From: a virus
Lineage: Duplodnaviria; Caudoviricetes
Direction: 5' to 3' (one strand)
IMG/VR virus record: IMGVR_UViG_3300025018_000003
Coordinates: 1 to 64,000 of that record
DNA: 64,000 bases
The notes beneath the pieces are model-generated. The model worked only from the letters and a program-made list of their open reading frames with translations. It was not told the origin of the DNA and searched no databases. The translations under genes and the position numbers were made by a program. Shown here in pieces: positions 1 through 64,000 of this stretch. Position 1 is the first letter of the stretch, and the number at the start of each line of letters is the position of its first letter.

Positions 1-291
1 CATGGACGAGACAACTACCAAGTACAATGCTTTGGACCATTGGTGCATGGGTGGATCGTATCCGACGGTGGTGGATCGCCCTACGCGCAGTTCCAAGTGG
101 ACAACATCTTCCACAACCTGGCGGCGACCAACATCACAGTGAATCAGATCGGGTTCTACGTGGGGAGGAGAAGCCTTACGGATTCCATAGGAGAGGGGAA
201 CGCGATCTGCAGCAACCGTCTAGCAGCCCCGTTCACCCTGAACGCAGGGGAAGTCTGCAAGGTAACCTACTACTTCCGAGTCAACCTGTAA
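1..291 (+). CDS. C-terminal part of a beta-rich virion structural protein (5' truncated)
   Basis: Frame 1 is open from base 1 to TAA at 289-291. It ends ...ITVNQIGFYV...NRLAAPFTLNAGEVCKVTYYFRVNL, a pattern typical of phage tail-associated beta-sandwich proteins. Confidence 0.55.
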   Translation, partial: HGRDNYQVQCFGPLVHGWIVSDGGGSPYAQFQVDNIFHNLAATNITVNQIGFYVGRRSLTDSIGEGNAICSNRLAAPFTLNAGEVCKVTYYFRVNL

Positions 292-293
292 CC

Positions 294-701
294 ATGAAGC
301 CAACCCACATCATCATCCACACCGCGGCCTTCAAGGGAGACGCCGACATCTCTGACATCGACCGCTGGCACAAGGAGCGCGGCTTCGCCCGGGTAGGATA
401 CCACTGGTACATCCGCCGGGACGGCACTGTGCAGGCTGGCAGGATGGAGAACGAGAAGGGAGCGCACTGCGTAGACATGGGGATGAACTCCAAGGCCATC
501 GGCATCTGTTTTGAAGGCCATGGAGACTTCCAGGTCTTCACGGATGCCCAGCGGCAGGCCCTTTTGATCCTCTACAGGGAAATCCGCAGCCGCTGGGCAA
601 TTCCGGTCCAGAATGTGCTGGGACACCGAGAGACCGGTGCCAAGAAGTCCTGCCCCGGCAACCTCATCGACATGCACGAACTCAGGGAGTTCCTAGCCTG
701 A
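294..701 (+). CDS. N-acetylmuramoyl-L-alanine amidase (T7 lysozyme/Amidase_2-like endolysin)
   Basis: MKPTHIIIHTAA...VGYHWYIRRDG...GAHC...SKAIGICFEG...LGHRETGAKKSCPG has the Zn-binding H...H...C of T7-type amidases. The start is placed at ATG 294, not at the ORF-track start of 27. Confidence 0.9.
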   Translation: MKPTHIIIHTAAFKGDADISDIDRWHKERGFARVGYHWYIRRDGTVQAGRMENEKGAHCVDMGMNSKAIGICFEGHGDFQVFTDAQRQALLILYREIRSRWAIPVQNVLGHRETGAKKSCPGNLIDMHELREFLA

Positions 702-702
702 T

Positions 703-3700
703 ATGCGCTTCCAGAACGGCATCCATCAGGATCAGCACGAGTCCAGGCAGCCGGAAGGCACCTACCGGGATGCGTACAACATGATCCTGGACGACGAGCG
801 AGGAGCCCTCCGCAATGAGCAGGGCACCTCGCAGATCACGTCCATCTCGACGAACTACAAGATCGTCGGATCTACCATGCTGTCCGATGGCCGCACAGTT
901 CTCCTGTCGCGGTACGTGGCTCCGTACACCTACGTGCTCACCTTCACGTATACTGGACCGGCGCTCCCTGACGACATCATCATCCTGGACATCAACGGGA
1001 CGTCGTATGTCTCCACCGCCGCCCCTCCTGTCTCAGGTGGCTTGGACGAGTGGATCGAGGATGAAGGGTACAAGCTGGCAGCACTGGACGTCCCCATCAA
1101 CGTGGAGCGGACCTCGTCCAACCAGCTCACCTTCACCTGCGATGAGCCTCTGGTGATCGCCGATGGCGGCAGCACCGGGTGGACGTTCCTGCAGACGTCT
1201 CTCGGTCAGGTGACCTCCAGCCAGATCGGAATCTTCAACGGCACCTCGTACTCCCTGGTGCTCTCGGACTCTGGTTGGGCCGCGGCCAACAAGCTGAACC
1301 TCGGTGGTGTCTGTGAGATGACGTCGAGGATCAACCACAACGACGAGTTCCTAATCTACTGGACCGACGACGTCAATCCGCCGCGGTACCTGAACCTATC
1401 GCTGGAAGATGGGACGGAAAGGACTGCAGACAGCTTCACCCTCTTCCCCACCATCGAGAAGCATCCGTACTTCCAGTTCGAAGGACTGGTGGCCGGTGGC
1501 TCTCTGGGAGCAGGGACGTACAACATCGCCCTGTCGTACGTGACCCAGGATGGGACGCAGACCGGATGGTTCTACGTCTCCCATCCCATCTCCATCAACG
1601 ACGACACCAACACGGACTTCCCCAACGAGTATGATGGGGCTCCGAATGACTATCCGACGAACAAGGCGATCAAGTTCTCGATCACCAACGTCGACACCAA
1701 CTACACGTATCTCAGGGTCGCTCTCATCGACGGCTCTGATGTCCGCGTGATGCCTGATCGCGTGATCTCCCTGGTCGACGGTGTTCTGACGATGACGGTC
1801 ACCGGCAACGAGGCCTACACCGACGGCAGCCTGGAAGAGATCGCCATCCCAACGGCCTACTACACGAAGGCCAAGACCCTCCGCCAGGTCGATGATCGCC
1901 TGTACCTGGGCAACGTCGAGACCTTGGATAGCGAGTTCGACTATCAAAAGTACGCGAACAATATCCAGGTCTACGCGGTCACCGAGGACTTCGACATCGT
2001 CAACGACCTCGGGTACAAGGATCACCAGTTCTCGTTCACCAACAAGAGCTTCCGGAGAGACGAGGTCTACGCCCTGTACCTCTCGTGGGTACTCAAGGAC
2101 GGGTCTGAGACCAAGGCCTTCCACATTCCGGGGAGACCCACTGGGGGTACGGCTGAGGGCAAGTCCTACGGGTATGTTCGGTTCCTGTCTTCGGCTCCCT
2201 CCTCCATCGCGGCGGCCACCGTCAGGACCGAGATCTACAACGACCTCTGGACGACGTCCATCCCGAACAGCTTGAGGATTCAGCTCATCGCTTCTGCGCC
2301 GACGCTGGCCGCCCTTGGCTTCCCACTGGCCACGGACGCCTACTGGGACTGCCCCATCTGGACCGGTCAGGGCCCCGCGGACATCATCGATGAGATCCTC
2401 CTGAACTGGATCGACGTTCCTCCGGCTGCCTGGAAGACGAACCTCAACATCTACAAGGATCCCGAGGACAGCAACGCTCTGTACTTCTCCAACAAGACCG
2501 GCAACAACGAGGACTGGAACGGTATCGAGATCAGCTTCACGATGCTCAGCGGCAAAGACGGTCTCGTGATGGACGGCTACGGTGGTGGCATCTACTTCTC
2601 TGGTGGTGAGGACGATGAAGGCCAGCTGATCGACACCGCCACCGTGAGCTTCTACGGGGAGACGGTCAACCACGAGGTCTACGGTGGAGACACGCCAGAC
2701 ATGCTGGCGTCCAACCTGAGCACAGCCCTGAACCTGAACGGCACCCTGACTGGCGTCTACGTCATCGCGGTAGATGGGGTGGACACCGCAAAGGTCAACA
2801 TCACGGCGCTTTCTGTCGGCACTCCGCCAGATCAGTACAACAGTCCGCTGGTGCTGGACTACTCTGGCATCTCCAGCCTGTCCGTCACCGCCTTTGGGGT
2901 TGGTGGCGGCAACGAGTTCTACGCCCTCAACGAAGCCCAACTTCTCACCGACCTGGCGGCAACTCCAGCCAACCTGCCGTACATCCAGCGCATCCTGGAC
3001 GCCTTCAACATCCCGGGAGGTGGCTACGATACCGCCAAGCTGTTCCACTTCTCTGGTGCCGCGGACTCCGAGACCGGCATGGGCTACTGGGAGAATGCGA
3101 ACGAGGACTACCCGGATACGGATGACTGGGACATCTGGGAAGTGGTCGCAGGAAGCGGACAGAACACTGGCCGGACTCTCCGTGGTGAGAAGGTCCGGCA
3201 TCATCGTTTTCCGGACAACTACTCGTCGACGTACTTCGATGGCACGGATACGGATGACAACGCCACCGCGCTTGGCTTCAAGCTGGTGAACGTGGCCATC
3301 CCTGATGAGCTGGCCTCGGATGTGATCGGCTTCAAGGTCTACTACGCCAAGCGGACTGACAACAACCGCGTGGTGATCGACTCCGGGCAGTTCATCTACC
3401 AGGGAGTGGACAGCTCCACCCCGGGATCCGAGTTCTGGTACAGCCAGAACAAGGCCTCTGATCCGCTGGCGAGCAACACCCGGTCTCAGACTGTGGGTGC
3501 GGTACATCCCTTCAACATGCTCCGCAACTACCCGAATATCAACCTGGCCTACGTGGACTTCATCAAGTCCGTGGCCAACATCGATGACACGCTCATCGCG
3601 GAAGATGGCGGAGCTGGATCCACCAGCGCCCGTGTGGGCATCGGATCCTACGTCCCTGAGGCCATCCCTCGTGTGCGTGCAGTAGTGGCCAAGACGTACA

Positions 3701-5682
3701 TCGCTGAAGGCAAGGTCCAGACGGATGTCGGCAGCGGCGGCTTCAGCTACCCGTACTACCAGAATGATCCTGGCGTTTCCAAGATCCTCCTGGAGCTGGA
3801 CAGCGAGTTGCACCCGATCATCGCAGGTGGTGGGTATGTGATCACGCTGTACGGTACCAACGGAACCGTGACCATCCAGATCGAAGGTGTGGACTATGAC
3901 GAGGTTTTCGACACAGACCTCGACACCACGGCAACAAATTGGGTGGCTAGTCATGGCGGAACTCTGGCTGCTCTGAGCCCCTCGATCACCGCCACCAAGA
4001 CTGGCGTGGGAGAGATCACTCTCACCTGCTCCAGTGACATCGTGGTGTTCAACAACACCGAGAGCGGAGATATGGGTTTCAATGTGGTGTCTGGATACAA
4101 CACCCAGTCGAACCACATGGTCAACCTCTGCTCGTTCAAGCTGGACTTGTACAACAGCTTCACGGAGCAGGCCCTAGTCTGGACTGGGTACTTCCAGGAG
4201 ACGGTGGAAGCTGAGAACGAGCCCTTCGACAGCCTCACCGTCTGGCACGCGGCCAACCAGACCGGCAACATCTTCGGTGGCGACACCTTCATCGTGCCGT
4301 ACTCCTTCAAGGAGCACATGGACGAAGGACTGGGTACGACCACCACCCACTCCCACGACGTCATCGTGGAGTCCGACGACAACATCGGAATGCGCCACAC
4401 CGGTGACCTGGAGTGGGAGGTCTACTACCCGAAGACCACCAGGCCCCTCTTCATCGATCCTGGTGTCTATCCGGATGGTGGAGATAAGTTCGACATCGAC
4501 AACCCGTTCTCCTACAACAACGAGTACTCGGCCCAGCAGGACTGGAAGGTGGCTGTGCCGTACGACAGCAGTGAGCCCGACCCCACGTCCTACCCGACCA
4601 GGGTTGTGAGATCTCAGGCGTCAGACGGCAGCATCAAGGACCACTTCCGCAAGTTCCTGGTCGACGACTACAAGGACTTCCCGCGTCAGCGTGGAGAGCT
4701 GATCCACCTGGCCAACATGGGCTCGGTGATCGTTGCCCACATGCAGCGCGGCCTCTACCGTACCCGCGGCAAGGAAGAGCTGAGCTTCAGCGACATCCGA
4801 GCCTTCATCGGATCCGGTGACATCTTCTCCGTCGAGCCAACTGAGCTGGGGTCCACGGAGATCGGACTTGGTGGACTCCAGGATCAGAGGGCCGCCGTGG
4901 TCACCGGAGTCGGGTACTTCTGGATCGACAGACTGGCCAAGCGGATCTACAAGCTTTCCGACGGAGGTCTGACGGATGTCACCGGCGGCCTCACGTACTG
5001 GATGGAAGAGAACCTCGACAACCTGGGCATCCTGCACCTGGTCGAGGACACGGCAGAGGAGCGTCTCTTGATCACCGGGTACGACGGCACCACCGAGGCC
5101 ACGCTGTCCATGGACCTCGCGTCCGGGTACTGGACCAGCTTCCATTCGTACACTCCTCACTGGTACTTCGGTACCCCCAACAAGCTCTACTCTGTGGAGG
5201 CCTCCAAGATCTGGAGACACCACGTCGGCAACTACGGGAACTTCTACGGGACTGAATACGACTCCTACGTCGAGTTCGTAGACAACGATCCTCCAGGGAA
5301 GCAGAAGCAGATTGCCTACCTGATCATGGAGACCGTAGTTGATACGGCTGGCGTCGAGAGCATGAGCAAGACGTTCAGCACCTATCGGGTCACGAACTCC
5401 TACCAGGACACGGGAACTGTTCCCATCGACACCACCGTTACATTCTCCAGCGCCACTGGCAACGCTCGTAGGCATCGTGGCTTCTGGCGTATGAACGTAG
5501 GCAGAGACACCCTCAACATCCCAGCTGCAGCTGATCGCAGGTACGGGGCATCCAAGATTTCAGCTTACCAGAAGCGTCTTATTGATAGATGGCACAAGGT
5601 TCGCTTGACTTTGGACAACTCGGCCAACGATTTGCTGTACATCTTCCACGCGCAACTCGTGACTCGCCAGTCAAAGAGATGA
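703..5682 (+). CDS. crAss-like tail stabilisation/muzzle protein (P22 gp10-like) with inserted domains, 1659 aa
   Basis: N-terminal EGTYRDAYNMILDDERGALRNEQG, YWTDDVNPPRYLNL, KSFRRDEVYALY and GEKVRHHRFP motifs; C-terminal beta-propeller-like WTSFHSYTPHWYF and RRHRGFWRMNV...IDRWHKVRL. It lies just upstream of the cargo genes, as in crAss-like phages. Confidence 0.75.
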   Translation: MRFQNGIHQDQHESRQPEGTYRDAYNMILDDERGALRNEQGTSQITSISTNYKIVGSTMLSDGRTVLLSRYVAPYTYVLTFTYTGPALPDDIIILDINGTSYVSTAAPPVSGGLDEWIEDEGYKLAALDVPINVERTSSNQLTFTCDEPLVIADGGSTGWTFLQTSLGQVTSSQIGIFNGTSYSLVLSDSGWAAANKLNLGGVCEMTSRINHNDEFLIYWTDDVNPPRYLNLSLEDGTERTADSFTLFPTIEKHPYFQFEGLVAGGSLGAGTYNIALSYVTQDGTQTGWFYVSHPISINDDTNTDFPNEYDGAPNDYPTNKAIKFSITNVDTNYTYLRVALIDGSDVRVMPDRVISLVDGVLTMTVTGNEAYTDGSLEEIAIPTAYYTKAKTLRQVDDRLYLGNVETLDSEFDYQKYANNIQVYAVTEDFDIVNDLGYKDHQFSFTNKSFRRDEVYALYLSWVLKDGSETKAFHIPGRPTGGTAEGKSYGYVRFLSSAPSSIAAATVRTEIYNDLWTTSIPNSLRIQLIASAPTLAALGFPLATDAYWDCPIWTGQGPADIIDEILLNWIDVPPAAWKTNLNIYKDPEDSNALYFSNKTGNNEDWNGIEISFTMLSGKDGLVMDGYGGGIYFSGGEDDEGQLIDTATVSFYGETVNHEVYGGDTPDMLASNLSTALNLNGTLTGVYVIAVDGVDTAKVNITALSVGTPPDQYNSPLVLDYSGISSLSVTAFGVGGGNEFYALNEAQLLTDLAATPANLPYIQRILDAFNIPGGGYDTAKLFHFSGAADSETGMGYWENANEDYPDTDDWDIWEVVAGSGQNTGRTLRGEKVRHHRFPDNYSSTYFDGTDTDDNATALGFKLVNVAIPDELASDVIGFKVYYAKRTDNNRVVIDSGQFIYQGVDSSTPGSEFWYSQNKASDPLASNTRSQTVGAVHPFNMLRNYPNINLAYVDFIKSVANIDDTLIAEDGGAGSTSARVGIGSYVPEAIPRVRAVVAKTYIAEGKVQTDVGSGGFSYPYYQNDPGVSKILLELDSELHPIIAGGGYVITLYGTNGTVTIQIEGVDYDEVFDTDLDTTATNWVASHGGTLAALSPSITATKTGVGEITLTCSSDIVVFNNTESGDMGFNVVSGYNTQSNHMVNLCSFKLDLYNSFTEQALVWTGYFQETVEAENEPFDSLTVWHAANQTGNIFGGDTFIVPYSFKEHMDEGLGTTTTHSHDVIVESDDNIGMRHTGDLEWEVYYPKTTRPLFIDPGVYPDGGDKFDIDNPFSYNNEYSAQQDWKVAVPYDSSEPDPTSYPTRVVRSQASDGSIKDHFRKFLVDDYKDFPRQRGELIHLANMGSVIVAHMQRGLYRTRGKEELSFSDIRAFIGSGDIFSVEPTELGSTEIGLGGLQDQRAAVVTGVGYFWIDRLAKRIYKLSDGGLTDVTGGLTYWMEENLDNLGILHLVEDTAEERLLITGYDGTTEATLSMDLASGYWTSFHSYTPHWYFGTPNKLYSVEASKIWRHHVGNYGNFYGTEYDSYVEFVDNDPPGKQKQIAYLIMETVVDTAGVESMSKTFSTYRVTNSYQDTGTVPIDTTVTFSSATGNARRHRGFWRMNVGRDTLNIPAAADRRYGASKISAYQKRLIDRWHKVRLTLDNSANDLLYIFHAQLVTRQSKR

Positions 5683-7241
5683 ACTACACCAGAAACTACA
5701 TGTACGGAGGCCAGCCCGTCGTCAACCAGTACGGTCTCGGCGGCTTCTTCAAGTCGGTAGGGAAAGCCGTTGGCAGCGTTGCCAAGGTGGCTCTTCCCGT
5801 AGCAGCGGCCTTCATCCCAGGTGTCGGTGGCATCGCGGCCCCTCTCGTTGCTGGTCTGATGAATAGAGGTGGTGGAAGCTCCCCTCAGGATCAGGCCCAG
5901 CAGCAGGTGCAGGCCGGTACCGGTGACGCCGCTGCCGCTACTGGGGTCACCGATGAGGCGCTGCAGGAGACGATGCAGTCCCACATCGAGCAGATGCATG
6001 CCCGTCGGACTGATGCACGCGCATCCGTCGGCGGCGGATTCCGCTATGGTGGGGCCCTCCCCTACCGTACTGGCGGAGCCCTGCGACGTCTGCGCGGTGG
6101 AGCTGTGGAGTTCCAGGGACCTTCCCACGAGAACGGAGGCATCCGTCTCAGCCCTAACGTGGAAGTCGAGGGCGGGGAAACCATGGACAGGGTCTACAAC
6201 AAGGACTACGTCTTTTCGAACATGAATACTGTCCCTGGCTCTACCCTGACCTTCGCCAAGTACCACAAGAACGGCGTCCAGAGAGGGGCTGGAGAGGAGT
6301 GGGTGGAGAACCTGGCGAAGCTGCAGGAACGTGTGACTGGCCGTATGCCTGCGGATGGAAAGTACGCGGGTGGGGGTTGGCTTTCCGCGGCTGGCAGCTG
6401 GCTTGGTAACAACAGTGGGACAATCGCCAGTCTGGCACCCAGCCTTCTGAACCTTGGTCGAGGCATCTTCTCCTCGACCAGCGCTCCCGTGATGCAGCAG
6501 ATCCAGGCTCAGCAGATCGAAGGCCCCAGCCGAGCAGACTTCGGTCCAGTGAGCCGGTCAGGTCTGGATGAGCTGGGAACGCACGCCGATGTCCGCTTCA
6601 ACAACAAGGAAGCCTTCGCCCGCAATGCGGCGGCTCTCCGGACTGCGACTCAGGGAATGGGCACTGCTGGCAGACTGGCGGCCCTTGCTCAGGCCCGGCG
6701 TGGAAATCTGGAGATGCAGTCCCAATTCCAGCAGCAGCAGGACGTGTTCAATGCTCAGCGGCGTGACGCTCTCCGCGGACAGCGTGCAACCCTGGCCGGA
6801 CAGTACGACCTGGCTGATGCCAGCAATCGGACCAACTTTGCGCAGATGCTGCAGCAGGCGCGTACCTTCAACGCGGGTCAGCGCAGCAGCGCCGATCAGT
6901 TCAACACCCAGGCCGACTACCAGAATCAGGTTGGTCGTCAGCAGGCGGAGAATGCTCGTTGGGATCTCATCAACAGTGCGGCCACCGGGGTATCCCAGTA
7001 CGCCCAGACCATGCGAGACTACAACCTGCAGAGAGAAGCCAATCAGACAGCTCTCGAAGTGGCCAAGGCCGGTACCTCTGAAGCGACGAGGAATCGGATG
7101 AATCAGACCAGCGTCTTCGGCGGAGGGTACCGTCCCCCAGTCTTCAACCCAGGGATCAACGGCGGCTTCAATCCGCAGCTCACTGCTCCCAAGCCCCAGA
7201 TCAATCTCGGGCCCATGATGAACTTCAGACCGAAGCGATAG
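5679..7241 (+). CDS. Ejection/cargo protein 1-like (Gly/Ala/Gln-rich, amphipathic N-terminus)
   Basis: The start ATG overlaps the upstream stop (ATGA at 5679-5682). It contains the crAss-type GPSHENGGI...VEVEGGETM...YVFSN motif and a Q/A-rich helical C-terminal half. Confidence 0.75.
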   Translation: MNYTRNYMYGGQPVVNQYGLGGFFKSVGKAVGSVAKVALPVAAAFIPGVGGIAAPLVAGLMNRGGGSSPQDQAQQQVQAGTGDAAAATGVTDEALQETMQSHIEQMHARRTDARASVGGGFRYGGALPYRTGGALRRLRGGAVEFQGPSHENGGIRLSPNVEVEGGETMDRVYNKDYVFSNMNTVPGSTLTFAKYHKNGVQRGAGEEWVENLAKLQERVTGRMPADGKYAGGGWLSAAGSWLGNNSGTIASLAPSLLNLGRGIFSSTSAPVMQQIQAQQIEGPSRADFGPVSRSGLDELGTHADVRFNNKEAFARNAAALRTATQGMGTAGRLAALAQARRGNLEMQSQFQQQQDVFNAQRRDALRGQRATLAGQYDLADASNRTNFAQMLQQARTFNAGQRSSADQFNTQADYQNQVGRQQAENARWDLINSAATGVSQYAQTMRDYNLQREANQTALEVAKAGTSEATRNRMNQTSVFGGGYRPPVFNPGINGGFNPQLTAPKPQINLGPMMNFRPKR

Positions 7242-9428
7242 ATGGCCATCACCCCCTACACGACCGCAGCGAAGCAGACCTTCATCCCGATGAAGGACTA
7301 CACGCCGGTGGAGATCATCACCGGTGTCATGGACAAGTTCGATGCTCGTCAAGCGGAAGGCTTGGCCGCCGCGGACAAGCTCGATCTCCTGCGTCAACAG
7401 CTGGCGCAGAAGGTGCTTCCTGAACAGCAGGCATTCGCTGATGAGGCCCTGAAGCGGGCCAACGATGAGATGGCCACCCTGGCTGAGAGCGGAGACTACA
7501 TCGACGCCATGCCCAAGCTGCGTCGTCTGGCCAACCAGATGAACCAGGACTTCCAGAACCTGAACGCCAACTACTCGCTGGTGCAGGACAGGCGGGAGCA
7601 GATCGAGAAGATCATGGCAGACAACCCGGAAGCTCTGACTCCGGATGACGTCTCCTACTTCCTCAACGAGCCCCGTGCTGCCCTGGCTTCTGGGCGGGAC
7701 GCGAAGTTCAATGCTCCGGTGCTCACCACGCGTGTGGATCGGCGCAAGATCCTGCAGGACTTCTACGACAAGCTCACCCCAGACACCCTGGTGGATGTCC
7801 GCACGGAAGGAGGCCGGATCATCAAGAAGCAGCTCAAGGAGCTGTCCCCGGAGAAGATTGTTGAGGCAGGCAAGCTGTTGCTGGAGAGCAACGCTGCCAT
7901 CCGTGCTGAACAGCAGCGTGACTTTGAGCGCACTCGTGGCCGCATGGGAGAAGATCCTGAGGCCGAGTACGCGTGGTCGCAGTACGAGCGCATCCAAGAT
8001 GAGAAGGTCAAGGTCGACGCCGACACCTCCCTGACCGCGGATCAGAAGGCCCAGCGGAAGGCTGAGCTGGACGAAGAGTACGCCACCATCGAGAAGAACG
8101 CCGAGAGCTTCATGCGGCGCAACTTCATCGAGGATGACATGCGTCGGACCATCTCTCCCTTCCTGAGCATGGCCTTCAGAGACCAGAGCGGCAGCAACAT
8201 CACCACGGACCAGGCCTACTGGAATCATCAGGATGCTGTTGCTGCTCGTGCCAAGCAGCTGAGAGAAGCCCGGGATGAGCAGAACCTCGCAGGCCAGCTG
8301 ATCCCGACCAGCGGAATGTTCTCTGACTTCAGCGTGATCGCAGGCGGCGGTACCAACACCGGTTCTGCCCGGGCCACGCTGTCCAACCAGCGGGCCATGG
8401 TGGACGAGCAGATCTCCCAGCTGGATCCAAACTCTCCGCAATACCGTCTGGCAGTCCTGGACCGCGACAAGTTGGACTGGGACATGGGCCGCCTCAACGT
8501 CCTGGATGACGAAGCCCAGGCCCGGGCAGGCATCACGGATGAACAGATGGCCAGGGTCGACGCCCTTCGTGCTGAGCAGCCCACTCGTCCTCCGGGTGTC
8601 GCCGAGGACATCGTCGAGAACGAAAGGGCCCTGTGGAAGGCAGAGGGTGGCGACCGCATGAAGCCCGGCTACTACTCCTGGTACAACCGCCTCTCCCAGA
8701 CCGAGAAGGACTACATCCGCGACTACAACGAGTGGAAGGGCAAACTCTCCTCCGAAGAAGGAGAACTCAACGACAGGATGCAGAAGGCCACCGACGAGAT
8801 TCTCTCTGAGCGTGGCATGCGCTCCGTTCCTGTTGTTGTGCCCAGGAAGGCCGAGGACGCTTCTCACATCGAGCGCTTCCTCAACCTGTTCTCTGGATCC
8901 CGGGTCTTCGAAGGAGACCTGATTCACAACAAGGAGGTGGAGCAGAAGGAGATCGGCGACAAGCCTCTCGCCGCGGAAGTGTACGGCTGGACTTCTCAGC
9001 CGGTGGCTTTGAACGACGGCACCATCGGCTACCAGGTGGTGGCCAAGGTCGGCACCGGAGACAAGGCCAAGAAGTACACCTACTTCGTGGAGGATGTCCC
9101 AGCCTTCCGTCAGATGTTGGCCGGGAACGACTCTGTCTCTCAGTCCACCAACGCCACCGAGGTCGGGTGGATGCTCCACCAGATCCCCACTAACCGTGGG
9201 ACAGAGCCCATCATCGGTGGACAGAACGTCTGGGGAGACGGAGCTGTCATCCGCCGCACGGGAGCAGATACCTTCGCCATCGAAGTCCCGGGGCAGCAGC
9301 CAGTTATCCGCAAAGAGAGCGATCTTGTACACGAACTTGAAGCCCGCCGCCGTCTCTTCTTGCAGACTGGCAGCATAGTACCTCAGCAGAATGCCAGCAC
9401 CGCCCCTGTTCCTGACGGATCAAACTGA
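7242..9428 (+). CDS. Ejection/cargo protein, helical, 728 aa
   Basis: Abuts the previous stop (TAG-ATG) and shows the genome's codon bias. The N-terminus (MAITPYTTAAKQTFIPMKDYTPVE) resembles crAss-like cargo proteins; no catalytic motif was recognised. Confidence 0.7.
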   Translation: MAITPYTTAAKQTFIPMKDYTPVEIITGVMDKFDARQAEGLAAADKLDLLRQQLAQKVLPEQQAFADEALKRANDEMATLAESGDYIDAMPKLRRLANQMNQDFQNLNANYSLVQDRREQIEKIMADNPEALTPDDVSYFLNEPRAALASGRDAKFNAPVLTTRVDRRKILQDFYDKLTPDTLVDVRTEGGRIIKKQLKELSPEKIVEAGKLLLESNAAIRAEQQRDFERTRGRMGEDPEAEYAWSQYERIQDEKVKVDADTSLTADQKAQRKAELDEEYATIEKNAESFMRRNFIEDDMRRTISPFLSMAFRDQSGSNITTDQAYWNHQDAVAARAKQLREARDEQNLAGQLIPTSGMFSDFSVIAGGGTNTGSARATLSNQRAMVDEQISQLDPNSPQYRLAVLDRDKLDWDMGRLNVLDDEAQARAGITDEQMARVDALRAEQPTRPPGVAEDIVENERALWKAEGGDRMKPGYYSWYNRLSQTEKDYIRDYNEWKGKLSSEEGELNDRMQKATDEILSERGMRSVPVVVPRKAEDASHIERFLNLFSGSRVFEGDLIHNKEVEQKEIGDKPLAAEVYGWTSQPVALNDGTIGYQVVAKVGTGDKAKKYTYFVEDVPAFRQMLAGNDSVSQSTNATEVGWMLHQIPTNRGTEPIIGGQNVWGDGAVIRRTGADTFAIEVPGQQPVIRKESDLVHELEARRRLFLQTGSIVPQQNASTAPVPDGSN

Positions 9429-12400
9429 CGCCACTGGGCAGATCGACAACAACCCCACGTCGTCTGATCCCCCGGTCAAGCTCGGCAAGACCGCACCTCT
9501 GTTCCTCACCGACTCTCCGAGCTTCGGAACTGGCTTCGTCAGCTCAGCTGCAGGCCAGCTTCCGTCTATCGATGGGGTCAATCCGCAGGACTTGAACGCT
9601 CTCCTGGCCACCATCCGGGAGGTCGAGTCTTCGAATGATCCGTCAGCGTACAACATGCTGTACGGTGGGGACAGTTTTGAGGGCTACGACGCCCACCCCA
9701 ACATCTCGAAGAAGTTCAAGACGAAGTCCGGCACCGAGCTGAGCACCACTGCAGCCGGTGCCTACCAGTTCCTGAAGGGCACCTGGGATGAGTTCGCAGA
9801 GAAGGTTGGCATCACTGGCTTCTCTCCGCAGGAGCAGGACCAGGTAGCCATCCAGTTGCTGAGCGACAAGGGAGCCATCGATGCCCTGCGGGAAGGCAAC
9901 TACGAGCGGGCCCTTGAGATCGCAGGTGAGACGTGGGTGGGAATCGGTGGCAAGCTGGCTGCAGACGCGGACCAGCACTCCCCGGCCTTCTCTGTCTCTC
10001 TGGAGAACTTCCGCCAGTTCCGGTCAGGAGAGAAGGGGCTGGACCCCAAGGACTTCGACAAGTTCGTGGATGCCAGGATCCGACAGGAAGATGCTGAGAC
10101 CAGGATCTCGTCGTACGATCCACTGGCCCCTGACTTCGGCCCCAGCGCCTACACCCGACCTGGGAATGTGGAGGACTACGCCGACTACATGGAGTACATC
10201 TCTCCGTTCCAGGACATCGATAAGGTGCGGGCACGCAACCAGTCCTGGACGGAGCAGCTTGGCCATGGTCTTGGCCGGGTCATCCCCAATGCCATCCTGG
10301 GCATCGCCGAAGGAGCAGGCATCCTGCTGGACATCCCGGCGGTCTACAACACCATCACTGGAGAGGACGGGGACTACTCGAACTGGTTGACGGACATGGC
10401 GCAGGCAGGAAAGGAAGCCGTCAACGAGGCCCTTCCAGTCTATCGTGAGAATCCGTCCCAGGTCTGGAATCCTGGCGACTTCGCCTGGTGGGTGGAGAAC
10501 GGAGAAGGTCTGGTCGAGTCCATTGCCTCCTTCTACGTGCTCGGCGCAGGCCTGGCCACTGCCACTTCGAAGATCGCATCCGGTGCTGCACGCATGGCCG
10601 GATTCATGGCCAAGGGAACGCAGGCCGCCAGAGGCGTGGCCGCGGGTGCAACTGCGGCTGGACTGGCGTACTCCGAAGGAGCCATGGAGGCAGCGGACGT
10701 CTACAAGCAGGTCCTGGAGCAGGGCATCACCGACGATACTCCGTACGAGATCGCCAAGCTGAATGCTGCCGAGGCCGCCGCACACACCGTCAGGATCAAC
10801 ACCATCGTCAACACCGGTCTGAACTTGACCGGTACCATGGCCTTCTTCCGTCCTCTGCGTAGTCAGCGTGCCCTGACCCAGGCCGGGCTTGCCAGGAACG
10901 CCGGTGAGACCATGACGGAGTGGGCAGTCCGACTGAAGGAGAACCCAGCCACTCAGGGATTCATGGCTCGGCTCCTGCATGAGGCCGGGCGTGAAGCTCC
11001 TCAGGAAGCGCTTGAGGAACTCGTCAACGAAGTCTCCCGGGCAGAAGGTCTGTTCTATGGTCAGGAGGCCATGGGTTTGGCTGACAACCGGTCTCTCGGT
11101 GAGCGCATTGCTGACACCATCTTCACTCCCCAGGCAGCCCTTGCTGCAACGCTTGGTTCCATCGGGGGTGCAGGACAGGCTCTTGTCACCGGGCTGGCCC
11201 CTTCGATGAAGCTGGAGCAGGGTGACGGAGCGAAGAAGCCTGCCCTCTACAAGAGGCTGGAGTTCCGCGCAAGTCGGGAGAGTGCGGCCATCCGTGAGGC
11301 GCAGGTCGCCACCAGGAACGCCCTCGTCAAGCAGATCGACGCCCATGTTGATGCCCGTCAGCGCATGAAGGATGCTGCAGACAAGGGCGACGTGACGGCG
11401 TACAACAAGGCCCGCAACGACCTCTTCAACACCATCGCCGAGGACCGCATCACCTCCGGCATGGAAGAGCAACTTCTGATCGGCTTCGAAGAGATCTCCA
11501 AGATGACTCCAGAGCAGGCGGAAGAGGCTGGCTGGGACACCCGGCCTGAGTCCAAGTTCTACTACAAGAAGATGGCTCAGGAGCGGATCTCCAAGACCAA
11601 GCAGCTGACCAACCGCTGGAACGAACTTCAGGACACGTACGCTTTCCAGGACGACGAGCATCTGTCCCGTCTTCCGTACTTCATCTTCGGGGCCGAGGTC
11701 CAGAGGGATTCCCTGACTGATCAGCTGAAGGAAGTGGATGCTGACCTGGCTTCACTGAAGGAAGTCCAGTCCCGGATGGCACGCCTGGATGGAACCGAGA
11801 CCACCTACCAGGAAGTCCTGGACATCCAGAAGGAACAGGAAGCGCTCGTCAAGCAGCGCGAGGTCCTCGGCAAGAAGCTGGAGAGCATCCAGAAGCTGAT
11901 GGAGACCGAGGAGGGACGCAAGAAACTCCAGGCCAAGTACGGTACCTACGACATGGACTCCATCATGACCGCCATCCGGATGGCTGTCGGTGGACTGGAG
12001 CGTCGTGAGGAAGATCTTTCGAAGCGCGGCAAGGTCATCGAAGAAGCCATGACCGCCGCAGCTGATGGAGATCAGGCCAAGGCCCAGGCCAACCTGTCCA
12101 AGTGGCTGGCGGAGAACAAGTCGTACGCTGAAGCTGTCGAGACCCTTCAGGGTGACCGGGCAGCACTCTCCTCCGACCTGGAAGAGATCTCGTCCTCTCT
12201 GAAGGCTGTGACCGCTCGTCAGGGCCGCAAGAAGTTCACCGACGCCTTCAACGCGGAGTTGGATCGTCTGCAGAAGCTCCAGAAGGAGAAGGTGAAGGAG
12301 GCGATCAAGGCGGCTCCGACCAAGAAGGTCCTCGACAACATCAAGACCAAGATCGACCCTGAGAACAACCCGGACCTCGCTGACGAGATCGAGAAGCGCA

Positions 12401-14595
12401 ATGCTGAGCTGTTGCGTGATGAGATCAAGCGTGAGCGGGATCAGGCTCGTGAAGTCGACAAGCTTCTCGAAAGCCAGGGCAGGATCGAAGAGGGCAACGA
12501 GGAAGTCTTCGAGGTCAAGGACTTCGTGGATCCGCAGGAACGTCAGGAAGTCCTGGACTCGATCCTGGGCCAGGACAACTACATGGACGCCAACGATGTG
12601 TTCGGCATGGCGGCCAGATCCTTCCGTCTGGATGCCGAGTTCGTGAAGGAGGCCAAGGCCCACATCAAAAGGCTGCTCGACGCCAAGCGCAAGACCACTT
12701 CGAAGAACCAGGACGACGCCACCGAGAGCGGGGACAAGGGAACAGCCCCTCCCCCTCCACCCATCATCAACCGGTACTCTTCCCAGGACGACGTCGACGA
12801 CGACGTGGATCCCCGGGATGACACCACCACGGAGAAGACCAAGGACGGGAAGACCGTGGTCATCGGAGAGAAGGTTGTCGATGGCGCTCTGGCCTTTGCT
12901 CACAAGACGAAGGAGAGCCAGGAGGTCATCACCGATGAGAACGGTGAGCGCACCATCATGCAGGTGGACATCGGCGAAGAGCTGAGCAGCATGCTGATTC
13001 CGGAGACTCTGGACTACCGGAAGCTTCAGCCTGGAGACGGCCTCACCATCGAGCTGGATCTTGGATACGTGGATCCCAAGTCGGGAGAGACGTACAAGAG
13101 CCTGTCTGCTGGAGAGGATGGCTGGATGCATGCGCCCATGCGCATCGTCTACAAGGGCAAGACCGTCGGTTGGGTCCACGATGTCAACTGGGTAGACCGT
13201 CATGACAACGGCACCCCGGTGAACATCGCCGACACCGAAGGGAACTGGACCAAGCAGCGTCAGGCCATCCGCAAGATCCGCCGGTACATCTGGGAGAACA
13301 AGAGCGCCGAGACCGTGGTCCTGCACCATGGCATCGGTCACCTTTCGAAGTCCTACCTGCACGACGCCGACGGAAACATCGTCATGAAGAACGGACGTCC
13401 TGTGACCCAGCGTCGGAGCCTGGCGGAGAACACCGGGGACGACGTCAAGTTCGTGGTCTCCGTCAACGGTCAGTTCCGTGAGGGAGAAGACCCCACCACC
13501 AAGAAGCTGGTGAACAAGGAGGTCTTCCCAACCGGCCAGCCAGGCATCCTCATCCCGACCAGCGCTGCCGATGAGAAGGGCAAGCAGCTCTTCATCGCGG
13601 CCCCGATTTGGTTGCCAACTGTAGCAGACTCTAGTAACAACGGAGCCAAGGATCTGTTCGACATGATCCGGATCTTCCATTCTCCGTCTGCTGCGCAGGA
13701 AACGAAAGATCTTTCGGATGCAACAGGGTCCAAGTTCAACGTCAATGCGGATGTCAGCGCACTGCACGACATCTTGGTCAACTACTTCCTCTCCGGAGCC
13801 TTCAAGAAAGAGGACCTCAGGAACACGGAAGTGAGCACCAGTCGCATCTTCTTCCACTTCAGCCAGCAGACCGGGCATGTGAAGATCGCCAGGCACGGCG
13901 CGGCCAAGGGTGGAGGCATCATCTACACCACGGACGCCAGTCTGGGCAGGGATGGTGGAGCCTTCCGCTACATGTTCGAGACCGCGCCTGACGGATCCCT
14001 GCTGCATGCCAAGGCGATCCAGGAGATGATGGGAGACCTCTTCCTGAACCTCGACGTCGCCAGAGCCAACGGATCTTCGACGATGCGCCATGTTGGGCGT
14101 GACTCCGAAGGGAAGTGGACCGGCAAGAAGGTGAAGTACCGCGACTTCATGCGGGCCGCCTTCTCCACCACGATCAAGGGGACGCAGTTGGAGGATGGAC
14201 GGTGGGTCTACACCGAGCAGCCCACCATCCTCTTCGCCGATCCCACTGGTAAGACGAAGCGCCAGGTGGCCACTCCGACCCCGCAGAAGGGAGAGGGCAA
14301 GCCCCCGGAGAGCACGAAACCGCAGGTCGATGAAGAGGTAGAGAGCAAGGTCGATGACCTCTCTGTTGGAGAATCCGTAGAGACTGGCTCAAATGTTGCG
14401 TCAGATCTCGACAGCTTCCTCATGGGAGACGACGAGCTTGAGCAGCAAGGAACTGGCCGGGTAGAGACTGCCGCAGACTCTGCCGAAGCCAGGTCCACCA
14501 GCCCGTTCTTTTCGTATCCTTCTGCAGTTGGAAAGGAATCCCTCTCTGAACAGCTGCAGTCCAACGGTGATGTCCGCCTGACCTGCAAGGTGTAA
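9391..14595 (+). CDS. Large ejection protein (1734 aa) with a lambda-R/GH24-like lysozyme domain near the N-terminus, TM-like Gly/Ala segment and coiled coil
   Basis: aa ~65-187 read LLATIREVES...YNMLYGG...STTAAGAYQFLKGTWDE...FSPQEQDQVAIQLL, matching the lambda lysozyme/transglycosylase signature. A hydrophobic GA-rich block and a long coiled coil follow. Confidence 0.8.
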   Translation: MPAPPLFLTDQTDATGQIDNNPTSSDPPVKLGKTAPLFLTDSPSFGTGFVSSAAGQLPSIDGVNPQDLNALLATIREVESSNDPSAYNMLYGGDSFEGYDAHPNISKKFKTKSGTELSTTAAGAYQFLKGTWDEFAEKVGITGFSPQEQDQVAIQLLSDKGAIDALREGNYERALEIAGETWVGIGGKLAADADQHSPAFSVSLENFRQFRSGEKGLDPKDFDKFVDARIRQEDAETRISSYDPLAPDFGPSAYTRPGNVEDYADYMEYISPFQDIDKVRARNQSWTEQLGHGLGRVIPNAILGIAEGAGILLDIPAVYNTITGEDGDYSNWLTDMAQAGKEAVNEALPVYRENPSQVWNPGDFAWWVENGEGLVESIASFYVLGAGLATATSKIASGAARMAGFMAKGTQAARGVAAGATAAGLAYSEGAMEAADVYKQVLEQGITDDTPYEIAKLNAAEAAAHTVRINTIVNTGLNLTGTMAFFRPLRSQRALTQAGLARNAGETMTEWAVRLKENPATQGFMARLLHEAGREAPQEALEELVNEVSRAEGLFYGQEAMGLADNRSLGERIADTIFTPQAALAATLGSIGGAGQALVTGLAPSMKLEQGDGAKKPALYKRLEFRASRESAAIREAQVATRNALVKQIDAHVDARQRMKDAADKGDVTAYNKARNDLFNTIAEDRITSGMEEQLLIGFEEISKMTPEQAEEAGWDTRPESKFYYKKMAQERISKTKQLTNRWNELQDTYAFQDDEHLSRLPYFIFGAEVQRDSLTDQLKEVDADLASLKEVQSRMARLDGTETTYQEVLDIQKEQEALVKQREVLGKKLESIQKLMETEEGRKKLQAKYGTYDMDSIMTAIRMAVGGLERREEDLSKRGKVIEEAMTAAADGDQAKAQANLSKWLAENKSYAEAVETLQGDRAALSSDLEEISSSLKAVTARQGRKKFTDAFNAELDRLQKLQKEKVKEAIKAAPTKKVLDNIKTKIDPENNPDLADEIEKRNAELLRDEIKRERDQAREVDKLLESQGRIEEGNEEVFEVKDFVDPQERQEVLDSILGQDNYMDANDVFGMAARSFRLDAEFVKEAKAHIKRLLDAKRKTTSKNQDDATESGDKGTAPPPPPIINRYSSQDDVDDDVDPRDDTTTEKTKDGKTVVIGEKVVDGALAFAHKTKESQEVITDENGERTIMQVDIGEELSSMLIPETLDYRKLQPGDGLTIELDLGYVDPKSGETYKSLSAGEDGWMHAPMRIVYKGKTVGWVHDVNWVDRHDNGTPVNIADTEGNWTKQRQAIRKIRRYIWENKSAETVVLHHGIGHLSKSYLHDADGNIVMKNGRPVTQRRSLAENTGDDVKFVVSVNGQFREGEDPTTKKLVNKEVFPTGQPGILIPTSAADEKGKQLFIAAPIWLPTVADSSNNGAKDLFDMIRIFHSPSAAQETKDLSDATGSKFNVNADVSALHDILVNYFLSGAFKKEDLRNTEVSTSRIFFHFSQQTGHVKIARHGAAKGGGIIYTTDASLGRDGGAFRYMFETAPDGSLLHAKAIQEMMGDLFLNLDVARANGSSTMRHVGRDSEGKWTGKKVKYRDFMRAAFSTTIKGTQLEDGRWVYTEQPTILFADPTGKTKRQVATPTPQKGEGKPPESTKPQVDEEVESKVDDLSVGESVETGSNVASDLDSFLMGDDELEQQGTGRVETAADSAEARSTSPFFSYPSAVGKESLSEQLQSNGDVRLTCKV

Positions 14596-14597
14596 GC

Positions 14598-17500
14598 ATG
14601 TCGAAATGCCTGAACGGCATCGAATCCATTGAGTTCGATAGCCCCGTCGAGCGCCAGCGTTTCCAGGTCTTCCTGGAGTTGTACAATGAACTGGATCTAG
14701 CCTACGAGGCCTATCTGGCCGAGAAGGTAGAGCGTGACACTGTCCTGGCCGAAGAGCTTGGGAAGTACACGATACCTGGGTTCACCCCGGAGCAGCAGTA
14801 TCAGACCATCGCCGGGATCACCCAGGCGCTTGGTACTGCTATCTTCGAGGAGATCGAGAAGTCTGATGACGCTGAGGCGCAGGTAGAGAAGGTCTTCCTG
14901 GAGGAGTACAACGCCTTCCGGAAGAAGCTGACTCTGGCCCACAAGGACGGGAAGGTTGCTCTCACCAACGAGTACCTGAAGATCGTCCGCAACTGGGGAA
15001 TGATTGAAGGCATGGTGCTGGACAATCTCCGGGCTTTGGGACTGCGCATCTCCCGGAAGAAGGTCACGCCGACTGAAGAAGAGGCTGTGGTCGACGTCCA
15101 CACCGACGCCAACCTGGAGCTGCTGGAGCAGGTCAAGCAGCAGCTGGATGAGGAAGAGCGCTCTGAGGAAGGAGAACTCGTCGCCGAGGGAGAGGAGAGC
15201 ATTTACGAGCGGACCAAGTGGGATGATGCTGCCCGCTTCGAAATCCAGGCCAAGGACACAGCCACTGCCAGGCTGCGCCTGTTCATGGCTCGCGTACCTG
15301 AGATGATGATCGGAGAGGACGGCAAGCCTGCCCCGCGCTACGGCTACCTGGGCATGCAGAGGTACGTCCCCTTCGACACCATCTGGGAGAACACGACGGC
15401 CTATCTGTCGGAGATGGATCCCGACTTCGAAGCCTACGTGGGTGCTCTGCAGGACAGTGGCAATCCGAATCTGCAGCAGCTGGCCACTCTGCTCTCCACC
15501 GCTGACGAGCGCATCAAGGCCGAGTTCATGACTGCCATGTCGAAGTCCTACATCGACATGCTGATGGTGACGTGGGCCCCGAGATGGAAGGGCGGGAAGA
15601 TCATCGGCTACTCGATGAAGCTGATGCGCAGCAACCGCCACTCCGTGACCGACACCATCATCCAGTCCTGGATCACCAACCAGCAGACGTCTCCGCTGGT
15701 GACCTTCCAGAATGGTGAGATGGTCATCGATCAGAACACTGTCAAGGCCATCGAGGAGCGGTACACCAAGCGCTGGGAAACGCTTCGCAACCTGGCGCAG
15801 GAAGGCCCCATGGTCGAGCTGTTCCAGGAGACCCTGGCTGCCATGGGCATCACCATGGAGAAGGGACAGATCTACCGGTTCAAGGGCCAGATCGAGAAGA
15901 TCATGGGTGGCACCTGGCGGTACCATCTGGATCCGACGGAGGACAAGTCCTTCATCCGCAACCTCCTGGACGGCTTCAAGCCGCAGGAGTTGACCGGTGA
16001 AGAGACCGAGGGCGACGATGCTGACCGACAGGATGCGGAGGAAAACTACGGCCTCTTCGGTGTCAACAATCCTCTGATCGGCACCAAGGGGGGTAGGATC
16101 CAGAAGCTGGCCAAGTTCGTGGCCGACAACACGGATCACCTGATGACTCCGTCCTATCGGGACATCGAGAAGAAGCAGGTTCACCCGTACCAGGATAACC
16201 ACCTCCTGTCGACCACCATCCGGAAGCTGCGGAATGGTCCTGAGCATGCGGCGACGATGATGCAGTCCACCTTCAGCTCCCGCTCCCTCTGGGGCAAGGA
16301 GCTACAGGAGAGCCAGACCAATCGCAACCGTCTTTCAATGCAATACATGGACGGGATGCGGAAGCGTGGATCCCGTCGAGCCCAGAAGCGCAAGAACATG
16401 TCGGAGGCCGAGCAGCACCTGTATGCTCTCGGTCTCTTCCAGGGAGCGCAGCACACCCGGGTTGGAAAGGACCGAGTGATGGCGTCCTTCGTGACCCCCA
16501 CGCATTCCGACAAGACCGTCTCCCCCATCGTCAGCTTCATCAAGCGGAACATCAAGGTCACCATCGAGGAGGGCAAGGTCGTGGACCTGTCCGAAGACAC
16601 GATGGACATCATGATGAACGCGGTGAAGGCTGAGGCCGAGCGCATCATCTACTTCCAGGAGCACCTGGAAGGGAACATGGGTGACCAGTTCGAGGCCTAT
16701 CAGAAGGGAGCCAAGAAGTTCTTCCTGTCCCCGTGGTTGAACAAGGACCAGATGTCCCCGGCAGATGCCGCGGTGGTCTGGGGCCCGGACGGATCTCTGC
16801 TCATGACCGATGAGGCCATGGCGGTGATGGAGCGTCTGACGAAGGCCGCCTTCATCGCCGAGATCCAGGCAACGGTTGACCAGTGGCACGACCAGGGAGT
16901 CATCGTCAAGGGAGACGACGGCGAGGTGACTCCGCTGATGAACCAGCAGTACTTGGACCGGCACGCCAAGTACAAGGCCACGAAGGACAAGATCGCGTAC
17001 GCAGCCGCGGACTACGTTCTGAACTACGCGGTCTTCTACGCCGAGCACTTCATGCTCATCTCCGGAGATCCGGCGATCCACTTCAAGAAGGACGTCGAGA
17101 CCACGCTGGACAACATCCAGAAGCGACTGGCCAAGGACATCGCTCCGGTGCTGCAGGGCAAATGGGCCTCTGACGATACCTTCCGGAAGGTCACCATTGG
17201 CGACCGGGAGATCGACTCGGCAGAAAGGGATGCGTACCACAAGCTCCTCGGAGCCGACTTCTACAAGCAGATCACTACGACGGATGCGCAGGAGTACACC
17301 ACCCTGGAGGAGCACATCCGTGTGATGCGCTCCTATGGCAGGATCTCCGAGCAGGTCTTCAACTCCATCCTGGCGAAGATCGAGGCCAACCGCGGTGGCT
17401 ACTTCGAACTCACCAACGAGGAGAGGGACATCATCCTGCAGCCGATGAAGCCACTGACGGTCAACGTCAAGCACCTGGACTTCATCGAGGTGAACGGACA

Positions 17501-20500
17501 GCAGGTCCCGGTCCACATCAACAACATCGTCTACACGAAGTCGTCGTCCATCCCACTTGTACCTGAGCTGACGAAGGGCCTGCAGATCGACAAGCTCCGT
17601 GTGGCCATGGAGAACGAGAAGGTAGATCGCGCTGCTCACGTCTCTGCAGACAAGCTGGGCGTGAGCAAGTCCGTGAAGGTCTACACTGGCGCAGGTACGG
17701 TGAAGGACGAGATCAAGTTCGGACGTGAGGCAATCCAGATCCTGTCCCGTACAGGCTTCGGTCTGCAGCAGGAACTGCCGGTCAAGAAGCTGGAGATCGC
17801 CACCGTCTCCCAGATGAACAAGCTCCTGTTCGAAGGCATCCGGTCTGTCTCCGGATTCAAGTTCTACAGCAAGGAGTACACCGGCAAGGAACTGGAGTCC
17901 CTGAAGGAAGACATCCGCAAGCGCCTGTTCGAAGCAGGGGATGAAGCCCTGCGTCGTGAGCTTGGACTGGTGCCCAACGGAGACGGCTCCTACCGGTTCA
18001 CCAACCTCAAAACGGTCCAGCAGGTCCTCCTCCGGGAGGCCAAGAACCGCGGTTGGTCCAAGGCCGACATCGAGTCCCTGGCTCTGACGAAGGACGGCCA
18101 GTCCTTCATCATCCCGCTGGCGTTCTCGCATGCCTCACGGCAGATCGAGTCCCTGCTCCTGTCGATGATCAAGCGGTCCATCACCCACCAGAAGGTCTTC
18201 GGGAAGGGGTTGGTCCAGGCTTCGTCTGCAGGCTTCGACTCCGTCGGTGGTGCCACCAACATCGTCTGGGTGAAGGACCATGATCCGAAGCAGCGCCTCC
18301 GCCACCAGCGGACAGGGAAGAACGGCGAAGTGCTTCCGGCCCAGATCATCGTTCCCTGGTACTTCAAGGGCGTGAACCTGAAGGACTACGTGATCGAGGA
18401 CGAAAATGGTCACAAGATCCTCGACTTCGAGAAGCTGGATCCTGAAGTCCTGAAGATGATCGGAGCCCGTATCCCGAACCAGGGACACAGCTCCATGGGT
18501 GCCTTCGAGATCGTCGGCTTCACGGACCCGGCCTACAAGTCCATGGCCATCGTCCCTGACGAAATCGTGGCCCAGATGGGTTCCGACTTCGACATCGACA
18601 AGCTCTATGCCTACCTCTCCCAGTACGAGATCGACAAGGAGACCGGTAAGATCAGCCGACTGACTCTGGAGAAGGATCCGTCGAACAAGATGACGGTCCA
18701 GCAGCTGAAGCAGGTCTACGCCGATATCCACTGGGCGGTGCTCATGCATCCGGAGGTCATGAAGAAGGTCATGCTCCCGCTGGAGCGCCCTGACCTCAAG
18801 TCGGAGAAGCAGAAGATCCGCGATGCACGCGGAGAATCCGGGACTCTTTCTCCGCTCTTCGTGCGTAAGCAGATCGCCGACCACATCAAGAACCGGGCAG
18901 GCAAGGAGCTGGTTGCCACCTTCTCCCTGTTCTCGACGGCCCAGTCTGTGCTGCAGGAGTACAACCTGCGCTTCGACGTCGACCCCATGGGCACCTCGAT
19001 CTCCGATGCCTTCGTCTTCGGTGGCAAGCACTTCTACAAGCTCTCCGGGAACGGTGTCAGCTACTACAACGGAGAAGTCCGGACCAAGGCTCAGAATATC
19101 GCGTCACTGCAGTCGGCTGCCGTGGACAACGCCAAGGAGAACCTCCTCGGCTTCCTGAACCTGAACATGATCACGGCACCGGTTGCCGGTCTCATGGCCA
19201 TGCTGGAGACGGACAACGGCGAGGCGCTGTCCCTGGCGTACATCGCACGCTTCCTTTCCCAACCTGCAATCGTATCTGCAGTCGATCAAATCTCCCTGAT
19301 GCGATCCTCACTGCGCACAGAGTGGGCAGAGGATTCGATGGCGTACGCTGTCGACGTCACCATCAGCAAGATGTTCGAGGAGCTGTCCGGGACAACCGGT
19401 GCATCTGCCTCAGGAAAGTCCTTCTCAGAAGGACAACTTCTGGAGATGATCGAGAAGTGGGCCAAGCGGGACACGCTGACTCCAGAGGAGCAGCAGGAGC
19501 TGATGGCCGACCAGGTACAGGTGCTGGAGATCTTCAAGGCCCTGATGGGTGGAGCGGAGGACTTCGGGTCCTTCCGCAAGGCTCTTCTGCACGCTGACTC
19601 CAACGGAGCAGGCAAGTCTATGCCGCAGATGCGGGACCAGATGGAGGCGTGGGCCAACCTGGATTCCCATGGCATCACTTTCGACCAGGCTCTGTACGAG
19701 AGCGAGTACTACAAGGCCGGTGAGCACGCACTCTTGAACGGCCACAAGTACTTCAGTCAGCTGTTCGCCTACTCGTCGCCCTTCTTCCTGAAGACGAAGG
19801 AGATCCTGGAGGATTCCGTCGGTCTGGCGTTCTCTCCTGACGACGTCCAGGACCTGATGTCGAGCGCCAGATCCCTATTTTACACCCAGACCACTTCTTT
19901 CGGAGACGCTGCAGCTGAGCGTGCCCGGCTCACCGTGGGTGAGAACTCGCTGGCCAAGCGGGTGAAGGCCGCCAAGCAGACGGAGTGGGGCTCGCAGAAC
20001 TACTTCATCCAGCGCCTGCAGCCCAGCATCTCGCGGACGGAAGGGAAGCCGGACTTCGTCAACTACCAGAACTCCAAGGCCGCCAGGCTCGATGAGGAAG
20101 AGATCCTGAGAGCACTCTCCGGGATGATTACTTCCCCCGACCTGGCGCAACGTCAGCTGGCTTACGATCTAGTGGCCTACGCCTACCTGACCGGTGGCCG
20201 GTTTGGTCCCACGAGCTACGCCAGGCACATCCCAATGGCCTTCCTGAAGTACGTCAAGTTCGACGAACAGCTTCGGAACATGTCCATGGACGACACCATC
20301 CTGGCCCACCGGTTCGTGGAGCAGTACCTGCAGCACAACCCTACGTTGGCCAAGGACGTCCGGAAGAACAAGGAGATCATGAAGCGGATCCGGAAGGGCA
20401 ACCAGGTGCTCATCCATCCGGATGAAATCGGAATCCGCGAGGTCAAGGCTCCTGATGGAGGCCTGGTCCGTGCCTTCTATGTCTCCAAGGCCAGGGGTGC

Positions 20501-23500
20501 GTCCTCTCTGTGGATGAACCGCGGCGAGCAGGCAGACGGCTCCTTCCTCTTCGAAAAGGTCGACCTGCTTGGTGACTCGAACTTCTACGAGTACGATGCC
20601 CGGGCAGAGGTCGCCACCTCGGCTTTCCCGGACAACAAGGCGGTGAAGGCCAAGCCTGTTCCGAAGGAGACGAAGAAGCGCGTCGTCAATCCGCCATCAA
20701 GATCCAAGTCGAACAGCAACACTGATCGGACTGGTAACCCGAACACCATCGAGATCGGGTTCTCCCAGGAGGTCCGGCACCTGACGTCCATCGATTACGC
20801 CACCCAGACCGGCAAGGAGCGGGCTCTTTACGCTCTGGACAACGTGCTGTCGTCGAAGATGCAGGCCATCATCCCGACCCTGAAGGCGTCCATCGGGCTC
20901 CTGTCGGATGACTTCGTCTTCGACATCCGTGATCCGCTGCCCGGGGTGGCCGCGGAAGAGTGGATTATCGGGCAGTTCCGGCCTGACACCAACGAAGTGG
21001 TGATGATGCAGAACCGGATCAACTCCACGGCACTGGCCGACAAGGTCGTGGTCCACGAGCTGATCCATGCAGTCACAGTCGCTGCCCTGAAGGACATGAA
21101 CAACCCTCTGGTCAGGAGACTGGAGGAGGTCATGGATGGTATCCTGGAGTCGCTCTCTGCGGATCCTGCCTTCCGTGAGGCCTACAATGAGATGGTCCGC
21201 AACATGCGCCTGCCCTACGACCAGCGCAGGCCCATGACCAACCATGAGCGGACGGTCCTCTACCCGTTGACCAACCGGTATGAGTTCCTGGCGGCCCTGT
21301 TCGAGAACCCGGAGTTCGTGGAGTCGATCAAGGACGTGAAGATTGACGGCAAGTCGGTGCTGGACACCATCATCGAATTGCTGACCAACATCATCTCCAG
21401 TGTGGCCAAGCAGATGGGAGTGGACATCCCGGTTGACAGTGCAGTCCGTGAAGCCATGGCTTTGTCTCTGCAGGTCTTCCCGGCCTCTGATGGACCGCGT
21501 GATGTCTCTCCTGAGCCTGAGCCCGATGCTCTGGACGACTTCCAGTACTATGGGGCCCGCTACAAGATCATGCTCCGGAGGTCCGGGGAGACGGTGTACC
21601 CCTACGATGTCGTGGGCTACAAAGGCAAGGCCGACAGAAAGATGCAGCTCCTCCAAGCCTACATGCAGAACCCTGATGTCGATCCCCAGAACGGCAAGCA
21701 GTGGCGGAATGCGCAGCCGGATGAAGACGTTGATGAAGAGACGGAGGTCCAGGACTTCGTCGACCTCTCAGGATCCATGCGGAAGACGTCGTTCTTTGCC
21801 AAGGACGCAGCCAAGGCCGCCCTGGCCAACAAGATGATCGGACGTGGATCTGAACGGTCCTCCAGCCAGGCCTACGCCGACGCAGCTGGTGACAAGGCCA
21901 ATGTGGGCTCGTACTCGGCAACTGACCGGGTCTTCATCACCGCGGAAGGTAATCGGGCTGGTCGTGTGGCTCCTGACTTCGAGGAAATCGACAGGGCCCT
22001 GGCCGCAGGTGCGACCATCATCACGGACAGCAAGGAGAACCGTGAGCGGGCCTTCAACCTCGGCGAGAGGGAAGTGGCCGAGCATCTGGCCAAGAAGGGG
22101 TACGAAGAGGTGGGAGCTGGTATCTGGAAGCCGAAGACTGGTAAGCCTGCCGTCACACCGACGGTGAAGCCGGAGCCTGCACCTCCTGACACCGGTGATG
22201 ACACCAAGTACGCTGACCTCGGGAACGGGCGCAAGGCCAACAAGCAGCAGCGCCAGGCTCTCAAGAAGCTGGACAAGTTCCTCTCGGGTGAGAAGCGCAT
22301 CTTCGTGCTGGTGGGCCGCGGTGGTACCGGCAAGACCACGATCATCGCCAAGGCACTGGAGATGGCCAAGGGTCGTGACATGGCTGGTGCAGTCATCTCT
22401 CACGCGGCAGCCAACCAGTTGCGCAACTCCATCCCGGAGACGATGACGGTGGCGAGCCTCCTGGGTATCAAGCTCGACGAGGTCGAAGGCACCTTCCGCA
22501 TCGACGAGTGGGCCCGCAAGCAGTACGGGATCCCCATCGAGAAGCTGGACGTCATCGTCATCGACGAGACTTCGATGATCTCGAAGGGGATCATGGAGGA
22601 GATGCTGAAGCACATGAAGCCCAAGGCGAAGATCATCTTCATGGGCGACAACGTGCAGATTCCGCCGATCTCCAACGATCCTGCGGATGCCATCCAGTCC
22701 TCCACTTTCGATGCAGCCCGTGGAGAGGAGTTCCACAAGCTCACGGAGCGCATGCGGTCTGGTGAGAACCACCCGCTTGTGCCCATCTCCGACCTGCTGG
22801 CAGAGAACATCGAGTCGAAGAATCCGGAGCTGCGTGCCATCAAGATGATGCACCGGAAGACTAAGGTCGACAAGGACGGCAACGGCATCATCTTCGAGTC
22901 TGACGTGGACAAGGTGATCGAAGCGTACCTGGCTGACCTTGCCCGGATGGGTGAATCCGCGGATCCTCTGCGCTGGGCACGCATCGTGACCTTCAACAAC
23001 CACAACCACCCGAATGCTCAGTCGGTCATGAGTCTGAACACCCTGATCCGTGAGCGGATCTACGGTGAGCAGGCGGCCAAGGCCCGGTTCATCCCCGGGG
23101 AGATCATCACCACCTACGCTCCGTACAACGGAGAACAGGTTGGAGACAGCCCCAAGTACGGGCAGACCGAGAACACGGTGTCTTTCAAGGTCGTATCCTT
23201 GTCTGAGCCGCGGCCTCTCCGCATCAACGAGCACATCATGTACCGCGGAGAGCGCTTCAGCGCCGTCGGCAGTGTCATGATGCAGGAGTTGACGGTGGAG
23301 GACGAGAAGGGCAAGACCCAGATCTTCCCTGTCGTGGCCACCGGATATGAGTCCGAGTACAAGAAGTTCGTCGCCGACGCCATGGGCACTGGAGAACGGC
23401 GTGCTCCTGGAGGCCTGTTCTACAAGATCTCGGCACACTTCCTGGACGCTCAACCTGCGTACGCAATCACTGCCCACAAGGCTCAGGGCCAGACCTTCAC

Positions 23501-23888
23501 AAATGTGGTGGTCATGGAGGACAACATCCTCGGCCAGTCCAACGGCAACAGCATTCGGGCCAAGAACCAGATCCTTTACACCGCCATCACGAGGGCCAGC
23601 CATAAGGTGACCATCCACTCGGTGGTGAACAAGGGAGAGACCCACTCATACAAGCCGACGAAGAGAGAGCAGACGGACCTGCCTGATCGACCCTCTGTGG
23701 GAGAGTCTCTGGCAGACAGCACGCCGCCGAACATGCAGGACCTCAAGGAGGAAAGCCCCTTCCTGATGCCAGCCTCTCTCGATTTCGGTATAACCATTGA
23801 TGTGGTCATGCGTCAGATGACCAAGGAGCAGCGTGAGCTGTTCCGGAAGTTGCGCAACGAAGGCTTCATCACAACGAAGTGTCAGTAG
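14598..23888 (+). CDS. Virion-encapsidated RNA polymerase (crAss/phi14:2 gp66-like) fused to zincin-like and RecD/Dda-like SF1 helicase domains, 3096 aa
   Basis: RIPNQGHSSM and GSDFDIDKL (~18585) are the crAss vRNAP catalytic motifs; HELIH at ~21054; Walker A GRGGTGKTT at ~22314, then DETSM, GDNVQIPP, YAITAHKAQGQTF and LYTAITRAS. Confidence 0.9.
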   Translation: MSKCLNGIESIEFDSPVERQRFQVFLELYNELDLAYEAYLAEKVERDTVLAEELGKYTIPGFTPEQQYQTIAGITQALGTAIFEEIEKSDDAEAQVEKVFLEEYNAFRKKLTLAHKDGKVALTNEYLKIVRNWGMIEGMVLDNLRALGLRISRKKVTPTEEEAVVDVHTDANLELLEQVKQQLDEEERSEEGELVAEGEESIYERTKWDDAARFEIQAKDTATARLRLFMARVPEMMIGEDGKPAPRYGYLGMQRYVPFDTIWENTTAYLSEMDPDFEAYVGALQDSGNPNLQQLATLLSTADERIKAEFMTAMSKSYIDMLMVTWAPRWKGGKIIGYSMKLMRSNRHSVTDTIIQSWITNQQTSPLVTFQNGEMVIDQNTVKAIEERYTKRWETLRNLAQEGPMVELFQETLAAMGITMEKGQIYRFKGQIEKIMGGTWRYHLDPTEDKSFIRNLLDGFKPQELTGEETEGDDADRQDAEENYGLFGVNNPLIGTKGGRIQKLAKFVADNTDHLMTPSYRDIEKKQVHPYQDNHLLSTTIRKLRNGPEHAATMMQSTFSSRSLWGKELQESQTNRNRLSMQYMDGMRKRGSRRAQKRKNMSEAEQHLYALGLFQGAQHTRVGKDRVMASFVTPTHSDKTVSPIVSFIKRNIKVTIEEGKVVDLSEDTMDIMMNAVKAEAERIIYFQEHLEGNMGDQFEAYQKGAKKFFLSPWLNKDQMSPADAAVVWGPDGSLLMTDEAMAVMERLTKAAFIAEIQATVDQWHDQGVIVKGDDGEVTPLMNQQYLDRHAKYKATKDKIAYAAADYVLNYAVFYAEHFMLISGDPAIHFKKDVETTLDNIQKRLAKDIAPVLQGKWASDDTFRKVTIGDREIDSAERDAYHKLLGADFYKQITTTDAQEYTTLEEHIRVMRSYGRISEQVFNSILAKIEANRGGYFELTNEERDIILQPMKPLTVNVKHLDFIEVNGQQVPVHINNIVYTKSSSIPLVPELTKGLQIDKLRVAMENEKVDRAAHVSADKLGVSKSVKVYTGAGTVKDEIKFGREAIQILSRTGFGLQQELPVKKLEIATVSQMNKLLFEGIRSVSGFKFYSKEYTGKELESLKEDIRKRLFEAGDEALRRELGLVPNGDGSYRFTNLKTVQQVLLREAKNRGWSKADIESLALTKDGQSFIIPLAFSHASRQIESLLLSMIKRSITHQKVFGKGLVQASSAGFDSVGGATNIVWVKDHDPKQRLRHQRTGKNGEVLPAQIIVPWYFKGVNLKDYVIEDENGHKILDFEKLDPEVLKMIGARIPNQGHSSMGAFEIVGFTDPAYKSMAIVPDEIVAQMGSDFDIDKLYAYLSQYEIDKETGKISRLTLEKDPSNKMTVQQLKQVYADIHWAVLMHPEVMKKVMLPLERPDLKSEKQKIRDARGESGTLSPLFVRKQIADHIKNRAGKELVATFSLFSTAQSVLQEYNLRFDVDPMGTSISDAFVFGGKHFYKLSGNGVSYYNGEVRTKAQNIASLQSAAVDNAKENLLGFLNLNMITAPVAGLMAMLETDNGEALSLAYIARFLSQPAIVSAVDQISLMRSSLRTEWAEDSMAYAVDVTISKMFEELSGTTGASASGKSFSEGQLLEMIEKWAKRDTLTPEEQQELMADQVQVLEIFKALMGGAEDFGSFRKALLHADSNGAGKSMPQMRDQMEAWANLDSHGITFDQALYESEYYKAGEHALLNGHKYFSQLFAYSSPFFLKTKEILEDSVGLAFSPDDVQDLMSSARSLFYTQTTSFGDAAAERARLTVGENSLAKRVKAAKQTEWGSQNYFIQRLQPSISRTEGKPDFVNYQNSKAARLDEEEILRALSGMITSPDLAQRQLAYDLVAYAYLTGGRFGPTSYARHIPMAFLKYVKFDEQLRNMSMDDTILAHRFVEQYLQHNPTLAKDVRKNKEIMKRIRKGNQVLIHPDEIGIREVKAPDGGLVRAFYVSKARGASSLWMNRGEQADGSFLFEKVDLLGDSNFYEYDARAEVATSAFPDNKAVKAKPVPKETKKRVVNPPSRSKSNSNTDRTGNPNTIEIGFSQEVRHLTSIDYATQTGKERALYALDNVLSSKMQAIIPTLKASIGLLSDDFVFDIRDPLPGVAAEEWIIGQFRPDTNEVVMMQNRINSTALADKVVVHELIHAVTVAALKDMNNPLVRRLEEVMDGILESLSADPAFREAYNEMVRNMRLPYDQRRPMTNHERTVLYPLTNRYEFLAALFENPEFVESIKDVKIDGKSVLDTIIELLTNIISSVAKQMGVDIPVDSAVREAMALSLQVFPASDGPRDVSPEPEPDALDDFQYYGARYKIMLRRSGETVYPYDVVGYKGKADRKMQLLQAYMQNPDVDPQNGKQWRNAQPDEDVDEETEVQDFVDLSGSMRKTSFFAKDAAKAALANKMIGRGSERSSSQAYADAAGDKANVGSYSATDRVFITAEGNRAGRVAPDFEEIDRALAAGATIITDSKENRERAFNLGEREVAEHLAKKGYEEVGAGIWKPKTGKPAVTPTVKPEPAPPDTGDDTKYADLGNGRKANKQQRQALKKLDKFLSGEKRIFVLVGRGGTGKTTIIAKALEMAKGRDMAGAVISHAAANQLRNSIPETMTVASLLGIKLDEVEGTFRIDEWARKQYGIPIEKLDVIVIDETSMISKGIMEEMLKHMKPKAKIIFMGDNVQIPPISNDPADAIQSSTFDAARGEEFHKLTERMRSGENHPLVPISDLLAENIESKNPELRAIKMMHRKTKVDKDGNGIIFESDVDKVIEAYLADLARMGESADPLRWARIVTFNNHNHPNAQSVMSLNTLIRERIYGEQAAKARFIPGEIITTYAPYNGEQVGDSPKYGQTENTVSFKVVSLSEPRPLRINEHIMYRGERFSAVGSVMMQELTVEDEKGKTQIFPVVATGYESEYKKFVADAMGTGERRAPGGLFYKISAHFLDAQPAYAITAHKAQGQTFTNVVVMEDNILGQSNGNSIRAKNQILYTAITRASHKVTIHSVVNKGETHSYKPTKREQTDLPDRPSVGESLADSTPPNMQDLKEESPFLMPASLDFGITIDVVMRQMTKEQRELFRKLRNEGFITTKCQ

Positions 23889-26800
23889 ATGAGCTGCTCC
23901 ATCGTCGATGTTCTGGCTCCCAACGGAGAGCCCTCACTCCTCTTCCAGGATCTCCTCAACACGGTAGGGGACCCATCCCGGGCCCTCTCCCTGTACCTGG
24001 ATCTCAAACTGGCCGGACCAGGTGAGGCCAGGGTGGACGAGAACGGGGAGGTGCGGCTGGCTGGTGTGCTCAACAACTCCGGTCTGAGTCCGGTAGAGGT
24101 GGACGCATTCCTGTCCCACCGTCCGGATGTCCATTCCATGCCTGCAGCTGGACCGGCGAAGGAGTCCAAGACCCGCAGACGCCGGATGACCCTCCCTGAG
24201 GAGGTCGTGGGTGTGGAGCGGATGATCAACCTGACCATCAACCGGATCAAGGACGCCAGGGATGCGGCGAAGGACTCGGACGTCAAGGCTACGTTCACCG
24301 ATCAGTTGGCTAAGCTGAAGGACCAGAGGAACAGGATCTTCTGGTCTGACACGCTGGATCCGCTGAAGAAGGTGGCTGAAGAGCAGCTGCAGTGGGCTGA
24401 GAAGATCATCAGCTCCCGGAATCCTTCGAAGCAGAGCCTCAGGCTGGCCATCGATCTCGTGAATGCGTGGTCCTGGGAAACCACCAGCGCCTTCCTCTCA
24501 CCTGGGAACGACGTTGCAGACTCCCTGTGGGCCGAGACCTTCTCTGAGATCTCCGAGCAAGCCCACCGTCTCACGCTGAGCGTGAACGCGGCCATCGTCA
24601 AGAACATCCAGAAGACGATGCGGCGGTCTGGCATCGAGGTCACGACCAGTGAGCTGACCACTCAGTACGAGATCGGCTTCCTGCGCCGGACCCTGTTCGA
24701 CCTCTCCACGGTGGACAGCAAGCTGGCCCAGTGGATCGATGGTACCCTGAAGCGTGCTGCCAGGAACCAGGCCGAGAACCTGCGCCAGATCTCCAGGAAG
24801 CTCGGAGAGATGTCGGAGGGTGTGGACCAATCGAAGCTTCTGCAGCGGGACTTGCTGGGCAACTTGACAGGCAACCTGATCACGCCGTACTCGGCTGCCT
24901 ACCTGGAGGATCTCCGCCGGGCCCAGTGGTCTCTGCAGATCAAACTGGACAACGCCGCCCGGGCCTCGACTCCTGAGGCTTCGGACACTCTGGCCGCGGC
25001 TGCCTACCGGACCCACTACTCCCGCAGGCGCAACGTCGACATCGCCATCGACATCCGGAAGCTGCGTGACCCGGCATCCCGGGCTGCCTACGAGCAGTAC
25101 CTCGTGGACCAGCTGGGCCCAGATGCCGCGGACAACGCCATCGATGATGCTGAGCGTGCATACACCGACTACCTCAACGAGAAGGACGAGGCACGGTCTC
25201 GGTTCATGTCTGAGGTCACCGGTGGGACGGCAGAGCTGAAGATCGTTGGGGGCAAGCGGGAACTGAACAGCGAGTACGTGGAGCGCCGTATGAAAGAGTG
25301 GGAGCAGGCCAACTCCCCGGAACAGTACATGTCTGAGTTCTACGGCAAGGGACTCAAGCAGTATCTCTCCACCGACGGCCACCGGTTTGCTGTCCACGTC
25401 CCGCGAAAGACCAACGCAGCTGGACAGACAACCAACTACTACGACTCCGCCTACGACAACCTCACGGAGAAGGAGCGCGAGTTCCTGGACTACGTCCTCA
25501 CGTTGTCCTCGAACCTCCTCTCGTACCTGCCCTCCAGTCTGACCCGGGATCTGGGTGCAGGATTCCTTCCCGTTGTCCAGAAGACACTGACCGAGCGGGT
25601 GCTCGGGAACGGCAGCTGGGCTGACCTCGACATGAAGGGCGGATTTGATCAGGCCAGGGAAGAGCTGCTCAGCTCTTTCGTGGACCAGCAGGTCGTCGCC
25701 CTCGGCAAGCAGCAGGAGAAGGCCCGGAAGACGGTGAACCCGGCCACCGGTGACGAGATCAGGAAGATTCCTGTCGGCTTCATCCAGCACGGTAATGTGC
25801 GGCGGAAAAAAGGGGAAAGCGACGAAGCCTTCTCCAAGAGGGTCCAGGAGGCCATGGATGGACGGAGCTTCGACATCGTGCGTGTGATGGAGATGTTTGC
25901 TGGCATGTCCATCAACTACCACCACATGTCCCAGGTCGAGGACAAGGTGTTGCTGGCCCAGCGCATCGTGAATGAGGCTGAGGAGGCACGTCGTCGTGGT
26001 GGGAGCCCTGTCTACGACTTCACCGGCAAACTGGTGACCCGTCGGGATGGACGTACCCACCTCAAGGACATGGTCCAGTACGCTATCGATGGCATGCTGT
26101 ACGGCCAGAAGAGGAAGGAAGACGAGTGGGTGACCAATACCGCGGTCTACTCCCTCAATCCGCTGACCAACCACAAGAAGTCCCGGCAGGCCTCCGAGAT
26201 CCGACGTCAGGCCAACCTGCTGGACCAGCAGCGTGACGAGGGCACCATCGATGAGAAGGCCTACAAGGAAGCCCGGGGAGCGCTGGAAAAGCAGTACCTG
26301 GAGCTGAATGGTCGTCGTCTCTCCGTCGGGAAGTCCCTGGACAACCTGCTGAAGTTCACGCAAGCCAAGGGGATGGGCTGGAACCTGACAGCAGGCATCG
26401 CCAACGTCGGCTTCGGTGTCCTTTCGAACGTGATCCACTCGGCGGCCAACGTCGACTTCAACGAGACCGAGCTGCTGACTGCCACTCGGATCATGCTCAA
26501 GGCCCGGACGAATCCCAAGTCCAAGGCCGCGGCGATCATCAAGCTGCTGGACGTCCTCTTCGAGATCACGGAGATCGGTTACGGTAAGAACGCTGAGCGG
26601 GCCAAGTTCAAGAAGATCAGCTGGATCACGAATCCCTTCGAAGTCCAGCGCCGTACAGAGTTCTTCCTGCAGGGCACGTCTGTCGTGGCTCAGCTCCTGC
26701 ACCAGAAGATGAAGGACAAGGATGGGAACGAAGTCTCCCTGTGGGACGCGTTCACCAACGAAGGAGAGTGGGACGTCGAGAAGATGGGCCCGCAACCGGC

Positions 26801-27575
26801 GGAGTGGAAGTTCAGACTGGACTCGGATGAGCAGAACGAGTTCACGAAGACTCGTGACCGCATCATTGGGGTCAACAAGAAGCTCCACGGTAACTACGAC
26901 CCCAACTCCCTGGTCGAGGCCAAGAAGTGGGTGGCCGGGCGCATGCTCCTCATGTTCCGGTCCTGGATGGCTGAAGGATTCGAGTGGCGCTTTGCCCACG
27001 AGCACTTCGACCAGCAGCTTGGCCGCACCATCAAGGGTCGCTGGCTCTCCTACCGTGACCTGGCCCGGGAGCATGGTGCAGGCAAGACAGCCCAGCTCAT
27101 GCTGCGCATGTTGCTCAACAAGAAGGGCCAGTTGGCCATCGAAGGGAAGCCGCTCAGTGAGTTGGACATGCAGAACATGCGGTCCAACATCATGGAGATC
27201 CAGTTTTACATCGCGTTGACCGCCTTGACGGTCATGTTGAAGGCCGGTCTGCAGGACGACGACGAGGAAGAAGAAGGATTGGGGATTGCAACTGCCCGAA
27301 TCCTGATCTCCCAGCTGTACAGAGTCGAGGCGGACATCGTGTTCTACGCCTCTCCGGACACCATGCTGGAGATCTCGAAGAACTCGATCCCTGCCATGAA
27401 GACCATTGCGGACTTCCAGGCGGCCATGTCCTCATCGATTGCCTACATCCGGAAGGGAGAGGAGTACACCGGTCTGGATCCCTGGTACAAGTGGATGAAG
27501 GCCTTCCCGATTGGGACGCAGGGCTACAAGATGTGGTACATGGGTACCCACGACGTCAACTGGGGCGACCTCTAA
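23889..27575 (+). CDS. Large ejection/cargo protein, 1228 aa
   Basis: Abuts the vRNAP stop. N-terminal MSCSIVDVLAPNGEPSLLFQDL; C-terminal LHGNYD...GRMLLMFRSWMAEGFEWRF...GRTIKGRW motifs, recalled from terminal cargo proteins of crAss-like phages. Confidence 0.75.
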   Translation: MSCSIVDVLAPNGEPSLLFQDLLNTVGDPSRALSLYLDLKLAGPGEARVDENGEVRLAGVLNNSGLSPVEVDAFLSHRPDVHSMPAAGPAKESKTRRRRMTLPEEVVGVERMINLTINRIKDARDAAKDSDVKATFTDQLAKLKDQRNRIFWSDTLDPLKKVAEEQLQWAEKIISSRNPSKQSLRLAIDLVNAWSWETTSAFLSPGNDVADSLWAETFSEISEQAHRLTLSVNAAIVKNIQKTMRRSGIEVTTSELTTQYEIGFLRRTLFDLSTVDSKLAQWIDGTLKRAARNQAENLRQISRKLGEMSEGVDQSKLLQRDLLGNLTGNLITPYSAAYLEDLRRAQWSLQIKLDNAARASTPEASDTLAAAAYRTHYSRRRNVDIAIDIRKLRDPASRAAYEQYLVDQLGPDAADNAIDDAERAYTDYLNEKDEARSRFMSEVTGGTAELKIVGGKRELNSEYVERRMKEWEQANSPEQYMSEFYGKGLKQYLSTDGHRFAVHVPRKTNAAGQTTNYYDSAYDNLTEKEREFLDYVLTLSSNLLSYLPSSLTRDLGAGFLPVVQKTLTERVLGNGSWADLDMKGGFDQAREELLSSFVDQQVVALGKQQEKARKTVNPATGDEIRKIPVGFIQHGNVRRKKGESDEAFSKRVQEAMDGRSFDIVRVMEMFAGMSINYHHMSQVEDKVLLAQRIVNEAEEARRRGGSPVYDFTGKLVTRRDGRTHLKDMVQYAIDGMLYGQKRKEDEWVTNTAVYSLNPLTNHKKSRQASEIRRQANLLDQQRDEGTIDEKAYKEARGALEKQYLELNGRRLSVGKSLDNLLKFTQAKGMGWNLTAGIANVGFGVLSNVIHSAANVDFNETELLTATRIMLKARTNPKSKAAAIIKLLDVLFEITEIGYGKNAERAKFKKISWITNPFEVQRRTEFFLQGTSVVAQLLHQKMKDKDGNEVSLWDAFTNEGEWDVEKMGPQPAEWKFRLDSDEQNEFTKTRDRIIGVNKKLHGNYDPNSLVEAKKWVAGRMLLMFRSWMAEGFEWRFAHEHFDQQLGRTIKGRWLSYRDLAREHGAGKTAQLMLRMLLNKKGQLAIEGKPLSELDMQNMRSNIMEIQFYIALTALTVMLKAGLQDDDEEEEGLGIATARILISQLYRVEADIVFYASPDTMLEISKNSIPAMKTIADFQAAMSSSIAYIRKGEEYTGLDPWYKWMKAFPIGTQGYKMWYMGTHDVNWGDL

Positions 27576-27594
27576 AATCCGTGACAGGAGGCTG

Positions 27595-27631
27595 AAAAAA
27601 GGGGACCCCCCGCGGATGCGGAGAGTCCCCT
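27595..27631 (-). terminator. Intrinsic terminator at the convergence of the two transcription blocks
   Basis: A6 followed by the hairpin GGGGAC-CC-CCGC-GGAT-GCGG-AGA-GTCCCC gives a hairpin plus U6 on the - strand; it may be bidirectional. Confidence 0.7.
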
Positions 27632-27671
27632 CGCTGGACCCCGTCTCACCAACCTTGCCGTGCGGCAAGTC

Positions 27672-27998
27672 TCAGAGGCCCTGGAACGGATCCTGCAGAA
27701 GGTCCAGTATCTCCTGCAGTGACTTGTGCTTCGTCCAGTTACCGTTGCGATTTACGATGAAGAAGGAAGGCCCGTAGACACGGATGACCATGTCCAGGGT
27801 CGCAGGGCACGAGAGGGCGATGCTCCAGTACGGCTTCTTGCCTGCTGGTACCTCTCGCTCAGACATCCATTGGATCCCCTGCAAGGGTCCACGGAAGCGT
27901 CCAGAGGACGTGGCTCGGATGTAGATGTCGTAGGCAATCTCCTCGGTCTTCTTGACCTTGGCTACCTGTGCGGCATCCGACGTATAGTTCGGGTCCAT
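27672..27998 (-). CDS. Hypothetical protein, 108 aa
   Basis: Typical codon usage; last gene of the - strand block. Confidence 0.6.
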   Translation of the reverse strand: MDPNYTSDAAQVAKVKKTEEIAYDIYIRATSSGRFRGPLQGIQWMSEREVPAGKKPYWSIALSCPATLDMVIRVYGPSFFIVNRNGNWTKHKSLQEILDLLQDPFQGL

Positions 27999-28038
27999 GA
28001 AAGATGACAGTCCTTACTCGGACTGTTGGGTTATCTAC

Positions 28039-28272
28039 TCAGAGTAGGTAGACCGAGGAGGGAGAGAGCCGGATCTCCTGTTCGTCCTCATCGAAGTCCA
28101 GTTCAGACTCGAAGGAATCATCGCCGCGTGCCAGCGACAGGATCTCGTTGCCGTACTCTTCCAGAAGGGCCGCGCACAATGGGTGGCCGCTTGGGAAGAA
28201 GGCTTCCATCTCTCCCTCCTCATGGTCCACCCTGAGGGGACCCAGGACCTGATGTGTGATGTACGTGGTCAT
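28039..28272 (-). CDS. Small acidic hypothetical protein
   Basis: MTTYITHQVLGPLRV...DSFESELDFDEDEQEIRL; its start overlaps the stop of a 24-aa upstream ORF. Confidence 0.55.
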   Translation of the reverse strand: MTTYITHQVLGPLRVDHEEGEMEAFFPSGHPLCAALLEEYGNEILSLARGDDSFESELDFDEDEQEIRLSPSSVYLL

Positions 28273-28354
28273 ACACACGAAAAGGCAAATCCTGGACCAG
28301 ATCCCTCATTCTCCATCCTCGGATGTGAAATGTAGGTGCTCATGGCCGAAAGGG

Positions 28355-29095
28355 TCATGACTCACCTCCAATCAAATCGCTTGCCGTAAGCCCGTCTGGC
28401 AGCGGAGGGAGAACGGAAAGAACCCCCTGTTTCCCAGCGAGCCTGGCACTGATCTCGTTGGCCTCCTTGGTGGAGATGATCTGCCGGGCATGGAGATCAT
28501 CGACCTCCCACTGGTCTTCAGGATCGAACTCCACTGGGATATTCCGGTCTGTCATCTCCTTCCACTGGATGGGAGCGGAGACGTCTATCGGATTCTCCTT
28601 GTTGACGAAGATCGGCCCAAGGGACGGAGGCCTCACGATCTTCTGGGGCTCGTAGTCCACGAACACCAGATGGTGGCCGGACAACCGATCTTCGAAGACC
28701 GGCTTGACGTCCTCCCACTTCAATCCGCCGATCCCACATCCCACCTGAGGGATCCCGATGACGAACTTCTTGGGGTTCGTCCAGATGAGCCATGAAGCCA
28801 ATGCGTCCAAGCTGTGCTCGATGAACGAGATCTGGGCATTGGCCCCAGGAAGGTTCTGGGTGTAGAGGTTGACAAGGATTCCGTGTTGAACCGGCACAGG
28901 CAGGATCGAGCCTGCGACTACTCCGTGCTGGGTGCAGAGCAGATGATCCGCTCTTTGCACCTCCGGGTAGGCTTGGGCAATCTGCTTGGCAATGCCAGCG
29001 CCCATGATACCACGGCAATTGCAGCCGTGGACGATGACGTCGAAGTGACCAGCTTGGAATAGGGCGAGCAGGTCACCCTTGACTGTTCTGTTCAT
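28355..29095 (-). CDS. Macro domain (ADP-ribose binding/hydrolase, Appr-1-p processing family) with C-terminal extension
   Basis: KGDLL...DVIVHGCNCRGIMGAGIAKQIAQAYPEV...LVNLYTQ...IGIPQVGCGIGGLKWEDV. The true start is taken as MNRTVKG at 29095. Confidence 0.9.
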   Translation of the reverse strand: MNRTVKGDLLALFQAGHFDVIVHGCNCRGIMGAGIAKQIAQAYPEVQRADHLLCTQHGVVAGSILPVPVQHGILVNLYTQNLPGANAQISFIEHSLDALASWLIWTNPKKFVIGIPQVGCGIGGLKWEDVKPVFEDRLSGHHLVFVDYEPQKIVRPPSLGPIFVNKENPIDVSAPIQWKEMTDRNIPVEFDPEDQWEVDDLHARQIISTKEANEISARLAGKQGVLSVLPPLPDGLTASDLIGGES

Positions 29096-29390
29096 CAGAG
29101 TTGGGTTTGAATGGTTCTCCGCAGTGCGGACAAATAGGGATGGGCTCTTCGTCGTGGAAGGTGAAGCGCTCATCGATGGATTCCGTGATACGCCGCATGG
29201 CGTTGTCGACGACCTCGGCGATGTGCCGATCAACATCTCCGTCAGGCACCTTCTCGTAGACGAAGGCATTCCCGACGTATCGGGTGCGTTCCCACTTGAT
29301 GTACCTGGAGTGCTTGTTGACACGGTTGAAGAAGCCGCGGAGACCGCTCTCAATGGCTTCGTCGAGGAGGTCCCTTAGGCGTACTTTCAT
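29073..29390 (-). CDS. Hypothetical protein with C-terminal CPHC motif
   Basis: 105-aa ORF with normal codon bias. Confidence 0.6.
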   Translation of the reverse strand: MKVRLRDLLDEAIESGLRGFFNRVNKHSRYIKWERTRYVGNAFVYEKVPDGDVDRHIAEVVDNAMRRITESIDERFTFHDEEPIPICPHCGEPFKPNSDEQNSQG

Positions 29391-29555
29391 AGGGGTCGGG
29401 GAGGTTGAGACGACGTTGGGCCCACAACAAGGTGGGATAGTTCAGCCTGTTGACGACGTGGAGAGTCTTCCCTCCTCTCCGGCACACGATCTCACAGAGA
29501 CCGTGGACCGGATTGGAGGGACGAAGGGTGATGATGGTTGGGTTGCCCACGGGTG

Positions 29556-29918
29556 TCAACCAGGCAGTACAGGAGGAACCGGATCTTCAGGAGTCGATCC
29601 TTCATCGAGTAGGCTCTTCAGCCTGATGATTTCCTGGGCCAGCGCATCCCTGCCGTAGAAGCAGTTGTCGCAGGCACAGTTCTCTCTTGGTGTTGGGGTT
29701 TCCTCCTCTGGGTCGTCCATCATCCACCCATAGATAGTTTCGAAAAGAGGATTACGGGGATCCTTGTAACAGAGGTTGCCAAGAATCTCCCGCATGGACA
29801 GTCCCGCTTCCAGTTCCTTTTTTAACTCGTCAGTGTAGACGAGATAGCCACCCTTGGGATTTTCGAAGAGCGGGTGAGCGCTCCAGTCACCCGAGATGGC
29901 TAGTCGTTTCAGTGGCAT
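29556..29918 (-). CDS. Hypothetical protein (CACDNCFYG motif)
   Basis: ATG at 29918 couples to the upstream stop; the C-terminal CxCxxC motif is recalled from small phage proteins. Confidence 0.55.
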   Translation of the reverse strand: MPLKRLAISGDWSAHPLFENPKGGYLVYTDELKKELEAGLSMREILGNLCYKDPRNPLFETIYGWMMDDPEEETPTPRENCACDNCFYGRDALAQEIIRLKSLLDEGSTPEDPVPPVLPG

Positions 29919-29920
29919 GG

Positions 29921-30106
29921 TTATCGTGGTTTGTGACGGGATCTCCGTCGGTATTCGTCCTGCCAGCCCTTCCTCTCCTTGAACTCCCACCACCAGTCAC
30001 GAATGCCCAGGTAGGCGAAGATGGAGAGCCAGAAGAGCGTGATCAGGACAAGTAGTCCCAGACCGATCAAGGTCTCGATGGACACGAAGACTTCAAGTGT
30101 GATCAC
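29921..30106 (-). CDS. Small single-pass membrane protein
   Basis: GTG start overlaps the phosphoesterase stop; LIGLGLLVLITLFWLSIFAYLGI followed by a basic tail. Confidence 0.55.
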   Translation of the reverse strand: MITLEVFVSIETLIGLGLLVLITLFWLSIFAYLGIRDWWWEFKERKGWQDEYRRRSRHKPR

Positions 30107-30690
30107 GGCTTGCTCTCCCCGACCTGGTGTGTCGGTGGCAGGTTCTCCAGTGCCATCCTGATCGCCTCCTTCAGCTCGAAGGGGCGGGGGACACCGAAGT
30201 ACTTCCATGCAGGATCTACTCCGACATCCAGACGGCCTGGTGGGTTGGGGGTGACTCCATGGACATGTCCGTGGAGGTTGACGACGTCGCCCTTCCAGAA
30301 CTCGTCGATCATCATGGGCCGGTGGGTCATGAAGACCTCGACTGGGAGTCCCTTGACTCGCAGGATCTTGGCGTCAAGGATCTGGTCAAAACACCCCAGG
30401 AGAGTGTCCGGCCAACTGCGCAGGTTGTCGTGATTGCCGATGACCAGGATCTTCCTGGACGCCGACCTTGACAGGTGCAGAGCCACGTCCTCGCCCTTCT
30501 CCTTGCCGCCGAAGTAGACGTCGCCGAGATGGTAGAGAGTGTCTCCTGCCCTGCACGACGCCTGCAGCATGTCTCCCATCAGCTCGTTCATCTCAGCCAC
30601 CCCTTCATCCGTCAGAGGGACGGGGCGTCCGGTGTACTGGATGATGTTGCGGTGGAAGAAGTGGGTGTCTGCGGTGACGTACGTTTCCAT
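30103..30690 (-). CDS. Calcineurin-like metallophosphoesterase
   Basis: ADTHFFH, LYHLGDV, GNHD, THRP and NLHGHVH motifs. Confidence 0.92.
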   Translation of the reverse strand: METYVTADTHFFHRNIIQYTGRPVPLTDEGVAEMNELMGDMLQASCRAGDTLYHLGDVYFGGKEKGEDVALHLSRSASRKILVIGNHDNLRSWPDTLLGCFDQILDAKILRVKGLPVEVFMTHRPMMIDEFWKGDVVNLHGHVHGVTPNPPGRLDVGVDPAWKYFGVPRPFELKEAIRMALENLPPTHQVGESKP

Positions 30691-31017
30691 GCTTCGTATT
30701 CCTCTGGTTTGAACAGGTAGTCACAGTGACCATCCATGTCCGGTTTCATGTTGCCTGAGAACTTGTCAGGATTGCCGTTGGGGCGGACACAGTCGCGGGC
30801 ACAGGAGTACCCGGGACAGTATTCGACATCGAGGTAGATCATGACAGGCACCCCAGGATGAATAGGCCGATCAGGACCATGAGGCCCAGTCCCAGGAACA
30901 CCACAAAGGTGCGCCACAGGAAGATCAGCAGAGTGCGTGTGGATTGGTTCATATCTTTTTTGGTATGTCAGATGTGACATCTCACTCGGTGGAAGAGTCG
31001 CCTCTCCCACCGGTGAA

Positions 31018-32997
31018 TCAGAGACCTGGCAGCTCGCAGGCTTCTCCGTCGCAGCCCCGTTCAGGAGCCTTCTGGAAACCTTCTACGATGCTGTCGAAGT
31101 CGACTGGGAGCAGCTTTGCGGCCATCTCCAAGTACTTCTCTTCCGTGATCTCTTCGTAGGGCATCTGTGCGTACGCCCCACCTGATTCGAGCTTGGGCAG
31201 GAAGCTGACTCCCTTGAGCTGATACTGGTAGTAGTTCAGCGCGTGGGGAATCTGATCCGCCTCATGCGGCTTGAAGGTGATCGTTGCCGACACCTGGTTG
31301 TCCGCCCAGTGCTTCTGCAGGAAGGCCGCCAGTGCAAGCTGCTCCCACATGGACACCTCGTTGACCGTTCTGATGTTGTTGCCGAGGCTCACAGGGAACT
31401 CGACAATCATGGTACCAGAGTCGTTCACCGAAGGCTCCATGGTGTAGCCAGCCTTGAATAAGGGCTCCAGCAGAGGGCTTGTTTTAGCCACACGAACACG
31501 ACGGATGTAGAACTGGCTCTCCGGGTAGTGCAACCCAGGAGTCGCACCAGCGAGCAGAGAGACGGTACCTGACGGCTTGATGCTCGTGGTCTTGATAGAT
31601 CGCGGCACCGCCAGCCAGTCAGAGTACACCTCGTCGTAGTACTGGATGGTCTCGTAGCCGGACTCCGCCCAGTTGCGGAGAGTCGACAGGCCTCGTTGAG
31701 TGATGAACTGGGCGATGCCAGTCATCGAGGTGCCGATTCTCCTGTTCCGGAGCAGAACCCGGTTGGTCTCCGCCCAGTGAGTGGCCCCGAGGGTCACTGT
31801 CTTGGCGTAGAGGTAGGCGAACTTGAGGGTCCGCTTGAAGGCCTCCAGTGACTCGTGGTTGTGCGGGTAGGTCTCGACCAGGCAACAGAGTTCGTACGGC
31901 TCCAGTGTCTGTTCGAGGCACGGATTCCCACCACGGGCCCGGTGATCCTTGTAGTCAGGACCATTGTTCATGCGGCTGTAGTTCTGCATGTTGGCCAACC
32001 AGGCGTAGCCCGGTTCACCATTACGCGCAGTGCGTAGTGCCGCATGCTCATAGTCCTGGCCGATCTCGGCGAAGATGGAGTTGTTGGACGTCCATCCCCA
32101 ACCGCTTTTCCAGTCATTCCTCTCCGGGTTGACCTCATGGTTCTTGAGGTCGAGGTACTCGTCGGTATCAGGACCAAACACGATTTCCGCGGTTCGGCGG
32201 ACGTTTCCAGCGATGACGCAGGCCCCGATCATGTTCATGATGTCGACGATGTCCGTTGCCGTGAGCATGTTGCCCACGCGGTTCTCCAGCACCTGGATGA
32301 TCCGCTGGTGCAGGAGATAGAGAGGCTCTGGACCTGCAGCCACACCACCGAAGCCCTTGATGGGGGTTCCGGCAGGGCGGATCTTCGAGTAGTCGAACTG
32401 CGGAAGCTGTCTTCCGTGGTTCAACAGGTAGGCATCGATAATCTTGCACGTCGTCACCACCCAGCCCTCCCGGGTATCCGGGATGACGAAGACTTCGTCG
32501 ACGTGTTCGACAGGATGCACCATACAGGTGTCGGCACCACGGACATCGAAGCCCACTCCGACTCCCAGCATGGACATGTCCATGAGGAACTCGAAGGGCT
32601 TCCCTCCTTCCGTGGAGACGTGCTCGGTGCTGACGAACCCGCAGTTGTTCAAGGCCGCGAAGACCTTGCGCTGATCAGTCAGTTCCGAGCCCATGGCCCA
32701 GAGACCACGCCCGGGTGGGGTGAACTTGAGACTCCAGATGCGGTCGAACATCTCCTGCGCAGACTCCTGGGCCTTCTTCGGGTCCCAGCCAAGTCCGTGG
32801 CGGTTGATGTGATCTTCCTGCATCCGGTAGGTCCCTTCCACCACACGGCGGACAGTCTCGAACCACCTTTCATTGGTCCCATCCGCCTTGACCCGCGAGT
32901 AGGTCCGCAGGTAGGTGAACTGACCAAGAGCGCCGAATCCGAAGGGCGGTTTCCGATGCGCATACTTGGCCACGAAGGCGTCATCGAGTTTGAACAT
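31018..32997 (-). CDS. nrdJ: Class II (adenosylcobalamin-dependent) monomeric ribonucleoside-triphosphate reductase
   Basis: TYLRTYSR, FTPPGRGLW, ALNNC, GNVRRTAE, GGNPCLEQ...ELCCLVE and TSIKPSGTVSLLAG. No intein or intron interrupts it. Confidence 0.95.
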   Translation of the reverse strand: MFKLDDAFVAKYAHRKPPFGFGALGQFTYLRTYSRVKADGTNERWFETVRRVVEGTYRMQEDHINRHGLGWDPKKAQESAQEMFDRIWSLKFTPPGRGLWAMGSELTDQRKVFAALNNCGFVSTEHVSTEGGKPFEFLMDMSMLGVGVGFDVRGADTCMVHPVEHVDEVFVIPDTREGWVVTTCKIIDAYLLNHGRQLPQFDYSKIRPAGTPIKGFGGVAAGPEPLYLLHQRIIQVLENRVGNMLTATDIVDIMNMIGACVIAGNVRRTAEIVFGPDTDEYLDLKNHEVNPERNDWKSGWGWTSNNSIFAEIGQDYEHAALRTARNGEPGYAWLANMQNYSRMNNGPDYKDHRARGGNPCLEQTLEPYELCCLVETYPHNHESLEAFKRTLKFAYLYAKTVTLGATHWAETNRVLLRNRRIGTSMTGIAQFITQRGLSTLRNWAESGYETIQYYDEVYSDWLAVPRSIKTTSIKPSGTVSLLAGATPGLHYPESQFYIRRVRVAKTSPLLEPLFKAGYTMEPSVNDSGTMIVEFPVSLGNNIRTVNEVSMWEQLALAAFLQKHWADNQVSATITFKPHEADQIPHALNYYQYQLKGVSFLPKLESGGAYAQMPYEEITEEKYLEMAAKLLPVDFDSIVEGFQKAPERGCDGEACELPGL

Positions 32998-33274
32998 CGA
33001 TTTCTCCGGCCTCCCACCGGCGGCAGTATTCCAGGAATTGCTCCCTGACTTCGTTGATAGCAAATCCGATCAGAGGATAAGTTGCCCTTTCCGCCTGACC
33101 AGGGTTGATCTCGTAGCGTTGGCGCAGCGTCGTCCCAGGGACGTGCTTGCCGAACTCCACGGTGATGCGGCCCATGTGGATCATGATGGAGAACCAGGCT
33201 GAATCGCCCAGATCGCCCATCCTGTTGAAGATCTCCATGACCGCAAGGTGAAGATCACCATGCTGCCTAGTCAT
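32981..33274 (-). CDS. Hypothetical protein, 97 aa
   Basis: Fills the gap between dut and nrdJ with tight coupling. Confidence 0.55.
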   Translation of the reverse strand: MTRQHGDLHLAVMEIFNRMGDLGDSAWFSIMIHMGRITVEFGKHVPGTTLRQRYEINPGQAERATYPLIGFAINEVREQFLEYCRRWEAGEIDVQTR

Positions 33275-33276
33275 GA

Positions 33277-33705
33277 TTACCTCCCTGTGGATCCAAATCC
33301 ACCTTCCCCGCGCTCTGACTCGGAGAGTTCTTCTGCGAGTACCGGGTAGGCGAGGATCACCGGAACGATGAGCAGCTGGGCCACTCGGTCTCCGGCAAGG
33401 TAGTACTGGTTGTATCGAGGACCACCTACACGACGGAATCGAACCTGGATGGTACCCCGGTATCCGGAGTCGATGACTCCGATGGAGTTAGCCAGGGTCA
33501 GTCCTGTCGTGGAGATGGACGATCTTGGAGCGATGAGTCCAACGAAGCCCTCCGGAATCTCGACAGCCAGTCCGGTTTCATACCAGGCCTCGCTGTCAGA
33601 AAACACCATGCGCTCCGCTGCCACCAGATCCAGTCCCGCATCCGTGGAGTTGGCCCTCGTAGGCAGTACGGCTTTCTCGTGCCGTAAGTGAAATTTCAAG
33701 TCCAT
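33277..33705 (-). CDS. dut: Trimeric dUTPase
   Basis: AGLDL, APRSS, GVIDSGYRG, RVAQL and SERGEGGFGSTG (motifs I-V); start at MDLKF. Confidence 0.97.
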   Translation of the reverse strand: MDLKFHLRHEKAVLPTRANSTDAGLDLVAAERMVFSDSEAWYETGLAVEIPEGFVGLIAPRSSISTTGLTLANSIGVIDSGYRGTIQVRFRRVGGPRYNQYYLAGDRVAQLLIVPVILAYPVLAEELSESERGEGGFGSTGR

Positions 33706-33842
33706 GAGTATAGGCTCTTGGGGGCTAGAGACAAAAGCACCCGGCCAGATACCCCAACTGACCGGGTGCTGCACGCAGAGAGCGTATGAGACATGAGGGG
33801 CCTTACAGGGCCCCCCATATCTCGTAGCCATTTCTGTGCCGA

Positions 33843-35435
33843 CTACCAGGTCCAGTCTTCGACGAACACGTCGTCGCAGACCAGCTTGTCCTCGACGAAC
33901 AGCTCGAAGGATTCTTCGTAGGAGCCATCGACTACGGCAGCACGCCACCGGGCCTTGGCTTCATCACGAGTGATGACCTCACGGCCATCATTCTCCTCTT
34001 CGCAGTCGCACTCCTCACACCCACAGTCCGGGCAGCAAGAGTCGTCCTCGTTCTCGTGGTAGTCCTCCAGGAACTCGTCGAAGGATCCTTCGAAGCCATC
34101 CTTCTCGATGGTCTGCTTCCAAGCATTCCTGGCCCGCTCCATGAAGAACAGATCACGATCCCCGCAATAGTTCTCCCGATAGGAGTCTGCAGGAGACTTC
34201 TGGTTCGTAGCCCACGGATCATCGACGTCGAAGTAGGTCTCCTCAAAAGGAGCTTCGATAGGCTCTTCGAGTTCCACGTCGTCAGCATCCGGATTCTCCT
34301 TGTAGATGCTGTTGAGCTTCGTCTTCACGATGTGAGCCTGCTCTTCGATCAGCTTGAAGGCCTCGGTGGACATGTCCACGTTGGCCAGCCGGTCGAGCAG
34401 GTTCATCTCCAGATCCTTGAGAGCCCGGAGAGAGTACGGGGTGTACTCGCCTTCGAAGAACGCGGAAGGAAGCTCCTCCCAGTCGTTGGCATTCCCGGTG
34501 TTCATCACGGCGTACGGGTAGTACTCGCACACCCGGATCTTCGAGTTGTCGTAGTTCGGTAGAGCCACGACGTTCATCGGGTTCACCAGACAGGCGAACA
34601 CGGTGTCGTTGCCGCTACCGAAGTGACGGACGTACTTGAAGGATCCGACATGCAGACCGTAGGAGCACTCGTTGTGGATGTTCGGGTCACACTGCTCACG
34701 CGGCTTGAAGACCGGCACGCCCAACTTGATGTCCATCGAGCGGGAGTGCTTGTCGGTGTAGACCGTCCGTCCTTCCAGCGACTGCTCGTGGATCCGGTTG
34801 AACAGATCCTGCAGCGATCCCAGGGACTTGGTGCACGGAGCAGGATTCGTGTCCGACATGATGGGCCGGATGCTCCGGAAACCATTTGGATTCTCGAACA
34901 CGTAGTAGTGCTCCGGATTCTCTCCCTGTCGCTTCACCTGCAGCCACTCGGTGGCCACGAAGTGCGCGAGATCGAAGGCCCGGTTGTCCTCCTTCTGGGT
35001 GACCGCCTTGTACAGAACCGCCATCCCGGAGTCCGTGATGGTGATGCCGTAGTTCTGGCAGTACTCGAAGAAGCGGTCCCTGGCCGTCGTGTTCGGGTTG
35101 AGCAGACACCAGTGCCAGAAGTTGACCAGCGGATCGATGGGGTATCCCCTGTCAAGGTACTCCATGATCGTCTTGGCCAGCGTAGCAGGCAGCGGGATGT
35201 TGCTCTCGCCGAGGTACAGAGCACCGTTGTCCTCCCGGAGCACACCCGTGCGGATGTACTTCTGGTAGGGGTTGACGATGTCCAGGAGGGCGTCGAGCGC
35301 CTCATCAGACCGTGTGGCACGGTAGGTCTGAGCAGCCTCGTAGAGCTGGTCAGCTTCCCTGCCGGTACGCACACAGTGCTTGGTGCCGAGGATGACGGTT
35401 ACCTTGTCATCCCGACGGATTGCAAAGACTCTCAT
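33843..35435 (-). CDS. rIIB: rIIB-like protein with acidic/Cys-rich C-terminal extension
   Basis: LVNFW...LLNPN...ITDSGMAVLYKAV, CDPNIHNECSYGLHVGS...Y and NPMNVVALP...KIRVCEY; immediately follows rIIA. Confidence 0.85.
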   Translation of the reverse strand: MRVFAIRRDDKVTVILGTKHCVRTGREADQLYEAAQTYRATRSDEALDALLDIVNPYQKYIRTGVLREDNGALYLGESNIPLPATLAKTIMEYLDRGYPIDPLVNFWHWCLLNPNTTARDRFFEYCQNYGITITDSGMAVLYKAVTQKEDNRAFDLAHFVATEWLQVKRQGENPEHYYVFENPNGFRSIRPIMSDTNPAPCTKSLGSLQDLFNRIHEQSLEGRTVYTDKHSRSMDIKLGVPVFKPREQCDPNIHNECSYGLHVGSFKYVRHFGSGNDTVFACLVNPMNVVALPNYDNSKIRVCEYYPYAVMNTGNANDWEELPSAFFEGEYTPYSLRALKDLEMNLLDRLANVDMSTEAFKLIEEQAHIVKTKLNSIYKENPDADDVELEEPIEAPFEETYFDVDDPWATNQKSPADSYRENYCGDRDLFFMERARNAWKQTIEKDGFEGSFDEFLEDYHENEDDSCCPDCGCEECDCEEENDGREVITRDEAKARWRAAVVDGSYEESFELFVEDKLVCDDVFVEDWTW

Positions 35436-37807
35436 TCGTCTTCGTCCTCATCGTTGTTGTTGGTGATGAGCCCTTTCCGCTTGGAGTTGCGGTAGAGAAG
35501 CTCGGGGTTGTCCATGCCCACCTGTTCCATGATCCAGAGCAGGTCGTCGTCAGGGATGGCGTGCATGTTGATGTAGCGTAGGAGACGCCAGCGCCAAGCG
35601 AAGGCCACCAGGGTCTTGAAGAGATTCACGATCTCCTGATCCCAGTGGCCCATTTGCATGAGCCGCTCCTTCTGCTGTTCCAGGATCGCTTCCTGGGTTC
35701 TGGGAATCCATCCAATTCGCGTGTACGAGTTGGAGTAGTTTCTCAGGTCGTTCATCTTCTTTTTGATCGACACAAGGATCGGAATCTGCGTCGTCGTCTG
35801 GAAGACTTCTGTACCGACTGGCCAGGCTCTCGTCAGGAGCTGAGCCGTCAACCATCGCCTCCAGAAACCAGAAGGTGAGTTCATGAAGGCCTTCACATGG
35901 ATGCACCTGGGAATCTCATCGAGAACCCGCATGGTGTCCTGCGCTACCTTTACGACGATCACTTTCTGCTTAAGGAGGTTCCAGCGACCTTCGGTATCGT
36001 ACCTCATCTGACTCACTGCGAACTGCGCCGCGAGGAGCAGATCGTGGTCTTCAGAGCCACCATAAATGAAGGTGCCCTTGTGCTTCTCCACATCGCCGAT
36101 GGTGGTGTTGTGGATAAAGTATCGGGCCGCGCTGTTGTATCCTTCCAGCACCAGCGGTCTCAGGGTCAAGGGCATTTTGGCTCTGATCACCACCTGTTCC
36201 TTCGGTATCTTGGATGCGCCTTGACGACGCAGCTTGGAACGCTCACGGAGCTTCTCCGACCACTCATCAGGGATCTGGATGTCATCGTAGACACCCTGGG
36301 ACTTGTCGAGGAGGAACTCCTCGATCTCCAATAGGGTGGCCACGAAGTCCATTCTCTCCTGATCGTTGGCCCAGTTCGACTTTCCGCCGAGTTGCCAGTG
36401 ACCGAAAGAGATACTCTTGATCGAAGGATCATCAGGATCGAAGCTGAACCTGCGCTTCACGAGGTAAAAGCTGTGGAGTCCCATCCCCTCGTTGAGGTAC
36501 GAGTTGATGTTCGGCTTGGAGACGTTGTCCACAGTGAGCAGGAAGGCCTTGTCTTCAAGCAGCAATCTGAAGAGGTCAGTACCGTAGTACTTCGTCTTGC
36601 TGGTTCGGCCATCTTCCACGAGCTTCGTGATTTCCCACGCGTAGAGTGGGTCTTTCATCACGAAGGGATGATCAGGCCACACCACTTCCATCTTGAGGAT
36701 GTTGTTGACGTGCGGGATGACCACCCCGTTCGGAAGCTTCAGAGAAGAAGACTGGGTCTGGGCCCGGGCAGTGATGAACTGCTCCGCGGTCTTGATGTCA
36801 GCAAACTGACTGTCCCAGATGTCCTGAAGCTCCTGCTTGGCCTCTTCGAAGCGCTGCTTGATGATCTCCTTGGAGTCCTTCGTATACTCGATAGACTCCC
36901 TGTTCCACACCACCGGCAGCTCGCCGATGTCGAAGTACAGACCGATGGGCACACGACCCTCCGAGTAGGAGGAGAGGCCCAGGGCGATGAAGTCCAGCGG
37001 GTAGTAAACCTTCCCGAGGCAGATGTGCATCTGATCGACCACCTGGTCATTGCGGTAGACGAAGTGTTTCCCGCGGTAGACAGTGGTGTCCTTCAGATCC
37101 AGGCCGATGATGGTGAAGCCGTCGAAGTACCGCAACTGGGTTGTCACAGACTTCCGGAATTCCCCATAGTCGGTCTCTGTCTCGATGGGCACGATGACTT
37201 CAGTGCCATTGGCCCGTCGGTCAGGAAACTGTCCGATCAGCTCCAGGCGAGGAGCAGTGGCACCTGAGTGGATCAGGTACTCGTACCTGGTACCGAAGAA
37301 CCAGGTATTCATCTGGAAGGCGTTGGTGTAGCCCAGAGGACTCTTGCTTCCCAGACCGAAAGCTCCGATGAAGTCGTTGCTGGCACGCTTCGTTGAGGAA
37401 AAGAACTTCGTCATGATGTTCTTCATCCTGCTCGGGGAGATGCCTACCCCGTAGTCACGGAAGATGATCTTCCGGTCAGTGCTTCCCAGTCCGCGTGGTG
37501 AGACCAGTTCGATCTCAATGTCGCGCTCCTTCCACTTGCTGAAGTGCGCTCTCAACGAGTCCAGGTCCCCGGTATACCCGAGGGCTCTCAGCTCGTCGTC
37601 AGACATCTTGGGAATCGCCATCGCTTCACGGTGAGCATCGAAGGAGTTCGAGGCTACCTCACGGACGATGGCATCGATGGGCTTGGCGTACTGGTAGAAG
37701 GCCCTGATGGCCATCCCCATACCTTCTGCAGCGATGCCGTAATCCTGTCCCTGGAGGTCGTCTCCATCGGTCAGAATTTCAGCATCGACCATATGGTCAA
37801 GCTTCAT
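35432..37807 (-). CDS. rIIA: rIIA-like protein (HSP90/GHKL ATPase N-terminus)
   Basis: AIVREVASNSFDAH, FRDYGVGIS, FFSSTKRASNDFIGAFGLGSKSPLGY and NGTEVIVP. Confidence 0.9.
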   Translation of the reverse strand: MKLDHMVDAEILTDGDDLQGQDYGIAAEGMGMAIRAFYQYAKPIDAIVREVASNSFDAHREAMAIPKMSDDELRALGYTGDLDSLRAHFSKWKERDIEIELVSPRGLGSTDRKIIFRDYGVGISPSRMKNIMTKFFSSTKRASNDFIGAFGLGSKSPLGYTNAFQMNTWFFGTRYEYLIHSGATAPRLELIGQFPDRRANGTEVIVPIETETDYGEFRKSVTTQLRYFDGFTIIGLDLKDTTVYRGKHFVYRNDQVVDQMHICLGKVYYPLDFIALGLSSYSEGRVPIGLYFDIGELPVVWNRESIEYTKDSKEIIKQRFEEAKQELQDIWDSQFADIKTAEQFITARAQTQSSSLKLPNGVVIPHVNNILKMEVVWPDHPFVMKDPLYAWEITKLVEDGRTSKTKYYGTDLFRLLLEDKAFLLTVDNVSKPNINSYLNEGMGLHSFYLVKRRFSFDPDDPSIKSISFGHWQLGGKSNWANDQERMDFVATLLEIEEFLLDKSQGVYDDIQIPDEWSEKLRERSKLRRQGASKIPKEQVVIRAKMPLTLRPLVLEGYNSAARYFIHNTTIGDVEKHKGTFIYGGSEDHDLLLAAQFAVSQMRYDTEGRWNLLKQKVIVVKVAQDTMRVLDEIPRCIHVKAFMNSPSGFWRRWLTAQLLTRAWPVGTEVFQTTTQIPILVSIKKKMNDLRNYSNSYTRIGWIPRTQEAILEQQKERLMQMGHWDQEIVNLFKTLVAFAWRWRLLRYINMHAIPDDDLLWIMEQVGMDNPELLYRNSKRKGLITNNNDEDEDE

Positions 37808-37911
37808 GATTCAGTGTCCTTAATTGTGGTCAGTGGGTGTACACCATTGGGGGCAGGCATAGCGGTAGTGAACAGATTCACTGGATGTGGGCTGTCCACT
37901 ACCGCATACAC

Positions 37912-38613
37912 CTACCATTCGATAGGGCTGATACCGGCCTCCTCCAGGAAGGCGTTGGCCTTGGAGAAGGGCTTGCTTCCGAAGAAGCCGCGATGGGCCG
38001 ACAACGGGCTTGGATGAGGGGACCGAATGGCCAGATGAGTGTGCCAGTCAGTCTCCAAGCTGTCGACCATGTTCTCGGCATGCTTGCCCCAAAGGATGAA
38101 CACAGTGGGTCGAATTCCGTCTATCACGTCCTGCAGTACCGCAGAGGTGAACTGCTCCCACCCAATGTTGGCGTGTGAAGCCGCCTGCCCTGACCTGACG
38201 GTGAGAGCAGTGTTCAGCAACAGCACGCCCTGCTCTGCCCATCTGGACAGATCCGGGTTCGGATACGGCTCACGGAAACCAAGATCATCCTCAAGCTCCC
38301 TGAAGATATTCTTGAGGGAAGGAGGTAGCTTGGAGGAGTCCGTGTTCGCAGGTACAGAGAAGGCGAGGCCGGTGGCCAAGCCCGGAGTGTGATAGGGATC
38401 CTGGCCGACGATGACGACCTTAACCGACTCTCGGGACGTCAGGATCAGACTCCTGAAGACTTGGTCCGGAGACGGAAAGATCTGCCTGGTCGACCTCTCC
38501 TTCCGGAGTATCGACGACAGCTTCGTCAGGTACGGCTTCTCCCACTCGCTCCACAGACACTGACTCCAGCTGGGGCCCACCAGCTGTGTCGCCAGCTCCT
38601 TGGCTCTGCTCAT
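37912..38613 (-). CDS. ung: Family 1 uracil-DNA glycosylase
   Basis: VKVVIVGQDPYH, ATGLAFSV, LPPSLKNIFREL, WAEQGVLLLNTALTV, FILWG and HPSPLSAHRGFFGSKPFSKAN. Confidence 0.97.
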   Translation of the reverse strand: MSRAKELATQLVGPSWSQCLWSEWEKPYLTKLSSILRKERSTRQIFPSPDQVFRSLILTSRESVKVVIVGQDPYHTPGLATGLAFSVPANTDSSKLPPSLKNIFRELEDDLGFREPYPNPDLSRWAEQGVLLLNTALTVRSGQAASHANIGWEQFTSAVLQDVIDGIRPTVFILWGKHAENMVDSLETDWHTHLAIRSPHPSPLSAHRGFFGSKPFSKANAFLEEAGISPIEW

Positions 38614-39025
38614 TGGATGCCTCCTCGGCTTCTCGTTCACGGATGTCGGCGATGATCTTCTTCATCCGCTTCAGGGCCGTCTTCCGGAGAAGACGTCCGC
38701 CGAAGAAGGACTGGCGGCCTTCGAGATACTCCTCGATGGCATCGATCAGGTTGTCCCGATCATTCATCATCTCGGTGCCGAGCTTGACAGCCTCGTTGAA
38801 CTGCTGCTGAATCTGCTGCGTCTGACGCATCGAGTTCCAGAGGCCGTACTGAAGGCTGATTGCGGTGAACCGCACGGCGTCCAGGCGATCCTTGAACATC
38901 GCAGATCCCGCGGCCATGGCCTGCGCGAGCTGGTTGCTCTTGTCCTCCTGGAGAGACGCCCAATCCCGCTTGAGATCGGACGGGGAGAGACGCTTCTGCG
39001 TCTTGGCAGTGGTGGACTCACTCAT
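38420..39025 (-). CDS. Hypothetical helical protein with an acidic tail overlapping ung
   Basis: Coupled to the exonuclease stop; the last ~64 codons run in another frame over the 5' part of ung. Confidence 0.65.
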   Translation of the reverse strand: MSESTTAKTQKRLSPSDLKRDWASLQEDKSNQLAQAMAAGSAMFKDRLDAVRFTAISLQYGLWNSMRQTQQIQQQFNEAVKLGTEMMNDRDNLIDAIEEYLEGRQSFFGGRLLRKTALKRMKKIIADIREREAEEASNEQSQGAGDTAGGPQLESVSVERVGEAVPDEAVVDTPEGEVDQADLSVSGPSLQESDPDVPRVG

Positions 39026-40079
39026 TGTCTTCGTCCTCGTAGATTTCGTCGGGGACATAGGTTTCGTCCCCGAAGTTGTCGTAGGCTTCCCGGGTCATCG
39101 CCCACTTGTTGTGGAGCGTGTGCCACTGGATCTCGGTGAGATACGCATTGACAGTGTGCTCCAGCACTTCGATGGCAAAGTCCGGGATGAGAATGGAACG
39201 AGCTTCGAAGAGACCATTCGTCTGTACCACCATCAGGCGGTACTCGATGGTCCACTCCGCAGTCTCGTCGATGCCGTGCGCGGCCTCCAGGAGAGCACGC
39301 ACCGCCTTGGTGTACATCACCGCCTGCTTGTCGTAGCCGTAGATGGGGATGTACCGGTAGAAGGCTGGCCAGGGCTTGGCCGTCGTCTTGACGTCGTAGA
39401 TCTTGACCAACTTCTCCTCGGGAAGGATGATCATCCTGTCGATCATGCCCTTGCAGGCAACCTCGCGGGTACCTTCCTCCGACCAGGGATAAGGAACGGT
39501 CTCGGTCCAGCGGATCTTGATCTGGTTGAAGACGGTGACTCCGTTGGGAGCCTCCTCGAAATCCACCCCACGGGGATGGTTCTCGATGGCCTGCCGCATC
39601 AGCACCAGCTCGTCCTTGTCCTTCTGGAACAGAACCACGCGACCTTTTACGGTACGCATGAAAGAGATGTACTGCTTCAGGTCGGAGAAGAGGGCGTCTG
39701 CAGCCTTCTCCACCGCCTCATCCTTCTTGCCGTCGAGCTTGTACCCGCAGAGGCGGTAGGCTTCCACATGGTTCATCTCCGGGTTGGCCGTCAGGATCTC
39801 GCAGAACGTCTGCTGCTGCGTGGAGCTGGAGCTGGGAGTGGCTTCGAACTCCGGCTGCACGACGTAGAGGTCGTCGAACTGATCCGGCGTGAGAAAGAAG
39901 ACGTCGAAGGCGGAGCCTGTCCGGAAGCCAGACGACGTGATGCCGTCGCCTCCTTCGAACTTTGCCTTGTAGTACTTCAGCGGGGACTGGATGAACAGCC
40001 CGATGTCTGAAGTGGAGACAGCAGGGTCGAGACGGTAAGCCTCTTCCGTGGTATCGAGAATCTGAGCTTGCGTGTTCAT
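39018..40079 (-). CDS. PD-(D/E)XK exonuclease (RecE/ExoVIII, DUF3799-like)
   Basis: VSTSDI...FRTGSAFD...CKGMIDRM...IYDVKTT...YGYDKQAVMY. Confidence 0.85.
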   Translation of the reverse strand: MNTQAQILDTTEEAYRLDPAVSTSDIGLFIQSPLKYYKAKFEGGDGITSSGFRTGSAFDVFFLTPDQFDDLYVVQPEFEATPSSSSTQQQTFCEILTANPEMNHVEAYRLCGYKLDGKKDEAVEKAADALFSDLKQYISFMRTVKGRVVLFQKDKDELVLMRQAIENHPRGVDFEEAPNGVTVFNQIKIRWTETVPYPWSEEGTREVACKGMIDRMIILPEEKLVKIYDVKTTAKPWPAFYRYIPIYGYDKQAVMYTKAVRALLEAAHGIDETAEWTIEYRLMVVQTNGLFEARSILIPDFAIEVLEHTVNAYLTEIQWHTLHNKWAMTREAYDNFGDETYVPDEIYEDEDNE

Positions 40080-40696
40080 GATATTGGGTTGAAGTGGCCC
40101 TTCCACAAGTCGTGATCCCGAAGGACAGGGCGGTCATCCTGATAGAACCTGAAGACGAACTTGCGATCATCGAAGTCGTCAACAGGCACTAGAATAGGTG
40201 CCGCAGGACTGGTGACGAATTGGACGGAATCATCAGGAATGATCCCTTCCGCGGTCATCGTGTCCTCGAAGTACTTGTAGTAGAACCAGAAATTGGACAT
40301 GTCGAAGTTCGCCGGGTCCACCGTAGTCCAGAACTCCCACTTCACGCGGAGAGGGAAGACCTGGAACGGCTTCATCTGGCGAACAAAAGGGCGGTAGAAG
40401 TCCTTGAGGGCTGTCGAGATACGGTTCCGGATGTGAGGTGTTGAGTACCCGGAAGTGATCTTGTTGCCTGACAGGACTTCGAACTTGGGTGTACCAGCGG
40501 CACGAGGGTTCTTCAGCACCCGATTACCTTCAGGATCCAGTAGGAATCCCTTGGCATCGAAGCTGAAGCCCGGCTTCTGATACTTCTTGGGCAGATCTTC
40601 CCCTTGTCGAAGGTACTTGGCCCGGCGTGCTTTCGAAATCTGCACGCGAGTGATGTACCTGGGGATGACCAGCTCTGTGATCAGAACTGATTCCAT
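40076..40696 (-). CDS. Conserved crAss-like protein, possible RusA-like Holliday junction resolvase
   Basis: FDMSNFWFYYKYFEDTMTAEGIIPDDSVQFV resembles the RusA D-x-D-N...D...G.i.DD motif. Confidence 0.55.
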   Translation of the reverse strand: MESVLITELVIPRYITRVQISKARRAKYLRQGEDLPKKYQKPGFSFDAKGFLLDPEGNRVLKNPRAAGTPKFEVLSGNKITSGYSTPHIRNRISTALKDFYRPFVRQMKPFQVFPLRVKWEFWTTVDPANFDMSNFWFYYKYFEDTMTAEGIIPDDSVQFVTSPAAPILVPVDDFDDRKFVFRFYQDDRPVLRDHDLWKGHFNPIS

Positions 40697-41739
40697 GACC
40701 AGGAGGTGTCGGGTTTGAGACCCAGCTCAGAGGCAGCTCGTGCCAGAAGAGCTTCCGTTGCAGAGAACGAGTTGTCCCGGATGTAGTCCGAGATGTCCTT
40801 GGCTCCGTAGTCCACACTGCCAAACCTCCCATTCGTGAGGAAGAGAGGAGGGATTCCGTACACTCGCTTGAGCTTCTGGGCTCCGTTGATCCCGGCGTAG
40901 TCGAAGTCGTAGAGGCTGACGATCTTGTTGAATCGTCCCCTCAACTCATCGATGATCTCCGGGTAGGGAAATGTGGTCTCAGATTGCATGGAGATGGCTG
41001 GGACTCCGAAGAGATCCAGCACCATGACGTCCTTCAGGGACTTCGTGATGACGAGCGCCTCCCCCGACTTGGGGAGCTGAACCCACCCCGCAATGCGGTT
41101 GGTGTTTCCCAGAAATCTGGGCCGGTTTGGGTCTCCATGTCGGCGGTAGAAGTAGATCTTCCAGCGCTGGGACTTCATCTCGTCGGTCCCGAAGTAGTAA
41201 CCAAGGGCAGGGTCGTTCGCCTGCCGGATGTAGTAAGTCTGACCGCCGACCCAGACATACTTCAGAGAGAAAACCCTGAATTTGTCAGTCTGGGCGGATG
41301 TCAGGCCGTAGGACTGAAGGAAGTCGATGTCCTGCGCAGTGAATTCCTGCACCTTGACCGCGATCTCTTTCTTCCTGCTCTTCTGACTCTCTGGTTGATC
41401 CAGGAGGAACGTGGGCTCCAGTGATGGTTCCACTTCCCAGAGGTCAAGCTCATCTGCTATGTGCCGAAGCGCATCACGGTATGAGAGACGATGCTTGTGT
41501 TGCACGAATCCGAAGACGTCCAAGGCCTCAGGCATGCTCCAGTCCCTGTAGTACAGGCGGCCACCGAAGTAGGCCATGGAGCAGGTGGGGTTCTTGTCGT
41601 TTCTCAGCGGACTCCTGAACCTGGTGGCTAGATTCAGAGGCCTGCCCATGTAGTGCTGGAAGATCTCTTCCTGCGACACTCTGGACAGGATCCACTCTCG
41701 TGTCAACTCCACAAGGTCTCCCTTCGTCAGGTTCAGCAT
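40681..41739 (-). CDS. dnaG: DnaG-like primase (crAss type)
   Basis: FRSPLRNDKNPTC degenerate Zn-finger, LVITKSLKDVMVL, TOPRIM YDFDYAG, and KDISDY. Confidence 0.88.
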   Translation of the reverse strand: MLNLTKGDLVELTREWILSRVSQEEIFQHYMGRPLNLATRFRSPLRNDKNPTCSMAYFGGRLYYRDWSMPEALDVFGFVQHKHRLSYRDALRHIADELDLWEVEPSLEPTFLLDQPESQKSRKKEIAVKVQEFTAQDIDFLQSYGLTSAQTDKFRVFSLKYVWVGGQTYYIRQANDPALGYYFGTDEMKSQRWKIYFYRRHGDPNRPRFLGNTNRIAGWVQLPKSGEALVITKSLKDVMVLDLFGVPAISMQSETTFPYPEIIDELRGRFNKIVSLYDFDYAGINGAQKLKRVYGIPPLFLTNGRFGSVDYGAKDISDYIRDNSFSATEALLARAASELGLKPDTSWSWNQF

Positions 41740-41807
41740 GTTGGGTCTGTGGATAAGAAGAGGGGGCCCGGCAGCCCGAGCCCCCTCCTGGTTCAGCGAT
41801 GGGTTGC

Positions 41808-42422
41808 TTAGAACGTGTTGGCTTCCGCGGTGGGAGAGCCTTCCACTTCCGAAGCCTCCGTTGCCGGAGTCTCCAACGCGGCCTTGTAGGCGGCGTTGTC
41901 AGCGATCTCCCGACGGCTCCACTGCAGCGGCGAGCCCGAGGACTCGTCTGCGATGAATCCGAGGTAGCCCGGGAAGTCCAGGCGAGCCTTGCCGTTGTAG
42001 ACAGATCCGAGGATCTTGCCGGTCACGGTCTTGGTCTTCCAGGACGCCTCCGTGCGCTCCAGGGCCTTCTTGACGTTGGTCGCCAGACCCTGGAAGGACG
42101 TCGCGGCGTTGACGGCGGCCAGCGCCATCTCTTCTCCGCAGAAGTACTTCAGGATGTAGGCGACACGCGTGCGCATCTTGTCAACGCGCTCGTCGTCATT
42201 CGAGTCCTGGGGCTCGAAGATCACATGCTCGTGCTGAAGACCCTTGGCGTCGTCACCCAGCAGCTCGAACGTGAACTGGATGACAGGGTACTTGACCTCG
42301 CGGCCAACCTCGGACGGGCCCCCCGAGAGGAGCTTCATGGGCCCAAGGTAGGGCTGGGTCGTGCGAGCAGCAAAATCGCTGCCCTTGAGGGCTTCACCGC
42401 CCAGTTGAGTTCCGTATCCCAT
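41808..42422 (-). CDS. Putative ssDNA-binding protein (DUF669/OB-like)
   Basis: Position between primase and ATPase, predicted beta/alpha core and acidic tail ending in F (...EANTF). Confidence 0.5.
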   Translation of the reverse strand: MGYGTQLGGEALKGSDFAARTTQPYLGPMKLLSGGPSEVGREVKYPVIQFTFELLGDDAKGLQHEHVIFEPQDSNDDERVDKMRTRVAYILKYFCGEEMALAAVNAATSFQGLATNVKKALERTEASWKTKTVTGKILGSVYNGKARLDFPGYLGFIADESSGSPLQWSRREIADNAAYKAALETPATEASEVEGSPTAEANTF

Positions 42423-42467
42423 TGGATTGATGTACGGTTTGAGTTGAAGGTCTCTGTGAGACCGGGG

Positions 42468-43214
42468 TCAGAACGAGGTGAAGGGATTTTTCACCGGAGC
42501 CGGGGCTTCGGGTGCTGACTCCGGGATGTTCTCCAGGTCGAAGTCGTCACCAGACGTTGCCTCCGTCTCTTCCGTGAAGCCATCGTCTTCTGAGCCGAAG
42601 TCGTAGTTGTCCTGCTCGGCCTCGGTTTCCCCGCTGCCTACCAGTTCCGGCTCCAGCTCGTCGATAGGGACGATGTCGTTCACTTCCTCGGTGACTTCCG
42701 CTTCTTCCGCTTCCGCGGCTACGGCAGCCACCATCTCCGCCGTCTCCTCGTCATCCTCTTCGACGATGGTTTCCACCGTAGTGGTCACCGTCGTCTCCAT
42801 GGTCTGATCGAGAGAGTCGACTTCCACCGAACCATCTTCCCAGGGAGTGATGGCGAGGAACTCGTTCCCCTGCTCATTCTCTCCAAGGTTCGACAGCCGG
42901 AAATCGTTGATGCCCTCGAACTTGCCGTCGAGAAGCGTGCGGAGGCTGTCCGAGGTGAACGACAAGCCCTTGGTCGTCGTGTTGCTACGACGGCGCATGA
43001 GCTGGGCTTCTCCTTCGGGGACGAGCATCAGCACGACATACCCTTCGGGGCTGAGCATCAAGTTGAACCCCTGGTTGTTGAGGTCCAGACGGGCGAACAC
43101 CACGTCGGTGACCCGCCACTTCCCGTTGCTGGGAGTGTACTGCAGGTCGTACGTGAGCTTGTTGCGCCGCTTGTGGGCTGACACGGGTGCCAGCTTCGTC
43201 AGATCGATCTTCAT
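42468..43214 (-). CDS. Hypothetical protein with very acidic disordered C-terminal half
   Basis: About 120 aa of folded-looking N-terminus, then an E/D-rich tail ending NPFTSF. Confidence 0.7.
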   Translation of the reverse strand: MKIDLTKLAPVSAHKRRNKLTYDLQYTPSNGKWRVTDVVFARLDLNNQGFNLMLSPEGYVVLMLVPEGEAQLMRRRSNTTTKGLSFTSDSLRTLLDGKFEGINDFRLSNLGENEQGNEFLAITPWEDGSVEVDSLDQTMETTVTTTVETIVEEDDEETAEMVAAVAAEAEEAEVTEEVNDIVPIDELEPELVGSGETEAEQDNYDFGSEDDGFTEETEATSGDDFDLENIPESAPEAPAPVKNPFTSF

Positions 43215-43238
43215 GTCTCTCTGTGTTGAAGTGATGGA

Positions 43239-43994
43239 TCAGTCTTCGGGAACGAAGATCCGATCCCAGTGAGTGATGACCGACCCATCGGTCTGCAGCT
43301 CGGAGATCACGATCTCCTGATCCCGCAGGTGAAGGGGCCGGGCACCGGCGATCACAGCCTCGTCCTTGCGCTTGAAGCTCATGATGCCGCGGTTGACGCC
43401 GTCCTCACCGGTCTCACGGTAGAGACGGGCGATGGCGTCAGCATGGCCGGACATGATGCTTCGCAGCTTGCCGGTGAGGTCGATCTCCACGAAGGAGACT
43501 TCCTTGCCATCCTTCTCCAGGAGCTTCTCACGAAGGTGACCGGAGAGGATGAGGGCTTTCGTCGGGAAGTCCTTGAACCCAAAGACCACGTCTTCGAAAG
43601 CCTGACGGAGCCAGAGGTATCCGGCACCGTTGGGCAGGTGGAGAACATTGTCCCCCGCGAAGGTGCTGCCCTGCGGCGTGGACTTGTACTTGGCCAGAGC
43701 CAGCGGGAGGACGATGTCCTCAAGCCGGGTGATCGGGTCCAAGGCCACATAGTCGTACCGCGGAGCATCAGGAGCGGACAGAGCCTTCTTGATGTCCCGG
43801 AGTTTGACCAGGGAGCTACCATCGACCGACATCGCATTCACGAAGTCGGTGCCCCCTTCGAGGTCGATGATCAGGCAGTTCTTGAGTCCTGCCAGGATCG
43901 TCGTCTTGCCAGCCTTGGGGGTCGAGTAGAACATCAGAATCCGGGGATTCTTCGTCTTCGGTTGGCTGGGCTTGGTTGGGAGTACGAGAGTCAT
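43239..43994 (-). CDS. AAA ATPase (Sak4/AAA_24-like recombination protein)
   Basis: FYSTPKAGKTT, LIIDLEGG, VALDPITRLED and ILSGH. Confidence 0.85.
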   Translation of the reverse strand: MTLVLPTKPSQPKTKNPRILMFYSTPKAGKTTILAGLKNCLIIDLEGGTDFVNAMSVDGSSLVKLRDIKKALSAPDAPRYDYVALDPITRLEDIVLPLALAKYKSTPQGSTFAGDNVLHLPNGAGYLWLRQAFEDVVFGFKDFPTKALILSGHLREKLLEKDGKEVSFVEIDLTGKLRSIMSGHADAIARLYRETGEDGVNRGIMSFKRKDEAVIAGARPLHLRDQEIVISELQTDGSVITHWDRIFVPED

Positions 43995-45193
43995 CGTTGG
44001 AGATTGGCTAGTTCGTTGTATTCACGGTCGCCTATCTGATTCGGCTGCACCAGTTCATCGAACTGGCCAACCTCACCGACAAAGCGGAGTCCGACCTGGA
44101 AGTCGTCCATGCCGTAGGAATTCTTCAGGACATGCAGGGAGCGGAATCGGTTGACCCCTTCCTTGCTGACGAGCTTGTGGGCCTGGTAGCCTGCATGCTC
44201 GCGCTTCCCGTACTTCATCGGGTTGAACAGCGCCATGGCGAAGTCAGAGTCTTCGTACATGTTGCTGGCACCCTTGAAGTCACGCTCCTCGGGCTCGATG
44301 AATCCTCGTCGGGAGGTCTCCTGCAGTCCACGGTTGAACTGGTTGATGACCACCGGCGAGAACCCATAGAGGTCTCGGACGATTGACAGATACTCCGACA
44401 TCTTCTTGAGCGTCATGCGCTCATCGAAGCCCCTCTCAGTCGAGATGCGGCCTATGTGGTCGATGACCACCAGCGTTATCTGCTTGGGATCGTGAGGCTT
44501 GTAGGCCTTCACGTACTGGCTCAGCTGCGTCACCACACCATCCTGGTTGGCGACGGCCTTCAGCTGGTTCCAGATTCCTGTCGGGTTCTCTGATCCAGGG
44601 ATGATCTGGACGACGTCAAGCATCTGCTCGAAGTAGTCCAGAGCCTCTGACACCTTGCTGAAGACGTCATCGCTGATCTTGGATTTCTGCTGACCGAAGC
44701 CGAGCAGGGTAGTGACATCCATCAGGATGCCGTACTTGATCCACAGGTACAGACAGGCCCACTTGCCGATCAGGATCGGGGTAGGTCTCTCCATGTTTCT
44801 CACGATGATCTTCAGCTTGATGTCGGTCTCTTGCTTCTCGATGGCGTTCTTCCTGTACCAGGCGTAGGGAGACAGGATGAACATCTGGTGTCCAAGCGCA
44901 GTCTTGCCTGTGCCTGAGGCACCACCGAGCAGGTAGTAGCGCTTCTGCGCGATCTGGACGTGCTTGCCGAGCCTTGGCAAGGCCAGCGGGATCCAGACGG
45001 CTTCACCCTTTCTACCGTGGTCGATGAGAGTCTTCAGGGCCTCCAGATGTGCAACTCCTACGGCTCCACCGGTGGCCCTTCCAGACGTTTGCGGAAGTGG
45101 AGTCTCCTTAGGAGGGGAGAACTCCAGATCCTCAGTGCTGATAGGCTCCGGGTCTTCCCACGGAGGTCTGTCATCTTCTGCCTGAGTACTCAT
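43991..45193 (-). CDS. dnaB: DnaB-like replicative helicase
   Basis: GGASGTGKT, VVIDHIG, VINQFNRG, DFKGASNMYEDSD and VLKNSYG. Confidence 0.9.
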   Translation of the reverse strand: MSTQAEDDRPPWEDPEPISTEDLEFSPPKETPLPQTSGRATGGAVGVAHLEALKTLIDHGRKGEAVWIPLALPRLGKHVQIAQKRYYLLGGASGTGKTALGHQMFILSPYAWYRKNAIEKQETDIKLKIIVRNMERPTPILIGKWACLYLWIKYGILMDVTTLLGFGQQKSKISDDVFSKVSEALDYFEQMLDVVQIIPGSENPTGIWNQLKAVANQDGVVTQLSQYVKAYKPHDPKQITLVVIDHIGRISTERGFDERMTLKKMSEYLSIVRDLYGFSPVVINQFNRGLQETSRRGFIEPEERDFKGASNMYEDSDFAMALFNPMKYGKREHAGYQAHKLVSKEGVNRFRSLHVLKNSYGMDDFQVGLRFVGEVGQFDELVQPNQIGDREYNELANLQR

Positions 45194-45194
45194 G

Positions 45195-45815
45195 TCAGAT
45201 GAGTCTGTGCTCAGTGACGTCGGGTGATCCCTGATTCTTCAGCTGCATGTGCTGATCGAACATCATGGATCCGACGTACTTAGCGATGTTCATGTTGATG
45301 AGCCCGCGCTTCTTCGCCCAGTCAAGGATCTCCATGACCTGCTTGTGCTTGGCGATAGTGCGGACCCGCTTCTTGTAGAGGACTTCCACCTCCTCCATCA
45401 CCGTCGCCTTGAGAGGTATCATCGGGCCACGAGGGCCGTCGAAGTTCTCAACGAAAGACGGATATGATTCCCAGAACTGCTCAAAGCGGTCACCAGACAC
45501 GAACACCTTATCGATGAACTCGTCGGTGACCTGATAGTGGTCTGGATAGGCTTGCCTCTTGCCGTCTGCACCGGTCTTGTTACGGTCCACCATCCAGCCC
45601 TTCTTGACGAGATCGTCGATCTCATCGAAGGACCAGGTGGTCACCTTCTCCGCGTACCTGTACAGGTTGGCAATCGCAGGCCCGTCTGACACCAGCTTTC
45701 CTCCACTCTCCTCTCTATCGGTGTAGAGAAGCCAGAGCAGCATCAGCTGGTTGAGTGAGATGTCACACTCGATGAGCAGTGACACCAGATGTCGAGCACT
45801 CAATCCATTCAACAT
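45195..45815 (-). CDS. Hypothetical protein, possible HTH replication initiator/helicase loader
   Basis: IDDLVKKGWMV winged-helix-like segment and FEQFWESYP, typical of phage O-like initiators; lies upstream of dnaB. Confidence 0.55.
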   Translation of the reverse strand: MLNGLSARHLVSLLIECDISLNQLMLLWLLYTDREESGGKLVSDGPAIANLYRYAEKVTTWSFDEIDDLVKKGWMVDRNKTGADGKRQAYPDHYQVTDEFIDKVFVSGDRFEQFWESYPSFVENFDGPRGPMIPLKATVMEEVEVLYKKRVRTIAKHKQVMEILDWAKKRGLINMNIAKYVGSMMFDQHMQLKNQGSPDVTEHRLI

Positions 45816-45850
45816 ACGGGCACCCCGTTTGAGTGATAGATGAGCGCCAG

Positions 45851-47092
45851 CTAGACGATGTCGTGGATGTCTTCGATCCAGCGGACAGTGCCCCGGGGGA
45901 GCTTCTTCTGTCTGGATCGCAACCACTTCTCGTCCTGAGTCCCCTTGGCGTAGACCTCGACGATGACCGTTCTCTTGCCCTCCACTGCTCGCAGGGACCT
46001 TCCATATCGCTGGATGGCCTGCAGAGGAGTGGCGGACGCAGAGACGACCACGACCATGTCCACGTCTGGGATGTCTGCTCCCTGGTCCATCGCCTTCGCC
46101 GTGCAGAGTACACTGCAGGTATTGAGATGGTGCTTGGAGGCAAAGCGGTCGATGGCAGCTTGCTTAACCGCGGTCGCGGTTATCTTTTTGCCGTTGACCT
46201 TCTTGCCCTTCATCTGGGAGTGGTAGACTTCAGCACGAGATCCCAGAGCCTTGGCCAGACGTTCTGCAGACTCGATGGTCTGACTGAACGTGATGACCAT
46301 CCTCTCCGGGAAGAGGTTGATGACGTCGATGGCAGCGTCATGCTTGGAGGGTAGATTGTACAGGAAGTCCTTGCGTTGCCGCATGTTGGACATCCACTGA
46401 TACGCTGATGCCTGCAGCCGCTTCTCGTCCCACTGCAGCTGAGCCGCGTAGGCCCGCAGAGCAGTAGGATTCGTCACGCACTTCATTGCGAGATCGAAGT
46501 TGTGACCGAAGGCAGCAAAGTACCGGTTGAAGTCCTTGGCGAGCTTCTCGTAGGTCTCTGCTTCATCACCCTCCAGAGTGAGTCCCAGGTTGTACACCTG
46601 GAAGGGCGCAATCCATCCGTTGTCCAGAGCTTCCTTCATGGTGACCTGATCGATCACCGGACATCTCTGGTGGATGAGTTCCGTCCTTGAATCGTTCTCA
46701 CGCAGGGTTGCAGTGAGACCGAACACATAGCCATAGCTGACGCGGTCGAAGATCTGGCCAAAGACCTCCGCCGTGTACTGGTGGATCTCATCCAGCACCA
46801 GCAGATCCACAAAGTGAGTCTGCTTGACGGCGCTGTTGATGACCCAGACTTCGACGTTGTCAAGATCGAAGTCAGCCAGTCTCTCCAGCCATTGTTCCTG
46901 GAGATAGAGAGTGGGCACGACCACCATGACCGACAGCTCCGGGTAGATGCTTCGAACATGCTTGATGCCGAGCATCGCCATGATCGTCTTCCCGAAACCC
47001 GTGGCACATTCAGCTGTGCCAACCATCCCGGCCTCAAGCCATTTGCGGATGATCCGGTCCTGTCTGGCCTTGCGTACCGGGTCTAGTTGCAT
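45851..47092 (-). CDS. SF2 (UvsW/Rad25-like) DEAH helicase
   Basis: CATGFGKT, LVLDEIH, FGLTATL, MDQGADIPDV and QRYGRSLR. Confidence 0.93.
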   Translation of the reverse strand: MQLDPVRKARQDRIIRKWLEAGMVGTAECATGFGKTIMAMLGIKHVRSIYPELSVMVVVPTLYLQEQWLERLADFDLDNVEVWVINSAVKQTHFVDLLVLDEIHQYTAEVFGQIFDRVSYGYVFGLTATLRENDSRTELIHQRCPVIDQVTMKEALDNGWIAPFQVYNLGLTLEGDEAETYEKLAKDFNRYFAAFGHNFDLAMKCVTNPTALRAYAAQLQWDEKRLQASAYQWMSNMRQRKDFLYNLPSKHDAAIDVINLFPERMVITFSQTIESAERLAKALGSRAEVYHSQMKGKKVNGKKITATAVKQAAIDRFASKHHLNTCSVLCTAKAMDQGADIPDVDMVVVVSASATPLQAIQRYGRSLRAVEGKRTVIVEVYAKGTQDEKWLRSRQKKLPRGTVRWIEDIHDIV

Positions 47093-47143
47093 GGGACAGT
47101 GGTGCCTTGAGTGGACAGGTGTCCACTGGTGTGTACAGGTGTT

Positions 47144-47584
47144 TCAGCGTTCCCCGAGAGTGAACAAATCACCCCCTGAAATCATCAAAAACAGAAGGGT
47201 TTTGACCCTTTCGTAGGGGTTGGGGAAGAGCTTGGCAAAGCGTTCTATCTGTTGCCAGAATCGTTCCGCTTCTCCCTCCCCACAGTAGAGTTTGAAGAAC
47301 CGGTCCATCAGATGGGCACGGTGAGGATCGGCGTAGAACGCCGCCTCCATCTTCATCAGCTCGACGTCGTCGAAGAGATGCTCTACGATGAACCTCCGGT
47401 TGTGCTGAAACTCGATGTATGAGGCGTCGGCCAGGAGCAGCAGGTGGTAGAGGAAGTCGACAAGGTCGACGGTCTTGAACACCGGCTGGAACTGATGCTC
47501 CAGTCGATCATCATGACCGTCGAACCTGCCGAGCTTCTCATATCCCTGCAGCGCCAGCTCAGCCCCCTTGGGTTTGTCCTTCAT
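47144..47584 (-). CDS. Hypothetical protein, 146 aa
   Basis: Coupled to the polB stop; normal codon bias. Confidence 0.65.
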   Translation of the reverse strand: MKDKPKGAELALQGYEKLGRFDGHDDRLEHQFQPVFKTVDLVDFLYHLLLLADASYIEFQHNRRFIVEHLFDDVELMKMEAAFYADPHRAHLMDRFFKLYCGEGEAERFWQQIERFAKLFPNPYERVKTLLFLMISGGDLFTLGER

Positions 47585-49434
47585 CAGAACAGCTCCGCTT
47601 GCTTGGATTGGAAGAGCTGGATGATCTTGTTCGCCTCCCGGATGTACCAGACGTACTTGATCGGCTCACGGTTGTCGTTCACCAGATCGTTCAGGATGCA
47701 GACGGATTCACCAGCCACGAGGGAGATGGTCTTCGTGTCAGAGACCTTCAGGAGAGACCCGCCTCTCGTGGAGACGTAGTACCTGTTGGCCTTCTGACAC
47801 TTCGTACGACGCACCTGCATGGTGTCAGTATCGATCTCGTCGTAGACGATGTCGAAGGCTGCTCCAGCATTCTGCGCCATGCAGAAGTCCAGGATATCCT
47901 CGTGGTTCGGGATGAACTCTTCCGGGGGGATGCCGTCGATGAAGAAGGCTCTGACAGCCATCGGGACGATGGGCTTGTCGAAGCCCTTGCGGAGGTCCTT
48001 CCACCTCTCGGTGTCCAGCACTCCCTTCATCTTGACGCTGCCACCCTTCTTCGTGACCAGGTAGTTGTTCACATCCCTGATCACCGCGGTATCGAACTCC
48101 ATGAACTCCAGGGAGAACCCAGTGTACTCCTCCCAGTACCTGCAGATCGCGTTGTACGTCTCACGCTGGTCTGGTCTCACCTGAGAGGTGATACCGTCGG
48201 TGTTGGCGTAGATCACGGGGATCCCCACCTCCTCCAGCGCCTCGACGAGCATCAACAGGAAGAGCTGGCCGTTCACCGTGACTCGGTACATGCAGAGCAT
48301 GTCGTAGAGCCAGTGGTGTTCGAAGCCGGTCTTCCCGAAGATGCTGTTCACTACGATCTTCAGGGCAGCCGCAGCCACCTTGTCTCCATGTGCCTTGGCT
48401 GCCAGCCGCCTCTCGGTGAGAGACTGCAGCAGGACCAGGAACGAATCGTTGAGGTGCTCCGGTTTGAGCGAGTACTTGGTCATGATGGTCGGGTAGTACG
48501 ACCCAACGTCAGCATCCACCAGAGCCAGGTCAGGTGAAGACTCAAAGAGAGAGGTGGGGTTGTTCGAGTGGAGACCACCCACACCCACATCATAGACTCC
48601 TCCGTTGATCCTGACACGATACTCCAGCTTGGTGCCTGAGGTAGGGATCGTTCCCTTCTTCACGTCGGCCAGCCACTGCTGCATCTTCTTCGTCTGGAAG
48701 CGGATTTGCGGCAGCACGACGTCGGACATCTGGATCTCATTGCGCTGGGTCCTTCCGTTGATGAACATCTCCGGAGGCATACCAGTCGCATCTGAGTACA
48801 GCTTCTCCAGCAGGCGGTTGGCCATGCCGGAATCAGGCTCGTCCATCACGTTCACCTTGTAGGAGAAGGAGATCGAGGCCCGCAGGTTGATGTCCTCTCG
48901 CATGCTGTTGTACAGCTCACGGGTGACGAGGACATCGTTGATGTTGTAGTCCCTGGCTTCCTGGAACGAATCCTCAGGCAGGGGACTGAACGGAGAGTGG
49001 GGCATGTCCCTGATCAACGGCCAACGCAGGTTGATGGCGACCATCTTCAGGGACTTCTGAATGTTGCCCACTCTCATGAGATCGAACGACTGGAAGTAGC
49101 TCCGATACTTCAGGTGCTTCGGTGAACCACCATCGATGATCTTCTGGGCCATCGAGAAGACCAACTCGCAGAACTCTGCGGAGTCGCCCTTCTTCAGATA
49201 AGGCCAGTAGTACAGGATGTAGTTCATCACCACGTTGTCGAAGTAGTGGTTGTTGTACCCTACAAAGTGGCGTGTCTGCACGTTGAAGAACTCGAAGATC
49301 TGTTCCCGCTGATCGATCTCCTCCGACACTTCGAGCAGCTGAACCTCGTCGTGATCAGGGCGCATGACCCCAACCAGGAAGAAGTTCGACCAGGTCTCGA
49401 TGTCGTAGATCCACACATCAGCTTGCTTGGCCAT
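47584..49434 (-). CDS. polB: Family B DNA polymerase
   Basis: Exonuclease YDIETW and VGYNNHYFD; polymerase DADVGSYYP, KIVVNSIFGK, YANTDGI and DVNNYL...KMKG. Confidence 0.93.
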   Translation of the reverse strand: MAKQADVWIYDIETWSNFFLVGVMRPDHDEVQLLEVSEEIDQREQIFEFFNVQTRHFVGYNNHYFDNVVMNYILYYWPYLKKGDSAEFCELVFSMAQKIIDGGSPKHLKYRSYFQSFDLMRVGNIQKSLKMVAINLRWPLIRDMPHSPFSPLPEDSFQEARDYNINDVLVTRELYNSMREDINLRASISFSYKVNVMDEPDSGMANRLLEKLYSDATGMPPEMFINGRTQRNEIQMSDVVLPQIRFQTKKMQQWLADVKKGTIPTSGTKLEYRVRINGGVYDVGVGGLHSNNPTSLFESSPDLALVDADVGSYYPTIMTKYSLKPEHLNDSFLVLLQSLTERRLAAKAHGDKVAAAALKIVVNSIFGKTGFEHHWLYDMLCMYRVTVNGQLFLLMLVEALEEVGIPVIYANTDGITSQVRPDQRETYNAICRYWEEYTGFSLEFMEFDTAVIRDVNNYLVTKKGGSVKMKGVLDTERWKDLRKGFDKPIVPMAVRAFFIDGIPPEEFIPNHEDILDFCMAQNAGAAFDIVYDEIDTDTMQVRRTKCQKANRYYVSTRGGSLLKVSDTKTISLVAGESVCILNDLVNDNREPIKYVWYIREANKIIQLFQSKQAELF

Positions 49435-49661
49435 CAGCTCACCCACGCTAACTGATCACGAGCCTCTTCGAGGTAGGAGAGAGCATCCTTCAGGCTGCGG
49501 TAGGCCTCATCCAGATTGTCAGAGGCTTCTTCGCCCGCGGAGTAAAGAGCCTGGAGATCTTCCAGCTGCTCCTTCAGAGCCTTGGACTGCGTGTGGATCC
49601 TCTCTTTCTCCTTGGTGAGCTTCGAGATCATCGAATCAAGTTGTTGCTTGGTCATGTCCAT
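49434..49661 (-). CDS. Small coiled-coil protein
   Basis: Heptad-rich LDSMISKLTKEKERI...YLEEARDQL. Confidence 0.6.
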   Translation of the reverse strand: MDMTKQQLDSMISKLTKEKERIHTQSKALKEQLEDLQALYSAGEEASDNLDEAYRSLKDALSYLEEARDQLAWVS

Positions 49662-49757
49662 GCTCCGGTTGGTGGATCTTGGTGTTCGTCGTCCCAGCGC
49701 TTGGCCTTCGTCCACATGACGAGGATGAAGGCAATGAAAGAGACCAGGGAAATGGCT

Positions 49758-49967
49758 TCAATGATGTTCATCTTTTTCATTCTCGCCTTGGCGGATTAGG
49801 TGGAGGTGTTCGTTGGCCTGCTGCAGCTCCTCGACGATCAGTCGGTAGTGCTGCAGCTGCATCTTGGCGTTCTCCTTGGAGATGTTGTTCGCCTCCTTCA
49901 TCCGACCAGCGATCAGGGCGAGGATGAAGATGATGGCCACTACGATGATGATGAGAGCAGGTGACAT
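49758..49967 (-). CDS. Small single-pass membrane protein
   Basis: MSPALIIIVVAIIFILALIAG followed by a helical tail. Confidence 0.6.
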   Translation of the reverse strand: MSPALIIIVVAIIFILALIAGRMKEANNISKENAKMQLQHYRLIVEELQQANEHLHLIRQGENEKDEHH

Positions 49968-49968
49968 G

Positions 49969-50217
49969 TCAGTCCTCGTAGGTGATGAGGAGAACGTTCT
50001 CCAGCTCGATGTTGTGAGTCTTGTATCCACCCTCACCATCGACGATGTCGACGCAGAGCATATCCCTGGTGGGATCGAAGTTTCTGCCGGTGTCGTGCAG
50101 GCGGAGCCCGATGAACTCCACGGTCCACTTCGGGAAGAAGGGATCCTGGTGCCCAACGGTGAACGAGAGGTTGGTGTCGCCCTGCATCGCGTGCAGGACA
50201 GCGTGGACGACGTTCAT
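49969..50217 (-). CDS. Hypothetical protein
   Basis: 82-aa ORF coupled to its neighbours. Confidence 0.5.
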   Translation of the reverse strand: MNVVHAVLHAMQGDTNLSFTVGHQDPFFPKWTVEFIGLRLHDTGRNFDPTRDMLCVDIVDGEGGYKTHNIELENVLLITYED

Positions 50218-50414
50218 TTTTTCTTGGGTTTGATGACCAGCGTGTTGAGCGCTGACCAGAATGGGACGACGTCTCCCTTCTTGGCCTTGCACTTGTCGCA
50301 GACCTTGATGGAGATGCCGCCGTTGGTGTTGACGTTGTGTTTTGCCGTGTTCTTGCAGCGATAGCCGAGCTTGTCGGACGCATGCTCACACTGCGGTCCA
50401 GTCTTTCGTGGCAT
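50214..50414 (-). CDS. Small Zn-finger protein
   Basis: CEH...RCKNTAKH...KVCDKC. Confidence 0.6.
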   Translation of the reverse strand: MPRKTGPQCEHASDKLGYRCKNTAKHNVNTNGGISIKVCDKCKAKKGDVVPFWSALNTLVIKPKKK

Positions 50415-50417
50415 GGT

Positions 50418-50453
50418 AAAAAAATGGGAGAAGGGCCCGAAGACCCCCCTCCC
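50418..50453 (-). terminator. Intrinsic terminator-like hairpin with U-tract
   Basis: GGGAG-AAGGG...CCCCCTCCC stem next to A7 on + (U7 on -). Confidence 0.55.
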
Positions 50454-50969
50454 TGTCCACCACCACGCGGACAGCCGGTCATGTACCGGCAGACAGGGTC
50501 AGGGGTTGTTGGCCCAGAACTTGGTGACGTGATCCAGGACTTCTTGAGGTTCCATCCCAAAACGTCTGCGACGGACAATACCCATCTCCTGACGCATGCG
50601 GGAGAACTCCTGGTACACGTTGTCCGGTACCAGACAGTCGAGCACCGGAGAAATGTGATCCATGGGGAGAGACCCCTTGGAGGCGCGGACATAGTGAGCT
50701 CACTTGTGACCATACTTGATGACACGGATGGTCTTGGCGTTGGTCTTCACGTACAGCGCCCATTTGATGTTCTGACTGCTCCACCAGGAGTCGTTCGTCA
50801 GGATGACGATATCTCCCGGTTCAGCTTTCATGCCGAATGGTATCATGGTGGTCTGTGGCTGGTGAAAATGGATGAGGCCCCCCAGTGATGGCTGGGAGGC
50901 CTCTCTATTAGGTCCCCACCCCCATCAAGGCGAGTCTGAGGGGACCATAGGTGCTGCCGTGGCAGCTTG

Positions 50970-51333
50970 TGGAGGTGCCGGGAGTCGAACCCGGGTCCTG
51001 TATGTCTTCTCTCAGTCCTGACGAGCGTCCTCAAGTTGGGGAGTGAGGTCTCCCTGGGGCTCCTAAGAGCATCTCCACCACCAAGTGATCAATCCCGGCT
51101 CACTTGGAAGCCGACGGGTCTTTCCCCCGCAGTCAACAGATGGATGGCACCGGTCTGATCCCTATCTGCGTCAGGGACCGATGGCTCTAGGCCGCCAGAC
51201 GAGTCTGACGAACCATGGCGTATGCGTAATCGTTGGCGATTATGCTGTTGCAGCGCATGTTGATGAGGTGTTGCTGCAGTTCCTCAGCTCGTGTTCCTTG
51301 ATCTGTCCATCCAGTCGAAGCCGTTACACCCCC
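50970..51333 (-). ncRNA. ssrA: tmRNA (364 nt), predicted tag (A)ANDYAYAMVRQTRLAA*
   Basis: 5' GGGGGTG-TAACGGCTTCGACTGG; 3' GGACCCGGGTTCGACTCCCGG-CACCTCC-A; acceptor stem with G3:U70 and A73 (Ala identity). PK1 is TGAGG/CCTCA plus TGCAGC/GCTGCA. The resume context ATAATC-GCC-AAC fits the AUARNYGCNAA consensus; the tag ORF at 51237-51187 ends LAA-TAG. Confidence 0.95.
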
Positions 51334-51379
51334 AGAGCGCCTCCCGGGTGTGACCCCGGGAGGACTTGGAAGGGAGCTT

Positions 51380-52822
51380 CTACTCCTCCAGCAGGGCTTC
51401 GAGTTCCTCGATGGACTTGCCTTCGAGGTCCTCCTCCTGCTTGCGGGCGATGAGTTCCGCAATCCGCTGACGCTTCTTGCGAGTCTCAGCCGCAGCCAGA
51501 GCACGGTCACGATCAATGACCTTGGTCTGGAGGATGTCGAGCACGACGTCGAAAGCCAGCTGAGCCTCGATGTTCTTCGCTGACCTCTCGGTCAGGAAGG
51601 ACTTGGCCGCGGACTTCTCCACGGCTGCTTCGAGGTTCACCGCCAGCTCATCCAGCACCTGGAGATCGAGATCCCACAGCTGCTCGACGGACAGAGGTCC
51701 GCGCTCGGTGTTGATCCGCAGCTTCTTGCGGGAAGCTGCCTTGACGCCGTCGAAGATCGAGATGTCCTTGACCGAGCCATCACCCGGGTTCAGGTGCAGG
51801 ATCTCCGAGACCTTGATGTCACGCAGGGTCGCCAGCCGACGCTTGAAGGCGGAGGTGTACCCGTTCTCCTCACAGAACTCACGAGCATTCTCGATCATCT
51901 GCTTGGTGATGGGGGCCTTCGCCTTCATGTAGTTGGCCGGGTCCACACGGACGTTCCAGGCCCTGCAGGCCGCGTTCAGTTCCATACCCTCGGACAGTTC
52001 CACGCAGAGCACGCCGATGAGTTCGTTCCTGAACTTGGCCATCGGGAATCCACGTGACTCCACCCAACACCAGCGGTCCCGAAGAGCCGGAGGAATCTGG
52101 TCGAACACGCGCTTCTTCTCGATCATAGCCTGGACTTTCGACAGGTGCGCATCACCATTCAGGAGCGAGCCCTGAGTGATGAGGTCACGCACCAGTTCCA
52201 GCGTGTCCAGCGGGATCTCGTTGAGACCACGCTTGAACACGTTGTAGGCATCGCGCATGCGGCCCTGCACTGCCTCGATGGAAACCTCGTTCATGAGAAC
52301 GAAGGCCTTGTCGACGAACAGGTGCATGTGTTCCCACACGCGGGTCTCATTCGCCTTGACCACGCCGAACTTGTCCGCCTCGTCCTGGGTGTAGCACTTC
52401 ACGTTGGAAGACACACCCAGCTGGAAGCGTTCGTTCTTGCGGCTGCAGGACTCGTAGGGCAGACTCTTCAGTGCGTCGAAGGTCTCGTAGAAGACATCCT
52501 GGATGTCCGCTCCTCGCAGGAGGATGGACAGGACGCGAGCCACATCCTGCATCTCCAGGTCAGTGACCTCGTCGAAGATCGACATGACCTGGAGTTCATC
52601 ATCGATGGCAACGATGTTACCGTACCGACGGATGAAGTTGTGGCAGTTGTTGCAGTTGTGGTACGAGCTGGACGGATCCCTGAACACCGGGTTGGTGCCT
52701 TCCGGGAACGAGGCCAGGTACGCATTCCACAGCTCACTGCCGGTGATGCTCGATCTGAAGAGCAGACCAGTGGCCTGCATCTCCTCAAATCGCTTCTGCA
52801 TCTGCTGAGCCATCTGTTTCAT
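51380..52822 (-). CDS. Conserved phage hypothetical protein, apparently a fusion of two normally separate genes
   Basis: N-terminal LWNAYLASFPEGTNPVFR...HNCNNCHNFIRRYGNIV; C-terminal ASRKKLRINTERGPLSVEQLWDL...KQEEDLEGKSIEEL. Confidence 0.75.
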   Translation of the reverse strand: MKQMAQQMQKRFEEMQATGLLFRSSITGSELWNAYLASFPEGTNPVFRDPSSSYHNCNNCHNFIRRYGNIVAIDDELQVMSIFDEVTDLEMQDVARVLSILLRGADIQDVFYETFDALKSLPYESCSRKNERFQLGVSSNVKCYTQDEADKFGVVKANETRVWEHMHLFVDKAFVLMNEVSIEAVQGRMRDAYNVFKRGLNEIPLDTLELVRDLITQGSLLNGDAHLSKVQAMIEKKRVFDQIPPALRDRWCWVESRGFPMAKFRNELIGVLCVELSEGMELNAACRAWNVRVDPANYMKAKAPITKQMIENAREFCEENGYTSAFKRRLATLRDIKVSEILHLNPGDGSVKDISIFDGVKAASRKKLRINTERGPLSVEQLWDLDLQVLDELAVNLEAAVEKSAAKSFLTERSAKNIEAQLAFDVVLDILQTKVIDRDRALAAAETRKKRQRIAELIARKQEEDLEGKSIEELEALLEE

Positions 52823-53012
52823 TGGTGTTGTTGGTTTCGGGGAGGGCCCCATGTTTGAGAAGCCAGGTGTCAGGATCCTGACGGATCTCGAAGTAGAACT
52901 CAAACTGCGGGAGTCTGCGGTCTACCTTGGAAATCTGTATTGGGAGAGTGTCACGGCAGATCCGGGTACGGCTGTGAGCCTTCCGGGTCTGGGTGTCGTT
53001 GATGCGGATCAT
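52785..53012 (-). CDS. Hypothetical early protein
   Basis: ATGA overlap with the upstream gene. Confidence 0.45.
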   Translation of the reverse strand: MIRINDTQTRKAHSRTRICRDTLPIQISKVDRRLPQFEFYFEIRQDPDTWLLKHGALPETNNTNETDGSADAEAI

Positions 53013-53332
53013 GGAAGCTCCCTCCAGCTGATGATGCAAGAGACATCCTGATCTGCAGGCACGGCGTTGACCTGGTTGTCGAAGTGCCAGATCTCAATGT
53101 GCATCGGACGATAACGGTACTTGTTTGAGCCACTATAGGCCCTTACGGTCATAGTCACTTTCCTGCAGTAGCCGGATGGCTGGTTCAGGAACATGCGACT
53201 CTTCCCGAACCCCGTCTTGATGGCTTCAAGAGAGGAGTTGAAAGGGAGAGCGCTGAAGGACGAGTGGGGTGGGTGGAATCCTTCGTCGATCTCTTCGAGT
53301 TCGAGGATCCACAGTCTTGGGGTCGCGTTCAT
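53009..53332 (-). CDS. Hypothetical early protein
   Basis: caccaccATG start context; 107 aa. Confidence 0.55.
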   Translation of the reverse strand: MNATPRLWILELEEIDEGFHPPHSSFSALPFNSSLEAIKTGFGKSRMFLNQPSGYCRKVTMTVRAYSGSNKYRYRPMHIEIWHFDNQVNAVPADQDVSCIISWRELP

Positions 53333-53788
53333 GGTGGTGTTCGAAAGGTGAGCCCTGCAGTTGGCACAGAGATTGAACCGCAGGTACAGGAAGCATTGAT
53401 GTGAGGACCATGGCCATGCGCGAGAAGCGAGGCGGAAAGAAGGGAGGCAAGGGCGGCAAGAAGTGCTGACCCATTGAGGCAACTCCCAACGGAAGTCAGT
53501 TGTGACCTCTCCACACGTTCAGTTCGCTGCAGGGCTGTTCGATCAGGCAACAGGTCCTCACCAGGGATGCCAGTCGGGTTACTTGCTGCTTCGATCCCCC
53601 ACCGGCTGGTCAAATGTGACCGCAACTCACGAGAGTGTGCATGCAGCCTGGTGTTGGAGCCGACGAGAGTCTCGGCACGGGAGTCACCCCAGCGATGAAG
53701 CAGCCGCCGCAAGGCGAAGGCCGGTCAGCGATGGCCGCAGGGGAGGGGGACGTCCGACCGTCCGTTCGTCCGCCCAATCCCCCACAAC

Positions 53789-54007
53789 CTACCAGTCCTG
53801 CTGAAGAACAGGTTCGACATCGGAGTGTCCACGATCATAGACGTGGTACGTCCCACATTGACGACACTGCAAGTGAGTCCTGTCCCCGACATGAGGGCCA
53901 AGGTAGAACTTGGTGTGACCACAGGAATGGCAAGAGTACCGTGGGCGAGAGACCTGAAGCCACCACGCCATCAGCTTGATGAACCATGGGGGGCCGTGCC
54001 TATCCAT
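53789..54007 (-). CDS. Small Zn-ribbon protein
   Basis: YSCHSCGH...LQCRQCGTY (CxxC...CxxC). Confidence 0.65.
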   Translation of the reverse strand: MDRHGPPWFIKLMAWWLQVSRPRYSCHSCGHTKFYLGPHVGDRTHLQCRQCGTYHVYDRGHSDVEPVLQQDW

Positions 54008-54173
54008 TGGACTTCTCCGTCGCCTTCTGGCGACGATGAGCCTTGTAGCACGAAGCCCTGCAGTACTTCTGATCCGGGTTTGGGCCGAGTCTGAAGCGCT
54101 GACCACAGGCAGGGTTCTCACACCTACGATACCTCTCCTGCTTGAGGAGCCGCCGGTATTCTCGTTCATTCAT
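54000..54173 (-). CDS. 57-aa CGNR-like Zn-finger protein (not in the ORF track)
   Basis: Hand translation: MNEREYRRLLKQERYRRCENPACGQRFRLGPNPDQKYCRASCYKAHRRQKATEKSNG*. The stop overlaps the next start. Confidence 0.65.
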   Translation of the reverse strand: MNEREYRRLLKQERYRRCENPACGQRFRLGPNPDQKYCRASCYKAHRRQKATEKSNG

Positions 54174-54240
54174 GAGCAACCTGGCTAGGTGACATCCCGC
54201 AATGGGCTGTCTAGTCCTGGTGCTCAGACTGTTGAGATTC

Positions 54241-54699
54241 CTATACGGTTCCTCTCACAGTGATGTTGATCTCGATGGCTGTGTCAGGCCCCAGTTTCTC
54301 ACGAATCTGGGCGATGGCATCTGCCACCTGAGCCTGTGCATCAGCCACGGGATCAATCTCGATGTCGGCACCCTCATCCACGTCAGTGGGGGTAGCCACT
54401 GGAGGGAGACCATGGTCAACCTCCATCTGGGCAGTCCTCGGATTCTTGATCCGGTTTCTGTCCTTGATGATCTTGCGGACGCGCCTGACGAGGTTCCAGG
54501 GCCCTTCAGGGATTGACCCTTCCTCGATGTCGCTGGTCATGATGTCGAACTCCAGCAACGTCATGTTGTACCTGGTGTTCTTGTCATCAAAAACGAGGAA
54601 GAAGAACGCGTCATCATACGTCAGTCTTCCATAGTGCAGGGTCTCCGGTTCTTTCCGGATGACGTCCAGCACCTTGTAGTATCGTCGACCTCTTGCCAT
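54241..54699 (-). CDS. Hypothetical protein, 152 aa
   Basis: Clear ORF with typical codon use. Confidence 0.65.
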   Translation of the reverse strand: MARGRRYYKVLDVIRKEPETLHYGRLTYDDAFFFLVFDDKNTRYNMTLLEFDIMTSDIEEGSIPEGPWNLVRRVRKIIKDRNRIKNPRTAQMEVDHGLPPVATPTDVDEGADIEIDPVADAQAQVADAIAQIREKLGPDTAIEINITVRGTV

Positions 54700-54777
54700 G
54701 TTTGATGCTCGGATGAAGGAAAGTAGGGAGCGGCCTCAGTGATCGAGGAGCTTGACCTCCCATCTCTCCAGGGTGGA

Positions 54778-55062
54778 TCAGACCTTGCGTCTGCTGAAGA
54801 ACTTCTCCTTCATACGAGTGAAGAAGCCCTTCTTCTGTTCAGTTCGCGCAGTGGTGCGCGGGGTGGCCGTCTTCTGCGCCGTCAGGTCCCGGATGAAATC
54901 CTGAATCTTCGAAAACGTGCCAGCCTGCTCCTTCTTCCGTCGGTTGGCCAGAGTCCTGAGCTGCTTCATGGTGAAGTGCGGGCGCTTGGTCTTCTTCGGG
55001 AAGTAATCGGAGTAGTCGGTGTACCCTCCGCCAAGGCGGATGGTGCGGTGCTGTCTTGACAT
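54778..55062 (-). CDS. Very basic 94-aa protein with C-terminal amphipathic helix
   Basis: accaccATG start; ends EQKKGFFTRMKEKFFSRRKV. Confidence 0.6.
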   Translation of the reverse strand: MSRQHRTIRLGGGYTDYSDYFPKKTKRPHFTMKQLRTLANRRKKEQAGTFSKIQDFIRDLTAQKTATPRTTARTEQKKGFFTRMKEKFFSRRKV

Positions 55063-55091
55063 GGTGGTGCCCGGTTGGGTTGTGAAATGGA

Positions 55092-55113
55092 TGAGGGGCT
55101 GGTCAAGCCCCTC
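55092..55113 (-). terminator. GC hairpin downstream of the tRNA cluster
   Basis: GAGGGGCT-GGTCA-AGCCCCTC stem; weak U-tract. Confidence 0.4.
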
Positions 55114-55266
55114 GGTTGAGATTCACGTTAGCGGATCAGTTGACCAGACTGCCGACGTGTCTAATGCCAGTCTCAAGGCATACTCTAGTCATCGAGCAGA
55201 TGCCACGTTGATTGGGCCAACAGTGGAAGCCCCTCGGACCAGGTATACTCTGGTTACCCGAGCAAG

Positions 55267-55371
55267 GCGCGATGGCAGGGGTCGAACCTGCACACTGAGG
55301 TGAGCAAAACACGGAAACTCTGCCTCACAAGGGTATATGAGCCCAAGGCCCTACCATTAGGCTACACCGCG
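55267..55371 (-). tRNA. Atypical tRNA-like gene, CAT anticodon, ~105 nt, 8-nt loop and ~39-nt extra arm
   Basis: Acceptor CGCGGTG/CATCGCG, D arm GCCT-AATGGTA-GGGC, GGG-CTCATATA-CCC, T arm GCAGG-TTCGACC-CCTGC. Confidence 0.6.
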
Positions 55372-55401
55372 CACCCTCTGCCCATAAACAGGGCAGGGAA
55401 G

Positions 55402-55473
55402 CAGCAACGGGTGGACTTGAACCACCAACCTCCCCCTTACCATGGGGGGCTCTACCAGTTGAGCTACGTTGCT
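55402..55473 (-). tRNA. tRNA-Thr(GGT)
   Basis: AGCAACG/CGTTGCT; GCTC-AACTGGTA-GAGC; CCCCC-ATGGTAA-GGGGG; GGTGG-TTCAAGT-CCACC. No encoded CCA; A32 and the apparent loss of position 26 are slightly unusual. Confidence 0.85.
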
Positions 55474-55528
55474 TCCACACTGTATTCAGTTGAGGTACCC
55501 CAGTGATATCCTGATAAGGACGGGACCT

Positions 55529-55605
55529 TGGTAGCGGCGGTGGGATTCGAACCCACGACCTCCAGGTTATGAGCCTGGCGAGCTGGACCTCTGCTCTACG
55601 CCGCA
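55529..55605 (-). tRNA. tRNA-Met(CAT), initiator-type
   Basis: U1xU72 mismatch, A11:U24, CCAGG-CTCATAA-CCTGG, GTGGG-TTCGAAT-CCCAC and encoded ACCA. Confidence 0.92.
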
Positions 55606-55611
55606 GTGTTG

Positions 55612-55690
55612 TTGTGGTGGGAGGAATCGAACCTCCGGCCTCCGTTATGTGCATGGAGAACGGCGCTCTGCCTTGCTGAGCTACACCACA
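55612..55690 (-). tRNA. tRNA-like gene with a 12-nt anticodon loop (CTCCATGCACAT); Trp-like CCA after U33
   Basis: TGTGGTG/CACCACA; GCTC...GAGC; CCGTT/AACGG; GGAGG-TTCGATT-CCTCC. All stems are intact and only the loop is enlarged. Confidence 0.7.
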
Positions 55691-55757
55691 GGGAAACCGG
55701 TTTTGAACAGGACCGGAAACTGTCGCGGGGGGCTGCCAGAGCAGGTGCTCCCAAAGA

Positions 55758-56021
55758 TCACTCACCACGCTTGCGAAGCGGGTGGTCCCAAGGCAGTTCT
55801 TCAGGGAGCATGTCCCATCCGTAGACTGCGGTCTCCAAGGTCTTGATGCCGACACCCTGGCGAGGACGGTTGGTAGTGTAGATCCTCCACTCCATCGAGA
55901 TGAAGGAGAGAAATCCGATGTGGTAGTGTCCTTCCACGTCGAGGATGACGAGGTCAGGGGACACGGTGGGATTGCCCGCCAGTTGAGGCGGGAGGGACGA
56001 GGATGCGCGGTTGATGTACAT
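55758..56021 (-). CDS. Hypothetical early protein
   Basis: 87-aa ORF just upstream of the tRNA cluster. Confidence 0.5.
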   Translation of the reverse strand: MYINRASSSLPPQLAGNPTVSPDLVILDVEGHYHIGFLSFISMEWRIYTTNRPRQGVGIKTLETAVYGWDMLPEELPWDHPLRKRGE

Positions 56022-56023
56022 GG

Positions 56024-56287
56024 TCAGTTGACGGCTGTGTGGTGGTAGAGAACACCGCAGATGTTGTTGCAGACGTGGTCTGTTTCGTAGCCATTGAGGT
56101 CTTCGAAGCAGATCGGCTTCAGTATCTGGGTGTCAGGGTGATCGTGTGTCTCGATGAGACAGAGACGACAGGGAAAGGTGATGTGGTTCACGAAGTAGTC
56201 GTACTGCTTGATGGCAGATTCGATGGTATCGTGGACCGTGTTGAACCGGTGGAGAGGAGACTCCGAGGCGCAGACGATGATGATCAT
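56024..56287 (-). CDS. Hypothetical Cys/His-rich early protein
   Basis: 87 aa, coupled to its neighbour. Confidence 0.55.
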   Translation of the reverse strand: MIIIVCASESPLHRFNTVHDTIESAIKQYDYFVNHITFPCRLCLIETHDHPDTQILKPICFEDLNGYETDHVCNNICGVLYHHTAVN

Positions 56288-56293
56288 GGTAAG

Positions 56294-56482
56294 CTACCTG
56301 TTGTAGGCCCAACGGTTGAAGAGGAAGAGGATGAGGCCAGCAGTCAGCATGGCCCAGCCTCCGTACCAGCGAGCGTAGTCGTGGATGGGAGCGGAGATGA
56401 TCATGTCCAGCACCATGGAGGCTCCGAGGAGGATGGCAGCGACGGACAGGATCGAGAGCGTGGTGAAGGTCAGTGTCTGCAT
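56294..56482 (-). CDS. Small two-TM membrane protein
   Basis: Two hydrophobic stretches; accaccATG start. Confidence 0.55.
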   Translation of the reverse strand: MQTLTFTTLSILSVAAILLGASMVLDMIISAPIHDYARWYGGWAMLTAGLILFLFNRWAYNR

Positions 56483-56741
56483 GGTGGTGGTTGACAGTGG
56501 CTGCACCCTGGAGATCAAGGTGTCACCAAGCAGCAAGCTCGGTGAGGAATGCTTGCAGTGCCCCCCGTGTAGGGAAGCAGTGGCAGATGCCGTTGACTAC
56601 GATGGTGTACGTCATGGTGACAAGTCCTCGTGTCAATTGAGAGAGTCGAAGGTCCCTCTCAGGATACCCTGTTGTCATGATCGTCCTCGTTGTTGGTAGG
56701 ATGATCTCAGGGTGCAGCCAGTTGTCAGTTGTGCCCTATCA

Positions 56742-56891
56742 CTAGGGTGTGGTGGTGGATGGTGAACGGAGGTCTGTGTAGGCAGAGAGGAAGAGGATGC
56801 TGGTGATCAGCAGCCAGAGGAATGGGTCGTAGAAGAAGATGAACCACGAGCCCCAGATAGTGCCGACAAGGAGGTATGCGAGTGCTTTCAT
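56742..56891 (-). CDS. 49-aa membrane protein (not in the ORF track)
   Basis: Hand translation: MKALAYLLVGTIWGSWFIFFYDPFLWLLITSILFLSAYTDLRSPSTTTP*; accaccATG start. Confidence 0.5.
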   Translation of the reverse strand: MKALAYLLVGTIWGSWFIFFYDPFLWLLITSILFLSAYTDLRSPSTTTP

Positions 56892-57192
56892 GGTGGTACT
56901 CCAGTGAGACAGTGGGATAGATCAGTGTACTAGCTGTTCAATCCGTCGGTGCAGAGTGAGTCAGCAGTTTGGAGGATGGAGGAGGAGGAGGACCACAGTC
57001 ACGTACTTACGAGCACACTTGTGACCCAACTTGTTAGCCTAGTTGATAGTCAACTTAGCATAACATTTGAGCCATCAGTTGAGCCCACTCAAACTGAAGG
57101 CCTCGGGGACCATTCGTTTCCGACTTCCGCGGGTCTGTGGTGGCCATCTCCACAGGCGGGTTTACCGAGACCTTCAGTTGAGGAGAGACTTA

Positions 57193-57212
57193 GAGGCCCC
57201 CGAAGGGGCCTC
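57193..57212 (-). terminator. UUCG-tetraloop hairpin after the 57.2-57.8 kb gene
   Basis: - strand GAGGCCCC-TTCG-GGGGCCTC; no strong U-tract. Confidence 0.55.
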
Positions 57213-57218
57213 AGAGGC

Positions 57219-57758
57219 TCAGGCAGTCGCAACCTGCCGCTCCTCGATGAACGGAGAATCCGTATCATCGTGAGCGAGCATGGTGGCGACGTCCGCCTGG
57301 CGCTGGTCTACGTCCTGGATCGCAGGATCAAGGACGAAGACATTGCGCCCGAAGGTGGCGAATCCCTCGAAGAGGATTTCGTTACCTTCGCTGGTGACGA
57401 GGCGATGGCGGTTCTCGAAGTTGTCGAGAAACGCTTGCGCTTCGTCGCCAGACAGGGCCCGGTAGCGGGCCAGCTGCCCCTCGGACATCACGCTCTGCGG
57501 GATGCATCCGAGGTGGCGCTGGACAGCACCGCCCTGGATCGCGTCTGCGATCTTCGCATCGTCCCATTCAGCAGGGACTGCGACGAAGCAGTAGCGCTCC
57601 GACGTAAACTCACGCTGTCCCTTGACGAAGGGACTGCGCGAGTAGTCGTACGAAGTGACCACGCTCTGCTTGACATGAGCGCTCTTGGTGCTCGGGTCAA
57701 ACTGATCGGGGTACACGTTCACGAGTTCCACCTTGGAACGAGAGATCGACTTTGCCAT
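57219..57758 (-). CDS. First gene of the early block; hypothetical with acidic tail (possible SSB-like)
   Basis: MAKSISRSKVELV...; strong codon bias suggests high expression. Confidence 0.7.
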   Translation of the reverse strand: MAKSISRSKVELVNVYPDQFDPSTKSAHVKQSVVTSYDYSRSPFVKGQREFTSERYCFVAVPAEWDDAKIADAIQGGAVQRHLGCIPQSVMSEGQLARYRALSGDEAQAFLDNFENRHRLVTSEGNEILFEGFATFGRNVFVLDPAIQDVDQRQADVATMLAHDDTDSPFIEERQVATA

Positions 57759-57759
57759 G

Positions 57760-58279
57760 GGTAAAGCACCGACGAAGTTGGTGATACAAAACAGGTCCGG
57801 GGGCCTTTGGACCCCGAGACCAAGCGGGGGTCGCTGATCAGGGTCCTTCACGCTCTCGTAAACCTTCTCCAGTAGGGGGGGGGTTGTTCTATCACAACAG
57901 GACGACGGGGGGTATTTTGAACTAGCCTGCTAGGCCGGGCGCTTACGCAGATGCCTACACTACCATTTCGCACCGGCACTTCACAGGTGAGGATGCAAGG
58001 AGGTATGGTTGTTGGATGACGTGTTGTTGAAATCCTCTTTTGACGACACGACTGTACAGTAATGTCTATGGCGAGTACACGTCCCCTGTACCTGGCACCA
58101 CTCATAATCACAGTCATCATACTGGTGGTGCTGGCAACAGCTATGGGCTGAGCGCAGGATTTTCGGCCTCTGCGCACTGATTTCAGGGTTTGTTGAGAAA
58201 TCCTCAACAGGTTGTATCTTGTTGGCACACGATGTGCTCTAGGAGCAGTCGAGTGTCACTCAACCAACCCTGAACGACC
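57760..58279. promoter_or_regulatory. Divergent intergenic control region (strand switch)
   Basis: About 500 bp, more AT-rich than the rest, with no credible CDS; contains G9/G6 runs and the repeated TGTTGA(G)AAATCCTC motif. Confidence 0.6.
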
Positions 58280-58585
58280 ATGGACATCCTGTCCTATTTC
58301 TCGAATCCGTTCGCCCTGGTCCCTCTCGTGATGATCGTGGGCGGCTTCATCAACACCAAGATCGGACTGAAGGGGACTGCTGCACAGGCAGTGATCGCCG
58401 CGTCCGCTCTGGCACTGGCTTTCCTCGGCAACTGGCTCGAACTCGGGTTCTTCGGGACCCAGGATCTGCTCTGGACCGGGATCTACGGAGTTGCGGCGGC
58501 TCTGTCCAGCATGGGGATCGCGTCCAACGACTTCATCAAGATGATCCTGGAGCTGGTCAAGCTCAAGGTGCCGAAGAAGAACTGA
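58280..58585 (+). CDS. Holin-like three-TM membrane protein
   Basis: Three hydrophobic segments and a basic C-terminus (KLKVPKKN); GIYGVAAALSSMGI resembles Bacteroidota phage holins. Confidence 0.6.
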   Translation: MDILSYFSNPFALVPLVMIVGGFINTKIGLKGTAAQAVIAASALALAFLGNWLELGFFGTQDLLWTGIYGVAAALSSMGIASNDFIKMILELVKLKVPKKN

Positions 58586-58669
58586 CGGGAGAGAGGGGTG
58601 GGGTGGCCTGATACCCCAATGAGGCCGCCCCGCCCTCCTTCCTGCACCTGCACACACAGAGAGAAAGAG

Positions 58670-59392
58670 ATGACTGGATGCATGCACCCCATCAGTCGTC
58701 CCGATTTTACCGCTGAAGCGGGACAAAGTGACTTTCAGAGAGACGTTCAACGCGTCGAGAAGTCTCTGAACGAGCGGATTGCCGCTGCGGCAGTAAAAAG
58801 GGATGTGGAAGAGGAGGGACTGGAACAGGCTGTTCAGCAGATCCTGCGTGGAGACTGGGACAAGATGGATCCCTGGACACGGAACGACAAGATCTTCCTG
58901 CTGATTCGGGCCGCCAACCGTCTCAGCCGTACGGATTTGATCAGTGCTCTGGCCGAGTACCACGAAAAGGTCTGGCACCAACCGGCAGTTTGCAGCGATC
59001 CCAGCAGGCAATCTGCAGCCTACCACAAGTACCGGCCCGGGAAGGCCAACCCCCCTGAACTGCAGAGGGAGATGGCCATCGCCGCAGGTACGGGATGGAA
59101 GGACGATCAGGAGAAGTTTCCCTGGCACATGATGCCGATGGAGTTCCTGGACTGGGTCTCCCAGATCTACCACCACGGAGCACTGAAGTACGCCTGGGAC
59201 AACTGGAAGAACCTCGACTCCGACCGGATGGCGGATGCTGCCTTCCGACATGTGAAGCACCACATTGAGGAGCGTCAGAGGGGGACCCAACTTCCCAAGG
59301 ACAAGGATTCCGGTTTCGACTCACTCGCCCACGCCGCCTGCGGATCCCTGATGGCGCTGTGGCTGGCCCATAAGGAGGGAAACGATGACTAG
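58670..59392 (+). CDS. dATP/dGTP diphosphohydrolase-domain protein (DUF5664) with N-terminal extension
   Basis: KDDQEKFPWHMMP...HGALKYAWDNWK...DAAFRH...DKDSGFDSLAHAACGSLMAL. Confidence 0.85.
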   Translation: MTGCMHPISRPDFTAEAGQSDFQRDVQRVEKSLNERIAAAAVKRDVEEEGLEQAVQQILRGDWDKMDPWTRNDKIFLLIRAANRLSRTDLISALAEYHEKVWHQPAVCSDPSRQSAAYHKYRPGKANPPELQREMAIAAGTGWKDDQEKFPWHMMPMEFLDWVSQIYHHGALKYAWDNWKNLDSDRMADAAFRHVKHHIEERQRGTQLPKDKDSGFDSLAHAACGSLMALWLAHKEGNDD

Positions 59393-59669
59393 CTGCAAGT
59401 CCTACCCCGAATACAAGGGTATCCGTCCTCCGACCTGCGGGTGCGATGCCTGCTGGGAGCGGTACAACGCCAGGCACCTGGTCCCCGGAACAATGGTCCA
59501 GACCATCAAGGGAGACCGGTTCGACAAGAACGCCAGGTCGAGGAAGATGGAGTTCGTCGGACTGGGGGGCCAGTGGAGAGAGTTCCAGCAGGCCAAGGTC
59601 CGGATCCGTCTCTACAGACGTGAACGTCTGGCCACATTCCTTCTGAAGAATCTGAGAGAAGCGGCATGA
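59385..59669 (+). CDS. Hypothetical protein (CxxYxxYxGIRPPxCxCxxC)
   Basis: Cys-rich N-terminus; coupled to its neighbours. Confidence 0.6.
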   Translation: MTSCKSYPEYKGIRPPTCGCDACWERYNARHLVPGTMVQTIKGDRFDKNARSRKMEFVGLGGQWREFQQAKVRIRLYRRERLATFLLKNLREAA

Positions 59670-59839
59670 GAACCATCCATCAGCGCTACGAGGACGGGCC
59701 CCGCCCCGGGCCTCCGCCCAACCAGATCCGTCCTTACCTGCTCTTTGCATGGCAGCTGGTGAAAAAGGTGGCCACGTTTCTGGCCATCCTGATCGTCGTC
59801 ACCTGGGCCATGCTCTCCATCATCGAGGTGCTCAAGTGA
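59666..59839 (+). CDS. 57-aa membrane protein
   Basis: ATGA overlap; C-terminal VATFLAILIVVTWAMLSIIEVL. Confidence 0.5.
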   Translation: MRTIHQRYEDGPRPGPPPNQIRPYLLFAWQLVKKVATFLAILIVVTWAMLSIIEVLK

Positions 59840-60105
59840 AAGAGGTTGTGAAGGTCTACGCTGTCCTGGCTTACATAGCGTGGGACAAGGTGGAGGTCGA
59901 CGGGAAGAAGCTGATCCCTACCGGGCTGGGGGTTGGCTTCCTGCCGATCTTCGATTCAGAGGAAGTGGCCCGGAAGAAGTATCCCAACCACGAAGTCATC
60001 TCCATCGAGATGGAGGTGGAGGTCAAGAAGGATGATGTTGAAGTTCATGGACGGGCCGTACAAGGGGACGACGATGTCTGCCCCTATGGCTCCTTCGACC
60101 TATAA
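59836..60105 (+). CDS. Hypothetical protein
   Basis: GTGA overlap start. Confidence 0.5.
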   Translation: MKEVVKVYAVLAYIAWDKVEVDGKKLIPTGLGVGFLPIFDSEEVARKKYPNHEVISIEMEVEVKKDDVEVHGRAVQGDDDVCPYGSFDL

Positions 60106-60170
60106 CATGATCGGCACCCTCAACAGGGAGCGGGTCAGACTCACCTACGAACGCACCACGATCCACGGCG

Positions 60171-60461
60171 ATGAAGCAGAATACGAACTCTCAGAAGGTA
60201 GTCGGCGAGGCACGCATCCCGTTGGAGGAGTGGCTCCGGATGAGGAACGCGCAGGCTGACGCCCAGGAGTACAAGGAGAAGACCGAGATCGCCCTGAAGC
60301 ACGTTCAGACCCTGCTCAGCTATCTTCTCCGCAGCGATGAGGAAGTCGGGCGCAAGTTGGTGCAGGCCATCCAGACGTTCAACAACCAGTCCCACGCCGC
60401 GGTCTTCAGGGTCGAGGAAGGGAAGGTGTACGTAGAACTGAAGGAAGATGAGCCGTCCTAA
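60171..60461 (+). CDS. Hypothetical helical protein
   Basis: 96 aa with typical codon use. Confidence 0.6.
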   Translation: MKQNTNSQKVVGEARIPLEEWLRMRNAQADAQEYKEKTEIALKHVQTLLSYLLRSDEEVGRKLVQAIQTFNNQSHAAVFRVEEGKVYVELKEDEPS

Positions 60462-60502
60462 GAAGATCCCACGACAGCACGAACACACGTACAGGCGCAG
60501 AA

Positions 60503-60856
60503 ATGGCCACCAACATCAAAAGGAAGATCCTGAAGGTCCCGGCCAAGACCATCCTTCAGTATCTGCAGCTGTTCAACGGGCTGTTCGAGCTGACCACCAA
60601 GGAGCTGGAGGTACTTGCCGCTTTTGTGACGCTCCACCTGCACTTGAAGAAGACTGGTGTACTGGCGAATGCCTTCAGCTCGGACATGAAGAAGAAGGTC
60701 GGGGAGACCCTCGGCTTCGACAACTGGAACCACCTGAACGTCTACATCAAACAGCTCCGCGACAAGAGGGCTATCCGGAAGATTCCAGGCGGCTATGAGA
60801 TCCACCCTTTCCTGATCCCACAAGGGGAGAAGGAGATCATCTTCAGACTGACGTGA
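60503..60856 (+). CDS. crAss-like HTH protein
   Basis: LTTKELEVLAAF...KKKVGETLG...LNVYIKQLRDKRAI...IHPFLIP, recalled as the conserved crAss gene near IHF and TerL. Confidence 0.65.
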   Translation: MATNIKRKILKVPAKTILQYLQLFNGLFELTTKELEVLAAFVTLHLHLKKTGVLANAFSSDMKKKVGETLGFDNWNHLNVYIKQLRDKRAIRKIPGGYEIHPFLIPQGEKEIIFRLT

Positions 60857-61212
60857 AAAAGAACCTGCAACCCATCCTGTTCCTGACCATCGCCATCCTG
60901 GTCCTGGTCAGCCTTCTGGCAGCCCGTCCTGCAGATGATTCCGTCCTGGTGGCCCAGATCAAATACGAGGACTCGCTCGGTGGTCCGATCTTCAAGACGA
61001 CGACGGCCAAGGTGGCTGTCGAGAGACTGAACGACGGCACCTTCATGGTGCTCTGGCCCGTGGAGCCCGGCCCCAACGGTGCCCGGGTGGCCATGCTGCG
61101 TGTGGAAGGTGTCTGGAGTACCCTGATGTCGGTCCAACACACCGTTCTGTATGGAGACCCGTCGGTCTTCTACAAGGGCGTCCCACTCAACGAACTCCCC
61201 ACATACGAATGA
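60853..61212 (+). CDS. Secreted/periplasmic hypothetical protein
   Basis: Signal-peptide-like MKKNLQPILFLTIAILVLVSLLAA. Confidence 0.6.
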   Translation: MKKNLQPILFLTIAILVLVSLLAARPADDSVLVAQIKYEDSLGGPIFKTTTAKVAVERLNDGTFMVLWPVEPGPNGARVAMLRVEGVWSTLMSVQHTVLYGDPSVFYKGVPLNELPTYE

Positions 61213-61550
61213 TCCTCCAGCTCCTTCTCCTGGCCGTCTTCGGCTTCCTGCAGAACATGGCCTTCACCTGGACCTCCAGGTCCAGGAACTCTGGTGATCC
61301 GTCCTACCACCGGTATGCGGCGTGGTGCTCCAACGGCATCTGGCTGGTCACGAACCTGACCGCCCTGAACATGCTGCTGGATCCCATCAAGAACGGGGAC
61401 TACCTGACGGCGCTTCCTGCGGGCATCGTCTACGTTCTGGCCACTACCGAGGGATCGGTGTACATGATGAGGCTCCTCCTGGGTCACTCACACCTTCCTT
61501 TCCTGTCCAAGTACCTGGTCGAGAAGGGAGATCGTAAGGTGGGGGCCTGA
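61209..61550 (+). CDS. Small multi-pass membrane protein
   Basis: Three hydrophobic segments. Confidence 0.65.
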   Translation: MILQLLLLAVFGFLQNMAFTWTSRSRNSGDPSYHRYAAWCSNGIWLVTNLTALNMLLDPIKNGDYLTALPAGIVYVLATTEGSVYMMRLLLGHSHLPFLSKYLVEKGDRKVGA

Positions 61551-61554
61551 TACC

Positions 61555-61800
61555 ATGGCGAAGCCAGTCCACAAGAAGGAGATCATCCGGAAGATCGCCA
61601 GGGAGCTTGGGCTCTCCATCGGCGAAGTAGAGGAGGCTGTGGACTCGCAGTTCCATTTCGTCGCCAGCGTGATGAAGTCTGACACCTTCGACCAGATCCG
61701 GCTGCCCTTCTTCGGTCGGTTCTGGGTGAAGGCTCAGAGACTCAAGCACCTTCAGAAGTTCGGCAAGCGCATGCCGGAGGACACAGATGAGGCTGAATAG
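61555..61800 (+). CDS. IHF/HU-like DNA-binding protein
   Basis: KKEIIRKIARELGLS...VEEAVDSQF...IRLPFFGRFWVK. Confidence 0.8.
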   Translation: MAKPVHKKEIIRKIARELGLSIGEVEEAVDSQFHFVASVMKSDTFDQIRLPFFGRFWVKAQRLKHLQKFGKRMPEDTDEAE

Positions 61801-62290
61801 CAACTACTTCGACGGAGTCCGGGCCATGAGAGCCCGGCTCCTGGACATCGAGGGTGTGATCGGGCACCCCCACGCCCGTCTCCTGATCAGGAACGCGAGG
61901 TACTCCCTCGGTCTGGTCCTGGAGCACACCGGCAACCCCCACAATCCCTACACCCGGGCGCACAACACCAGGAAGCTGCACGGGGAGAACTACCGGGCTC
62001 CGCAGGCAGACATGCCGACGAACCCCAAGAGCTGGCCCATCGGGGATGTGATCGCCAAGATGGAAGTGGTCAGACAGGAGCTGAACGACGTAGCCCGCCT
62101 GATCCACTCCTCCCTGTACCTGCCGCTTGGGGAGATGGAGTTGTCCCACGTCGCTGATTTCGTCTCCAGGGCCTGGCAGGACACGCTGCTGGCACGCTGC
62201 TACGTGAGCGCCACCCTCGCCGCAGCCGCGGAGAAGGACCTTCCTCCCATCGAAGACTCAACCATCGATGATGAAGACAAGCAGTTTTGA
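61787..62290 (+). CDS. Hypothetical protein, 167 aa
   Basis: Coupled ORF. Confidence 0.6.
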   Translation: MRLNSNYFDGVRAMRARLLDIEGVIGHPHARLLIRNARYSLGLVLEHTGNPHNPYTRAHNTRKLHGENYRAPQADMPTNPKSWPIGDVIAKMEVVRQELNDVARLIHSSLYLPLGEMELSHVADFVSRAWQDTLLARCYVSATLAAAAEKDLPPIEDSTIDDEDKQF

Positions 62291-62591
62291 CGAGCACGAG
62301 CAGGCGCAGGGCAGGATAGGGCGTGTGTTCTTCGAAGGCATGCATCCTGACTACGGAGCGTCTACAGTTCTTCTTCTGCTGCTGCCAGTGTTCGAGCAGA
62401 AGGGACTCCGCGGAACCTGCTTCATGAGAGTGGCCCACAAGCCGGATGCGTTCACCGTCGGGCACTGGGTCAGGTTTGAGGGGTTGAAGGGGACTGTGGT
62501 CTACCCAAACGGCAACGAATTCCCGATCAACAGGGTAGGGCCTACCTTCTCGACCTACGAGAGCCCAGGCAAGATCTTCTCCGGAGGCTGA
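62268..62591 (+). CDS. Hypothetical protein, 107 aa
   Basis: Coupled ORF. Confidence 0.5.
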   Translation: MMKTSSFDEHEQAQGRIGRVFFEGMHPDYGASTVLLLLLPVFEQKGLRGTCFMRVAHKPDAFTVGHWVRFEGLKGTVVYPNGNEFPINRVGPTFSTYESPGKIFSGG

Positions 62592-62592
62592 T

Positions 62593-63159
62593 ATGGATCT
62601 GCTGCGTGTTGAGGACGACCTGAGGGCCTACCCGTCCCCAGAGATCGCCAACATCCCTGAGTTCAAGGAACTGATCAGACGTGACCGTGGGTCACCGGGG
62701 GACTCCCAGGGCCGCATGAAACAGCGGGCCGCCAGGGAGTTCGCCTACATCTACCACGTCGCTTCCCACCAGTCGCCCTACCGGGTGTACGACGGGGACC
62801 TGCGTGAGGAGGAGGTCCGCAAGGACATCTTCCACGACATGCCGGAGTGGAAGCCGGACAGCATCCTGGAGGCGGCCCTGGCCAAGTACAGGGCTCTGAC
62901 GGAGACGGAGCTGACGAAACTGCTCTCCGGGGCGGTCTCCGCGGTCAACAAGCTCCGGGACTACTTCGAGAAGGTCAACTTCACCGACGTGGATGCCGAT
63001 GGGCGGCCTATCTACAACGCCAAGGACGTTGTTTCCAACCTGGCCAATCTTGGCAAAGTAGTTGAAGGGCTACAGAAGCTGAAGGAACAGGTCGAGAAAG
63101 ACGAACTGGGAAGTGCCCAAAATCGTCGTGGAGTTGACACCAACAAATACTCGGAGTAG
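62593..63159 (+). CDS. Conserved crAss-like protein upstream of TerL (possible terminase small subunit)
   Basis: IPEFKELIRRD...AAREFAYIYH...SPY...WKPDSILEAALAKY...YFEKVNFTDVD...GRPIYNAKDV. Confidence 0.65.
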   Translation: MDLLRVEDDLRAYPSPEIANIPEFKELIRRDRGSPGDSQGRMKQRAAREFAYIYHVASHQSPYRVYDGDLREEEVRKDIFHDMPEWKPDSILEAALAKYRALTETELTKLLSGAVSAVNKLRDYFEKVNFTDVDADGRPIYNAKDVVSNLANLGKVVEGLQKLKEQVEKDELGSAQNRRGVDTNKYSE

Positions 63160-63161
63160 AC

Positions 63162-63503
63162 ATGCCACCGTTCTTGAAGGCCAGCAAGATCTACATGGTA
63201 CCTGAGCAGTTCGAGAAAGGGCCCCAGAAGCTTCTGGACACCCTTTCCGAGCTGGGTGTGGAGTTCGACCAGGATCAGAAGGAGACGAGGGAGATCGAGG
63301 GGGAAGACGGGGTCAAGGTCCTGATGGTGGAGGTGAAGATCCCAATACTGGTCGACATGGACGACATCTACGAGATCACCGCCATCTACGGCAGGCCTGA
63401 GCTGACCGGTCTGATGTACAGGACCGATGATCAGCGTGTGATCGACAGGCCCTTCACGGAGATGATGGAGCTGTGGCAACAGATCTACGGGGAGGCCAAG
63501 TGA
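63162..63503 (+). CDS. Hypothetical protein, 113 aa
   Basis: Its stop overlaps the TerL start (GTGA). Confidence 0.6.
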   Translation: MPPFLKASKIYMVPEQFEKGPQKLLDTLSELGVEFDQDQKETREIEGEDGVKVLMVEVKIPILVDMDDIYEITAIYGRPELTGLMYRTDDQRVIDRPFTEMMELWQQIYGEAK

Positions 63504-64000
63504 GCAGGATTCTGGTCAACACGGATCTTCTGAGGGAGCGGGCTCTCCACTTCCTGAGGCACGGGTATTACACCGATGCTCCGCCCGGCACGCGTGCCTA
63601 CCACGAGTTCTGGGACGAGGAGATCCGCAGGATCAACAACGGCTACTCCGTTGGGGGCCTTCACATTACGGGCTACCACTACTGGTACCTGAACTACTGC
63701 CAGATCCTCCGTGTCGAGGATCAGGCGGAGATCTCAGGTCGGAGAGGAGTGGGCAAGATCCAGACGTTCCCGGCATTCTGGGACGGCGACTACAACTACT
63801 TCTGGGCCGTCGAGATTGCTCGCCATGGCATCGACCCCAAGCTCTACGAGAAGCTGGGCCTGGAGATCTCCATCATCCCGGAGGACCTGAAGGGTGGCCG
63901 CCATCTCGTGGTGCTGAAGGCCCGCGGCAAGGGCTACTCGTACAAGGCCGGGTCCATGCTGTCCAAGTTGTTCAACACCGGGCGGAAGATGAAGTCCTAC
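63500..64000 (+). CDS. terL: Terminase large subunit (3' truncated)
   Basis: Hand translation from GTG 63500: ...GYYTDAPPGTRAYHEFWDEEIRR...GLHITGYHYWYLNYCQI...FPAFWDGDYNYFW...HLVVLKARGKGYSYK (crAss-type Walker A). It is missing from the ORF track because there is no stop in the window. Confidence 0.9.
   Translation, partial: MSRILVNTDLLRERALHFLRHGYYTDAPPGTRAYHEFWDEEIRRINNGYSVGGLHITGYHYWYLNYCQILRVEDQAEISGRRGVGKIQTFPAFWDGDYNYFWAVEIARHGIDPKLYEKLGLEISIIPEDLKGGRHLVVLKARGKGYSYKAGSMLSKLFNTGRKMKSY

Follow-up and report, generated by a model that had tools for sequence, protein, structure and literature searches.

The 64,000-nt stretch analysed here (positions 1 to 64,000 of the IMG/VR virus record IMGVR_UViG_3300025018_000003, hereafter the window) encodes three giant neighbouring proteins, modules A, B and C, and raises the question of why their few cysteines all lie where one protein faces the next. 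The initial annotation had proposed that these cysteines form disulfides joining the proteins into a head-to-tail chain, with a shared metal site as the alternative.

Three giant proteins and their cysteines

As listed in Table 1, modules A, B and C together hold four Cys in 6058 residues, each no more than four residues from a facing junction end. Module A ends in LTCKV, module B begins with MSKC and ends in TKCQ, and module C begins with MSC; the outer ends of the chain and the two proteins encoded upstream carry none. The two donor tails, LQSNGDVRLTC in module A and LRNEGFITTKC in module B, both match LxxxGxhxxxC. In all these particulars the initial annotation proved exact. If four Cys were scattered at random over 6058 residues, the chance that every facing end (four ends of 5 residues) received one would be about 1e-11, and about 64 Cys would be expected in the three giants at the background of 1.06% (12 other genes of the window) versus the 4 observed. 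The stop-start junctions are tight, reading TAA-gc-ATG between A and B and TAG-ATG between B and C.

Table 1. Positions of the giant genes, their domains and their cysteine codons in the window
Feature	Coordinates	Strand	Evidence
550-aa Cys-free cargo-like protein, upstream	5589..7241	+	0 Cys
728-aa Cys-free cargo-like protein, upstream	7242..9428	+	0 Cys
Module A, 1734 aa, N-terminal lysozyme-like domain, first in chain	9391..14595	+	sole Cys1732; lysozyme match
Lambda-lysozyme-like (lytic transglycosylase type) domain, module A residues 85-188	9643..9954	+	match to 1AM7/3D3D
Module A Cys1732 codon TGC, third residue from C-terminus	14584..14586	+	kept in L009, L001, L003
Module B, 3096-aa crAss-type vRNAP (zincin motif; SF1 helicase insertion), middle of chain	14598..23888	+	PDB 6VR4 match
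vRNAP Cys4 codon (MSKC)	14607..14609	+	kept in P0008, P0009, L009, L015
Catalytic DFDID motif, vRNAP residues 1330-1334	18585..18599	+	motif and alignment A1
HELIH zincin-type motif, vRNAP residues 2153-2157	21054..21068	+	motif only
RecD/Dda-like SF1 helicase domain, vRNAP residues 2545-3014, before conserved C-terminal tail	22230..23639	+	Pfam, PHROG
vRNAP Cys3095 codon TGT, penultimate residue	23880..23882	+	sole invariant column, C-terminal alignment A2
Module C, 1228-aa all-alpha protein, last in chain	23889..27575	+	sole Cys3; homologues
Module C Cys3 codon TGC (MSC)	23895..23897	+	sole invariant column, alignments A3 and A5

Module B matched PDB 6VR4_A, the phi14:2 vRNAP, with E 1.2e-26 over chain residues 737-1416, indicating homology of the catalytic core, and phi14:2 gp077 matched the polymerase core profile with E 3.1e-85. 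A total of 293 vRNAP homologues were found. The DFDxD catalytic motif is present as GSDFDIDK (residues 1328-1335), and D1330, D1332 and D1334 were nearly invariant, in at least 90% of 20 homologues in alignment A1. The helicase domain was recognised by Pfam AAA_30 (E 9.8e-22) and UvrD_C_2 (E 1e-9) and by PHROG 325 (E 7.6e-62). The 2415-aa orthologue in L009 and L001, 681 aa shorter than the window's, belongs to a record without a helicase Pfam family, and the 2907-aa orthologue in L003 to a record with helicase Pfam families.

Module A matched lambda lysozyme (1AM7/3D3D) with E 1.3e-13 over residues 85-188 and a PHROG endolysin with E 5.3e-26 over residues 53-187, and its orthologues end in VTCKV. 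Module C is homologous to phi14:2 gp076 and crAss001-like gp49, and each of the homologues P0002-P0005 contains a single Cys, at residue 3; residues 1-450 were predicted by AlphaFold to be helical (pLDDT 76, pTM 0.44). For the 550-aa upstream protein no PHROG or Pfam match was found. Syntenic Cys-free proteins of 540-780 aa are present in nearly all related loci, and the counterparts of the 728-aa protein in relatives are also Cys-free (0.05% Cys).

The three giants are most likely packed and injected by a crAss-like phage as its RNA-polymerase cargo; the window vRNAP would be packaged and ejected because homologous phi14:2 and crAss001 proteins were found in virions by MS. The crAss-like assignment is based on the polymerase block and synteny, and the cultured phages nearest to it in the polymerase core are Fpv phages of Flavobacterium, at about 32% identity; their record does not place them in Crassvirales.

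Junction cysteines across related loci

A set of 80 related loci was obtained from IMG/VR with polymerase alignment A1, and neighbouring ORFs no shorter than 700 aa were scored; a search of viral contigs with the 1228-aa protein alone found no related loci. The facing ends carried Cys on both sides in 59 cases, on neither in 40, on the N-terminal side only in one and on the C-terminal side only in none. The single one-sided junction, an apparent exception, has a Cys at -7. Nearly all loci obeyed the layout of the window, with Cys at the C-end of A, both ends of B and the N-end of C. Cys lay 1-4 residues from the C-end at 70 of 72 distinct junctions, and at all 72 the following protein had its Cys at residue 3-6. 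Close and distant relatives, some with as little as 25% identity and together covering a GC range of 37% to 58%, kept both Cys of the B/C junction. In the alignments of the vRNAP C-terminus (A2, last 90 aa) and of the N-terminus of the next protein (A3, first 110 aa; A5), Cys was the only invariant column.

Elsewhere the giants are depleted of Cys, with 262 in 437,336 aa (0.060%), 157 of them terminal, versus 1.33% in other genes on the same contigs. Lys was enriched beside the C-terminal Cys, preceding it in 30 of 72 and following it in 22 of 56 cases versus a background of 9.2%. A Lys flanking a Cys would lower the thiol pKa. One-sided or displaced Cys were seen in a few loci (L023, L032/L047, L039/L081, L074), and the apparent exceptions in L058 are probably assembly frameshifts, being out-of-frame overlapping ORFs. 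Some split junctions lack Cys on both sides, as in L061 and L080, and the proposed tether is therefore not obligatory. Judged from these comparisons, the terminal-Cys pattern is under strong selection.

Relatives encode fused modules as single polypeptides of 4700-6700 residues, and the junction Cys is absent where modules are fused. Cys was present in the last four residues of 92 of 120 vRNAP homologues, often as the sole Cys in about 4000 aa, and 21 of the 28 homologues without it were fused to a C-family domain with no junction Cys. Mapped on a tree of 72 polymerase cores, switches between split and fused numbered at least 6 for the B/C junction and at least 11 for A/B. In independent split/fused pairs, Cys either differed in this one direction or showed no difference, with no pair running the other way. 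In 8 loci the polymerase core is itself split, at a third site that is non-homologous to the others, and there too both new ends carried Cys.

These observations also bear on whether each terminal Cys might instead bond a non-neighbour, be it a portal, tail or capsid protein, an identical cargo molecule in a homodimer, a lipid or a cofactor, with co-occurrence reflecting a common anchoring system. Such bonding would have a precedent in crAss001, whose tail and portal-vertex proteins use inter-subunit disulfides, and a few giants (in L032 and L047, starting with MCP) do have an unpaired N-terminal Cys. However, Cys occurs only at ends facing another chain member and never at outer ends, and both Cys vanish jointly on module fusion, which an anchor would not predict; we consider external anchoring unlikely.

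Gene rearrangement separated a protein-level signal from one acting on the nucleic acid. PhiCrAssBcn18 (crAss001-like) and DAC15 encode the A-like protein on the strand opposite to the polymerase, with its lone C-terminal Cys kept and polymerase Cys5 kept as well; the signal therefore acts at the protein level. A nucleotide or translation feature, for example a coupling signal or a ribosome hop at the Cys codons like that of T4 gene 60, giving one fused protein or controlling reinitiation, might be suspected from the window, where a Cys codon stands on either side of the stop-start junction, within 15-23 nt, and from the 16 of 72 junctions with the Cys codon immediately before the stop. Besides the opposite-strand partners, this is contradicted by whole genes of 157-165 codons separating the partners in 11 loci, by the own ATG that each downstream gene retains 2-5 codons before its Cys and by a random frame relation (20/27/25 across 72 junctions), and the absence of Cys from the remainder of the proteins would be left unexplained. 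We regard a translation-level cause as extremely unlikely, and programmed bypass of the T4 gene 60 type was rejected on the opposite strands and the intervening genes.

Since the terminal Cys strictly co-occur, are lost on fusion, are retained on rearrangement and reappear at a new split, comparison strongly supports a functional pairing between each C-terminal Cys and the N-terminal Cys of the protein that follows.

As a separate observation, in an alignment of fused and split proteins across the junction that is too weak for firm conclusions, the tail motif at the C-terminus and module C's first helix looked colinear, and in the fused proteins the Cys-bearing segment was apparently swapped for a short linker.

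Known ejection systems and the chemistry of the pairing

A cryo-EM structure of the cyanopodophage A4 pre-ejectosome contains a disulfide between Cys1715 of gp27 and Cys5 of gp26, next to a C-terminal helix that docks into the partner (PNAS 2025, PMC12002296). In the A-4L record, the 1717-aa protein has its sole Cys three residues from the C-end, and the next protein, of 1114 aa, contains only one, at residue 5. A4 resembles the window in that neighbouring ejection-protein genes carry lone facing terminal Cys and a lytic transglycosylase/peptidase protein lies within the same gene block; it differs in having one link between two proteins, in a chain without a virion RNA polymerase. Sequence or fold similarity to A4 gp26/gp27 was not detected: phmmer gave nothing at E <= 1, the C-family profile gave only noise against PDB, and Foldseek (PDB) and VIA (wide) searches with the model of module C residues 1-450 returned generic helical bundles only.

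Among cultured phages, the block is seen in phi14:2 gp078-gp077-gp076, where gp077 is the vRNAP of PDB 6VR4. It has a homologous polymerase and third protein and the identical terminal-Cys pattern, gp078 ending in TIC, gp077 running from MAC to ECK and gp076 beginning with MSC, and all three are virion proteins by MS/MS. In crAss001, gp47, gp50 and gp49 form the same cargo block, share the terminal-Cys pattern (Cys5 in both gp50 and gp49) and are virion-borne by MS (PMC10172136), and fused polyprotein forms of the block are known in Crassvirales. Compared with the phi14:2 and crAss001 polymerases, the window vRNAP carries the extra helicase domain, and the window genome has 58% GC versus 29-37% in those cultured phages. 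The ejection proteins of T7 (gp15, gp16) and N4 (gp50 vRNAP, gp51, gp52) are large, Cys-free proteins likewise ejected via a short tail (zero Cys in the 3500 aa of N4 gp50 and the 1318 aa of T7 gp16), and T7 gp16 is annotated with an endolysin domain. Unlike the window's, they have no facing terminal Cys pairs, and the N4 polymerase is a single chain. The N4 polymerase is unrelated to the crAss type (PMC13434306).

Because exactly such a bond was seen by cryo-EM in A4, a disulfide is the best chemical reading of the paired Cys in crAss-like phages, by analogy; crAss001 virions also contain inter-subunit disulfides of other kinds (PMC10172136). Of the chain originally proposed, the pairing of C- and N-terminal Cys is backed by comparison, whereas the bond in crAss-like virions, the threading in gene order and the release by reduction are inferred. 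For crAss-like phages, no description of these cysteines or of cargo-cargo bonds was found in the literature, including the phi14:2 and crAss001 papers, but the further claim that nothing of this kind had been described is not quite accurate, since the A4 disulfide was published in 2025. The A4 paper treated the bond as a local stabiliser and gave no rule and no link to gene fission or fusion (PMC12002296).

Alternatively, the facing Cys could coordinate a shared metal or iron-sulfur centre to which several copies of the termini contribute, clamping the proteins without a disulfide. In 11 related loci a ferritin-like (PF00210) gene lies exactly between a Cys-ended and a Cys-started giant, and in 2 others it immediately follows the polymerase; the products retain ferroxidase-type E/Y/ExxH residues, which hints at iron or redox chemistry there. 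Against a metal site, each terminus has a single Cys with no conserved His, Cys, Asp or Glu adjoining the one invariant column, the same arrangement in A4 is a plain disulfide (PMC12002296), and most genomes, including the window's, have no ferritin-like gene; we judge this reading improbable. No thioredoxin gene was found in the window genome either, and an Erv1/ALR-type oxidase had no match there, in a search where the Erv1 control likewise matched nowhere. The missing helper genes, the reducing cytoplasm in which virions are assembled and the anaerobic life of gut crassviruses count against a disulfide.

A candidate tethered cargo thread

Taken as a whole, the data are probably best explained by a disulfide-tethered A-B-C cargo thread, although we hold this with some reserve. 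In the virion, the lone C-terminal Cys of each giant would bond the residue 3-4 Cys of the next protein, so that A-B-C would form one covalent, nearly linear thread of 6058 residues, or about 670 kDa as estimated from average residue mass. This thread would be the counterpart, made from split genes, of the single polypeptides of relatives. With the remainder of the giants Cys-free, other crosslinks would be impossible in proteins partly unfolding through the tail. The bond may ensure that the proteins are packed 1:1:1 and threaded N-to-C, the lysozyme end leading, and thiol reductases of the host cytoplasm may then release the polymerase. In two-chain AB toxins, one inter-chain disulfide keeps the two polypeptides joined while they pass a narrow channel and is reduced in the target cytosol, freeing the enzyme. 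The likeness is one of analogy only, between unrelated proteins using another translocation machine, and reductive release is the toxins' feature.

A broader and clearly more speculative version, which we put forward only tentatively, is that terminal disulfides act as replaceable peptide bonds across crAss-like phages. However the 5000-9000-residue cargo is cut into genes, the pieces would rejoin head-to-tail as one thread, be packed 1:1:1 and pass N-to-C via the tail behind the lysozyme; host reductases would cut the thread inside, freeing and activating the polymerase, and a ferritin-like junction protein might help to make or protect the bond in some lineages. Drobysheva et al. suggested that cleavage turns the fused forms into individual proteins, and this would weaken the argument that a disulfide replaces the peptide bond.

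The covalent tether, if true, would explain stoichiometric packing and ordered ejection as well as the free tolerance of gene fission and fusion in the cargo block, and would supply a redox trigger for polymerase release. Crassviruses are the most abundant human gut phages, and several megadaltons of cargo protein are stored and delivered by them. In the cryo-EM map of crAss001, the cargo, including the giant RNA polymerase, is not visible as resolved density (PMC10172136). The signature described here, Cys-free ejected giants with Cys only at their facing ends, could be used to spot ejected sets and their order in uncultured phages.

Cysteine positions and identity of the three giant proteins

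A block of large ORFs lay on the + strand of the window (GC 58%), and the lysozyme-bearing module A, the virion RNA polymerase (vRNAP) module B and the helical module C met at the gene junctions TAA-gc-ATG (A|B) and TAG-ATG (B|C). Translation confirmed in every detail the Cys positions reported for these giants in the initial annotation, as well as the absence of Cys from the 550-aa and 728-aa proteins immediately upstream of module A and the LxxxGxhxxxC tail common to both donor C-termini (donor, the C-terminal Cys of one giant; acceptor, the N-terminal Cys of the next). At the Cys content of 12 other window genes (1.06%), the 6058 residues of A, B and C should contain about 64 Cys. Four were observed, all no more than 4 residues from a facing end, which random placement would give with a chance of about 1 in 1e11.

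Features of the window and of related IMG/VR loci (L-numbers)
Feature	Coordinates	Strand	Details
Module A	9391-14595	+	1734 aa; sole Cys at residue 1732 (...LTCKV*)
Module B	14598-23888	+	3096 aa; two Cys, residues 4 (MSKC) and 3095 (...TKCQ*)
HELIH zincin-type motif	21054-21068	+	module B residue 2153
RecD/Dda-like SF1 helicase domain	22230-23639	+	module B residues 2545-3014
Module C	23889-27575	+	1228 aa; sole Cys at residue 3 (MSC)
Ferritin-like gene	L057:13096-13581		
Ferritin-like gene	L049:3613-4107		
Ferritin-like gene	L037:15912-16403		
Ferritin-like gene	L071:17000-17485		
Ferritin-like gene	L079:13060-13542		
Ferritin-like gene	L039:16914-17408		
Ferritin-like gene	L081:18035-18532		
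Ferritin-like genes			L040, L069, L070, L072, L077, L080
Split polymerase core	L057:4283-13096 + 13589-20770		
Giant ORF	L032:473-20146		6557 aa; MCP..., Cys at residue 2
Giant ORF	L047:2111-19744		5877 aa; MCP..., Cys at residue 2
Polymerase	L039:9551-16906		CxC pair
Polymerase	L081:9560-18031		CxC pair
DUF5856 gene	L058:19006-19356		117 aa; PF19174, E 4.9e-17
Polymerase ORF	L076:5792-11833		2013 aa; Cys-free
Four-gene insert	L074:2880-7163		

Sequence evidence identified module B as a virion RNA polymerase of the crAss type: it matched 6VR4, the structure of the phi14:2 polymerase (E 1.2e-26), carried the catalytic motif DFDID at residues 1330-1334, and had 293 giant homologues. Its HELIH motif and helicase domain precede the conserved, Cys-bearing C-terminal tail. 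The orthologue of L001/L009 (2415 aa) is 681 aa shorter, its record being without a helicase Pfam family, and that of L003 (2907 aa) has helicase Pfam families on record; a helicase was also present in many distant homologues. The N-terminus of module A is a lambda-lysozyme-like domain (1AM7, E 1.3e-13; also a PHROG endolysin match). Pfam and PHROG searches gave no family for module C, which is homologous to phi14:2 gp076 and crAss001-like gp49 and whose N-terminal 450 residues were predicted to be all-helical. All three phi14:2 counterparts are virion proteins by MS/MS, and crAss001 gp47, gp49 and gp50 are cargo proteins detected in particles (PMC10172136).

The window genome is represented by a complete record of 90.7 kb that bears terminal repeats. 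Its GC is 58%, compared with 45-53% in relatives with ~60% identical proteins and 27-37% in cultured crAss-like phages, and the terminal Cys persist despite this difference in composition.

Pairing of terminal cysteines and gene fission or fusion

Close homologues of module C (42-61% identity) all had a single Cys at residue 3, and one at 25% identity had it at residue 5. On their contigs (37%, 45%, 47% and 53% GC) the upstream polymerase was Cys-ended and, where visible, the first protein ended ...VTCKV. Among 120 vRNAP homologues of 2100-5400 aa, none had more than 4 Cys, and in 92 one of the final four positions was a Cys, frequently the protein's sole Cys. This Cys was the sole invariant column in the alignment of the polymerase C-terminal 90 aa, as was the acceptor Cys in alignments of the next protein's N-terminal 110 or 450 aa.

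In 80 IMG/VR loci found with the polymerase alignment, + strand ORFs (start, first ATG) were called, and neighbouring ORFs of 700 aa or longer were taken as pairs. The co-occurrence foreseen in the initial annotation was borne out: both Cys were present in 59 pairs and neither in 40, with one pair having the N-end Cys only (L066; upstream Cys at -7) and none the C-end Cys only. Nearly every locus followed the grammar [. A c][c B c][c C.], in which the outer ends lack Cys. Among 72 non-redundant junctions, the donor fell within the final four residues in 70, and every acceptor lay at residue 3-6. The giants of 1000 aa or more had 262 Cys in 437,336 residues (0.060%), 157 of them terminal; other-strand genes of the same contigs had 1.33%. 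Cys was absent on both sides of a few split junctions (L061, L080), and displaced or one-sided in L023, L032/L047, L039/L081 and L074.

Of the 28 vRNAP homologues without a C-terminal Cys, 21 were natural fusions of the polymerase to a module C-family protein (family profile); none of these had a junction Cys, and 11 lacked any Cys in 3800-5400 residues. Single polypeptides of 4743, 5005 and 6677 aa in related loci had 0-1 Cys. In eight loci (L049, L057, L069, L070, L072, L077, L079 and L080) the polymerase core was divided at a non-homologous site; both new ends bore Cys, and a ferritin-like gene separated the two ORFs. A maximum-likelihood tree built from 72 polymerase cores required a minimum of 6 split/fused changes at B|C and of 11 at A|B, giving 4 and 8 phylogenetically independent pairs on supported branches. 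Cys tracked the split state in nearly all B|C pairs (mean 3.9 of 4) and in ~5.5 of 8 A|B pairs, with no difference in the rest and never in the opposite direction (sign test for A|B alone ~0.03). We regard the pairing rule as established, and likewise that a Cys pair corresponds to a peptide bond where relatives have fused proteins.

In PhiCrAssBcn18 (crAss001-like) and DAC15, the gene of the first protein and those of the second and third lay on opposite strands, and the first protein still had a lone Cys three residues from its end, the polymerase still having Cys5 and a C-terminal Cys. An entire gene intervened between partners in 11 loci, and the reading-frame relation of the two Cys codons was random. 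These three observations indicated that the signal acts on proteins, not on DNA or translation. They excluded a ribosome hop and refuted the pattern as a translational signal, which is now extremely improbable.

A probable disulfide tether and its alternatives

The terminal Cys probably form a disulfide tether between neighbouring cargo proteins, putatively in crAss-like particles. The cryo-EM structure of cyanopodophage A4 contains such an inter-protein bond, Cys1715(gp27)-Cys5(gp26) (PMC12002296); in the genome record (A-4L), gp27 (1717 aa) and gp26 (1114 aa) have one Cys each, at these positions, and gp29 none. The signature is the same as that of the window's terminal pairs, although no similarity to the window proteins was detectable. 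In crAss001 virions, inter-subunit disulfides occur in tail and portal-vertex proteins. Lys preceded the donor in 30/72 junctions and followed it in 22/56, versus a background of 9.2%, and would favour a reactive thiolate. As a caveat to the disulfide, the assembly site is the reducing cytoplasm.

Unlike the window giants, N4 gp50 vRNAP (3500 aa), gp51 and gp52 and T7 gp15 and gp16 had zero Cys. Cys-free ejected proteins seem general in short-tailed phages, a background against which the terminal pairs stand out. T7 gp14 had one Cys, at residue 2. The phi14:2, crAss001 and N4 papers do not mention these cysteines, and full-text literature searches found no description of the pattern in Crassvirales. 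The lack of an earlier description supposed in the initial annotation held for Crassvirales and not for the bond type, which A4 (2025) already shows; the new elements are the order-wide rule, the putative multi-link chain including the polymerase, and the tie to gene fission and fusion.

Ordered threading with reductive release is a tentative and rather doubtful extension of the tether. Disulfides would join A-B-C into one quasi-linear thread whose side stubs, just 1-5 residues at each link, could still pass a narrow channel, which would explain the strict terminal position of the Cys. The thread would secure equal copy numbers, exit N-to-C (a direction proposed for crAss001 gp45) with the lysozyme domain leading, and be reduced in the cytoplasm. 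Drobysheva et al. suggest that fused forms may be cleaved.

Bonds of the terminal Cys to other virion parts are unlikely, as they leave the joint Cys loss on fusion unexplained. Ligation of a shared metal or iron site is equally unlikely given the single ligand per end and the A4 structure, but gains a little support from genes for ferritin-like proteins (157-165 aa) at such junctions in 13 loci, lying exactly between a Cys-ended and a Cys-started giant cargo gene in 11 and directly after the polymerase in the other 2. The five scanned against Pfam retained the conserved E/Y/ExxH/E/Q residues and matched PF00210 (E 1e-12 to 1e-17); a family-derived profile identified the remainder. These genes occupied two different split sites and no other place in the 80 loci. 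The window genome had no ferritin or thioredoxin gene. These proteins could be a redox/iron helper for the Cys link, packaged cargo, or chance landings at the sole available intergenic sites.

Loci with unusual arrangements

The N-terminal Cys of the L032 and L047 giants was unpaired, the upstream protein being Cys-free and no partner visible. In the L039 and L081 polymerases, the CxC pair, 23-29 residues from the C-end, replaced the terminal Cys and was followed by the ferritin-like gene, a ~400-aa CxxxxC protein and a Cys-started giant. The DUF5856 protein of L058 lay between Cys-ended 745-aa and Cys-started 1460-aa ORFs; this locus is probably frameshifted in assembly, because other ORF borders there overlap out of frame. 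In L076, the polymerase core was divided between the tabulated ORF and the next (2873 aa, likewise devoid of Cys), which overlap by 38 nt; this is either a frameshift, whether programmed or erroneous, or a split that lacks the Cys pair. The genes inserted between chain members in L074 encoded an 849-aa protein with 12 Cys and a 235-aa protein whose sole Cys lay 3 residues from the C-end, directly before a polymerase with Cys at residue 6.
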